64,000 bases of DNA from Laetmonice hystrix (lineage: Eukaryota): positions 25,918,001-25,982,000 of the forward strand of contig OZ249436.1 of NCBI GenBank assembly GCA_965235115.1, in the 5' to 3' direction. This document shows, one piece after another, positions 1 to 64,000 of this stretch (positions are counted from its first letter, which is position 1; each line of letters starts with the position of its first letter). Both the position numbers and the translations under genes were made by a program. Below the pieces are notes generated by a model, which saw only the letters and a list, made by a program, of their open reading frames with translations, did no database searches and was not told the origin of the DNA.

Positions 1-843
1 TAGGCACTAAGTAGGCATGAGTCCGAAATGCTCTTCTAAATTCTAAATTTATTAATCGTGTTTGTTAGTTGTCACTATAAACACAACTGGCTGGTGACCA
101 GAAGTGAAACAAAATCGGGTCACAATTTTTACAGGCTGACAAATGACTTCTAACCGAAAGGTTACATCATTGAGCGGAGGACCGAAAGGTCAACGGTGGT
201 GCACTGTGGTGCTCCGTGACCGCTGAACCGTTGTGCTACAGCTCGCTGATCGCTCAACCATGGTCATAATTTGGATGCAAAACGGTGCCATATGGCTACC
301 CGTGGTATGTATGGCTACATACTGCATTGATTAAATTATGTAAAATGAAACGCAGCTCTTGTGCATAATATATTTTGTTAACGGAAATGGAATTGGGGGT
401 GGGGGTGGGGGTGGGTGGAAAAAGGAATAAAATAATAAAGGAATACACTGACAGTCATAAAAAGAAGTGGATACTCTGGGCTTAAAAGAAAAGGTCCTGA
501 GCAGGGGTTGGGGGCCCGGACTCCCTGCCCCCCGGTCCGCGCCTGTATTTTCTATCTAGCCTAAATTTGACAAAGCTGTAGCCCAAGGAACAGAGGTGGC
601 GGAGCAAGTGTCAAACTGGGGGGAGGGGCACGATATTCAAAGGACAGTGTACTTCCTGTTCAAAAATTATAATGGTCGACCCCTTAGACAATTTGCCAAG
701 AAAGGTCCAAAGTTGCTCCCTAAAATGATATAGAAAGGTCCCAAAATTCATAAAAAGGTTATTAGGACACCATAATTTTTTTCTTTATACCTTTTATTGT
801 CCACTCATAATACAAAATCTGTATCCCAGGTTTATGTTTCCTA

Positions 844-1420
844 ATGGCCCAAGCTGCTGAAGAAATCCCCAGAAATAATATTATGGTCTACATATGTTCC
901 AGGTGTAGTTACCAGGTCCGTCATTTAAATGACATACTCTGTCACTACAGTCTCACTCATGAATATGAACCGGGCTTTTCTGTTACATGTAGCATTGATG
1001 GGTGTCCAGTGCCGTTCAAAAGTATACGTTGTCTGAGACGGCACATTATAAATAAATAAACATCCCACACAAGGGTTGCAAACAGATATTGCAGACAATG
1101 ACCAAGACGAACATTTTGTAAATGATGAACATGTGGATGATGATAATAATGATAATAATGATCACCATCTTGATAAAGACACTAACAATCAGCAGGAATA
1201 TAACATAGAGGATGAAACTGTGCATCATTGCTACAACTTATATTGTACTTTGATGAATTCACAGTAGTCAATCAAAAAGGGTGTCATGCTGCCAGATATA
1301 AGTATGCTGGTGTGTACTTTACATTGGCAAATGTTGAAGAATCTCTAAGATCAAAGCTACACTGCATACAGTTAGCTATACTGGCCAAGGCTAGCTCAAT
1401 TAAACGCCATGGCCTGGCGT
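844..1420 (+). pseudogene. Degenerate CACTA/EnSpm (CMC)-like transposase fragment with N-terminal C2H2 zinc fingers
   Basis: ORF 844-1059 has two C2H2-like motifs (CSRC..H..H; CSIDGC..H). ORF 1228-1512 contains LILYFDEFTVVNQKGCHAARYKYAGVYFTLANVEESLRSKLHCIQLAILAK, resembling the animal EnSpm transposase block (LYxDEFxVxNPLG..K..xYFTLxN..xRSKLxxIxL). Frames are broken and the sequence stops at the repeat at 1422. Confidence 0.6.
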
Positions 1421-1421
1421 C

Positions 1422-1545
1422 ACCCAGACAACACGTATACCTTGGCCCAACGTTGGCATTTGGTTGGCACTGTCGCCACCGTCGCAGTTGGAAAATATAC
1501 GTTGGCAGTTAGTCATCACTATTGCCATGCTGTCCGGTTGGAAGG
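1422..1545. repeat. Left part of the GTTGG-rich 71-bp minisatellite element, split by the DIRS insertion
   Basis: ttggcccaacgttggcatttggttggcactgtcgccacc matches the units at 10505-11150. Confidence 0.75.
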
Positions 1546-1659
1546 AATTGAAAATTAAAAGAACTTACCTGAAGTGAAGTTTAATTGAGATTAGACGAGG
1601 GGAGTAAACACTAAGGTGGTGTACAGATGAGAGAGAGTTCTGCGCATGTGCCTGGCAGT
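1546..1659 (-). repeat. DIRS 3' terminal extension and right ITR
   Basis: 1546-1629 is a perfect 84-bp inverted copy of 1753-1836. 1626-1659 (gatgagagagagttctgcgcatgtgcc..) is inverted to 10434-10467 with 2 mismatches. Confidence 0.92.
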
Positions 1660-1752
1660 CTTTAAAGGAAGTTTTTTTCAGGTACTTCCTCGGAGGCGAC
1701 TGCTACTCCATAAAGAGAACCAGAATTGAGTTTGAGGGGAGGGAGAGGTGGG

Positions 1753-1876
1753 CATCTGTACACCACCTTAGTGTTTACTCCCCTCGTCTAATCTCAATTA
1801 AACTTCACTTCAGGTAAGTTCTTTTAATTTTCAATTATACTTCAGTACGTAAACACCAGGTGGCGTACCAATGAGA
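1753..1876 (-). repeat. DIRS internal complementary region (ICR)
   Basis: 1753-1836 is complementary to the 3' end (1546-1629). 1833-1876 is complementary to the 5' end (10461-10504). The two halves share one AATT at 1833-1836. Confidence 0.92.
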
Positions 1877-2048
1877 TTTTAAAGCTTAAGTAGCTGGAAA
1901 AACTAATGCCAACAAACAGGAAGCTCGGCTTTCAATCTTTTTAATACCATTTGTACTACAAGTACAAGGGACACCTAGTCCAGTTGCGATGTGTGTAACG
2001 AAAGCACTTAATACCTCGTCAGAACCCAGAAACCTCAACAGCTCAGCA

Positions 2049-2125
2049 CTATGAAGCCTGCGAGTTTCTATTAACAAAGTCTGTCAATACTGACTGCGAG
2101 ACATCTTGTGGGAGAATGTCCTTTT
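2049..2125 (-). pseudogene. Displaced C-terminus of the DIRS tyrosine recombinase
   Basis: Removing 2126-6125 and one TTT joins ..STFRKFYK to KDILPQDVSQSVLTDFVNRNSQAS* (stop at 2049-2051). Confidence 0.8.
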
Positions 2126-2265
2126 TAGTGGGGCGGATAGTCAAACCAATTGTGCATTTTGTGATAAAAGCATGAGAATTTTCACAGAGTAACCTGGGAC
2201 CATACTCTTTATTTTAAGATAGGGAGGCATCCTGGATCCTGCCTGTGAGGCCTGTTTTAGCGTTT

Positions 2266-3135
2266 TGTTGCCTAGCAACAGTAACATGCTTAGCAACTGG
2301 CCTGATATGGTACCAAGGAGATAAAGAAACACACCTACCCACACTAAAGTCATATCATGGGTTAACATGGTAACATCAATTATTCCATAATACCAGCCCG
2401 TTGCCTAGCAACAGATCTTGGGTGTGAGACCTCCTTAGCAACGGGCTACCCCATCCTGATAAATGTAGCTTTCAGTAGAGAAATCATAACAAGACGATGT
2501 CCAGTGTCTTACTGTTCATTTATATACATGTGTAGTCTTACTGTTGCCTAGCAACGGAGCTTGAATGACTCAGTTGGGGTTTTTTCTTCATATAGAGAGG
2601 CATCAGGAATCCTCCTTATATGAAGCTGGGCACCAGTTAGGAAAATGACATAACTACACGACTTGGTATCAGCTTCGCTTGGCTTCATATGGCTGCAAGG
2701 AGAAAAAGAAACACACCTACCCACACTAACGTGGTATCACCGATTACCTGGTAACATAAGTCATTCCATAACAGCAGCCCGTTGCCTAGCAACAGTAACA
2801 TGCTTAGCAACTGGCCTCATATGGTTCCAAGGAGAAAAAGAAACACACCTACCCACACTAAAGTCATATCATGGGTTAACATGGTAACATCAATTATTCC
2901 ATAACACCAGCCCGTTGCCTAGCAACTGACCTTGGGTCTGAGACTTCCTTAGCAACGGGCTACCGCAACCTAATAAATGTAGCTTTGAGCAGAAAAATCA
3001 GACAAAAACGATGTCCAGTGCAACTGTAGTCATGTGTAATCTTAGTTACCTAGCAACGGAGCTGGATAACGCAGCTGTGTTTTTTTAGGTAAGGAGGCAT
3101 TAGGAACTCCTTATATGAGGCTAGGCACCAATTAG
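2266..3135. repeat. Subterminal tandem repeats (~130-bp units inside a ~515-bp duplication) with GTTGCCTAGCAAC palindromes
   Basis: Motif at 2267, 2400, 2543, 2781, 2914 and 3045 (variant). 2266-2640 is duplicated at 2781-3135. Confidence 0.85.
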
Positions 3136-3322
3136 GGAAATTGTGTAATGCACTAATAGCTTTGCAAAAATCTATGTCTGAAATTTTGCGTCCAGTTGTA
3201 GGCAAATGTATCAGCAACAAGCAACAGAGTGACTCCGACCTGTAATTAAAGTGCGAGGGAGTGACGAAAAGATATCTTCCAACGACAGGACAAGAACAAA
3301 ATACATGAATATTTTAATATCT

Positions 3323-4436
3323 AACAAGCTTGTAAAGCTTATAGCCCCCACTAAGAACTATGGATTCTTGAAGAAACGATGATCTTTGAAGGGCAAAGAA
3401 AAATTGTTAAATGAAACTTCGTATGTACTTCGTCTGCATCTTAGTAACTATGCAGTTATGTACAGTTTGATAGCGTTATGCGATATGAAGTGTTTTGTAG
3501 ATACAGGCAATTGCAAAGATGCAATTGGAGGTTGACCCTCATGTCTTCTGTCACCAAGAACGAAGTCCAGAAAATGTCAGAGTTATTGCTTCGAATTTCT
3601 TCATAACCAAGATGGCCACCAAGCAACCATTTTTTAATATATGTTTGACCTGTGTCCTCCGTAGACTGTCCCTGGTTATTATGCAATGTTTCATGCAAGA
3701 TTAGATGTTGTTATCTTCAACTGGTTTGGCGGTACAGGCCATTAAAATATGCATGAACTTGATTGCCCTTGCAAGATCGCTCAAGGTCATGGGAAATGGC
3801 GCCAAATGAAACTTCATATACCACTTCCTATCTGTCAATAATAGTAATTATTGCCTTATCTTGCACCGTTTTCGAGATATGAGCCCAAACAGTGTTATTA
3901 GGGGGGAGCAAAAAAATATCAATGTGGCCGCAATGTCGCCATATTTGCTCTGATCTGGGAATACATTGCCGTATACATTGTCCCTCATATGCACCTCCTT
4001 TCCGCCAAATTTGAAAGAAATCGGTATCGTTTTGTCTGAGTTATTGCTCCAAATGTGATTATATCCCAGATGACCACCACGCAGCTATTTTGACTGATGT
4101 CAAAAATATCTTTGACCTGCCTCATCCTTTGACTGTCCCTGATCATTAGGTAATGTTTCATGCAAGATTATGTTGTTATCTTCAACTGTTTTGAAGATCC
4201 AGGCTATTTAAAATATGCATGACCTTGATTAACCTTTCAAGGTCGCTCAAGGTCATGGAAAATGGCGCTAAATGAAACTTCATATATGACTTTCTATCTA
4301 TCAATAGTAGTAACTATTGCGTCAAGCTTGCGCCGTTTTCGAGATATAAGCCAAAGCAGTGTCATTGTGGGGGTCAAGAAACAAATATGGCCGCCGGAGG
4401 GCGAATTATAAGCCCCCCCGTTCTGGGGGCTAAAAA
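3323..4436 (-). mobile_element. Helentron-associated (HINE/DINE-1-like) non-autonomous element nested in the Academ-like element
   Basis: One end is AACAAG + small hairpin + tagccccc. The other end is a hairpin, agccccc..gggggct, followed by an A run. Two internal ~470-bp repeats carry the gacttcctat/aatagtaa core also found in the large array. Confidence 0.6.
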
Positions 4437-4479
4437 AAGCCCTGAAATTACACCAATTACCATGAATGATGATGGTATC

Positions 4480-5001
4480 AGGGCACTCTCCCCTGGACAT
4501 TTGCCCCGGATATCTGCCCCCAGACATTAGCCCCCGTAGGACCTTTGCCTCCCTATAGGACATGAGCCCCCCCCCCCCCCAGACATTCACCCCCCAGACA
4601 TTCACCCCCCCCCCCCCGAACATTAGCCCCTGTAGAACTTTTGGCCCTCTAGGACATCTGCCCCCCAGACATTCACCCCCGGAGATTGCATCCATGGAAC
4701 TCGGATATTCCCCACACACCTGTGCCTGCGCGGAGGGGTTAGGACAGGGTTAGAGTAGAGTTAGAGTTAGGGTTAGGTTAGGGTCCTAGGGGGACAGAAG
4801 TACTCCGGGGGTTAATGTATGGGGCAGATTTCCTAGAGGGACAGAAGTCCTACGGGGGTTAATGTATGGGGGCAGATTTCCTAGAGGGGCAGAAGTCCTA
4901 CGGGGGCTAATGTCCGGGGGGTGAATGTCTGGGGGGGGGGGGAGATGTCCTAGAGGGGTAGGAGTTCTAGGGGGGCAAATGTCCGGGGGAGAATTGTCCC
5001 C
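4480..5001. mobile_element. Palindromic MITE with C-rich and G-rich arms and a GGGTTA-rich centre
   Basis: Left end gggcactctcccctggacatttgcccc pairs with right end ggggcaaatgtccgggggagaattgtcccc. Internal inverted subrepeats. Centre 4736-4785 is ttagg/ttagag repeats. Confidence 0.7.
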
Positions 5002-5355
5002 TTGCATTTGCATGCCCTCTTGCATTTGCATAAGATGCGGCATCCCTTTTTGCAGCCACAGGAAAGCAGCTTCTGGTGCTTTTGCTTCTTCAGGAAGGGT
5101 TGTCCAGTTTGGATGGTACAGTCCGTCTCCATTCTTCATCCATCCCCACGGCCAGGTAATAGGCGAAGAAAGCTCAGACCTGTGTGGAATCCTGTGTCTG
5201 ACCCCATGTGCCCAGCTTGTTAGGCAGCTCTCCTGACGTGTTGCATAGTTAGACGGAATTGCTGCTGGAGTGGTGATATCTTCTTTGGGAACATTCTTTT
5301 ATGGTTTCATTGACATAAGTGAAGTGCAGCTGTACATGAGTATGACAAATCTAGC
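5002..5355 (-). pseudogene. Transposase C-terminal remnant (H3TH-nuclease tail plus Cys-rich CXC region, AcademX-like)
   Basis: Across frameshifts reads RFVILMYS..VNET..QHVRRAA*QAGH..WGQ..SPITW(P)WGWMKNGDGLYHPNWTTLPEEAKA..LLSCGCKKGCRILCKCKRA. Confidence 0.65.
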
Positions 5356-5368
5356 TGGTACTCATACT

Positions 5369-5578
5369 AGACACAGGATTCTGCACCTGAGCTTCCTTCG
5401 CCTCTTACCTTGGGATGGATGAAGAGTGGAGAGTTAGACGGACTGCACCATCCAAACTGGACAACACTTCCTGAAGAAGCAAAAGCATGAGCTACTTTGC
5501 TGTGGCCCGTATCTATGCAAATGCAAGAGGGCTGCTCTGCAATGCTTCTTTATGTGGAGGAGAGTGCTCAGAGAACTG
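5369..5578 (+). pseudogene. Second, inverted copy of the same transposase C-terminal remnant
   Basis: Reads TQDSAPELPSPLTLGWMKSGELDGLHHPNWTTLPEEAKA..LLCCG..LCKCKRAALQC..LCGGECSEN*; inverted relative to 5005-5200. Confidence 0.65.
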
Positions 5579-6125
5579 ACTATGTCTATGATGTCCTTCT
5601 TTCTCATAAGAAAGTACTCTATCATAAATTATGGCGTGAATTTTTCATTCTCAGAAGTAAAATACATACTTACACAGTCGTGCCCAAAGCATACTAATCA
5701 CAGAATAAATTTATACTTCTGCAGCAGCAGATGACATGATAAACAATACATTAAAAGACGCATTTAGAGTGTTTTCTAATTCCTTTGAAAAAACTATTTG
5801 GTTCTGTATGATTTTACGTTTCTGTATTGACTGTGTCTCAAAATACTATTCCTAAGTCTTTTCGACACCTCCTTGCACTTTAATCAATGGTCGGAGTCAC
5901 CCTGTAGCTTGTGATACCAAGCAGTTATGTTATTGCCCTAACTGGTGCCTAGCCTCAAAAAAAGGAGTTCCTGATGCCTCTTTATCTAAAAAAAACACAG
6001 CTGCGTCATCTAAGCTCCCTATCTTAAAATAAAGAGTATCGTCCCAGGTTACTCTGTGAAAATTCTCATGCTTTTATCACAAAATGCACAATTGTTCTGT
6101 ATATTTGGTCTTAACTGCCCCACTA

Positions 6126-7194
6126 TTTTATAAAACTTACGAAATGTGCTCTCCTGTGACCACGACGCTTTACTCATGATATCCTTAACCGGTAACCCTA
6201 GATGTGCCATTTTAGAAGTGGCTGCTCCCCTAACACTGTGCGCCTTAAATAGTTCAACGTTTATCCCAGCTGTACTCAAAGTATCTCGAGTCCATCTTGC
6301 TATGGTAGCTTCAGAGGCTCCCTTGAACGGAGGGGTCGTAGTCAAAATCAATGCATCTTGTCCCGCTGTCTGCATTTCCTCCGTTTTTTCAAGATAGAAC
6401 TGTAGTGTCTTGACTATGCAAATTCTGGGATCTGCTGGAAAGGCCTTAAGGGTGATTTCCCCCAGAGCACCTCTTTTAGAATGTTTCAGTACGTGTGAGA
6501 GCCTGAAAACAATAGTCCCCTCATCTGATGACTGTATTATATCTGAAACACGGAGGGACGCTAAAGTCTGCACCCTCTGACATGAAACTAGTAGTAATAG
6601 GACCACTAGTTTCCCAGATAATTCTTTAAGAGTCAACTTCCATAAGGGAGACAGCTCAGTCAAATACATTAGGACAGTGTCCACATCCCAAGTGGAACAG
6701 TATCTAGTCATGGTAGGTCTCTTGTTATAAATTCCCTTCATAATTCGGCATACCACTGGATGCTGGCCAAATGGATGGCCATCAAAGTTTTGAAGCAATG
6801 ATGACAGTGCACTCCGAGCTGCATTTATAGGACTGTAAGAAAACCCATCGGAGAACAAAGTTGTCAACAAAAAAATCGCTTGACTAAGTGTTGGACACCT
6901 CCTGTTCCAACCTTTCTGAGTACACAACAAAAACCACTTCTTAATATAAACTAAATACTGTCTCCTCATTCTCGGCCTCCACGAATCCAAATAGAGTTGT
7001 TGTGCCAGTTTTGACAACCCCAAGTCTTTTACTTGATTTAGAAACAGTGGTATGCTTTCAAGGCAACACTTTGAAGAGTCCTCTCTCCTGTATACCCTGT
7101 GTCGGCCCGGAGGAGGTTGTCGTTCTGGGGTGGAAACATCAGGTATTCCGTCGCCATCCTGGATAGGAGCGAATGCCACGGTTGTCCCGGCCAA
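6126..7194 (-). CDS. DIRS tyrosine recombinase (YR), C-terminally interrupted
   Basis: Catalytic motifs LLLVSCQRVQTL (R), LKHSK (K), KAHSVRGAATS (HxxR) and ASWSQESTFRKFY (W..Y). N-terminal SAM-like region YSPINAARSALS. The last residues of the supplied ORF (IVGQLR..) are read-through into the inserted TIR. Confidence 0.92.
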
Positions 7195-8892
7195 TTTGGG
7201 GCAACCACCACTGCTGAAGTCCTCTCTGCCTTTAGTTTTTGAATCACTCTGGGTAGAAGTCTGAAAGGAGGAAACAAGTAGATCATTCTAAACTGTGCCC
7301 AATCCTCAGAAAACGCATCAACAAAAGCAGCACCTGGGTCTGGTCCCCAGCTTGCATATTTTGGCACCTGGTGATTAATTCTAGATGCGAACAGGTCAAC
7401 GACTGGTTCCCCCCATGCCGCACAGATCTTTTCGAACAATTTTGGGTTCAACTGCCATTCGGTATTTTCTGTGAAATGTCTACTTTCGTGGTCTGCTTGC
7501 ACGTTATCCACTCCTGGAATATGTGTAGCTAAGATCCAAATATTATTTGCCTCGCACCAAAGCCAAATTTCTCTTGCCATCAGATTACACCTGTGTGACC
7601 TTGTGCCCCCATGATGATTAATGTAAGCTACTGCTGTTGAGCTGTCTGTTTTCGCCTTGATATCTAAATTTCTTGTGTTAGGAAAAAGGGTCCTCAGTCC
7701 TAAGAAAATCGCCTTCAACTCCAAGTAGTTTATGTGCTCCTTTGCTTCCTCGCTTGACCACTTTCCTCCCACATTGTCTTCCTTGTGACAACATCCCCAA
7801 CCTAACATCGAAGCGTCCGTCGATATTGTCACTATGGGGTTAGAGATCCTAATTTTCCTGAACTCTGTGGGTAGTTTGATCAGCCACCAATGAAGGTCTT
7901 CCTTACTCGTAACAGATAAATTCATTCTACCTTCAAATTGTTCTGAACCTACTCGCCACAGTGCTTCAATTTTGTCTACTTCCAAGCATTTAACGTGAGT
8001 TAGGCCATAATCTGTAGCCTTGCATAAATCGTTTAAAAACCCCAATACTGATGCAACCTCCCTAATTTTGGGTTTGGTTGACTGCCTTAATTTCATGATT
8101 ATTCGTGTTGCCTTTTGAATTTTCTCCTGAGTTGGTCTGACAGACATTTCCACTGAATCCAAGACGTACCCTAAAAAGGTCAATTGTTGCTGCGGGTTTA
8201 GGCTTGATTTTTCCTCATTAATTACAAACCCCAGTTCTCGAAAACTGTTTGTGAGATCTAACACCGCCTGCTCACACTTTTGTATCGATTCCGCAACCAG
8301 AAACGAATCATCAATATAAGGGAAACCGTGATGGCCCATTTCTCGAGGACAATCCAAAAGGCACCACCTTATATTTGAACACCTGTCCTTGCCATTGAAA
8401 ACACAAAAACTTTTGAAACTCTGGTTGAACTGGAATACCGTAGTATGAAAATGCATCCTGTAAGTCCACTGATGCTAACCAACAATTTGGCGACAACATG
8501 TCCACTGCCACATCTAAATGTTCCATCTTAAAATGGTGTTTAACCACGAACTCATTCAAGGCACTGAGATCTATAATTAGGCGATATTTCCCGTTTGGCT
8601 TTGGTCTAATGAAAATGTTCGAAATAAAACATCCAGTGGGGTCGGACACTGGAGTTATGACCTCTTTTTCCAGTAATCTATCGATTTCCTTTTGGATGAT
8701 TGACCTATCATGGTGACTGAAATTGTATTTTCTAGGAATTTTGCACTGCACAGGTGTTTTCGCAAATTCCAGTTTGACCCCTGACACATTTTGAAGTATC
8801 GAACAATCTGAAGTAAGTTTGAGCCAAGCAGTTCAGTGATGTCTTAAATTCCCGGCAACAGATTGGGGATTCTCCTTAGGGCTTACCTTCAT
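7038..8892 (-). pseudogene. DIRS pol: reverse transcriptase, RNase H and DAM-methyltransferase-like domain; disrupted
   Basis: RT motifs KYRLIIDL, VDLQDAF, PFGLSS and YIDD. RNase H motifs TDASMLGWG, HINYLEL and HIPGVDNVQADHES. MT-like motifs DLFAS and YLFPPF. In-frame TGA at 8833-8835. Frameshifting deletion near 8345 between FGLSS and REMGH. Confidence 0.92.
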
Positions 8893-10055
8893 TTTCGAGA
8901 GAATCCCCCACGACGAAAACCAACGCCCTGTCAGTTGGAGCTGACTGCACAGGTCTCTCATACCCCCGTCCTCGAACAAAAGGACAACCTGGAACGCCTC
9001 GCCGTGCTCTTGCGTATCCAGAGAAGTCATTACGTGCAAAATATGGAGCTGGTCGAGGCCTTTTAAGTGGAGTCTTGCCTTTCCACGCTTTGTCCATCTG
9101 AGACGCCAGCTTGTCAGTTTCCGAAATTTTCTTGACGTGCTCTGAAATGTCACCTAGAAGTGCCGTAGGGGAAGGTGCATATTTATCACTCGCGAGCACC
9201 CTGTAATCTTCCGGAAGTTTCAACTTAATGCGATCCCGACATCTGCCCGTGATGACTGCAGTAAACACGTACCCTAAGCCAGCTAGTACATCTAGCAGGG
9301 CATTCATGCCTGGTGTCTCACTGTCCACCCCGGCCTTGGCCAGCTCGTCCAGCGCCACCGTTAAGCCTGCACTCAATGTTACTAAGTGGCCTTGTACCAC
9401 CTGCAAGCTCTTGTCCGTCCATTTAAAGTCGCCAGGCAGCCGTCTCCACACTGCATCCGGGATTTCCGGCACCTGCAGCCAGTTCACATTCTCCGGCCGC
9501 AAAATTTTCCCTTGAATTACACGCCATTCTTCCTCTGTGATAGGTTTTTGGAAAAAACTTATCCGTTAACTCTGCCAGATCTTGGTCCACCGGCGCTCCC
9601 AGCGTGGCCTTGGCCACCCTCTCTAGGTTTTTTGCGCTGAAAACACTGTGTCTCCCCTTAGAGACAGAAGCTTCCTCGGAAGTAGAGGGGCTTGGCTCAT
9701 ACGTGGACTCCGACCCATCCTCTAGTGGGTAATCTTCGGAAACCGCCGCCTCTTGCCCGAATTCCATAAACCTGTTGTCCACCTGGTCTTGCAACGCCCC
9801 AAAACTCTCACTGAGATTCACATTCATCTCGTTTAACTGTTCTGACAACGAACTCTTAAGGGACGTCACATTTCCCGAAACGTCTTTGAAACCACCTTGT
9901 AAAATTTCACACAGGCGGTCCAGCGCCGAACTGGGTAATGGCGGCTCTTCTGAAGCGCGCGATACTGAGGACGTACTGGGAGTCGAACTACCCTCTGAAC
10001 GTTTGGCGGACTTCTGCTCCTCCGCCGCTTTGGCCGCCTTCCCTTTGGACGCCAT
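8876..10055 (-). pseudogene. DIRS ORF1 (gag-like), one frameshift
   Basis: ORFs 9423-10055 and 8876-9502 join as ..TDKFFQKPITEEEWRVIQGKILRPENVNWLQVP.. if one T is removed from the run at 9552-9557. The RPEN..LxVP motif is typical of DIRS ORF1, and it lies upstream of pol. Confidence 0.8.
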
Positions 10056-10433
10056 GAATATTACAAATGGGCCACCACCAGTGGATACCGAAACACGTGT
10101 AGTCTCACTGACACCAGCACAAGTTCACGGGGACGGGGCCGCTCACCGGCAAAAACCGTCGACAGTTCTCCCTGTCAGTGTCTGCAGCGCTAACGTTAGT
10201 CCTGTTTGCACTAAATTCCACATACGGGCCGCACACAGGCGGATACCGGTATGTCCTTGCAGTTCCTCGGAATGCTCAAACCACACAAGGTGACGGGCCA
10301 CCAACTAGGTGGATACCGTAGAGCAATTCATGAAATTCGGAATCAAATCCCACAAGGGGCGGTTAGAGCTTATCAACCGGGTCCGATCACCAAACAAAAC
10401 ACACGTCCTGCCGTGTCCACACGCAAAACGAAA

Positions 10434-10504
10434 ACTACCGGGCACATGCGCAGAACTCTCTCTCATCGGTACGCCACCTGGTGTTTACGTACCGAAGTAT
10501 AATT
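10434..10504 (-). repeat. DIRS left (5') ITR
   Basis: Inverted match to 1626-1659 and to the ICR segment 1833-1876. Confidence 0.9.
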
Positions 10505-11171
10505 ACGTTGGCCCCACGTCGGTATATCGTCGGTACTATCGGCACCCTCTTTGTTGAAACCCGGTTGGAACACCCACGTTGGAATTTAGTCGGCACTGTC
10601 GCCACCTCTTTGTTGGAACCCGGTTGGAACACCCACGTTGGCCCAATGTTGGCATTTAGTCAGTACTGTTCACACCTTCTTTGTTGGAACCCCGTTGGAA
10701 CACCCAAGTTGGGCCAATGTTGGCCTTTAGTCAGTACTATCGCCACCCTCTTTGTTGGAACCCGGTTGGAACACCCACGTTGGCCCAATGTTGGCATTTA
10801 GTCAGTACTGTTCACACCTTCGTTGTTGGAGCCCCGTTGGAACACCCATGTTGGGCCAATGTTGGCATTTAGTCGGTACTATCGCCACCCTCTTTGTTGG
10901 AACCCGGTTGAAACATCCATGTTGGCCCAATGTTGGTATTTGCTCAGCACTGTCGCCAGCCTTAGAGTTCGGACCCAGCTGGAACACCCATGTTGGCCCA
11001 ACATTGGAATTTAGTCAACACTGTCGCCACCCTCTTTGTTGGAACCCAGTTGGAACACCCACGTTGGCCCAATGTTGGCATTAAGTCAGTACCTTTGCCA
11101 CCCTCTTTGTTGGAACCCAGTTGGAACACCAATGTTGACCCAACGTTGGAATTCTTCTCTACCTAGCAGGG
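10505..11171. repeat. 71-bp minisatellite (~9 units) built from GTTGG subrepeats
   Basis: Unit approximately acgttggcccaatgttggcatttagtcagtactatcgccaccctctttgttggaacccggttggaacaccc. Units 3/5 and 4/6 alternate as a 142-bp dimer. Confidence 0.92.
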
Positions 11172-11514
11172 GCTAGGTGGCGCTGTTATCAATGAGATTG
11201 ACTAAACAGTCTCAAATACAGTCCAGGTTAGCTTTTAGCGACTTTAAGTCATTCACACGTAATACAAGAACAGCTATTTATTGTGTAAAATTATGCTTTA
11301 TTTGTTCTTTGATTGGGAAAAGAACAAGATAGGGGCGTAGAGATTATATTTTGTTTTAAAAAAACCCAATACAGAGAAACACCAATTTGCATTTCCGATG
11401 GGAAACATCAATAGTGAGGACACGGTTTGGGTGTTACGCGTCAGTGCTTAAAGGAACACTCTTCTCCTGCTTATTGAGTTATCAGATGTTAACTTGATAG
11501 TACTAGAGCCCGTC

Positions 11515-11775
11515 CAGGGGTGGCATTTGGAGTCGACCGGTCGACCGAGGCGACAGAATTCGAGCTCGGGCGACTAGACATTCACAGAACACATGCCCGG
11601 TTGGCGAGTAGCATATTCTGGAGATAGGCCTGACTGGGATTAATTATTTGCAAAACAGACCCGGGCATCAGACGTTTCCATCATGTGGGCTAATAATTTT
11701 TCATCCGGGCTAGTTGATTTTTTTGCTTTACTAGCCCGGCTGTCTAGTTCCTAAAAACTTTAATTTCCACCCCTG
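11515..11775. mobile_element. MITE with CAGGG termini and 5-bp TSD (hAT5-like)
   Basis: TIR CAGGGGTGG/CCACCCCTG; TSD CCGTC at 11510-11514 and 11776-11780. Confidence 0.85.
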
Positions 11776-11847
11776 CCGTCTATACCATATTCATATTTTT
11801 AGGCTGCACTTGTAATTAATGATTATTAATAAAAAACGGGACTTAGT

Positions 11848-12001
11848 CAGGGCTCGAAAAAGATCTACTAGTTTTACTTGCCCGAACTTGACCTTCGGGC
11901 AAGTAGTAACTAAGACATACTACACAAACCTTAAATTTTACTTGCCCAGAGACATATTCTAGTCGTCCCAGACGATCGGACGTAGGTTTTTTCGAGCCCT
12001 G
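11848..12001. mobile_element. MITE with CAGGG termini and 5-bp TSD (hAT5-like)
   Basis: TIR CAGGGCTCGAAAAA/TTTTTCGAGCCCTG; TSD TTAGT at 11843-11847 and 12002-12006. Confidence 0.88.
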
Positions 12002-13945
12002 TTAGTAGTCTTTTCGCCATCTTGCAAAAAGGACATATGCTGACGCCTTGCGGAAATCTACAGAACTATAGCTGCCACCTGGCAAAATGCTGGTAGTGAC
12101 ATCATGAAGGGACAACAACTTTGGTAGGCCTAGGCCTACGGCGTAGATTGAAGGCGTAGACTAGCTAAACTTACCGCGAGTTTGGCCCACAACAAGGAGT
12201 ATTCCAGGACTTTGTGCGGCAGTGGGGTTGTAACAACCGAAACTGGGTTAAGAATTTGGATCAACAAAGGAGCTTTCATGCTTTCCCCTAAGTGGATTTG
12301 TTCCAACAGCGATCCACCTGCTGTGCTCAGACTATTCTACCCGCATAGTGTGAATGTCTCGATTTTTTTCTGTGACTAACTAAACTTGTCAGTCTTAAAC
12401 TTCTACCTAACTGATTAGGCCTAGACTCCGTTTCTGCTGTAACTAGAGTCGAGAGTGCAGTCTAGTGACTAGTCTAGACCCCGTAGATCTAATCTCATTC
12501 TAGTATTTCTACTGTCCAGTCACCAGTGCAGTGGCAGTGATTAGTAATGGCCCATTACGTCACAACAGGAACTCGCCCACTGAACTGTCACAGACCACCG
12601 TCCATTATAAGCCTATCGCCTGGCACACAGCGAGTCGAGAAAGTGATAAGTATAGTGAGTTAGGTTCCGTTTTTGGTGAGGAGACGGATGTTCTCAACTG
12701 AAAATTGATGAATGTTGACTTCCATTGGAAATATATAGGCCTACGGAGGCTATGGCAGGCTGCAGCCTGAATTTTTATCAGTGCGGGAGTGCAGCACTGA
12801 CACACGCAATGGCGACTCCAACAGTAAACTGAGTGACAGTGGGACAGTGCTTGTGTCGAGTCTTGAGCTCCCCTTGCTTATACTGGTTATAATCATTATA
12901 CGGAAGCCGTGTATCCTCTCATCTATAAAGTCAGTGCATGAAACCGATAAAAAATTTAACTGGCCCAGGTGGCCCTAAGCTTTATCCCGGCTATGTTTTG
13001 TTGCAGGTCGCAACACGCCAATTCGAAACCCCACGAAACAAAAAGGCAAAAGTAAAAACACTCCTAAACACGACAGCCTAGGCCTACGTACCGGATTAAA
13101 ACTCCACACTAGTAAACAAATACCCTTGCTTAATATCTAGTAAATTTTATTCAAATTGTCCGAAACATATAAATGTTTCTGTATAGATCTAGGCCTCGGC
13201 TTTCCTAGACCCCTCTCCGATGTAGGCCTAGCGAAAGCCACGCTATGCACGGCCTGGCTACTGACGGCCAACCGGGCTGCAGTGCCGGTAGGCTGACGCT
13301 CTGTCAAAGCTTTGCGTTCAATCACATAGGCGGGGCGGGACAGCATCATTTTCTTCTTCTTTTTTAATATTTACTGAAATTACTCTTCAAAAACCTCCAT
13401 GTCAGTGCTGCCCACATTTCTCTAGACTAGTCCGAGTGATGACGTGCTTCCACTGTCAACTAGTCTAGACTCGAGTAAGTCGAGTACTAACACTACCAGT
13501 CAGATTCAGGTAGCCTAAGGATAGGCCAGCTTCGGACTGTGCACTTGCTTGGGCAAAAGTTACAGAATAATTCCACCCTAAGACCTAAGTTTTTCCGAAG
13601 CCTGTGGCAGCTTGTTTATCATTATAGCTGACTTTCAGTTTTACCAGAAGAAAATAGATTATTCACAAGCACGCGTCAAATCTGCTTTGCTGTGGCGGAC
13701 ATTTGCCTCTCTACGCCTAGGCCTAGCCCGACGTGTTCCTGGTGTGACGTCACAACTCTCGTTTCTAGGCATCCCCAGCCAGAACTGGCACAAGTAGGCC
13801 CTCTATTATACAGTGGTCTGACACAAATAACAATGCAGTCCACAGATACGAGCGTTTGGATAATGATTTTTGAAACATAAATCTTTGACATAGTAACAAC
13901 AAGGAGAGTTTTAAAGAAATCACTGAGGCTACGCTTTAAAATACC

Positions 13946-14540
13946 AATGACGTCATAGGGCAACGTAGGGTCACGTGACCTAATTAAAAATGGTGTCATT
14001 TGAAAGGCCATATATGACTTCCTATGGGTCTTCATTAGTACGTATGGGCCTATCTGGCTCTTTTTCCAAGTTACTGCCAGCTGAAAACACTGATGACGTC
14101 ATACAGCCATATATGGTCACGTGACCTAATTAAAAATGGTGTCATTTGAAAGGCCATATATGACTTCCTATCTGTCTACAATAGTAACTATGGGCCTATC
14201 TGGCTCTGTTTCCAAGTTATTGCTAATTGAAAATACCGATGACGTCATAGAGTCACGTAGGGTCACGTGACCTAATTAAAACTTGTGTCATTTTAAAGGC
14301 CATAATGACTTCCTATCTGTCTTCAAGAGTAGCTATGGGCCTATCTGGCTCTATTTCCAAGTTACTGCTAATTGAAAATACCGATGACGTCATAGAGTCA
14401 CATAGGGTCACGTGACCTAATTAAAAATGGTGTCATTTTAAAGGCCATATAATGACTCCTATCTGTCTTCAATAGTAACTATGGGCCTATCTGGCTCTAT
14501 TGCCAAGTTACTGCAAGCTGAAAATACCGATGACGATAAG
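13946..14540. repeat. Four ~146-bp tandem core repeats (HINE-like core family)
   Basis: gacttcctat-like motif recurs near 14016, 14162, 14307 and 14454. Each unit has TGACGTCA and GGTCACGTGACC. Confidence 0.9.
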
Positions 14541-15585
14541 GTATGTATGTATGTGGGTAGGGGTGTGTGTGTGTGTGTGTGTGTGCGATGTGCCAGCTGC
14601 GGTAAAGGAGTTGGTGGTTGTTGGTGGAGCGTGGAAGTGTTATGTGACTCAGTCAGGTGGCCAGGAGTATGGCGGGGGTTGCCGGGCACTGAGAACACTG
14701 AACGACCCCGCCGGTCCGTGTAGGGGTTTGGCGGAGAGTTACCACGAGAAGGATGCCTGACTGGGGGTTGGCGGGGGTTGCCAGGGACAACGGCTGAGGC
14801 CGTGGGAGCGGGCCCGCTGCTTGGGAGTTGTTTACGCGACCGTGTGCTGTGTGGCTGTGTGTCGGAAAGATAGTCCACTTCTAGGCCCTATAAGTCGGAA
14901 ACTATTAACTGTAGAGAAAAATACTTATGTAGCGGTTGTAGGCAAAGACCTGGAGATTCTTCTCCCCCAAGTTTTATAAAGATACGGTAAGGGGTTTGAG
15001 AGATATAAAAGGCTTCTCTAAGGTTGGCACGGTACTGAGGTCAAAGGTCATGAAGTGCTAAAAATAGCAAAATCCCGAAAAAATATCCACAGTTGTCTTT
15101 TCCCCAAATTAGGACTTTCTAGCCCCGGTAGCTTTTGGGCTGAAAATGTTGAAGGTCACACAGAGGTCATCTGGGGTCACACGAACGTGTCCTCCGGGAA
15201 ATCTAAATTTGGCACATAGATGACCCTGCTGACCAAATTTGATGTTATTCCAGCCAGTATTTTCCGAGTTATGGCTTTGGCAAAAAAATGGCACGTGCCA
15301 TTTTTTTAGATCAGCCGCCATCTTGAAAGTTCTAGGTCAACCAAACTGGTTTTTCGAACTTGTCCAAGCCCCGGATGAAAGAAGGCCGACATACCAATTT
15401 TGGATCGATTCAGGCTATTTTTCTCGCGTTATCGTAATCACAGCACAAATTGGCACATTCGTGCCATGGAAGAGGTCAAAGGTCAAATGGCACTATAATT
15501 AGAAACAAAGATTTTTCAGAAGGTTCTGTCGGGGCATTTCAAATTTGATAACTCCCTCTCTAACAGTGGCCGAGTTATTCCAAAA

Positions 15586-15631
15586 AGAAGGAAATAAAAG
15601 AAAGAAATAAAAGAAAGAAAGAAAGAAATAA

Positions 15632-15662
<31 letters not shown>

Positions 15663-15776
15663 GAGGGAGGGAGGGAGGGAGGGAGGGAGGGAGGGAGGGA
15701 GGGAGGGAGGGAGGGAGGGAGGGAGGGAGGGAGGAAGGAAGGAAGGAAGGAAGGAAGGAAGGAAGGAAGGAAGAAA
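15586..15776. repeat. Polypurine compound microsatellite (AAAG)n-(GGGA)n-(GGAA)n
   Basis: Directly visible. Confidence 0.95.
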
Positions 15777-16496
15777 GACCATGTCACACCATTATTTTGT
15801 TGAGGTAACATGACCTATGATATATTACGATCTATACAGCATTTTCTCAGCGCTATTACATGAAAAATGTTAAAGCGATCCGAAACCGCCACTAGCAATA
15901 GGGCCCATGGATAACCATGGTATAGTGCCTTTTACCTGCCACCATCTAATTCCCACAAAGTCTGTGTGTTAAAAGTAATCCCCGATAGAAACTGACAGTT
16001 GCCCATTGGCTCACTGCGTCCATCTTGCCAAAATTCACTGCCGTGAGACCTTAAAAAATGGCGTCCCTAGAGCCTACCCCATTCCCCCATCACTGTGTTG
16101 GTCAACCATCTTCACGGACACTATGTACAATAATGGTTACTGGTGAACTCGGACCATGGTTATCTCGGCCTGTCGATTACATGACTTCATGTCCCATGCG
16201 TGCCCTGTCCCAGGCTCCATGCCTCACCCGACACCCGAGTCAGGTGGTCAAGAGTCTCAAGTCAACAACGGGCAGCACTCCCTTGCTCCCGGCGGGCGTG
16301 CACTGGTGGTTGGACGGGGCCAGACATGCCAATTTGGTCGATCGACAACGTAGTGAAAAATCTCTTACCGGGCGCTTAAACGAACAGAAATTCGTCGCAA
16401 TACCCTCCAACGCATGAAATGGTGGCTGAAAGCTATTATTTATACGGAGAATTGTCAACTAGAGAATGAAATGTACACTGGTTGGGTCATGGATGG

Positions 16497-17040
16497 TGTA
16501 AGATTTGACTCTAGGGGAGAGTTGTGTTTTGTGGAGCCCTCTGGTGAGAGAGGCAGTAGGCAGTTGAGTGGAGCCCTCTGGGGAGAGGATCGAGGAGGAA
16601 GAAAGCAACGGGAAGCGAGACTGGCGTGGGTTTGCCCTCGACGCGTTGGGTTTTACCCTATAAAGACAATTCTAACCATAGGAACCCAGTGAAGTGAGTT
16701 TTCTCGGTCATACTAGTTCTGTTAATGTCCCTTTGGGTACTTATAAGTTATTCGCTTGTCTTCTTTGATCCATAAAACCTCCGAAATATCTCCGTAATTG
16801 TGTAAGGACCCTATTATCGCCCCCACGTGTTTTCGGGGCTGCTTTCGTGGCTTCTGTTTAACAAGCATGGGAAAAGGTCTATTATTAAGTATATTTATTG
16901 GTTTATTTTACAGCTTGAACCGTGCGTTCTGTACCGTGCTGTGTTGTGTCTCGGTTTGCTGGGTAGCACTATGGAAAATAAATGAAGATATCAAGTCATA
17001 CCAAGAACCAGTTATTCTTCCCTCGAAACCGTTGCTTACA
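16497..17040 (+). repeat. 5' LTR of BEL/Pao 1
   Basis: Direct repeat of 22880-23423; 3 substitutions seen by eye. Confidence 0.95.
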
Positions 17041-17091
17041 TTCGAGTTCAAGTTCATTGATGAGGATACTACGCTAAAGTTGAGCGAGGAA

Positions 17092-20000
17092 ATGACTGAT
17101 AAAACCCCTGATGAGGCTAAGGCCATGCCAGAAGGCACGCCTACTAAGCAAGCCAGTAAAGCTACAGGACCATCTGATATGTCACACTTACATGATTCAA
17201 TACATGAAAGGGAAGCCGAGATTAATGCACTGCAAGCCAAGGAAGAGACAATGCTGAGGGAATGGAAGCTGAAGCGGCAGAGGATAGGACTGCAGAGCAA
17301 ACTTGAGAGCGAGAGTTTGAAGTTTGAGATACACTTGCGACAGGAACAGGAGGAGCATCGCATAGAAATGGAGCGGTTGAGCCAGGAGCTGGAGATGTTA
17401 AACCAGCTGTCTGGGCCTGAGCGAAAGGTCGCGAGAGAGGTCCCCACATCATCAACTCCTATGTCTATACGCAAGAGCTCCCAAGGGGGCCGGCCGGCAA
17501 GTCCGGAAGCATCACGTCAAGAACACGTTACGTCGCATCAGTCATGGGAACCGTCAGCCATAACACAACAGTCAGGGGAGGTTTCGCAGCTACTCTGTGA
17601 GGTGCTAAATGCGACACAACGTCAGCATCAGTCTCTGGTGGAGAGTTTGCAGCTGCCGAGAGGTGATCTTGCAACGTTTGATGGGGATCCTCTCCACTAT
17701 TGGTCTTTTATTAGACGGTTTGAGAATACAGTGGAGAAAGGAACAGTAACTGATGCAACAAAGCTAAACACGTTACTCCAATACTGCACAGGTAAAGCTC
17801 AAAAACTACTAGAGTGCTGTGAGGTGCAGGGGCCAGCTGAGGGATATCGACTGGCCAGACAACTGTTGAAGGAACGGTTTGGGAATGAGAGCCAAATAGC
17901 ACAAGCATGGATTGACAAAATCGTGGGCCATCCACCACTGAAGGGAAACAGTGGATTGCAGGAGTACGCAGATAGCCTACGCTGCTGTAAGGAAACGTTG
18001 AATGCCATGGGATATTTACAGGAGTTAGGAAGCGCTCAAACACTACGCACCATACTTGAAAAGCTACCACCACGTCTAAGGACACGATGGCTCTCACGGA
18101 ATGAGGAGATAAAGAAGCAGAGGCGACCACAGTTCGAGGATGTGGTTGGGTTCGTTGAGCAGGCAGCCAGGGAGGTGTCTGATCCCGTGTTTGGTTCACT
18201 AATGGAGCCTGACAGGAAACCCATGGAGAAGATAAGGCAACCCACAAAATCCAGCTATACTGTACAAACAAACGATGTACCCAATAACCCGTCTCAGTCA
18301 TCCGCATCAGGGCAGAGTGCAGATAGAGGCCAGTGTTGGTGTTGTGATGGGCTACACGGTGTCATCTGGTGTCCCAGGTTCAAGGCCATGAGGATCATGG
18401 AGAGGATCAGTATCGTCCGAGCCCAGGGACGGTGCATGAACTGTTTTGGCATGGGGCATTTTGGGAGAGACTGCCCTCGGAACTTTGTGTGCGGCATTGA
18501 GGGTTGTCGCATGAAACACAGTCGGTTTCTGCACATACGCAGGAGACCCAGTGGGTCGGAGGTGGAAGCCTGGCCAGGAGGGCCGGCTGGCACTCCTTTT
18601 GGCACTATGCAGAATACGACACATACACCTAGGATACAAGGCTACCAGGTTACACAACCAAACCAAGGGGAAAACTGCAATCTTGCTCGCTTTGGTAGCA
18701 GTAGGGTTGCTCTACCTATCGTACCTGTGACGGTCCGTTCACCATGTGCGAACCTGCAAATGAACACATACGCATTGTTGGATCAAGGAAGCACTGCAAC
18801 ATTCTGCAGCGAGGAGCTCGCAAGTTACCTTAAAGCACCACGGAAGACCCAAGAGCTGAAGTTGACAACCCTGGGTAGCGAGGAGACCATCACAACAAGC
18901 CGAGTGCACCTTCACGCAATCACACTGGATAATACCACATGCATTGACCTACCAAATGTGTACACTCGTCCCAAAATAAGCATAGGACTTGCAGGCCTCG
19001 TTAGTGACGTGGAACTCAAGGCATGGAAGCACTTTGAGGGAGTGCACATTCCTGAAATTGACTGTACTGACGTTCACTTAATAATTGGCAATGATGTGCC
19101 ACAGGCTCTTGTACCAATGGAAGTTCGCGCTGGTAATGCCGGGGAACCATACGCAGTCCGAACGGTGTGTGGGTGGACCATAAATGGACCTCTGGGTGGA
19201 GCCAACCTGCCATCAGTAACATCCTACTACATAGACACAGGCAGTCAGTTAAACCAGCAAGTGCGCAAATTCTGGGAGTTGGAGGACATAGGCCGACTCA
19301 CTCCACCAATGACAGTGGCCGATAGGAAGGTCATAAAGGAGTGGGACAGTGCAACAGAAATAATAGATGGCCATTACACGCTACCAATACCTTTCAAGGT
19401 TAGACCACCACATCTGCCAGATAACTTGCCGATGGCAGAGCAACGTCTGCAGGCGCTAGGAAAGCGTCTCAGTCATGATCCAGGGCTGAAGGCCTTGTAT
19501 CAGTCAGAAATGCAGGAGATGTTTGACGCCGGGTACGCGGAAGTTAGTGGATGGGGATATCTCTCATAGGGACGGATATGTGAATTACATCCCACACCAT
19601 GCGGTGACGCATCCACGAAAGCCGGGGAAGCTGCGCGTGGTCTATGACTGCGCTGCCAGATACGGCGGTGTGAGGTTGAACGACGTCGTATACCAGGGAC
19701 CAGACTTAACGAATAATTTGTTTGGTGTGCTGCAAAGATTCCGACAGGAGCCAATCGCCTTTGTAGCTGACATTCATGCGATGTTCAACCGGGTAAAGGT
19801 GAGGAAAGACGATCGAGATGCCCTGAGGTTTCTGTGGTGGGAGAATGGTGATCCCACTGCACGGACAAAGACCTGCAGGATGACCACTCACATTTTTGGA
19901 GGGGTGTGGTCGCCAAGTGCTGCGAACTATGCACTGAGGAGGTGTGCAACTGACAATGAGGAAGTTTCAAAGGATGCCACTGGTACGATATTGAACAATT

Positions 20001-22539
20001 TTTACGTAGATGATTGTTTAAAGTCGCTAGCAACAGTGGAGGAAGCGCGTCAACTGGCACGAGATCTTCGGGTTGTACTTGCCAGGGGTGGTTTCCACTT
20101 AGGAAAGTGGTGTAGCAACTCGCGCGAATTCTTGAAGGAGATCCCGGCTGACGACCAAGTTCGGGAACTTAAGGAAATCAACTTGGAGCAGGAAGTTCTC
20201 CCGAGTGGGAGAACATTGGGAGTTCTGTGGAAAATGGAGGAGGATACCTTTGGATACGAGGTGAAGGTCCCGGACCGGCCTGCTACACGGAGAGGATTGT
20301 TGAGTGCGTTGTCCTCTGTGTACGACCCGTTAGGGTTCATCAGTCCTGTGATTCTCCAGGCGAAAATTCTGTTTCAAGAAGCCTGCCGACAGTCCCTGGG
20401 GTGGGACGATCCCTTGCCGGATGAATTGGCTCAGCAATGGTTCACCTGGCTGGAAACCATACCGCATGTGAGTGAAATTGACATTCCTCGGTGCCTTAAG
20501 CCTGCACGGCCACTTGGGGCAGCACAGTTACACCATTTCGCAGATGGATCAAGTAGAGCGTACGGAGCAGTGACATACCTCCGGGCAGTGGATGAATGGG
20601 GAGTACCCCACGTGAACCTCGTGGCCTCCAAGGCCAAACTAACCCCACTCAAGACACAAACCATTCCCAGGATTGAGCTGATGGCGGCGGTAGAAGCTGT
20701 CAAATTGGATAACAAAATAAGAGGAGAGCTGGAAATAGCGCTTGGTGAGTCAGTATTCTGGACGGATTCTACAATAGTGTTATGGTACCTGGCACATGAA
20801 GAAAAACGCTTCCAAACCTTCGTGGCAAATCGAGTGTCACTCATATTGGAATCTACCAAACCATCCCAGTGGAGACATGTCGGGTCATGTGATAATCCCG
20901 TGGACGACTGCTCTCGCGGGCTGAGTGCGACTGGCTTGCACTCATCAGACCGGTGGTTTAGGGGACCACAATTCCTGCTTGGTGAGGAAGGCGGTTGGCC
21001 TACATCTCCTATACACCAGAACACAGCTCCTGTTGAAGCGGAGGTAAAAAGGAGCCTCCAAGTGTTTGTCATGGAGGACAAACCTGTTGCCACAGTGAAC
21101 ACTTTGTTGGAAAAATACTCCTCTTGGCACCAGTTGTGTAAAGCCGTTGCTTGGCGGCGGCGTTATTTCTGCTATTTAAAGCATCCCCGTACCTCACTCG
21201 ACACTGAACGTCGACCATTGGAACCAGCTGATCTCCGTGGAGCAGAGGAGGCCATAGTCCGGTGTGCACAGCACCGGGATCTGGATGACAAGATACTTAA
21301 ATCTCATCGATACGCTAGACTGTCCCCCAAGGTAACAGCCAATGGAGTCCTATGTGTTGGCGGTCGACTAGGTGAAGCCGACATCTCAACCGACGCTAAA
21401 CATCCATGGATAATACCAAGGAAACACCATGTTGCTAAGCTCATTGTCAACCATTATCATGTCGGCCTAGGACATGTAGGCGTGGAACGGGTGCTTGCTG
21501 AGGCGAGGCAGCGTTACTGGCTAGTGGGAGGACGGTCCATAGTGAGATCCATAGTAGGTCAGTGCGTTCCTTGCAGGCGCTCACGAGCAGCGGCCATGAA
21601 GCAAGAAATGGCAAAACTACCCCCTAACCGAGTTGCCATAGGAGAATCACCATTCAGCCATGTTGGGGTTGACTATTTTGGGCCGATTCTGATCAAGCGT
21701 GGACGGGTAGAACAGAAACGGTATGGATGCCTATTCACGTGCCTTGTGACACGTGCTATCCATCTGGAAGTGGCACCTTCTCTTGAAACAGATGCGTTCA
21801 TAAATGCACTCCAGCGATTCATATCACGTCGAGGAAGTCCACATATCATCCGTTCGGACAACGGGACAAATTTTGTTGGGGCGAAAGGAGAGCTTACAAA
21901 GGCACTCAAAGAGTGGGACCAGTCAAAAATTTCGGAAACTCTCCTCAAAGGCCACATCAAGTGGATCTTCAACCCTCCTGGTGCCTCCCACATGGGGGGC
22001 GTGTGGGAACGTCAAATTCGTTCTGTCCGAGCCATTCTCCAGGGTCTCACGCATCAGCAAAGGCTGGACGACGATGGACTACACACCTTGTTCTGCCTTG
22101 TGGAAAATATTCTAAATGGCAGGCCTGTTACCAAACCCTAAGGACGGAGGACCCTAACCCTTTGACCCCAAACCATTTGCTTCTACTGCAGTCCAAACCG
22201 TTGGTACCCCCCTGTGTGGCGGTCAGTCAGGACCTGTACAGACTTCGCTGGCGTCAGATCCAATACCTGGCGGACATTTTCTGGTCACGCTGGACAAAAG
22301 AGTATATGCCTTTACTTCAGGAACGACAGAAGTGGCAACAGCCGGAAAGGAACCTTCGTGTAGGGGACCTTGTTCTGGTTAAACAGGAGACTTGTAACCG
22401 TAACCAGTGGCCTTTGGGTCTAGTGATGCAGGTCTATCCTGGGAGTGACGACAGGGTACGTTCAGCCCAGATAAGGATGAGGGGCAATTTATATGACAGA
22501 CCTGTTACAAAGCTTTGCTTACTGGAGGCAGCTGAGTAA
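17092..22539 (+). pseudogene. BEL/Pao 1 gag-pol polyprotein with two frameshifts (~19545, ~22135)
   Basis: Gag motif LPRGDLATFDGDPLHYWSF. Zn knuckles CWCC..H..C, CMNC..H..C and CGIEGC..H..H. Protease ALLDQGS. RT YIPHH, ADIHAMF and FYVDD. RNase H HFADGS. Integrase GVDYFGP, SDNGTNF and WERQIR. Tail PLTPNHLL..YDRPVTKLCLL. Confidence 0.95.
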
Positions 22540-22879
22540 GTTTGCTCAGTATGTGCATTCATGTATGGTCAATGTCCTATGGAGATTATGTATGCCCGAG
22601 AGGCAGGTGTGTGGTTATTGATATCGTTATAACTTTGAATGCATACCTGAGTGTAGTTTGCTAGTTTGCCTATTATTGTACCATGGAGCTGTTTCACACC
22701 GAGGTTAATGCAACTTCAGGTCACTGAACCTGTGGAAATTCATCCTGAACATTTGACTTGTATTCCAGTGGAACATTATATGACTTTACCTGTGGAGTTG
22801 CAGAACTGTATTTGTCGTGCAGTTTGGTTCAGTTTATTTTGTTAGAAATGCCCCTTATAGTGGCATTTGGGGGCCGGGA

Positions 22880-23423
22880 TGTAAGATTTGACTCTAGGGG
22901 AGAGTTGTGTTTTGTGGAGCCCTCTGGTGAGAGAGGCAGTAGGCAGTTGAGTGGAGCCCTCTGGGGAGAGGATCGAGGAGGAAGAAAGCAACGGGAAGCG
23001 AGACTGGCGTGGGTTTGCCCTCGACGCGTTGGGTTTTACCCTATAAAGACAATTCTAACCATAGGAACCCAGTGAAGTTAGTTTTCTCGGTCATACTAGT
23101 TCTGTTAATGTCCCTTTGGGTACTTATAAGTTATTCGCTTGTCTTCTTTGATCCATAAAACCTCTGAAATATCTCCGTAATTGTGTAAGGACCCTATTAT
23201 CGCCCCCACGTGTTTTCGGGGCTGCTTTCGTGGCTTCTGTTTAACAAGCATGGGAAAAGGTCTATTATTAAGTATATTTATTGGTTTATTTTACAGCTTG
23301 AACCGTGCGTTCTGTACCGTGCTGTGTCGTGTCTCGGTTTGCTGGGTAGCACTATGGAAAATAAATGAAGATATCAAGTCATACCAAGAACCAGTTATTC
23401 TTCCCTCGAAACCGTTGCTTACA
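22880..23423 (+). repeat. 3' LTR of BEL/Pao 1
   Basis: Follows ttgggggccggga (PPT); direct repeat of 16497-17040. Confidence 0.95.
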
Positions 23424-25529
23424 TTCGAAGTCTGACAGTAGTGACAGACTACGGCAGTCTACGGCCGGGGACATGGCGTGCACTGCCACTGTCAAAGCGT
23501 CGGGCTACCGTTCAGCTAGCACACCCAGGCATATCTTCACGAACGGGCAGTTTTCTGCCCGTTTGGGAGTTGTGACGTCAAAAAAAAAAGACAACCGGAA
23601 CGACAGATCACTTAGCAACAGGCCGTACGACCATGGTGATATTGTCACGTCACAATCAGTAGACTTAGGAACCATGGTGATATTATCGCGTCACAATCAG
23701 TAGACGTAGAAAAAACAATTTGGCATCGGTGTGCGCCAATGAGAGCAAGTCGCTCTTTGGCCAATGAAATGGGCTAACGCGCTGCTGTGTACCGGTCTCT
23801 ATCTCCGACCGATAGGAGTTGAGCAGGGAACCAGTCAGACTTTGAGGGAGATGCTGCCCCCCAGTGGGGACTTTGAGAACTAAAGCCTGTTGTAACGGAT
23901 ACTGGGAAAAAGGCAACAAACAAGATGGCAGCAGCCATGTGGAGGGAAACGCTAGACCTCCCGCTGCAAACTGAAAATATAGACTAAATAGGGACCAAGG
24001 AGTTTTCACGGAGACATTGACTTACGGCTGGAATGAGAGATTGAACTGTGAGAATCAACATGTGACGCAGAAGAAACCCGCAACTCATTAAACAAGAACT
24101 TTAATTTCAACCAGCTGTAATTTGTCTTCTGTCGAGACCTTTGGGCCATCCCTTAAAGGCCGGCATTCGTTACCACCCGGTAACGTTGACCCCGGCTGGC
24201 CCTGCTCCACTGGTCAAGTCTAATGCGGCCCCCCCATAGGGAGTGTAAGGTGGGCAGATGGGCAGCAGTGAGCGGGGCTGCACTGAGCAAACATACACAC
24301 TGGCCCGGCTATATTTATAAGAAAGCCTGCACAACCCTGTGTGGCTGACACATTGGACCTGTCCCGGTGCTCAAACTCGTCAGTTACAGATACTTTCAAA
24401 ACTCAAATGACTCTTATCAATACAGTTCATGCATTATGTTTCTTGAAAATTGTAGATAACCTGCTACACACGTTCACAATTACTTGTGACAAATATCAAA
24501 ACTTTTGAAGGAATATAACCAGTAGAAATTGAGACAAGAATGGGAGATGACGGTTTGTTGTTGATGGGTTCAAACGTGAGTGCTGACTGCCATGTTGCTG
24601 GGAGTAACGGCTTTTATAGTCGCGGGCGGTCTTTAAGCATAACCACGGCAGACTCGAACACGGGCAACTTCAATGAAGAGTCCGTGGCTGCCGCCACACC
24701 GTGGATCGACACGCTCGCACCACCATCCATCGGTTGGCGCCATGAATCATGACATTTGTGTTTGCAAATAGGGAAGAGAATAAACGACGGGGACTCATTG
24801 GAGGAAATAGGGAGCCGAAGTCTCGCGGCACAGTTATGGATTTTCTGGATAGGAGGTACAAATGGAGCGTCAATGTTCACACACAATTGTTGCGTCACAA
24901 ATTTCCCCATTGGTTTAACATAGGATGAAGAGACATCGTTCCAAAGATCGGCCTAGTCTTGAAGATTTTTGTGTTGTTATGTATAACAGTTATTTATTCA
25001 AGCATTAAACAGGTTGATACAAATATCTGGGAAGGTTTCATTACAAAGGGCAGCATAATTACAGAGAAATCACGAGTTGAAGTTGGCAGTCGCCGTTCCC
25101 TATGGCCAGCGCAATGCTAAACAAGCGTGAGCGATAATGACGTGTCAACAAAATCGACTTTTATCGCGTTGTAACGCAACATCTCGTGACCTACTTCGGC
25201 TCCCTATAGGTCGCCATTCACTCCGTAGATTTTTAGCAAAAGCAAAGTTCTCCGCTGATGCGGAAACTTTGTAAACAGAAGCACGTGTTGACGCCAATGT
25301 CTTCCTCGGCCCTTCCGAGGCTGGTGAGGGTGCCCAGGACGGCACGGTATTGATAGGAGATATCTAGGTGTGCACGGTGTCGCTGGATGATATGTTTTTG
25401 GGCTCTGAATTCGGCCTAGCTAGGCTTTTATTCCTCGGATTTGGGCCAATTTTAATTCTCGGAAATTGGGCGGATCTCAGAAACACTGACATGCCTGTTA
25501 TTGTGTGTATTCGTCATCCCCCTTTTTTT

Positions 25530-28022
25530 TATTATCCCATCCCCTATCCAGGGGATGGGATCTAGAAATTGTCTGGTTTCGGTTTCTGTATTATTATTAT
25601 TATCCCATCCCCTACGGAGGGGATAGGATTTAGAAATTGTGTGGTTTCGTCTTCTGTATTATTATCCCATCCTCTACGGAGGGGATGGGATTTAGAAATT
25701 GTGTGGTTTCGTCTTCTGTATTATTATTATCCCATCCCCTACGGAGGGGATGGGATTTTCAAATTGTGTGGTTTCGTCTTCTGTATTATTATTTTTGGCG
25801 ATGTAGTAGTAGTTGTAGTAGTAAACAATACCGTCTATCTCAGTCACTTTTCAAGATATCTTAACCAAACTTGGGACATATCTTGACTATGACAAGGTCT
25901 GGTCGGAAAACGAGTTATGACGTCACGTCACGTCATGACGTTATGGTGTAAAGTGTGTTTTGCACGTTGAGGCCATTTTCTAGGCACATATTAGGAATTT
26001 TTAAAACCCTTCATGCCAGTGTAATCGGGCAAGGGTGATGCCTCAATCTGACACTTGATTTGACCTTTGACCTTAGGGAGAACTGGGTCCTTGGTCACAA
26101 ATCGGTTAAATCGCTACTCCTTCTTCATTTTGTGGTAAAATCTGTCAATATTGGGCAGATACACTCTCTAACGAAAGCTCCACAAGATGTTCATTAGGAT
26201 TTAGCGATTTCACCTATTTTCGCCGAACCACGTGACTTTGAAGTTTGTCAATTTTGACTTTTTTTCTAAAACTGCTTCAGTCATATAGGAATCGTCTATT
26301 TGGTGACTAGATATATGCCACTATTGACGATTGATCACTTTGCATATTTTTTTTTTTATAAATTTACCAATATTTTTTTATTTATGATGAAAAAATGTAA
26401 TCTGACGTTGACAGGCTCTACCTTGAAACGTGTTTAAGATATACATATACAAATACAACAATGCAATAAGATATACATATACAAATACAACAATTACAAA
26501 GTGTATAGATTCAGGTATACCACTGACTGTTTAGTTCTTTTCTTGGAAAGGTAATATGGACAGAATTGTAAGTTTTAATGGGTATAGTCTTCAAAATAAT
26601 ATTCTTACGTTCTGACAGTTGGCATCTCTGAATACACAAACCACCCGCTGGGAAGCCAGGGCCATGGTCGGCAGAGGGTTACAAGTGCTGGTGATAAGGG
26701 CCGGCCGCGGCCGGCCGGCCTACTCCCCCCTTCCTCCCAGTGAGGGAGGAATATGATTGTGTATTCAGGTTCTATCCCCCATGATAACTTTCCACGAAAT
26801 GTTTGGGCAGGGGTTAGGGTTAATGTCAGGGATAGGGATAGGGATAGGGTAGGGATATGTTTTGGGGAGGTGTAGGGACTGGGGTTAGGGGTTAGGGGTT
26901 AGGGATAAGGTCAGGGCCATGGATCTTTACTTTCCACCAAATTTCGTGGAGTTTAAGTTATCATGGGCGATATACCTGTATTCAGAACTGACTTAGCTGT
27001 GCCTTTGAACTGTAGGTGTAACTGCCTAATGCATTTGTTTTTGAATCTTATGTAGGAGAGCTGAATAAAACAATACTACTGATTGTTGGTTGTGGAGTTC
27101 AAGTGACACGACAAGCTTTTGGTCAGCTGCACTTGGTTTAGCCTGAGCCAACAGTCTGGTGTGGATGACATTCGCACCTATTGGTAAAGTTTCATGATGT
27201 ATGACTACGTGTTGGCTAAATGGCGAGAGATAGAAGTGAACGAACGGTGTGCACAGTAGACAGGTATGCAGTCGTCCTGGCGAGCGGCACACACAATAGA
27301 TGCAGCCATCACTTGAGCGTGTCTGCGGAGGGACAAGGGGAACGCTCTGTGAGAAATACTTAAGGACTGTTTATAGAAGAGGTACCTTCTCAGTCATATA
27401 ACATGCCAGCCATCGGGCGGCAGCTCTCAATCAAATGAGCCGGTCAGGGGCGGTCAGTTAATTGGACGTGGGCCATCGGCCAATGACCAGTGGCCATCCT
27501 TTAGACTGGGACTGGGGCAAAAACGTGAACGAGGGGAAGAGCACCAAGAGGGAGAGAGAGCCTAGGGGAGAAGGAGGAGAGAGAGCGCCGACCGGCGCAT
27601 GGGCACATCCCTCTATATCCCCACTCTTTTTTTTTTTTGAAGAATTGACAAAAAATTATTGTTTGGCTAGCCCCGGGTCCAGGATTTTCAGCAGAGGGGT
27701 CACGGGAAGTCTTTAAAAATTAAAAGCTCTTAGAAGAGATTTCCCGCCTTTTGGAGGCCATTTTAGGGCATCATATTTTATGGATTCATCACTCAACCAG
27801 TTCAAAATAGCCGGAATGCTTTGCTCTATACATGCTCTTTCATTTGAGACCAAGATTTATTACGTAGTATGACATGTCTCCTCATAATTGACATCTTCTA
27901 AAGCTTATAAGTCATTAACTGTGCAAGATTGAGCCATAGTTTACCCTACTCAAAACATGTCATATATCACATGACTCCCCGGGGATGGGATCAATTGTGG
28001 TATCGCCACAACGTGTCTAGTT
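25530..28022 (+). mobile_element. Helentron/DINE-1-like non-autonomous element with four stacked 5' hairpin modules
   Basis: 5' hairpins atcccatcccct-acgg-aggggatgggat (x4, 25532-25756), then a (GTA)n microsatellite. 3' sub-TIR ggggatgggat, hairpin ttgtgg..ccacaa and terminus TCTAGTT. Inserted after a T run. Inverted homolog of the units at 45408-48975 and 61167-64000. Confidence 0.75.
26766..26978. mobile_element. Palindromic MITE with GGGTTA centre and 4-bp TSD TATT
   Basis: TIR caggtt/atc(c/g)cccatgataactt. Copies at 47604-47810 and 63339-63545. Empty sites near 51105, 53278 and 60131. Confidence 0.8.
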
Positions 28023-29007
28023 ATTTGCGGAGTAGTAGTAGTAGTAAACAGGGGTCGTGTATCTCGGCCGTTTTTCAAGATATCTAAGTCAAACTTGGTG
28101 GACATGTTGATAGTCACCAACTCTGATCTGACAATGAGTCATGACGTCACACGACGTAACGTCATGACGTCATTCGTGTTCTGAATATTAGGACGGTTTT
28201 CAAGGTCAGTATTGATACTTTTGAGGAACTGATGACACAGTCTAAATTGGGCAAGGACCTAATTGATTTTTTTCAAAAATTTTGACCTTTGACATGTCTA
28301 AAAGCTAGGTCGAAGGTCAGAAAATGCTTAAATCCTATCTTCTTCCTCAATTTTCATTACAATTTCATGAAATTGCACAGGGATGGTCTCTAACGAGAGC
28401 TTCAAGGGAATTCGCTTTGCTACCATTGATTTGACCTATATTCGTTCAGTCACGTGACCTGAAAGACTTGAACAGAGGTCAATATAGATATATATGGCTA
28501 TAACTAAGAAACGGTGCCGGATAGGGCCATAGTTACTATTGAACACGAATAGGAAGTCATGTATGCTCTTTCAATTGACGCCAAGTTTGAGGACGTAGCA
28601 TGAAGTATGACGTCATAATGACGTCATCTATATTTTCTAAGGCCTAGAACTCCTCAATGGTGGGAGATAAAGCCATGATTACTATTGAACACGAATAGGA
28701 AGTCATGTATGCTCTTTCAATTGACGTCAAGTTTGATGACGTATCGTGACGTATGACGTCATAATGACGTCATTGGTATCTTCTATGGCCTATAACTCGA
28801 AAACGGTGCAGTATAGGACCATAGTTACTATTGAACACGAATAGGAAGTCATATGTGCTCTTTCAATTGAGACCAAGTTTGATGACGTAGTGTGACGTAT
28901 GACGTCATAAGGACGTCATCAATATTTTCTAAGGCCTATAGCTTGTAAATGGTGGGAGATAAAGCCATGGTTACTTCTGAACATGAATAGGAAGTCATAG
29001 ATCCTCT

Positions 29008-29744
29008 TGTTGCCGCCATTTCATGGTGGCAAGGGGTCCCGCGAACCGGTGACCTGAGGAGGTTAATTTGCATAGTGCTAACAGGCGGGTCGGTCGGTGC
29101 AAGTGACCGCTGGTCAGTGCATTCCACCACCGGCATTCGAGACATACGCAGTAGTATTTTCACGGCACCCCATGCGGGGTAATTGGTATGTACATGTCTA
29201 CCATGTAGTTCAATCACTTTAGATTTCTGGAACATTGCTTCGTATCTTGTTTAAAATAACTTTCAGTCTCTTGTTGTATTTAATATACGACACATATACG
29301 TTTATGTCCAAGTATGACGACGTAGTTGGTGACTTTTTTCAGTTATGGTTACGCCATGGCCGGTAGGCCTATACAACGGTGGCAACGGTACGGCGGCCGA
29401 GTATGCCCACGATTCTGTAACTGTTCATGACACCTAGGGTTCCTATTTAATTTGTGTACGGACATGTATGTTAGAAGCTTACTAGGTTCTTTCGTTGTGA
29501 AACGGCGCATTTATACTGTTTGGTGAAGATATTGATATATGGCAAACTTTATTGGTGTTGATTATGACAACTTTATATATATATAGAGTCTTCTGACTGA
29601 TATCAGTATAAAAAGAGTGTAATATCGTCTTTTTTGTTTCATTTCTTTAGTTTCATCATGTACCTGAGGACGCATGCGTAGACAGAGTGGGAAAATAAAT
29701 GTTGGCAGAGTCTTTTGGTGTCGTTTTGTTGGCCGCGCGTAACA
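29008..29744 (+). repeat. 5' LTR of BEL/Pao 2 (737 bp)
   Basis: Direct repeat of 37351-38067. Confidence 0.95.
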
Positions 29745-29766
29745 GTGAAAAGAATCTGCAATAAAG

Positions 29767-32700
29767 ATGGAACAAGCTAAAGTCGTACGAAGGCAGAGGA
29801 AAGGGGTTCTGACCAGGCTTCGCGGGGTGATTGAGCGTCTGGTAACAGAAGAAGATGTCGACGGTGTGGGAGGAAAACTCGGTCAGATCAAGGACACTTT
29901 CCATGAATTTGAAGTAGCGCATGATAAATACCATGCTTTTCTGACCGAGGAAAATGCTATTGAAGAAAGTGAGAACTGGTTTAGAAAAGTTGAAATTGAT
30001 TACATTATCTGTGTTAAATCGGCGCGATCTTGGTTAAGGTCACTCTCAGATCACGACAGCGAAAGGGATCGGTCAGGCTCACATGGTACGAAAGAAGACC
30101 TAATCAACCTGTTATCAATACCCAAAGTAGAGATTGATACGTTTACAGGGGATCCATGAGAGTACCAAACCTTTATGGCAGTATTTGATGAAACTGTAGG
30201 AAATAAGGATGTCAAGGATCAAGTGAAGTTAACCCGTTTGTTGCAGTACACCTCAGGCGCAGCTAAGGCGGCTATCCGAAATTGTGCACTTGTTGGGGGT
30301 CATGAAGGTTACACGCAGGCGCTTGAAATTTTGAGTAACCGGTTTGGGAATCCTCACTTGATATCGCAGCGTATAATTTCTGACTTGAAAAATGGTAAAC
30401 CAGTTTCGAAAGGCACAGATATTCAGCAACTAGCAGATGACCTCTCAACAGCTGTAACTGCACTTGTAGATATAGATATGTCTAGTGAAATCGAGAATCA
30501 GCAGAGTATTCTGGATGTTTTACAGAGGTGCCCACCATATATGCGTAGCCAGTGGCGGGGTAAAGCTCTAGACTACAAACAGGAGAAAGGAGTTTATCCT
30601 AAATTTGCAGACTTTGTGGACTTTGTGTCAGAGAAAGCCAGTCAGGCTTGTGATCCAGTATATGGTAATGGGGTCATTCCATATGAACTCAACCAAAATT
30701 GAGAAATCTTCCCGGGTCACCGACTCAGATTTGGCTGAATTTTTTTTTCAGAGTACCTCTACACATATAATGAACACATGCAAAATTTTAGGCTTCAACT
30801 CCCAAGGGTTTCTGAGATATGCCTCTCTGAACATGGTGGGGGGTAGCCCACTTTTTGCACTCGCAAATCGCGGACGTTAATTTGTAGGGGCATTTGGAGG
30901 CCAATAGCTTGAAAATAATCTGTCATCGAAATTGGTCTACCTCTTCTCATTTCTGTGTTATTGGCCTCCCAAATATGAATCTTTTTATGGCCGAAAATAC
31001 AAAATTCAATTTTCAAGGACCCCCCGTCAGCCCAGGACCAGAGGGTAAATGATGCTGGATTCCTTTTATTTAGGGACAGATCTGTTAGCAGTAGGAATAT
31101 TGACTATATTAAAGACTTAATATAGGAGTTACGAGCCTCTGAAATGGGTCTCAGCCGGAAAAAATGAGTTTTTTGCCATTATTTGGTTGACAAGCTCACC
31201 ATGTGGGCAATTGCTGAAGGTTATGAAACTTTTTCTATATAATTTTCTATAACTTACCTGTATTTGTTTGAAATTTCAACTTGTTTTTTCATTTCGTTCT
31301 CTTTTAAATAATTTTGTTAAATGTAGGCATTTTTGAACCAATGGCAAAAAAGTTGATGTCTTCGAATTTCTTTAAATTTTAACCACATATTTGATAGCCA
31401 TATTTGGCTACCTCTGCAAAATTGCTAAGCATTTGCATGAAAATTGTGTCTCTGGGGCCTCCAAATATGAGGTGGGGGGTTGTCGACAAAAGCGCACCAC
31501 TAATTCTGAGTAGGTTTTCAAACACCTCTAACTTTAAGGCTTTTAAATTTAGAAGGCTGAAATTTGCTTTGCTTACAGACAGTCTGGTGTAGAATAGGCC
31601 TAGAAAAGATTGAAGAGATATGTGAAAGGGTCTTGGCAGCATAATTGTCTGAAAATGGGAAAAAAATAAGTTTTACAGTTTCCGGTTGCTCAGCAATTTT
31701 AAGAATAATAATCTCTGTATATCTGTTGACCCTTATACTAGTTACCAATATGTCTGACAATAGATACTTGGCAATTTGGATACTGTAAGACATTTACATG
31801 GAGAAAATGACTGGTAAAACCCTACTCGAAAAGATTAAAACTGATTTTTTCCCATTTTCAGACAATTATGCTGCCAATACCCTTTCATAGATCTCTAAAA
31901 TCTTTTGGAGGCCTATTCTACACCAAACTGTCTGTAAGCAGAGCAAATTTCAACCTTCTAAATTTAAAAGCCTTGAAGTTAGAGGTGTTTAAAAACCTAC
32001 TCAGAATTAGTGGTGCGCTTTTGTCGACAACCCCCCACCTCATATTTGGAGGCCCCAGAGACACAATTTTCATGCAAATGCTTAGCAATTTTGCAGAGGT
32101 GGACAAATATGGCTATCAAATATGTGGTTAAAATTTAAAGAAATTCGGACACATACTTTTTTGCCATTGGTTCAACATGGAATGACCCATCTGTGAATGT
32201 CAAAAAAACCGCCTACATTTAACAAAATTATTTAAAAGTGAACGAAATGAAAAAACAAGTTGAAATTTTAAACAAATACAGGTAAGATATATACAATTAT
32301 ATAGAAAAAGTTTCATAACCTTCAGCAATTGCCCACATGGTGAGCTTGTCAACGAAATATTTGCAAAAAGCCGAGACCCAGCCGAGACCCTTTTCAGAGG
32401 CTCTTAACTCCTATATTAAGTCTTTAATATAGTCAATTTTCCTACTGCAGACAGATCTGTCCCCAAATAAAAGGAATCCAGCATCATTAACCCTCTGCAG
32501 GTGATCCTGGGCTGACAGGGGGTCCTTGAAAATTGAATTTTGAAATTTCGGCCATAAAAAGATTCATATTTGAGAGGCCAATAACACTGAAATGAAAAGA
32601 GGTAGACCAATTTCGATGACAGATTCTGAAAGCCTGGGTCTCAATTACCCTGGCTAGCAAGTTTCATCCCAAACCTTTGATTTATTTTCAAGTTATTGGC

Positions 32701-35700
32701 CTCCAAATCCCCCTACAAATTAATCTCTGCGATTTGCGAGTGCAAAAAGTGGGCTACCCCCCACCATGTTCTGAGGGTCATATCTCAGAAACCCTTGGGA
32801 TTTGAAGCTTAAAATTTTGCATGTGGTCATTTATAATGTACAGGTACTCCCACAATTTTTTTGAGCCAAATCTGAATCGGTGACCCGGGGACCTCTGGTT
32901 GAGTTCATATGGAATGACCCAAATTTGACGCATTTAAGTGTGATAAAGCTAAGATCGTAAAGGGATCAAATTTCAACAACATAACAAATGAGTCTCATTC
33001 CAACCAGTACAGGAGGGATCATATGATGTCCACCTCTAAGACAGTGTCCACTCCATGTGTTGTATGTAAGCAGCTTCACAGGTTGTTTAACTGTGACGAA
33101 TTTAAGAAAATGCCAGTGTCTGCTAGGTTTGAAGTGGTAAGAGCTCATAAACTGTGCTATAATTGTCTATTGGAGGGACATTTCGCTGGGGAATGTAGAA
33201 AGCTTTCGGTATGTTCAGTTCCGGGCTGTGGCAAACGGCACACAAAATTTATCCACTTTGACAGAAATAGCCACGGGGCGGGTGCTGAAAGGGTCAGTGT
33301 CGAGGACGCAGTCATGAGCAACGTCAGTGCAGGTTCTGTTACGTCAGGTGTATACTTGCCTATGGTACCGGTAGTAGCAAATGGTCAATGCCAAGCGTAT
33401 GCACTTCTGGATTCCGGGTCAACCAATACCTTTGTTTCTGAGAGGCTAGTGAGTCTGACCGGTAAGGTAGTACGGTACACAATGAATACCATCTCGGGTC
33501 AAGGTACAATGTGTTCTAGGTCTGTCCCATTGCATTTGTCTTCCATTGAAAATGCCAATGATTTGACTTTGACTAATGTGTTAGTAATACGAGATATTCC
33601 TGCGCGTTACCCACGACGGCAGCTCAATTTAAGTGAGTACTCGCATCTACAGGGTTTGCCTATTGAACCGGTAGGACAAGATACAAAAGCAGACATTATA
33701 ATAGGCATGGACAATGCACATGTTTTGATGCCGATCGAAGTCCGTAGTGACCCAACACGCACAAATGCTCCATATGCTACACTTACCTATTTGGGGTGGT
33801 CCCTAAATGGTCCATGGGATGGTGGTACTGGTAGGCAGGACGTGCAGTGTCATTTTATAGATATTGAGAGGCAGGTTGAGAACTTATGGAAAGTGGATCT
33901 GATAGATAGTGATGTCCAAGCGCATTCTGTGAATGATCATAAAGTGCTAGACCTCTGGGATAAAGAAACTAAGTATGACAAGGGTCATTATGTCGTTCCT
34001 GTACCCTGGAAGCAGGGTCGGCCTAGCCTACCCGAGAATAAGTACGTTGCTTTGCACCGATTGCGAGGTCTTCATAATCGTTTGGAGAAGACAAACATGC
34101 TTGAGAGCTACACTCGAGAAGTAGATAAGTTCTTAAATAAGGGTTGCGCCGAACCTGTCCCAGAAGGTGAACTCAGTGTATCAAATGGTTCAATATGGTA
34201 TCTGCCTCATCACGGGGTAGTTAGTGAGTCAAAACCTGGCAAGTTACGTGTTGTCTTTGATTGCGCCGCAACCCATGCTGGTGTGAGTTTAAATAGCGAG
34301 TGCTTTCAGGGACCAGACTTGAACAATAAACTTGTTAGTGTGTTACTGAGGTTCCGGCAATACAAATACGCTATAATGGCCGATATTGAAGGCATGTACA
34401 TGCAGGTGAAGATTCCTCTGGAGAATCGCAACGCATTGAGATTCCTCTGGTATGACGGTGAATCCATTAAGGAATATCGTATGTCATCACATGTGTTTGG
34501 AGGTGTGTGGTGCGCCAGCAGTAGCACGTACGCCCTCCGTCGTACTGTAGACGACTTCCCTGTCAGTGATCTTGTTAAAGACACCGTGCGCCGGGCCTTT
34601 TATGTCGACGACATGTTAAAATCAGTGCCCCTGTATGAGGAAGCATGCAGTGTGATAAATGATACTAAAGTAGCTTGAATCAGGGAGGGTTCAACTTGAC
34701 GAAGTTCGTCGTCAATGACACATCTTTGTGGGGGCATATAAGAGTAGAGGATCGGGCGCAAGAAATAAAGGAACTCATGCCCGAAATGGTTAGCAAAGTG
34801 TTAGGCATTAAGTGGGACATTCTTGGTGACTGTTTTTATTACGTCAGCAAGTTGAAGACAGATTCTACTATCGTGTCACGCCGAAGCATACTAAGCCAAG
34901 TCTCATCCATGTATGATCCTTTGGGTCTTGTCGGGCCGATAGTGCATTGTGGCAAGGTTCTGTTTCAGGAAGCCACGCGTTTGAAGATAAGTTGGGATGA
35001 ACCAGTGCCCATGGAGCTCGCTCAGAAATGGACGAGTTGGCAGGCTTCTCTCTGTGGTATTGAAAGGTTAAAATTTGATCGATGCCTTGTCTCGGAGAAA
35101 TTTGTTGATGGTTCTGTTGAGCTCCATTACTTTTGTGACGCTAGTCAGGTAGGGTATGGGGCCTGTGCTTACCTCAGAGCTGTCAATCACTGGGGGCAAA
35201 TCCGAGTTCGTCTCGTAATAAGCAAAGGACGTCTAGCACCGCTGAAACAATTGACCATTCCACGGCTTGAGCTATCTGCTGCTCTAGTGGCCGTGAAACT
35301 TGATAGCTTAATCAGGCGTGACATAGACATAAATGTGACCAGATCTCTATTCTGGTCTGACAGCCAAATTGTCTTGGCGTACATTCGAAATGAGGATCGA
35401 CGTTACAAGGTGTTTGTGGCCAATCGAGTATCAGCCATACACCAGTGTTCCACACCTGATCAATGGCACCACATCAAGGGTGATGAAAGTCCAGTGGATG
35501 TGCTATCACGCGGGTGTACAGTAGATAAGCTACCAGAAGCGTGGGTTGCGGGTCCTGTTTCTTGTATCAGTACAAATCTCAGTGGCCTAACAAAAAAGTC
35601 TAATTATGCGGAGCAGTTAGAGGGTGACCCTGAGGTGTGTTCACATGTTTGCACGTCAAATTCTGGGACTGAAGAGGAAATGGTCAATGGGGCACTTAAC

Positions 35701-37179
35701 CTTCACCCTCTTGATCAGCTTGGGCGGCATTACGCAAGTTTCTACCGCCTAAAGAAGGCTGTGGCATGTTTGCTTAGGGTTAAATCTTACTTACGGAGTA
35801 AGGTCCCAATCATAGGACCCATCACGGTTCCAGAGATGGAAAAGGCTGAAAATGTTCTGGTTCAATTCGTGCAGCAACAGGTTTATAATGAAGAAATTGA
35901 GCATTTAAGGAAGGCTGGTAGGGTTCCCAGATCTAGCCCATTGTGGAAGTTAGCGCCGACGCTTGAAAATGGTATCCTTGTGGTCGGCGGTCGCCTTCGG
36001 CATGCAGATTTGTCACATCGGGTTAGGCATCCCATAATCCTTCCCCATGATCACCAAGTGTCGCGAGGGATTGTCAGAGATTATCATTATGACGCCCACT
36101 TGGGTATAGAATGGACCCTTTGCAGACTTCGAAACAAGTTCTGGGTAATAAAGGCTTGGAGTCTAATAAAAAGGGTTAAGCGCCAATGTGTAACATGTAA
36201 GCGGCTATATGGGAATCCAATGTCGTAGAAGATGGCGGATCTCCCACCTGAAAGATGTGAACCAAATAGTTCACCATTCACATATGTGGGCGTAGACTTA
36301 TTTGGACCAATTTATGTGAAATTAGGGCGGGCCGAAGTAAAACGGTACGGGTGTCTCTATACCTGCTTTACTACACGTGCGATACATATCGAGAAACTTG
36401 ACTCATTAGAGACAGACACTTTCATTAACGGGTTCGTGCGTTTTGTTGCACGACGAGGGTACCCAATCAAAGTCTGGTCAGATAACGGGACTAACCTGGT
36501 GGGAGCGCGTTTTGAACTGGCCCGTGAGTTCAAGCAACTGAGTCGTGATAAGGTTGTTGCTTCTGCAAGAAGACGTAATGTTGACTGGGTATTTAACCCT
36601 CCCTATGCGTCACATCATGGTGGAGTCTGGGAAAGGCAAATCCGTACGGTTCGGAAAGTACTGGTGACGCTTTTGAGCTCAAGTCATAGAGTTAATGATG
36701 ACATTGTACATACAGTTTTCTGTGAAGTAGAGAACATTGTAAATAGTCGTCCCATTACAAAGATGAGTGACGATATAGACGATGATAGTGCTCTCACTCC
36801 TAATCATCTCTTATTGATTAGGAACAATGACTCCCTTCCCTGGGGACAAGATATTGGCCAGGTCTATCGGAAAAATTGAAAACTGGTCCAGCAGTTTGTA
36901 AGGGCTTTCTGGAAGCGGTGGGTTGGCCAATATTTAATCGAGTTGCAAAGGCGCCCTAAATGGCTGAAGACACAACATAATGTTCAGGAAGGGGATTTAG
37001 TCCTTGTGGTGGATGAAGCTATGCCACGTGGGTCATGGCCATTGGGTATAGTGAAAGAAGTTAAGTATGGTCGAGATGGTTTGGTCAGGAGTGCTAAGAT
37101 TCGCACAAAATCAAATGTCATGGTGAGGCCTATCACAAAGCTAGTTTTATTGGAAGGTAGTGATAGTGCAGCGTTATAA
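29767..37179 (+). pseudogene. BEL/Pao 2 gag-pol, multiply disrupted
   Basis: Gag IPKVEIDTFTGDP; Zn knuckles; protease LLDSGS; RT WYLPHH, ADIEGMY and FYVDD; RNase H FCDAS; integrase GVDLFGP, SDNGTN and WERQIR. Premature stops at 30157, 36226 and 36877. Frameshift at ~34676. Compensating frameshifts at ~35557-35600. Insertion at 30670-32920. Confidence 0.94.
30670..32920. mobile_element. Foldback non-autonomous DNA transposon with ~1-kb TIRs (Sola2-like termini)
   Basis: Ends GGGTCATTCCATATGAACTCAACC / GGTTGAGTTCATATGGAATGACCC. Arms ~30671-31675 and ~31837-32920 are inverted copies. Flanks are AT-rich (taat/aaat), TSD imperfect. Confidence 0.85.
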
Positions 37180-37350
37180 TTGTGTCATAAGGAATGTTGA
37201 TCAATGCAAATTCAGTCAGCATAGACTGACTTGGTTATTATAGTAGTGTAAATAGTCATGTCATTTAGTAAGGTCAGAAGGAACTGAGATCTCCAGTTGA
37301 TACAGATATGTTGAGGTTTATAAAAGAATATTAATATTTTGGGGGCGGAG

Positions 37351-38067
37351 TGTTGCCGCCATTTCATGGTGGCAAGGGGTCCCGCGAACCGGTGACCTGA
37401 GGAGGTTAATTTGCATAGTGCTAACAGGCGGGTCGGTCCGTGCAAGTGACCGCTGGTCAGTGCATTCCACCACCGGCATTCGAGACATACGCAGTAGTAT
37501 TTTCACGGCACCCCATGCGGGGTAATTGGTATGTACATGTCTACCATGTAGTTCAATCACGTTAGATTTCTGGAACATTGCTTCGTATCTTGTTTAAAAT
37601 AACTTTCAGTCTCTTGTTGTATTTAATATACGACACATATACGTTTATGTCCAAGTATGACGACGTAGTTGGTGACTTTTTTCAGTTATGGTTACGCCAT
37701 GGCCGGTAGGCCTATACAACGGTGGCAACGGTACGGCGGCCGAGTATGCCCACGATTCTGTAAGTGTTCATGACACCTAGGGTTCCTATTTAATTTGTGT
37801 ACGGACATGTATGTTAGAAGCTTACTAGGTTCTTTCGTTGTGAAACGGCGCATTTATACTGTTTGGTGAAGATATTGATATATGGCAAACTTTATTGGTG
37901 GTGATTATGACAACTTTATATAGTGTCTTCTGACAGATATCAGTATAAAAAGAGTGTAATATCGTCTTTTTTGTTTCATTTCTTTAGTTTCATCATGTAC
38001 CTGAGGACGCATGCGTAGACAGAGTGGGGAAAGTCTTTTGGTGTCGTTTTGTTGGCCGCGCGTAACA
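37351..38067 (+). repeat. 3' LTR of BEL/Pao 2 (717 bp)
   Basis: Direct repeat of the 5' LTR; lacks the segment containing AATAAA and has a shorter (TA)n. Confidence 0.95.
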
Positions 38068-38708
38068 CCTCTTTTAAATGACATCAAGATTCATGAAGTA
38101 GCATGACGTAGGTCATAAAGAGTTACATCAATATTTTCTAAGGTTTATGACTCCTAAACGGTTGGAGATAAAGCCATGGTTACTATTGAACTTCAATAGG
38201 AAGTCATACATGCTCTTTCAACTGACACCAACATTTATTAGGTAGCGTGACGTATGACGTCATAATGACGTCATTGGTATCTTCTATGGCCTATAACTCA
38301 TAAACGGTGCCATATAGGCCCATAGTTACTATTAAATACGAATAGGAAGTCATACATGCTCTTTCAATTGACACCAAGTTTGATGACGCAGCGTGACGTA
38401 TGACGTCATAATGACGTCATCAATATTTTCTAAGGCCTAGAACTCCTCAACGGTGGGAGATAAAGCCATGGTTACTATTGAACACGAATAGGAAGTCGTG
38501 TATGCTCTTTTGACTGACACCAAGTTTGATGACGTAGCGTGACGTATTACGTCATAATGAGGTCATCAATATTTTCTAAGGCCTAGAACTCTTCAACGGT
38601 GGGAGATAAAGCCATGGTTACTATTGAACACGAATGGGAAGTCGTGCATGCTCTTTCAACTGACACCAAGTTTGATGACGTAGCGTGACGTATAACGTCA
38701 TAATGAAG

Positions 38709-40430
38709 TAGCAACGAGAATGCAAAATTTCATATCCACTTTACAGCACTTTTCATTGTCTGTATTGACAGGGCTAGTGACACAGAGCTCAAATCTTTTT
38801 GAATTATGTTGATATTCTGAATATTAACGAAAATATAACCATAGTGTGAATTTATTTTCAATGGGCTTGGAGATCATTTTCTGGATCTGAGACAATGATA
38901 AACGAATGGAGGCCTGTCCAGGCTGATGGACCCTGAAAAAACACATTTTTTGGTGTTTATCTTTAACATATCTGTAGTTTTTATTATATCATTCTGAATT
39001 TTTGCTTACAGAGGTTTTTTCATATCAGGATTTCAAAAATGTTAGTGAAAATGATCTAATTTGCATATTTAAATGAGCTAATTTGCATAAATTATGTGAA
39101 ATAACAGATGCCGACCAGGAATTCATTGTAATCTGGTCAGTTAAATGGGGAATTTGAACAGTATCTCCTTTAAATTAAAACTGTAGCACAGGTTTTTGCA
39201 GTGCTATCAAATGAAATTAACCTCATTTGAATAAATCATAATTAATTTGCATATATTAACACATATAATAATTTGCATTTCATAGGGCGTACAGTTTTTC
39301 ATTTCCCCTCAGTTCATCACTCTCCAACTCCTGTGCGGACATGACATGTCAATCATTTCTGATCAATTTCAAAATTTGGAAAAGTCATAGCTGTGCACAA
39401 CAGGCATGGGATTCCTAAATTACCAGAAGTCTGAAATTTGGAGGGTAGGAACTGTGCAAAGCCCCTCAGCCTCAGGCTCTGACTCTCTTCCACGGCTTGA
39501 GCTCCCCCCCCCCCCCCCCCCCTTAAGTAACTTAAGCCGCCCAACTCCAACGTCCAAGGTTAAAACATGACTCATGAGCAGGTCTGAGTGAGACAGCCAA
39601 CAATCAAGATCACTAGGGCCCCTATTATATTCCATCATGATACATTAAAATCCTGTTTTGAGCCCACACCCTCCGCAAATTTGCTGGATTCGCCCCTACC
39701 CCAGCTGCTGGCGCTGACTGAGTGCATCTGTGCATGCATGGCGCTGCCACTGCCGCTCTCAGTCGGCAGCGTGCCCGCACTGTCAGTCACTGTCACACGC
39801 GTCGCTAAGGACGCTGAGCGCGGCGGCCGGATTAAGTCTCTCTGCTGCAGTCAATACTTGATGTACAAATTATTGGAAAACATGTTCAGATAGAAAAGAT
39901 ATTGGGCTTTCTAAAGGTATGCGAACTTAGTATGTGTCTTGTTCCATCTCTGGGGGGCCATCAGTTGAAATCTTGACAACATCTGCAGACAACCTTCCCG
40001 TGGGCGGATGTACTTAGTTCGACGACCGGCGTGAAGCTCATACTGTCCTCTGATTGGCTATATTTAAATCATTAAGATCCTAGCTGCGGAACTACCCGGC
40101 AAACATGAAGAGGCACACAGTACTTTTGCTCTGAGGGGTCCATGTGTGGGTTCCGCGACTGCGGTCACCGCGCTTGAGTCTGAGAGAACCACTGCGTTTA
40201 ACTCGCTGTAACCTCATCTTAAACTAAATAAACTACCATAAAAGTACCATGAATAGATTGGAAATTCTGTGTGGATTCTATCCATGCTTATTATGTTACA
40301 ATTAGATTAGATTTGAGGTAAGGTACATGGGTTTATTTGGGGACATGACTGTTGTCTAAAGCCAGCATGCATTCCTGGTTGTAACGTCAAAATCGGTCCC
40401 CTGCTCACTGGTAGCAGATTCACGTTGCTA
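38709..40430. mobile_element. Non-autonomous TIR element with 7-bp TSD
   Basis: TIR TAGCAACGAGAAT / ATTCACGTTGCTA. AATGAAG is duplicated at 38702-38708 and 40431-40437 within a core-repeat unit. Confidence 0.8.
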
Positions 40431-40826
40431 AATGAAGTCATCAATATTTTCTAAGGCCTAGAACTCTTCAACGGTGGGAGATAAAGCCATGGTTATTATT
40501 GAACACGAATAGGAAGTCATATATGTTCTTTCAATTGACACCAACATTTATTAGATAGCGTGACGTATGACGTCATAATGACATCATCAATATTTCCTAA
40601 GGCCTAGAACTCCTCAACGGTGGGAGATAAAGCCATGGTTACTATTGAACACGAATAGGAAGTCGTGCATGCTCTTTCAATTGACACCAAGTTTGATGAC
40701 GTAGGGTGAGGTATGACGTGATAATGACGTCATCAATATTTTCAAAGGCCTATAACTCCTCAACGGTGGGAGATAAAGCCATAGTTACTGTTGAACATGA
40801 ATAGGAAGTCGTGCATGCTCTTTCAA

Positions 40827-41143
40827 TTGTTTGACTTCTGTCACCATACTGGCCTCAAACACCCGATTGCTGAAAGTACCAGAGTGGCAGTAGGCAGCAG
40901 TTCGTGTATTGATAACATTCTCACAAATTGTGGAATAGTTGCTGCCCAGGGTGTCTTTAATCACCTTATAAGTGACCACCTTCCTGTATTTGCAATAAGA
41001 AAGAAGCAGAAAGTTAAAAGAGATATTATCACGTTTCTTGGAAGATCGTATAAAAATTACTGCAAGCATGACCTATGGGACCATTTAATCCACTGTGACT
41101 GGTCAAACTTCGACTGTTCAAAAGACCCCGAATTACAATGGTC
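40827..41143 (+). pseudogene. Non-LTR retrotransposon (CR1/L2-group) ORF2 fragment, end of the APE endonuclease domain
   Basis: STRVAVGSSSCIDNILTN..GVFNHLISDHLPVFAIRK..RSYKNY..DWS matches the APE motifs (TR..ID.I; SDH) and the following linker. Confidence 0.85.
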
Positions 41144-44100
41144 AACTAGACCCGTTGCGGTGATAACCACAATGGATCCCATCCCCTGGGGGGTCCCGTC
41201 TACCATGTTCTGATTTGTTCATAGAGAGATCTAGGGCTATTCAAAATTATGGTGTCGAATACAAGAGCATATATATAGCTTCCTGTTAGTGTTAGTGTTT
41301 AATAGTAGGTATAGCTCTAACTTCAACCATTTACAAGTTATAGCCCTAAGAAAATATGGATGATATCATTATGACCTGATAGGTCACGTGTCGTGAAAAA
41401 TAATGGTGCCAAATGAAAGAGCGTATATGACTTCCTATTAGTGTTTAATAGTAACTATGGCTCTAACTTCAACCATTTACAAGTTATAGCCCTGAGGAAA
41501 TATGGATACCATTCTTATGACATCACAGGTCACGTGACCTAAAAACGGTGCCAGAAGAAAGAGCATATATGGCTTCCTATTTGTTTCTGATAGTAACTGT
41601 GGTTCTATGTTCAACCATTTACAAGTTGTATCCCTGATAAAACATGTATGACATCGTTATGACGTCAGAGGTCACGTGACCTAAAAAATAATGGTCCCAA
41701 ATGAAAGAGCATACATGACTTCCTATTAGTGTTTAATAGCAATTATGGCTCTAACTTCAACCATTAACAAGCTATATCCTTGAGAAAATAATTATTATGA
41801 ATGACATCCTTATCATGCCTAGGTCACGTGACCTGAAATATAATGGTGCCAAATAAAAGAGCATATATGACTTCCTATTCATCTTTAATAGTAAGTATGA
41901 CTCTAACTTCAACCATTTACAAGTGATGGCCCTGAGAAAACATGGTTGACATCATTATGACGTCATAGGTCACGTGACCTGAAAAATAATGGTGTCAAGT
42001 GAAAGAACATATATGACTTCCTATTAGTGTTTAATAGTAACTATGGCTCTATCTTCAACCATTTACAAGTTATAGCCCTGAGAAAATATTGATGACATCG
42101 TTATGACATCATAGGTCACGTGACCTGAAAAATAATGGTGCCAAATGAAAGAGCATATATGACTTCCTATTCGTGTTCAATAGTAACTATGGCCCTATCT
42201 GGCACTGTTTAGAAGTTGTAGCCATAGATAGCTAAACTGGCCACTTTTGAAAATTTCAAGGTCACGTGATGAAGCCAATATAGGTCAAATCGCTTATCCT
42301 TGGATGTTTCTATTAAAACACTTGTTAGAGAGTGTTCCTGCCCAATATTGTCAAATTTTACCAATAAATGAAGAAGAAGTAGCGATTTAACCAATTTGTG
42401 AGGTCGGGCCCAGTTCTCCCTAAGGTCAAAGGTCAAAGGTCAAATGAAGGGTCAATTTTAGGCTAGACCCTTGCCTGATCACAACGCCATGATAGATCTT
42501 GAAAATTCCATTTAATATGAACTTTAAAAATGGCCCTCAATGTCCCAAACACGTTTGTTTGAGAAAAATAAGAAAATATGGATGATGTCATTAGGACCTG
42601 ATAGGTCACGTGACCTGAAAAATAATGGTGCCAAATGAAAGAGCATATATGACTTCCTATTCGTCTTCAATAGTAGACTAAGTATGACTCTAACCTCAAC
42701 CATTTACAAGTGATAGCCCTGCGAAAAGATAGATAACATCATTATGACGTCATAGGTCACGTGACCTAAAAAATAATGGTGTCAAGTGAAAGAGCATATG
42801 ACTTCCTATTAGTGTATAATAGTAACTATGGCTTATCTTCAACCATTTACAAGTTATCGCCCTGAGAAAATATGGATGACATCGTTATGAGGTCATAGGT
42901 CACGTGACCTGAAAAATAATGGTTTCAAGTGAAAGAACATATATGACTTCCTATTAGTGTTTAATAGTAACTATGGCTCTATCTTCAACCATTCACAAGT
43001 GATAGCCCTGAGAAAATATGGATGACATTCTTATGCCATCACAGGTCACGTGACCTAAAATAATAATGGTGCCACATGAAAGAGCATATATGACTTCCTA
43101 TTCATCTTCAATAGTAGACTAAGTATGACTCTAACTTCAACCATTTACAAGTGATGGCCCTGAGAAAACATGGTTGACATCATTATGACGTCATAGGTCA
43201 CGTGACCTGAAAAATACTGGTGTCAAGTGAAAGAGCATATATGACTTCCTATTAGTGTTTAATAGTAACTATGGCTCTATCTTCAACCATTTACAAGTTA
43301 TAGCCCTGAGAAAATATTGATGACATCGTTATGACGTCATAGGTCACGTGACCTAAAAAATAATGGTGCCAAATGAAAGAGTATATATGACTTCCTATTC
43401 GTGTTCAATAGTAACTATGGCCCTAACTGGCACTGTTTAGAAGTTATAGCCATAGATAGCTAAACTGGCCACTGTTGAAAACTTAAAGGTCACGTGATTC
43501 ATCGAATATAGGTCAAATCGCTTATCTTTGGATGATTCTATTAAAACACTTGTTAGAGAGTGTTCCTGTCCAATATTATCAAATTTTACCAAAAAATTAA
43601 GAAGAAGAAGCGATTTAACCGATTTGTGACCTAGGACCCAGTTCTCCCTTAGGTCAAAGGTCAAAGGTCAAATGAAGGGTCAGTTTTAGGCTAGACCCTT
43701 GCCTGATCATAACGCCGTGATAGATCTTGGAAATTCCAAATATGAACTTTGAAAATGGCCCTCAATATCCCAAACACGTTTGACGTCATGACGTCATGAC
43801 GTCACGTCACGTGACGTCATGACTGATTGTGTGACCTGACTTTGTCATGGTCAAGATCTCTGCCAAGTTTGATTGAGATATCTTGAAAAATGACTGAGAT
43901 AGAGGTACTGTTTACAACTACAACTACTACTACTACTACTACTACTACAACGCAAAAAACTAGACCCGTTGCGGTGATAACCACAATGGATCCCATCCCC
44001 TGGGGGGTCCTGTCTACCATGTTCTGATTTAGTAGAGAGAGCTAAGGCTATTCAAAATGATGGTGTCAAATGAAAGAACATATATATTGCTTCCTGTCAG

Positions 44101-47100
44101 TGTTAGTGTTTAATAGTAGGTACATAGCTCTAACTTCAACCATTTACAAGTTATAGCCCTAAGAAAATAAGAAAATATGGATGATGTCATTAGGACCTGA
44201 TAGGTCACGTGACCTGAAAAATAACGGTGCCAAATGAAAGAGCATATATGAATTCCCATTCGTGTTCAATAGTAACTATGACGCTAACTTCAACCGTTTA
44301 CAAGTGATAGCCCTGAGAAAATATGGATGGCATCATTATGACGTCATAGGTCACGTGACCTGAAAAATAATGGTGTCAAGTGAAAGAACATATATATGAC
44401 TTCCTATTAGTGTTTAATAGTAACTATGGCTCTATCTTCAACCATTCACAAGTTATAGCCCTGAGAAAATATGGATGACATTCTTATGCCATCACAGGTC
44501 ACGTGACCTAAAATAATAATGGTGCCACATGAAAGAGCATATATGACTTCCTATTCATCTTCAATAGTAGACTAAGTATGACTCTAACTTCAACCATTTA
44601 CAAGTGATGGCCCTGAGAAAACATGGTTGACATCATTATGACGTCATAGGTCACGTGACCTGAAAAATACTGGTGTCAAGTGAAAGAGCATATATGACTT
44701 CCTATTAGTGTTTAATAGTAACTATGGCTCTATCTTCAACCATTTACAAGTTATAGCCCTGAGAAAATATTGATGACATCGTTATGACGTCATAGGTCAC
44801 GTGACCTAAAAAATAATGGTGCCAAATGAAAGAGCATATATGACTTCCTATTCGTGTTCAATAGTAACTATGGCCCTAACTGGCACTGTTTAGAAGTTAT
44901 AGCCATAGATAGCTAAACTGGCCACTGTTGAAAACTTAAAGGTCACGTGATTCATCGAATATAGGTCAAATCGCTTATCTTTGGATGACTCTATTAAAAC
45001 CCTTGTTAGAGAGTGTTCCTGTCCAATATTATCAAATTTTACCAAAAAATTAAGAAGAAGAAGCGATTTAACCGATTTGTGACCTAGGACCCAGTTCTCC
45101 CTTAGGTCAAAGGTCAAAGGTCAAATGAAGGGTCAGTTTTAGGCTAGACCCTTGCCTGATCATAACGCCTTGATAGATCTTGGAAATTCCAAATATGAAC
45201 TTTGAAAATGGCCCTCAATATCCCAAACACGTTTGACGTCATGACATCATGACGTCACGTCACGTGACGTCATGACTGATTGTGTGACCTGACTTTGTCA
45301 TGGTCAAGATCTCTGCCAAGTTTGATTGAGATATCTTGAAAAATGACTGAGATACAGGTACTGTTTACAACTACAACTACTACTACTACTACTACTACAA
45401 CGCAAAAAACTAGACACGTTGTGGCGATACCACAATTGATCCCATCCCCGGGGAGTCACGTGATATATGACATGTTCTGAGTAGGGTAAACTATGGCTCG
45501 ATCTTGCACAGTTAATGACCTATAAGCTTTAGAAGATGCCAATGACGTAATTATGAGGTGACACGTCATACTGTGTAATGAATCTTGGTCTCAAATGAAA
45601 GAGCATGTAGGCTATATGACTTCCTATTACTGTTTAATAGTAACTATAGCTCTAACTTCTACCATTTACAAGTTAGGCCTATAGCCCTGAGAAAAATACC
45701 TATGACACCTTATGATGCCAGTCAAGTCACGTAAAAAAATGTCAAGTGAAAGATCATATATGACTTCCTATTAGGGTTAAATGGTAACCATTGCTCTATC
45801 TTGAATGGTTTAGGATTTAGAAACCTTCGAAGATGTCAATGGCATCATTATGACATAATAATATACATTACATCATAAATCTTGGTGTCAGTTTGAAAGA
45901 GCATACAATGTATATGACTTCCTATTCCTGTTCAATAGTAACCATGGCTCCATCTTGCACCGTTTACAAGTTATAGGCTGAAGAAATAATGATAACATCA
46001 TAACGTCATGCTCCTCCCGCAGGCATGCACAGATCCAGCACTGCACGAAAGGGGGGGCACCAGAGGTGCGAGGCGAACATGTGGGCGGGGACTTGAATCA
46101 GAGAACCTCGATATGGTATCGAGGTTCTTTGCTGGAATTTAGAAGGTCAAAAAACGCTATTTCTGGAGATAGATGTAAAGTTTCTCAAAGTATTTAAGGC
46201 GCGTGTCGGTAGACCCCATTCTCCGCCAGAACATAGATTCTTTTTCCCTTCAACACGGAACGAACAGGTGCAAAGCATTCCGGCTATTTTCAACTAGTTG
46301 AGTGATGAATCCACAAAATATAATGCCCTAAAATGGCCCTAAAAGGCGGAAAATCGTTTTATAAGAGCTTTTAATTTTTTAAGATTTCCCGAGACCCCTC
46401 TGCTGAAAATCCTGGACCCGTGGCTAGCCTAACAATAATTTTTTGTCAATTCTTCAAAAAGAAAGAGTGGGGGTATAGAGGGATGTGCCCACGCCGGGCG
46501 GCGCCGGGCGGCGCCGGGCGGCGCCACCCGGCACCGATTTTAGCCGCCTGGCACAAAACTAAAATGGTTTAAGTGCTGCCCGGCAGGAATTTTTATCAGG
46601 CCTATCATCTGAAAAAATATCTCCGCATCTGCACCCCTTGCCAACTGAAAACCTTGCGCCTTCGCTGCTAGCGCAAAACTACCGCCCGGCATTCATTTTT
46701 TTCTGGGCGCATCTGCCCATGGCAAGTTGACATGTGCACTGACAAGTGCTTTCCTATATATTTTAGTATTATACAAAAATGATAGCCTCATAACATAACA
46801 GTTCAATGTGTCTAATTACAGTGCTAATTTTCTCTTCACCCTTGTTAACATTTCTTTTTGGTAGTAGAGTCGTCGCTTGAGTTTTGAAGTTTTTATTCCT
46901 GAGGCACACGGTTGTCCCGCTTCGACCAATATGTCACTAGGCAGTCAGTGTCTATAATGTTCCTCATAGTCAAATCTATATATCTGTCCTTTCTCTGCTC
47001 CTTCTCCCCTAGTCTCTCTCTCTCTCTCTTGGTGCTCTCATATATCCCCTCGTTCACGTTTTTGCCCCAGTCCCAGTTTAAAGGATGGTCACTGGTCATT

Positions 47101-49179
47101 GGCCGGTGGCCCACGTCTAATTAACTGACCGCCCCCTGACCGGCTCCTTTGATTGAGAGCTGCCGCCCGATGGCTGGCATGTTATATGACTGAGAAGGTA
47201 CCTCTTCTATAAACAGTCCTTAAGTATTTCTCACAGAGCGTTCCCCTTCTCCCTTCCGCAGACCCGCTCAAGTGATTGCTGCATCTATTGTGTGCTGCTC
47301 GCCAGGACGACTGCATACCCGTCTACTGTGCACACCGTTCGTTCACTTCTATCTCTCGCCATTTAGCCAACACGTAGTCATACATCATGAAACTTTACCA
47401 ATAGGTGCGAATGTCATCCACACCAGACTGTTGGCTCAGGCTAAACCAAGTGCAGCTGACCAAAAGCTTGTCGTGTCACTTGAACTCCACAACCAACAAT
47501 CAGTAGTATTGTTTTATTCAGCTCTCCTACATAAGATTCAAAAACAAATGCATTAGGCAGTTACACCTACAGTTCAAAGGCACAGCTAAGTCAGTTCTGA
47601 ATACAGGTATATCGCCCATGATAACTTAAACTCCACGAAATTTGGTGGAAAGGAAAGATCCATGGCCCTGACCTTATCCCTAACCCCTAACCCCTAACCC
47701 CAGTTCCTACACCTCCCCAAAACATATCCCTACCCTACCCCTATCCCTGATATTAACCCTAACCCCTGCCCAAACATTTCGTGGAAAGTTATCATGGGGG
47801 ATAGAACCTGAATACACAATCATATTCCTCCCTCACTGGGAGGGAGGGGGGAGTAGGCCGGCCGGCCGGCCCTTATCACCAGCACTTACGTAACTCTCTC
47901 CCGGCCTGGCCAGGGACCGGCGGCCGCATCACAGTGGGAGATCTGTGTATTCAGAGATGCCAACTGTCAGACGGCAAAAATATTATTGTGAAGACTATAC
48001 CCATTAAAACTTACAATTCTGGCCATATTACCTTTCCAAAACAAGAACTAAACAGCCAGTGGTATACCTGAATCTATACACTTTGTAATTGTTGTATTTG
48101 TATATGGCTATCTTAAACAGGTTTAAGGTAGAGCCTGTCAACGTCAGATTACATTATTTCATCATAAATAAAAAATATATTGGTAAATTTATGAAAAGAA
48201 ATATGCAAAGTGATCAATCGTCAATAGCAGCACATATCTATTGACCAAATACACGATTCCTATATGACTAAAGCAGTTTTAGAAAAAAATGTCAAAAGTG
48301 ACAAACTTCAAAGTCACGTGGTTCGGTAAAAATAGGTCAAATCGCTAATCCTTGGAATCGTATTGTGAACCTTTCGTTAGAGAGTGTTTCTGCCGAATAT
48401 TGTCGAATTTTACCAAAAAATAGAAAAGGAGAAGCAATTTAACCGATTTGTGACCAATGACCCAGTTCACCCTAAGGTCAAAGGTCAAAGGTCAAATCAA
48501 GACTCAAATTGAGGCAGCACCTTTGGCCGATTATGAGGCCATGACGGGTTTTTAAAAAAATTCCCAATATGAGCTTAAAAATGGCTTCAATTTTCATAAT
48601 ACGTTTGACGTCATCACGTTATGACGTGACGTCACATGACGTCAGGATTCGATGCCTGACCATACTTCGTCATTGTCAAGATGTGTGCCAAATTTCATTT
48701 CGATATTTTGAAAATTGACTGAGATAGACGTACAAGTTTACTACTACTACTACTACTACTACAACTACGACGCCAAAAATAATACAGAAGAGGAAACCAC
48801 ACAATTTCTAAATCCCATCCCCTCCGTAGGGGATGGGATAATAATACAGAAGACGAAACCACACAATTTCTAAATCCCATCCCCTCCGTAGGGGATGGGA
48901 TAATAATAATAATAATAATAGGGAAGACGAAACCACACAATTTCTAAATCCCATCAACTGGATAGGGGATGGGATAACTAGACACGTTGTGGCGATACCA
49001 CAATTGATCCCATCCCTGGGGAGTCACGTGATATATGACTTCCTATTCCTGTTCAATAGTAACCATGGCTCAATCTTTCACCGTTTACGAGTTGGAGGCT
49101 TAGGAAAATAATGTTAATATCATTATAATCTCATACGTCATGATCCTGCTTTCATGCAGGCTCAGATCCAGTACCCCAA

Positions 49180-50130
49180 CAGGGAGTACGTTAGCGGTCG
49201 CCACGCTCGCAAACGCAAATACCTACCGCTTGTGGCGAGTTCCACTGCCAAAATAAACCAACAAATTCGCCACGCGTGCGAATTCCACTATCCCCCAGTT
49301 TATCTTTATAGCCCAGGTATCCCCTGGGAGTGCCGTTTCTCTCAAAGCCTGCACACCTCATCCGCCACATGTATTGACTGTGCTGGTGGAGCACGGTGTG
49401 TAGATGTGACATGTAGGTGATCAGGGACCATGGTGACCGATCCACCCAGCCCGGTCACTGCGCCAGGCCAGGGTTCCCCATATACGCACTGCCCAGGTCG
49501 GGCCGACCTCAGTGCTGGCCCGTCACCCCATGGCCCTCACTTCTCATGTCTGGGGTGACTTTGACAGATGGCATGAGATGCCAATCACCCTGTAGAAGTA
49601 TAGTTTAAATGCTATCCCGATTACCTGGCAGGCTGAGTGTGCTGGGAGAGGCCAGGTGATACATAGCTTGGTTGAGGTCACATGGCATGAAGGTGGGGAG
49701 TCAGCTCGGCCGGCTTATTAGTATGGGGTGGGGTCGGGGTTGTTAGGGGGGATCGCTGCAATAAGGGGTATATAGCCTAGGTATGGTACCCCTCAATGTG
49801 GGCCGGGCCCCTCCTGAGACATCCCAATATTCTTGCTGAGAGGGCCACTTGTGTAGAGTTATCCTAGCTCTAGACAGCTCATTCCTTTAAAAAAAACTGT
49901 CACTACACACAGGCAGCAAATGACAGCGAATGAAAGTACCTTTCTTTTAAGAAACAGCAAACACTTTATAATATACAGAGAAATTAATATAATGAACTCT
50001 GGTTTATCGAAATAAAAAAACCCCATTTCCTTAACAATACTGTGGCTAAAACTTTTTCCGTGTGGCTAGTTCTTTTCCTCAGTTGTTAGCCACTGTGGCT
50101 AAGACCCAAAATTCCCTAGTGTACTCCCTG
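49180..50130. mobile_element. CAGGG-terminated TIR element with 5-bp TSD (hAT5-like)
   Basis: TIR CAGGGAGTAC/GTACTCCCTG; TSD CCCAA/CGCAA; empty site (agtaccgcaagaa) in the sister unit at ~52284. Confidence 0.85.
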
Positions 50131-53100
50131 CGCAAGAAAGGAGGGGCACCAAAGGTGCAAGGCGAACATGGGCGCGGGGGGGGGGGGGCTTGAATTTAGA
50201 AAGTCAAAGAACGTTACTTCTGGAGCTAGATGTGAAGTTTCTCAAAGTATTTCAGGCGCATGTAGGGGTCCGGGGGTTGGACCCCCTCTCCTGCTCCCCC
50301 AGAGCATAGATTCATTTTTCCTTAGATTCAGCGGGACACCATCGAACGAACAGGTGCAAAGCATTCTGCCTATTTTAAACTGGTTGAGTGATGAATAGGC
50401 CTACACAAAATATAGTGCACTAAATGGGTCCATAAAAGGCTTCTAATTTAAAAAAAAAACATTTCGGCGACCACCCTGCTGAAAATCCTAGATACGTGGC
50501 TGTATTTAGACCTAGCCTAACAATAATGTCAATTCTTTAAAAAGAAAGAGTGCAGATACGCCCCTGACATGTCGAAAGGGATCATAGAGATCTACTGCAT
50601 GGTATATCTACCTATTTTGATATATTAATCATTGTGGAAGGATACATTAAAATCGTAATTATATCTAGAGACTCTGATTGCCAAGCAAGGTAGGTCCCAT
50701 TTCCCGAATGGTTTTCTATCATTACCTATATTTTTCTCTCATTTAATTATTGTCCCAACAATAGCGTCATTTCCATTCACATGGAAGTTACTAAGTATTC
50801 TTTTGACATTATGAAATATTATAGTCCTGATGGATTATATGGATTATACCCGTTACGGGCATCATGAAAAATATCACAGACTCAAGAACAATAGGTGCGA
50901 ATGCCATCCACACCAGGCTGTTGGCTCACGCTGAAACCAAGTGCAGCTGGCCAAAAGTTTGCCGTGTCTCTTGAACTCCACAGCCAACAATCAGTAGTAG
51001 CCTAGTGTTTTATTCAGCTCTCCTATGTAAGATTTAAAAACAAATGCATTAGACAGTTATATCCACAGTTCAAAGGCACAGCTAATTCAGTTATGTCAGT
51101 TCTGAATACACAATCATCCTCCACCAAACCGACCCTGACTGGGAGGGAGGGGGCGGAGTCACAACCCGCCCCGGCCGCCTGGCCGGCCCTTATCACCAGC
51201 GCTTACGTAACCCTCTGCCGACCCTGGCTCTGGCCTCCCAGCAGGTGATTTGTGTATTCAGAGATGCCACCTGTCAGAGTGTAAAAATATTATAGTGAAG
51301 ACTATACCCATTAAAACTTACAATTCTGGCCATATTACCTTTCCAAAACAAGAACTAAACAGTCAGTGGTATACCTAAATCTATACACTTTGTAATTGTT
51401 GTATTTGTATATGGCTATCTTAAACAGGTTTAAGGTAGAGCCTGTCAACGTCAGATTACATTATTTCATCATAAATAAAAAAGATATTGGTAAATTTATG
51501 AAAAGAAATATGCAAAGTGACCAATCGTCAATAGCAGCACATATCTAGTGACCAAATACACGATTCCTATATGACTAAAGCAGTTTTAGAAAAAAATGTC
51601 AAAAGTGACAAACTTCAAAGTCACGTGGTTCGGCGAAAATAGGTCAAATCGCTAATCCTTGGAATCGTATTGTGAACCTTTCGTTAGAGAGTGTTTTTGC
51701 CGAATATTGTCGAATTTTACCAAAAAATAGAGAAGGAGAAGCAATTTAACCGATTTGTGACCAATGACCCAGTTCACCCTAAGGTCAAAGGTCAAAGGTC
51801 AAATCAAGACTCAAATTGAGGCAGCACCTTTGGCCGATTATGAGGGCATGACGGGTTTTTAAAAAAAATTCCCAATATGAGCTTAAAAATGGCTTCAATT
51901 CTCATAATACGTTTGACGTCATCACGTCATGACGTGACGTTACATGACGTCAGGATTCGATGCCTGACCATACTTTGTCATTGTCAAGATGTGTGCCAAA
52001 TTTCATTTTGATATTTTGAAAATTGACTGAGATAGACATACAAGTTTACTACTACTACTACTACTACTACAACTACGACGCCAAAAACTAGACACGTTGT
52101 GGCGATACCACAATTGATCCCATCCCGGGGGAGTCACGTGATATATGACTTCCTATTCCTGTTCAATAGTAACCATGGCTCAATCTTTCACCGTTTACGA
52201 GTTGGAGGCTTAGGAAAATAATGTTAATATCATTATAATCTCATACGTCGATCATGATCCTGCTTTCATGCAGGCTCAGATCCAGTACCGCAAGAAAGGA
52301 GGGGCACCAAAGGTGCAAGGCGAACATGGGCGCGGGGGGGGGGGGGGGACTTGAATTTAGAAAGTCAAAGAACGTTACTTCTGGAGCTAGATGTGAAGTT
52401 TCTCAAAGTATTTCAGGCGCATGTAGGGGTCCGGGGGTTGGACCCCCTCTCCTGCTCCCCCAGAGCATAGATTCATTTTTCCTTAGATTCAGCGGGACAC
52501 CATCGAACGAACAGGTGCAAAGCATTCTGCCTATTTTAAACTGGTTGAGTGATGACTACTGAATAGGCCTACACAAAATATAGTGCACTAAATGGGTCCA
52601 TAAAAGGCTTCTAATTTAAAAAAAAAAACATTTCGGCGACCACCCTGCTGAAAATCCTAGATACGTGGCTGTATTTAGACCTAGCCTAACAATAATGTCA
52701 ATTCTTTAAAAAGAAAGAGTGCAGATACGCCCCTGACATGTCGAAAGGGATCATAGAGATCTACTGCATGGTATATCTACCTATTTTGATATATTAATCA
52801 TTGTGGAAGGATACATTAAAATCGTAATTATATCTAGAGACTCTGATTGCCAAGCAATACAGGTAGGTCCCATTTCCCGAATGGTTTTCTATCATTACCT
52901 ATATTTTTCTCTCATTTAATTATTGTCCCAACAATAGCGTCATTTCCATTCACATGGAAGTTACTAAGTATTCTTTTGACATTATGAAATATTATAGTCC
53001 TGATGGATTATATGGATTATACCCGTTACGGGCATCATGACAAATATCACAGACTCAAGAACAATAGGTGCGAATGCCATCCACACCAGGCTGTTGGCTC

Positions 53101-56100
53101 ACGCTGAAACCAAGTGCAGCTGGCCAAAAGTTTGCCGTGTCTCTTGAACTCCACAGCCAACAATCAGTAGTAGCCTAGTGTTTTATTCAGCTCTCCTATG
53201 TAAGATTTAAAAACAAATGCATTAGACAGTTATATCTACAGTTCAAAGGCACAGCTAATTCAGTTATGTCAGTTCTGAATACACAATCATCCTCCACCAA
53301 ACCGACCCTGACTGGGAGGGAGGGGGCGGAGTCACAACCCGCCTGCCAACCCGGCCGCCTGGCCGGCCCTTATCACCAGCGCTTACGTAACCCTCTGCCG
53401 ACCCTGGCTCTGGCCTCCCAGCAGGTGATTTGTGTATTCAGAGATGCCACCTGTCAGAGTGTAAAAATATTATAGTGAAGACTATACCCATTAAAACTTA
53501 CAATTCTGGCCACATTACCTTTCCAAAACAAGAACTAAACAGTCAGTGGTATACCTGAATCTATACACTTTGTAATTGTTGTCTTTGTATATGGCTATCT
53601 TAAACAGGTTTAAGGTAGAGCCTGTCAACGTCAGATTACATTATTTCATCATAAATAAAAAAGATATTGGTAAATTTATGAAAAGAAATATGCAAAGTGA
53701 CCAATCGTCAATAGCAGCACATATCTAGTGACCAAATACACGATTCCTATATGACTAAAGCAGTTTTAGAAAAAAATGTCAAAAGTGACAAACTTCAAAG
53801 TCACGTGGTTCGGCGAAAATAGGTCAAATCGCTAATCCTTGGAATCGTATTGTGAACCTTTCGTTAGAGAGTGTTTTTGCCGAATATTGTCGAATTTTAC
53901 CAAAAAATAGAGAAGGAGAAGCAATTTAACCGATTTGTGACCAATGACCCAGTTCACCCTAAGGTCAAAGGTCAAAGGTCAAATCAAGACTCAAATTGAG
54001 GCAGCACCTTTGGCCGATTATGAGGGCATGACGGGTTTTTAAAAAAAATTCCCAATATGAGCTTAAAAATGGCTTCAATTTTCATAATACGTTTGACGTC
54101 ATCACGTCATGACGTGACGTTACATGACGTCAGGATTCGATGCCTGACCATACTTTGTCATTGTCAAGATGTGTGCCAAATTTCATTTTGATATTTTGAA
54201 AATTGACTGAGATAGACATACAAGTTTACTACTACTACTACTACTACAACTACGACGCCAAAAATAATACAGAAGACGAAACCACACAATTTCTAAATCC
54301 CATCCCCTCCGTAGGGGATGGGATAATAATACAGAAGACGAAACCACACAATTTCTAAATCCCATCCCCTCCGTAGGGGATGGGATAATAATAATAATAA
54401 TAATAGGGAAGACGAAACCACACAATTTCTAAATCCCATCCCCTGGATAGGGGATGGGATAACTAGACCCGTTGCGGTGATAACCACAATGGATCCCATC
54501 CCCTGGGGGGTCCTGTCTACCATGTTCTGATTTAGTAGAGAGAGCTAAGGCTATTCAAAATGATGGTGTCAAATGAAAGAACATATATATTGCTTCCTGT
54601 CAGTGTTAGTGTTTAATAGTAGGTACATAGCCCTAACTTCAAGCATTTACAAGTTATAGCCCTAAGAAAAATAAGAAAATATGGATGATGTCATTAGGAC
54701 CTGATAGGTCACGTGACCTGAAAAATAATGGTGCTAAATGAAAGAGCATATATGACTTCCTATTCGTGTTCAATAGTAACTATGACGCTAACTTCAACCG
54801 TTTACAAGTGATAGCCCTGAGAAAATATGGATGACATCATTATGACGTCATAGGTCACGTGACCTGAAAAATAATGGTGTCAAGTGAAAGAACATATATG
54901 ACTTCCTATTAGTGTTTAATAGTAACTATGGCTCTATCTTCAACCATTCACAAGTTATAGCCCTGAGAAAATATGGATGACATTCTTATGCCATCACAGG
55001 TCACGTGACCTAAAATAATAATGGTGCCACATGAAAGAGCATCTATAATGACTTCCTATTCATCTTCAATAGTAGACTAAGTATGACTCTAACTTCAACC
55101 ATTTACAAGTGATGGCCCTGAGAAAACATGGTTGACATCATTATCACGTCATAGGTCACGTGACCTGAAAAATAATGGTTTCAAATGAAAGATCATATAT
55201 GACTTCCTATTAGTGTTTAATAGTAACTATGGCTCTATCTTCAACCATTTACAAGTTATTGCCCTGGGAAGATATTGATGACGTCATAGGTCACGTGACC
55301 TGAAAAATAATGGTGCCAAATGAAAGAGCATGACTTCCTATTCGTGTTCAATAGTAACTATGACCCTAACTGGAAATGTTTAGAAGTTATAGCCATAGAT
55401 AGCTAAACTGGCCACTGTTGAAAACTTCAAGGTCACGTGATTCATCGAATATAGGTCAAATCGCTTATCTTTGGGTGATTCTATTAAAACCCTTGTTAGA
55501 GAGTGTTCCTGTCCAATATTATCAAATTTTACCAGAAAATTAAAAAGAAGTAGCGATTTAACTGATTTGTGACCTAGGACCCAGTTCTCCCTAAGGTCAA
55601 AGGTCAAAGGACAAATGAAGGGTCAGTTTTAGGCTAGACCCTTGCCTGATCATAACGCCATGATAGATCTTGGAAATTCCAAATATGAACTTTGAAAATG
55701 GCCCTCAATATCCCAAACACGTTTGACGTTATGACGTCATGACGTGACGTCACGTGACGGCATGACTGATTGTGTGACCTGACTTTGTCATGGTCAAGAT
55801 CTCTGCCAAGTTTGATTGAGATATCTTGAAAAATGACTGAGATAGAGGTACTGTTTACAACTACAACTACTACTACTACTACAACGCAAAAAACTAGACA
55901 CGTTGTGGCGATACCACAATTGATCCCATCCCCGGGGAGTCACGTGATATATATATGACATGTTCTGAGTAGGATAAACTATGGCTCGATCTTGCACAGT
56001 TAATGACTTATAAGCTTTAGAAGATGCCAATGACGTAATTATGAGGTGACACGTCATACTACGTAATAAATCTTGGTCTCAAATGAAAGAGCATGTATAT

Positions 56101-57838
56101 ATGACTTCCTATTACTGTTTAATAGTAACTATAGCTCTAACTTGTACCATTTACAATTTATAGCCCTGAGAAAAATACCTATGACACCTTATGATGTCAG
56201 TCAAATCACGTAAAAAAATGTCAAGTGAAAGATATATGACTGTCTATGAGTTTTTAATAGTAACTATGTCTCTAACGCCAACCATTTACAAGTTTTAGCC
56301 AAACTAACATATCGACTTCCATCTGACGTCATAGGTCACGTCGTCACCTAAAAATAATGGTGTCGAAGGAAAGAGAATATGTGACTTCCTAGTAGGGTTA
56401 AATGGTAACCATTGCTCTATCTTGAATGGTTTAGGATTTAGAAACCTTCGAAGATGTCAATGGCATCATTATGACATCATATGATACATTACATCATAAA
56501 TCTTGGTGTCAATTGAAAGAGCATACAATGTATAGGCCTATGACTTCCTATTCCTGTTCAATAGTAACCATGGCTCCATCTTGCACCGTTTACAAGTTAT
56601 AGGCTGAAGAAATAATGATAACATCATAACGTCATGCTCCTCCTGCAGGCATGCACAGATCCAGCACTGCACGAAAGGAGGGGCACCAAAGGTGCGAGGT
56701 GAACATTGTGTGCGGGGACTTGAATCAAAGAACCTCGATATGGTATCGAGGTTCTTTGCTGGAATTTAGAAGGTAAAAAAACGCTATTTCGGGAGATAGA
56801 TGTGACGTTTCTCAAAGTATTTAAGGCGCGTGTCGGCAGACCCCATTCTTCGCCAGAACATAGATTCTTTTTCCCTTCAACACCGAACTAACAGTTGCAA
56901 AGCATTCCGGCTATTTTGAACTGGTTGAGTGATGAATCCACAAAATATAAATCCCTAAAATGTCCCTAAAAGGCCGGAAATCGCTTCTAAGAGCTTTTAA
57001 TTTTTAAAGATTTCCCGAGACCCCTCTGCTGAAAATGCTGGACCCGTGGCTAGCCTAACAATATTGTTTTGTCAATTCTTCAAAAGGAAAGAGTGGGGAT
57101 ATAGAGGGATGTGCCCACGCCGGGCGGCGCCGGGCGGCGCCGGGCGGGGCCACCCGGCACCGATTTTAGCCGCCTGGCACAAAACTAAAATGGTCCAAGT
57201 GCTGCCCGGCAGGAATTTTCATCAGGCCTATCATCTGAAAAAATATCCCCCCATCTGCACCCCTTGCCAACTGAAAACCCTGTGCCTAAATAGCCCCCCC
57301 CCCCCCTTGCCAACTGAAAACCTTGCGCCTTCGCTGCTAGCGCAAAACTACCGCCCGGCATTCATTTTTTTCTAGGCACATCTGCCCATGGGAAGTTGAC
57401 ACTGACAAGTGCTTTCCTATATAATTTAGTATTACAGGTCGTATACAAAAATGATAGCATCATAAGATAACAGTTCAATGTGTCTAATTACAGTGCTAAT
57501 TTTGTCTTCTTCATCCCAGGGAAATGTTTTATAACAAATGTATTCACCCTTGTTAACATTTCTTTTTGGTAGTAGAGTCGTCGCTTGATGTTTGAAGTTT
57601 TAATTCCTGAGGCACACGGTTGTCCCGCTTCGACCAATATGTCACTATATATAGGCAGTCAGTGTCTATATGTTCCTCATAATCAAATCTATATATCTCT
57701 GTCCTTTCTCTGCTCCTTCTCCCCTAGTCTCTCTCTCTCTCTTGGTGCTCTTATATATCCCCTCGTTCACGTTTTTGCCCCAGTCCCAGTTTAAAGGATG
57801 GTCACTGGTCATTGGCCGGTGGCCCACGTCCAATTAAC

Positions 57839-59261
57839 CAGGGATGAAAGTTTTCAGGAAATTTCCTGAAATCAGGAAATTTGAAAAAATCCCCCCCCCC
57901 CAAGAAATAACACCCAAAAAAGGAAATAGGCCTAGATCTATAGGCAAAAGGGGTAGGCCTAAGCCAAGGCTAAGTATTGCCCTGGACTGTGTGGTGGGCA
58001 ATTTTATTTGTTAAATTTATATCAAATGAAACAATATCCCCTTTCAGGACGTTTTTTAACACCATGCAGCTCAATATATCTCTACCTGCCCAAAGTTCGT
58101 TTATAGATGGGGATATTAGAGTGTCTCAAAACCGTCCAGTGTCACGGGTACCGCCGTGCATAGGCCGGTCTGCCGGGGGTGCTGGTGTGTACCGCCCGCG
58201 GTCCCTGTGGGCTGACTTCTACCGGCACGCGGTGGCGTCTGTCCCGTCTGGCAGGCACGACCCCGTGTCGCTGTGGTGAGAGCGACTCACCTCAGGTAAT
58301 GACTTCAGGCAAAACTGATGGTCAGGCAGCTGCGAAGCCCGTTGATTCAGGCTTGCCATTATGCCATATCCATGCGCGAGTTTTGCCTGAGCGCCTACTT
58401 AGTGACAGCAACGAGACTATAGACAGACCGGTCTGTCTAGTCCCGGAGTTGGTGATAGTGATTAGGCTGACGAACTACGCACCATCACAATGTCACAGGA
58501 AACTGGGTCAATTTAGTTCTATGAATCTGCCTAGTATATGTCATATGTCAGTAAGTTCTCATAATGTTTTCTTGCATATAAATTTGAGGATAATGGCATT
58601 ACGTAAGTGGTTTTCACTGAAGTTTTGGGGTTGTCAGGACTTTTCATTACATTTGTTGATCAGTGCAGGTGTCCTGATAAGACCGGAAGTGACAATATTT
58701 ACAACAACGTGAGTGGCACATGGACACACGGGCTGAACCACTCGACTCAGCGACTGTGTTGCTTGGCTGAGAGCCGCTGAGGGTCGTGACTGCTGAGGGT
58801 CAAGACTGATATACAGCCTGTGTGGTCAGTCTAACACATGGAAGCTGTTTGACAACGTAATTGGGTGCATTTTGGATGCTAAAAGCCGACTGGATTCCAA
58901 TGTTGGAGAGAGACGGCAGAGCCAGGCAGAGGTTGACAGTGACACTGAGTGACAGGCAAGCAACAGCCTTGAACAGGGGCATGGACTGATGAGTGATGGA
59001 GTCTATCCAGCAAATTTGCAGGGGGTTGGGGGGTGGGGGTGGGGGGGGTGGCGACTAAATACTGAGGGCTAGGCCATATAATAGCTAGGAGGCCTTATCG
59101 GATCATGATTGTCTGCTGTTCCTAGCCTGACTTTTTTAAGGGGGGGGGGGTAAGCCCCTTGGATGTGCGCATGAACAAATATTAATTATGGACATTGGCC
59201 CCCGCTGCTGCCCCCCGGTCAGGATTTCAGGAAATTTTACCGCTGGCCACTTTCATCCCTG
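57839..59261. mobile_element. CAGGG-terminated TIR element with 7-bp TSD
   Basis: TIR CAGGGATGAAAGT/ACTTTCATCCCTG; AATTAAC duplicated at 57832-57838 and 59262-59268; empty site at ~62851. Confidence 0.88.
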
Positions 59262-59698
59262 AATTAACTGACCGCCCCCTGACCGGCTCCTTTGATTGAG
59301 AGCTGCCGCCCGATGGCTGGCATGTTATATGACTGAGAAGGTGCCTCTTCTATAAACAGTCCTTAAGTATTTCTCACAGAGCGTTCCCCATCTCCCTTCC
59401 GCATACCCGCTCAAGTGATGGCTGCATATATTGTGTGTGCTGCTCGCCAGGACGAATGCATACCTGTCTACTGTGCATACCGTTCGTTCACTTCGCTATT
59501 TAGCCAACACGTAGTCATACATCACGAAACTTTACCAATAGGTGCGAATGTCATCCACACCAGACTGTTGGCTCAGGCTGAAACCAAGTGCAGCTGACCA
59601 AAAGTTTGTCGTGTCACTTGAACTCCACAACCAACAATCAATAGTATTGTTTTATTCAGCTCTCCTATATAAGATTCAAAAACAAATGCATTAGGCAG

Positions 59699-60074
59699 CA
59701 TAGGCGCCAGAAGCGGGGGGGCAGGGGGGTCGACCGCCCCCTCAATAATCTGGTTGGGGGGGCATCGCCCCCCCAATAATCTCTGAACATAAATGAAAAA
59801 AGGCAGGTTTTTCCACATACAGTAGGCCTGTTGAAACCATGACTTGGGTGCTTCAAAGAGTGGGTCGATTGTCCTATTGATACATTGTAATCTATTCATT
59901 CACGCCATCAAAACATAAAAAATCTTGCCTCAAAATGGTGTAGAAAAGTGTTTTAGGCCGTGTGTAGTTTTCAAAAATTTCTCGGGGAGGGCATACGATC
60001 CTGCTTGTTGTAGCCTCTGACTTTCGCTTCAGCTCTCTTGCCCCCCCAATAATAATTTGCTTCCGGCGCCCCTG
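59699..60074. mobile_element. hAT-like MITE with 8-bp TSD
   Basis: TIR CATAGGCGCCAGAAGC / GCTTCCGGCGCCCCTG; TTAGGCAG duplicated at 59691-59698 and 60075-60082; empty sites at ~47553 and ~63288. Confidence 0.88.
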
Positions 60075-63000
60075 TTAGGCAGTTACACCTACAGTTCAAA
60101 GGCACAGCTAATTCAGTTATGTCAGTTCTGAATACACAATCACATTCCTCCAACCCCAGCCTGACTGCGAGGGAGGGAGGAGTAGTCACAACAGACCACC
60201 GCCGGCCGGCCGACCCTTATCACCAGCACTTACGTAACCCTCTGCCGACGCTGGCCCTGTCCTAACAGCGGGTGATTAGTGTATTCAGAGATGCCACCTC
60301 TCAGAGTGTAAAAATATTATAGTGAAGACTATACCCATTAAAACTTACAATTCTGGCCATATTACCTTTCCAAAACAAGAAGTAAACAGTCAGTGGTATA
60401 CCTGAATCTATACACTTTGTAATTGTTGTATTTGTATATGGCTATCTTAAACAGGTTTAAGGTAGAGCCTGTCAACGTTAGATTACATTATTTCATCATA
60501 AATAAAAAAAATATTGGTAAATTTATTAAAAGAAATATGCAAAGTGATCAATCGTCAATAGCAGCACATATCTAGTGACCAAATACACAAGTCTTATATG
60601 ACTGAAGCAGTTTTAGAAAAGAAAGTCAAAATTGACAAACTTCAAAGTCACGTGGTTCAGCGAAAATAGGTCAAATCGCTTATCCCAGGATGTTTCTTGT
60701 GGAACTTTCTTTTGAGAGTGTTTCTGCCCAATATTGACATATTTGACCAAAGAATGAGGAAAGAGAAGGGATTTTACTGATTTGTGACCTTGGACCCAAT
60801 TCTCCCTTAGGTCAAAGGTCAAAGGTCAAATCAAGGCTCAGAGGTAGGCAGCACCCTTGGCCAATTACGAAGCCATAATGTGTTTTGTTTTTAAATGTCA
60901 ACATAAGCTTTAAAAATGACCTCAAAGTTCAAAATACGTTTGATGTCATGACGTCATGACGTGACGTCACATGACGTCATGACTCACTGCCTGATTATAC
61001 TTTGTCATTACGAAGATGTGTGCCAAATTTCATTGGGATATCTTGAAAAATGACTGAGATAGACATACATGTTAACTACAACTACAACTACACCCGCCAA
61101 AAATAATAATACAGAAGACGAAACCACACAATTTCTAAATCCCATCCCCTCCGTAGGGGATGGGATAACTAGACACGTTGTGGCGATACCACAATTGATC
61201 CCATCCCCGGGGAGTCACGTGATATATGACATGTTCTGAGTAGGGTAAACTATGGCTCGATCTTGCACAGTTAATGACCTATAAGCTTTAGAAGATGCCA
61301 ATGACGTAATTATGAGGTGACATGTCATACTGTGTAATGAATCTTGGTCTCAAATGAAAGAGCATGTAGGCTATATGACTTTAAATTTCTATTACTGTTT
61401 AATAGTAACTATAGCTCTAACTTCTACCATTTACAATTTATAGCCCTGAGAAAAATACCTATGACACCTTATGATGCCAGTCAAGTCACGTAAAAAAATG
61501 TCAAGTGAAAGATCATATATGACTTCCTATTAGGGTTAAATGGTAACCATTGCTCTATCTTGAATGGTTTAGGATTTAGAAACCTTCGAAGATGTCAATG
61601 GCATCATTATGACATAATAATGATACATTACATCATAAATCTTGGTGTCAGTTTGAAAGAGCATACAATGTATATGACTTCCTATTCCTGTTCAATAGTA
61701 ACCATGGCTCCATCTTGCACCGTTTACAAGTTATAGGCTGAAGAAATAATGATAACATCATAACGTCATGCTCCTCCCGCAGGCATGCACAGATCCAGCA
61801 CTGCACGAAAGGGGGGGGCACCAGAGGTGCGAACATGTGGGCGGGGACTTGAATCAGAGAACCTCGATATCGTATCGAGGTTCTTTGCTGGAATTTAGAA
61901 GGTCAAAAATCGCTATTTCTGGAGATAGATGTAAAGTTTCTCAAAGTATTTAAGGCGCCTGTCGGTAGACCCCATTCTCCGCCAGAACATAGATTCTTTT
62001 TCCCTTCAACACAGAACGAACAGGTGCAAAGCATTCCGGCTATTTTCAACTAGTTGAGTGATGAATCCACAAAATATAATGCCCTAAAATGGCCCTAAAA
62101 GGCGGAAAATCGTTTTATAAGAGCTTTTAATTTTTTAAGATTTCCCGAGACCCCTCTGCTGAAAATCCTGGACCCGTGGCTAGCCTAACAATAATTTTTT
62201 GTCAATTCTTCAAAAAGAAAGAGTGGGGGTATAGAGGGATGTGCCCACGCCGGGCGGCGCCACCCGGCACCGATTTTAGCCGCCTGGCACAAAACTAAAA
62301 TGGTTTAAGTGCTGCCCGGCAGGAATTTTTATCAGGCCTATCATCTGAAAAAATATCTTCCCATCTGCACCCCTTGCCAACTGAAAACCTTGCGCCTTCG
62401 CTGCTAGCGCAAAACTACCGCCCGGCATTCATTTTTTTCTGGGCGCATCTGCCCATGGCAAGTTGACATGTGCACTGACAAGTGCTTTCCTATATATTTT
62501 AGTATTATACAAAAATGATAGCCTCATAACATAACAGTTCAATGTGTCTAATTACAGTGCTAATTTTCTCTTCACACTTGTTAACATTTCTTTTTGGTAG
62601 TAGAGTCGTCGCTTGAGTTTTGAAGTTTTTATTCCTGAGGCACACGGTTGTCCCGCTTCGACCAATATGTCACTAGGCAGTCAGTGTCTATATGTTCCTC
62701 ATAGTCAAATCTATATCTCTGTCCTTTCTCTGCTCCTTCTCCCCTAGTCTCTCTCTCTCTCTTGGTGCTCTCATATATCCCCTCGTTCACGTTTTTGCCC
62801 CAGTCCCAGTTTAAAGGATGGTCACTGGTCATTGGCCGGTAGCCCACGTCCAATTAACTGACCGCCCCCTGACCGGCTCCTTTGATTGAGAGCTGCCGCC
62901 CGATGGCTGGCATGTTATATGACTGAGAAGGTACCTCTTCTATAAACAGTCCTTAAGTATTTTTCACAGAGCGTTCCCCTTCTCCCTTCCGCAGACCCGC

Positions 63001-64000
63001 TCAAGTGATTGCTGCATCTATTGTGTGTGCTGCTCGCCAGGACGACTGCATACCTGTCTACTGTGCACACCGTTCGTTCACTTCTATCTCTCGCCATTTA
63101 GCCAACACGTAGTCATACATCATGAAACTTTACCAATAGGTGCGAATGTCATCCATACCAGACTGTTGGCTCAGGCTAAACCAAGTGCAGCTGACCAAAA
63201 GCTTGTCGTGTCACTTGAACTCCACAACCAACAATCAGTAGTATTGTTTTATTCAGCTCTGCTACATAAGATTCAAAAACAAATGCATTAGGCAGTTACA
63301 CCTACAGTTCAAAGGCACAGCTAAGTCAGTTCTGAATACAGGTATATCGCCCATGATAACTTAAACTCCACGAAATTTGGTGGAAAGGAAAGATCCATGG
63401 CCCTGACCTTATCCCTAACCCCTAACCCCTAACCCCAGTTCCTACACCTCCCCAAAACATATCCCTACCCTACCCCTATCCCTGATATTAACCCTAACCC
63501 CTGCCCAAACATTTCGTGGAAAGTTATCATGGGGGATAGAACCTGAATACACAATCATATTCCTCCCTCACTGGGAGAGAGGGGGGAGTAGGCCGGCCGG
63601 CCAGCACTTATCACCAGCACTTACGTAACTCTCTCCCGGCCTGGCCAGGGACCGGCGGCCGCATCACAGTGGGAGATCTGTGTATTCAGAGATGCCAACT
63701 GTCAGACGGCAAAAATATTATTGTGAAGACTATACCCATTAAAACTTACAATTCTGGCCATGTTACCTTTCCAAAACAAGAACTAAACAGCCAGTGGTAT
63801 ACCTGAATCTATACACTTTGTAATTGTTGTATTTGTATATGGCTATCTTAAACAGGTTTAAGGTAGAGCCTGTCAACGTCAGATTACATTATTTCATCAT
63901 AAATAAAAAATATATTGGTAAATTTATGAAAAGAAATATGCAAAGTGATCAATCGTCAATAGCAGCACATATCTATTGACCAAATACACGATTCCTATAT

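Follow-up and report, generated by a model that had tools for sequence, protein, structure and literature searches.

The window analyzed here, a 64,000-nucleotide stretch of the genome of Laetmonice hystrix, contains a pile of elements which, judged by their anatomy, are non-autonomous Helentrons (HINE/DINE-1, HLE2 type). This pile was probably built by repeated self-insertion and by the mobilization of the composites so formed, and was then scrambled by deletions and other transposons. The block offers a clear example, from an animal, of Helentron self-insertion in which the heads and the headless bodies have both been kept. A preliminary description of this DNA had already proposed self-insertion as the main builder, a view that is supported by our analysis and strengthened by a second nest, on the plus strand, that the description had missed.

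Anatomy and subfamilies of the units

A complete unit consists, in order, of a 5' subterminal inverted repeat (subTIR) with an inverted repeat, a 30-nt core, (ATT)n, a T run, (GTA)n, the body, a 3' subTIR, a stem-loop and the terminus TCTAG(T). The head starts with ATCCCATCCCC after TT, and the reverse complement of this sequence precedes all nine ends, with one mismatch in two C ends; this agrees with the 11-15-bp subterminal inverted repeats of HINEs, the 5' copy of which lies 2-4 nt from the element start. The head hairpin has a 12-bp stem and a 4-nt loop (-14.2 kcal/mol, z -5.8) and none of 200 shuffles was as stable. The 3' subTIR stops 30-31 nt before the cut and so starts about 41 nt before it, within the range of about 38-60 bp given for HINEs. 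Behind it a stem-loop with a 6-7-bp stem occurs in both end types, the z-scores of the whole ends being merely -1.9 and -1.3. The microsatellites and tandem repeats typical of HINEs are represented in bodies of the B and D families by (TAC)n arrays and 146-bp repeats; the A bodies have only decayed repeats. The family's own DNA in the block is, like that of HINEs, non-coding: it has no frame of at least 130 aa, and of the 24 such frames in the window one is found in 41144-64000, where it belongs to an unrelated insertion, and another overlaps the flank. The Helentron or HINE identity suggested in the preliminary description is thus borne out by the termini, the hairpin, the stem-loop, the microsatellite and tandem repeats and the non-coding character of the units.

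A Pfam scan of nine frames, namely the flank and 8 of the 24, detected no RepHel and gave matches to Pao, tyrosine-recombinase and RT families, so that a rolling-circle mechanism is suggested by the termini. The LINE-like flank gave no match in Pfam at E 0.01 and none among solved structures; a weak match to Exo_endo_phos_2 (E 0.023) fell below the cut-off. No head or end of the family was found in the three public collections scanned for termini (viral contigs, prokaryote genomes and metagenomes). The viral contigs yielded 0 and 0 matches, and a looser pattern gave 47 in prokaryote genomes and 86 in metagenomes; when these 133 loci were compared with the window there were three BLAST matches, to a CA-type repeat or to the 146-bp repeat motif and none to a head or an end.

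The bodies fall into families A (U0, U5, U1 and P1), B (U2, U6, U7a and U7b), C (U3 and U4) and D (Table 1), and the block is composed of at least four subfamilies with common termini. The 5' parts of the A, B and C types are 75-81% alike and share 61-69% with D, U5 with its C-like start being the exception; all four B bodies are headless. The description of the block as "satellite-like" is at odds with this divergence among three body families and with the unrelated insertions. Moreover, the units measure 1.4-5.2 kb, follow one another in irregular order and carry private insertions, and they differ in this from the regular, homogeneous satellite or higher-order array with which they were compared.

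Table 1. Features of the minus-strand block and the plus-strand cluster, in window coordinates
Feature	Positions	Strand	Remarks
Decayed head core with T run	25500..25531	+	directly before plus-strand stack; probable head remnant of host D
Four-head stack	25532..25792	+	outer ATCC-loop variant and three ACGG-loop variants
P1	25793..28022	+	single A-type body with internal deletions; TCTAGTT end
Host D	28023..40829	+	headless diverged body, terminating at LINE-like fragment; 146-bp array interrupted by BEL/Pao LTR element (29008-38067, 5-bp TSD) and by TIR element (38709-40430, 7-bp TSD)
Flank	40830..41143	+	probable LINE endonuclease/RT frame fragment, cut at TT by the block's last end
U7b	41144..42557	-	B body without first ~175 bp, ~90% to U7a; block's last 3' end
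U7a	42562..43957	-	headless B body without 3' end (fusion 42557/42562)
U6	43958..45407	-	headless B body; end joins another headless B body
U5	45408..48777	-	first ~750 bp C-like, then A-family; end joins headless B body
Second three-head stack	48778..48975	-	differs from the first at 3 positions in 198 bp; neighbor upstream belongs to a different end family
U4	48976..52085	-	headless C-family body, 99.7% to U3; 951-bp TIR insertion (49180-50130) absent from U3
U3	52086..54262	-	C-family body; end joins headless C body at T run
Three-head stack	54263..54460	-	outer ATCC-loop head and two ACGG-loop heads
U2	54461..55891	-	headless B-family body with 146-bp tandem repeats; end adjoins head stack
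U1	55892..61104	-	diverged A-type body; end joins headless B body; two unrelated TIR insertions, 57839-59261 (7-bp TSD) and 59699-60074 (8-bp TSD)
Single head	61105..61166	-	5' subTIR and inverted repeat hairpin (ACGG loop), 30-nt core, (ATT)n
U0	61167..64000	-	A-family body, 3' end at 61167, head past window edge; 99-100% to U5 in 300-nt steps

Positions of the junctions

Seven hairpin heads lie on the minus strand within 41144-64000, in stacks of one (starting at 61166), three (54460, 54386 and 54324) and again three (48975, 48901 and 48839). The motif AACTAGA, which is the TCTAGTT 3' end read on the plus strand, occurs at 41144, 43958, 45408, 48976, 52086, 54461, 55892 and 61167. Half of these eight minus-strand ends (43958, 45408, 52086 and 55892) are followed by a T run and by a headless body that begins with (GTA)n, three (48976, 54461 and 61167) adjoin a head via TT, and the end at 41144 adjoins non-family DNA, the LINE-like fragment. 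These head starts and end positions confirm the stacks of 3, 3 and 1, the four headless joins and the three ends abutting heads that had been noted previously.

A preferred insertion site inside the 5' end of the element had also been postulated, and the distribution of the junctions agrees with it: eight of the nine ends in the window meet the head zone, and so do all eight of those landing in family DNA. This zone (the TT at the head start and the run behind the core) comprises 6-7 of the 237-477 same-strand TT steps of a unit, or about 2%. The probability of such clustering is about 1e-5, calculated with a generous zone share of 4% and with four of five events, counted as independent, and it applies to a single window that was chosen for its odd look, not to the genome as a whole. 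Each unit contains 12-21 other A+T4 runs, none of which is used by any junction. Nearly all of the junctions are situated either at the T^T of a head start or, 33-45 nt past the hairpin, in the (ATT)n/T run, and the equivalent site has been used for joining in hosts of the B, C and D families, whose 5' parts are 61-79% alike. TT is present at every junction; in the C host there are 7 T over the two junctions compared with 5 in an unfilled head-body join, which fits two element-borne T or a 2-bp TT duplication equally well.

The plus-strand cluster, at 25532-29007 and outside the interval of the preliminary description, consists of four heads (starting at 25534, 25602, 25664 and 25729), one body, its end (28015) and a headless diverged body. 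The remnant that precedes the stack matches the head core at 16 of 19 positions, a score equalled by 2 unrelated windows among the 7108 scanned, and a search for the hairpin of host D's head at 25500..25531 gave no clear one (fold z -0.9). The decayed core on the left and the diverged D body on the right can be read as a single putative host, which makes the cluster the strongest indication that insertion took place behind a head. The inserted element, with its four heads and one body, shows that surplus heads were carried along or that bodies were lost, and multi-headed 5' ends probably travel as a unit. Dispersed single copies that routinely carry multiple heads had been named in advance as an argument against self-insertion. 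This expectation applies in part, as one multi-headed element is indeed present; its structure fits nesting followed by transposition from the outer head.

The genome is animal-like, and public runs of one organism, here called A, contain half of the words sampled, as against small shares of 0.08 and 0.07 in runs X1 and X2. The contigs of four public runs were compared with the window over 60300-61350, with contig depth not to be taken as copy number and with two records at the termini left aside because their strand and coordinates were ambiguous. Among the contigs of organism A the family is highly abundant. In support of self-insertion, a head-to-head joint is found there at depths of 493, 730 and 850 (three runs of one sample), about 10 times those of the rarest joints listed, and in a separate marine metagenome one 95-nt record holds two consecutive heads. 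Two points count against it: the joints listed, beside which there were 23 further joints and 642 loose ends, include no end-to-post-head joint, and in one of the four runs an end is connected to another part of the body (61051 to 61167, with 6 intervening letters not of either side, at depth 146). Head variants at 61136 and 61138 account for about a fifth to a third of the depth in the public contigs.

Origin of the pile

In the mechanism that we favor, RepHel supplied in trans would insert new copies, in the same orientation, at the post-head T^T of a resident copy, and this would leave the host's head in front of the newcomer and the host's headless body behind it. Each insertion would recreate T^T at both junctions, so that the site could be used again and end-to-head joins would arise. 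Composites could then be mobilized as well: from the outer head they would yield several heads with one body, as at 25.5 kb, and past the first end one head with two bodies. Later deletions and other transposons would finally scramble the order.

Several observations are counted against this mechanism. Local duplication might account for the pairs U3/U4 (99.7% alike) and U6/U7a (99% alike over the 5' part), and the four-head stack has one body of its own. When the heads and ends are read as brackets from 61166 onward, the depth falls to -1 at 54461. The equality of seven heads and seven bodies, which had been offered as evidence of nesting, is for this reason a coincidence; furthermore, the segment 41144-43957 is a fusion, at 42557/42562, of two incomplete bodies, in which about 380 bp have been lost by comparison with an end/body junction, and the heads therefore face eight body pieces.

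The post-head site might in addition be a built-in pseudo-end that RepHel binds and nicks, so that residents would actively recruit incoming copies (self-targeting by end mimicry). We consider this unlikely, although the anatomy of the head offers something in its favor. The inverted repeat of the head copies the 3' subTIR in direct orientation and has a similar motif after it; the first T^T lies 30 nt behind this repeat, as the true 3' cut lies 30-31 nt from the 3' subTIR. However, when the head core behind the subTIR is compared with an A end 72 of 5000 shuffles are as good, and with a B end 660 of 5000, so that the latter likeness is unclear; as the junctions actually used also lie 33-45 nt away, the support for end mimicry is thin. 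Were it true, end mimicry would be a Helentron target rule that funnels copies into safe piles and so seeds arrays.

The same spacing of the first T^T could be invoked for a different and improbable process, in which the heads were shuffled with no full insertion and the head itself, bounded by a T^T nick site on either side, acts like a mini-element. Termination too early, behind a head, with re-initiation, or rolling-circle concatemers of the 62-nt module, would stack the heads, and precise loss of heads from head-to-tail tandems would leave headless bodies. Removal of a head between its two T^T steps does give the observed C-type headless junction letter for letter, the inner heads at 54386 and 54324 are identical, four heads accompany one body at 25.5 kb, and plant Helitron arrays that combine many 5' ends with a single 3' end have been reported (Xiong 2016, as cited in the accessible part of the review PMC12628747). 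But this process leaves unexplained the decayed head core and the diverged body that flank the plus-strand element; the stacks mix head variants, two of which (at 61136 and 61138) are apparently common in public contigs; and the distance from the repeat to the junctions that were used is not 30 nt.

We judge it quite improbable that one or two chance nested insertions were simply multiplied by local tandem duplication and unequal exchange, with slippage in (ATT)n adding heads and unequal crossing-over adding end-plus-body units. High likeness between units would be expected from this and is found in U3/U4, U0/U5, the first 480 nt of U6/U7a (99%) and the two triple stacks (98.5%); U5 switches family after about 750 bp, and the fusion at 42557/42562 demonstrates that deletions do occur. 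Yet the likeness of the triple stacks halts at the first base of the outer head, and the DNA upstream of them belongs to different end families (76% alike over 200 nt). This argues against a segmental duplication, supposed in the preliminary description, as the source of the matching stacks, which would represent either subfamily-specific heads or a triple head that moved as a unit. Nor does a single founding event cover the B, C and D hosts, all of which use one site, and 13 kb separate the block from the plus-strand cluster, whose orientation is opposite. The ends of U0 and U5 are 99.5% alike and have different neighbors, whereas U1 and U5 (95.3%) both have a B junction; this suggests repeated events, with the B junction formed twice, or conversion.

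A single rolling-circle concatemer was also considered and was rejected, as neighbors at end-to-head joins come from different families. An assembly artefact, in which copies of a very abundant repeat were collapsed or falsely duplicated, is highly improbable: although the family's abundance in organism A, the mere 7 differing sites in 2151 between U3 and U4 and the want of any public record spanning even the 1-kb stretch compared might point to one, the units belong to different families and are set apart by a deletion and by private TIR insertions that have target duplications, the junctions are base-precise at element termini, and head-head joints are present in contigs of public runs.

Precedents, significance and relative age

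Repeated self-insertion, the reading that we prefer, has to be set beside what is known of related elements. The anatomy of HINE/DINE-1 elements has been given by Thomas et al. 2014 (PMC4067079) and that of Cg_HINE of the Pacific oyster in PMC7492417. In the accessible portions of these reports the elements resemble our units in the 5' subTIR with its partial inverted repeat, the microsatellite, the central tandem repeats (140-180-bp), the 3' subTIR with its stem-loop, the lack of a coding frame and the TT or T-rich target, which Helentrons prefer (PMC4067079); they are described there as dispersed, however, and those portions mention neither head stacks with headless bodies nor a preferred site within the element.

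Self-insertion giving multiple 5' ends is not new, having a precedent in the Fusarium Helitrons of Chellapan et al. 2016 (PMC5148889, available to us in part). For FoHeli of Fusarium oxysporum, in which several short 5' termini moved as units, self-insertion with nicking at the outer end was proposed, and the same report mentions three tandem copies in Metarhizium acridum, possibly produced by insertion into the 5' end twice. FoHeli differs in being fungal and in the lengths of its repeats (31, 65, 73 and 85 nt between strains), and hence in having no single fixed site; headless remainders and a multi-family pile of more than 20 kb are not described in the available text. HelenXT233 of Xenopus tropicalis (HELIANO, PMC11417382) is closer in being an animal HLE2 element with T-T insertion and with two non-identical direct-repeat left termini, each marking a subfamily, but it is autonomous and has two heads only, and the excerpts at hand describe no mechanism or array.

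Other components of the scheme have parallels elsewhere, as far as the accessible texts go. End bypass and circles have been demonstrated for a canonical Helitron (PMC4778049), and double insertion at a preserved target gives rise to dimers of other transposable elements and is a source of satellites (McGurk and Barbash 2018, PMC5932611). In such dimers, as in the plant centromeric Helitron arrays, site preference or rolling-circle amplification yields tandems able to seed satellites; those processes either need a target duplication or yield near-identical concatemers, whereas in the present block the target is inside the element, the neighbors are of mixed subfamilies, and there are surplus heads as well as headless bodies. 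A literature search, in a library that lacks most subscription papers, listed no paper with a fixed post-head landing site in animal HINEs in its title or the opening of its abstract, and the accessible parts of PMC11934779, PMC3630058 and PMC8268682 contain nothing on self-nesting.

A fixed and reusable landing site within the 5' part of the element would account for multi-headed Helentrons and would offer a way in which a dispersed rolling-circle element could grow into long arrays. To our knowledge, the target choice of Helentrons is characterized solely as "TT, T-rich"; the junctions described here pose a direct biochemical question for the HLE2 RepHel, namely whether the site is chosen by its sequence (the ATT/T run) or by the neighboring hairpin. 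Piles of this kind will be misread by annotation tools that match a single left end to a single right end. A landing site of this kind would also record the order of insertion, which could be used to date subfamilies.

For the segment 54460-41144, which has six heads and six ends once the end lost at the 42557/42562 fusion is counted, our own parse is a valid bracket string. It pairs each of the two ATCC-loop heads with a B body, and three of the four ACGG heads with A or C bodies, the exception being U6, a B body that closes on an ACGG head. Also in favor of self-insertion is the apparently greater age of the probable hosts: an insertion carried by U4 is absent in U3, U7b is the most diverged of the B bodies and D has been split twice.

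Insertions into the Helentron units

Four unrelated TIR elements lie within the non-autonomous Helentron units of the window: two in U1, a diverged A-type body, one in the headless C-family body U4 and one in host D, the headless diverged body. The 146-bp array of host D is also the insertion site of a BEL/Pao LTR retrotransposon, whose LTRs (737 bp each) are 96% alike; its frames are broken up by stops and are further interrupted by an insertion with long inverted ends. Three A-type bodies share an insertion of ~200 bp that has inverted ends and contains repeats resembling telomeric ones (CCCTAA-type); its position is the same in all three, and it was therefore inherited with the subfamily.

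Coordinates of the inserted elements and repeats
Feature	Position	Strand	Remarks
TIR element	57839-59261		in U1; 7-bp target duplication
TIR element	59699-60074		in U1; 8-bp target duplication
TIR element	49180-50130		in U4; imperfect 5-bp target duplication
TIR element	38709-40430		in host D; 7-bp target duplication
BEL/Pao	29008-38067	+	LTRs; TG...CA ends; 5-bp target duplication
Inverted-end insertion	~30670-32920		in preceding BEL/Pao
~200-bp insertion	47606-47808, 63339-63545, 26768-26983		one in each of three A-type bodies
Second BEL/Pao	16497-23428	+	LTRs; frames with domain matches
DIRS-like	6049-10124	-	RT and tyrosine-recombinase frames
Additional 146-bp array	13938-14535		~70% alike to central repeats of Helentron family
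71-bp minisatellite	10505-11153		~8 copies, 82% alike
Hairpin, CTAGTT	11706-11749		

Other retrotransposons

The second BEL/Pao element is young; its 549-bp LTRs are 99.5% alike, and its frames of 923 and 883 aa match DUF1759, protease, Peptidase_A17 and integrase. In the DIRS-like retrotransposon the tyrosine-recombinase frame overlaps the RT frame, which has a weak Dam methylase match.

Tandem repeats and a candidate Helitron-type end

No termini are visible at the additional 146-bp array. Two metagenome contigs (scan loci L106 and L114) bear a related ~150-bp repeat that has a core motif in common with the 146-bp array, and the ends of the Helentron family are absent from both. The hairpin preceding CTAGTT is unrelated to that of the Helentron family, and the two together are possibly the 3' end of a different Helitron-type family.
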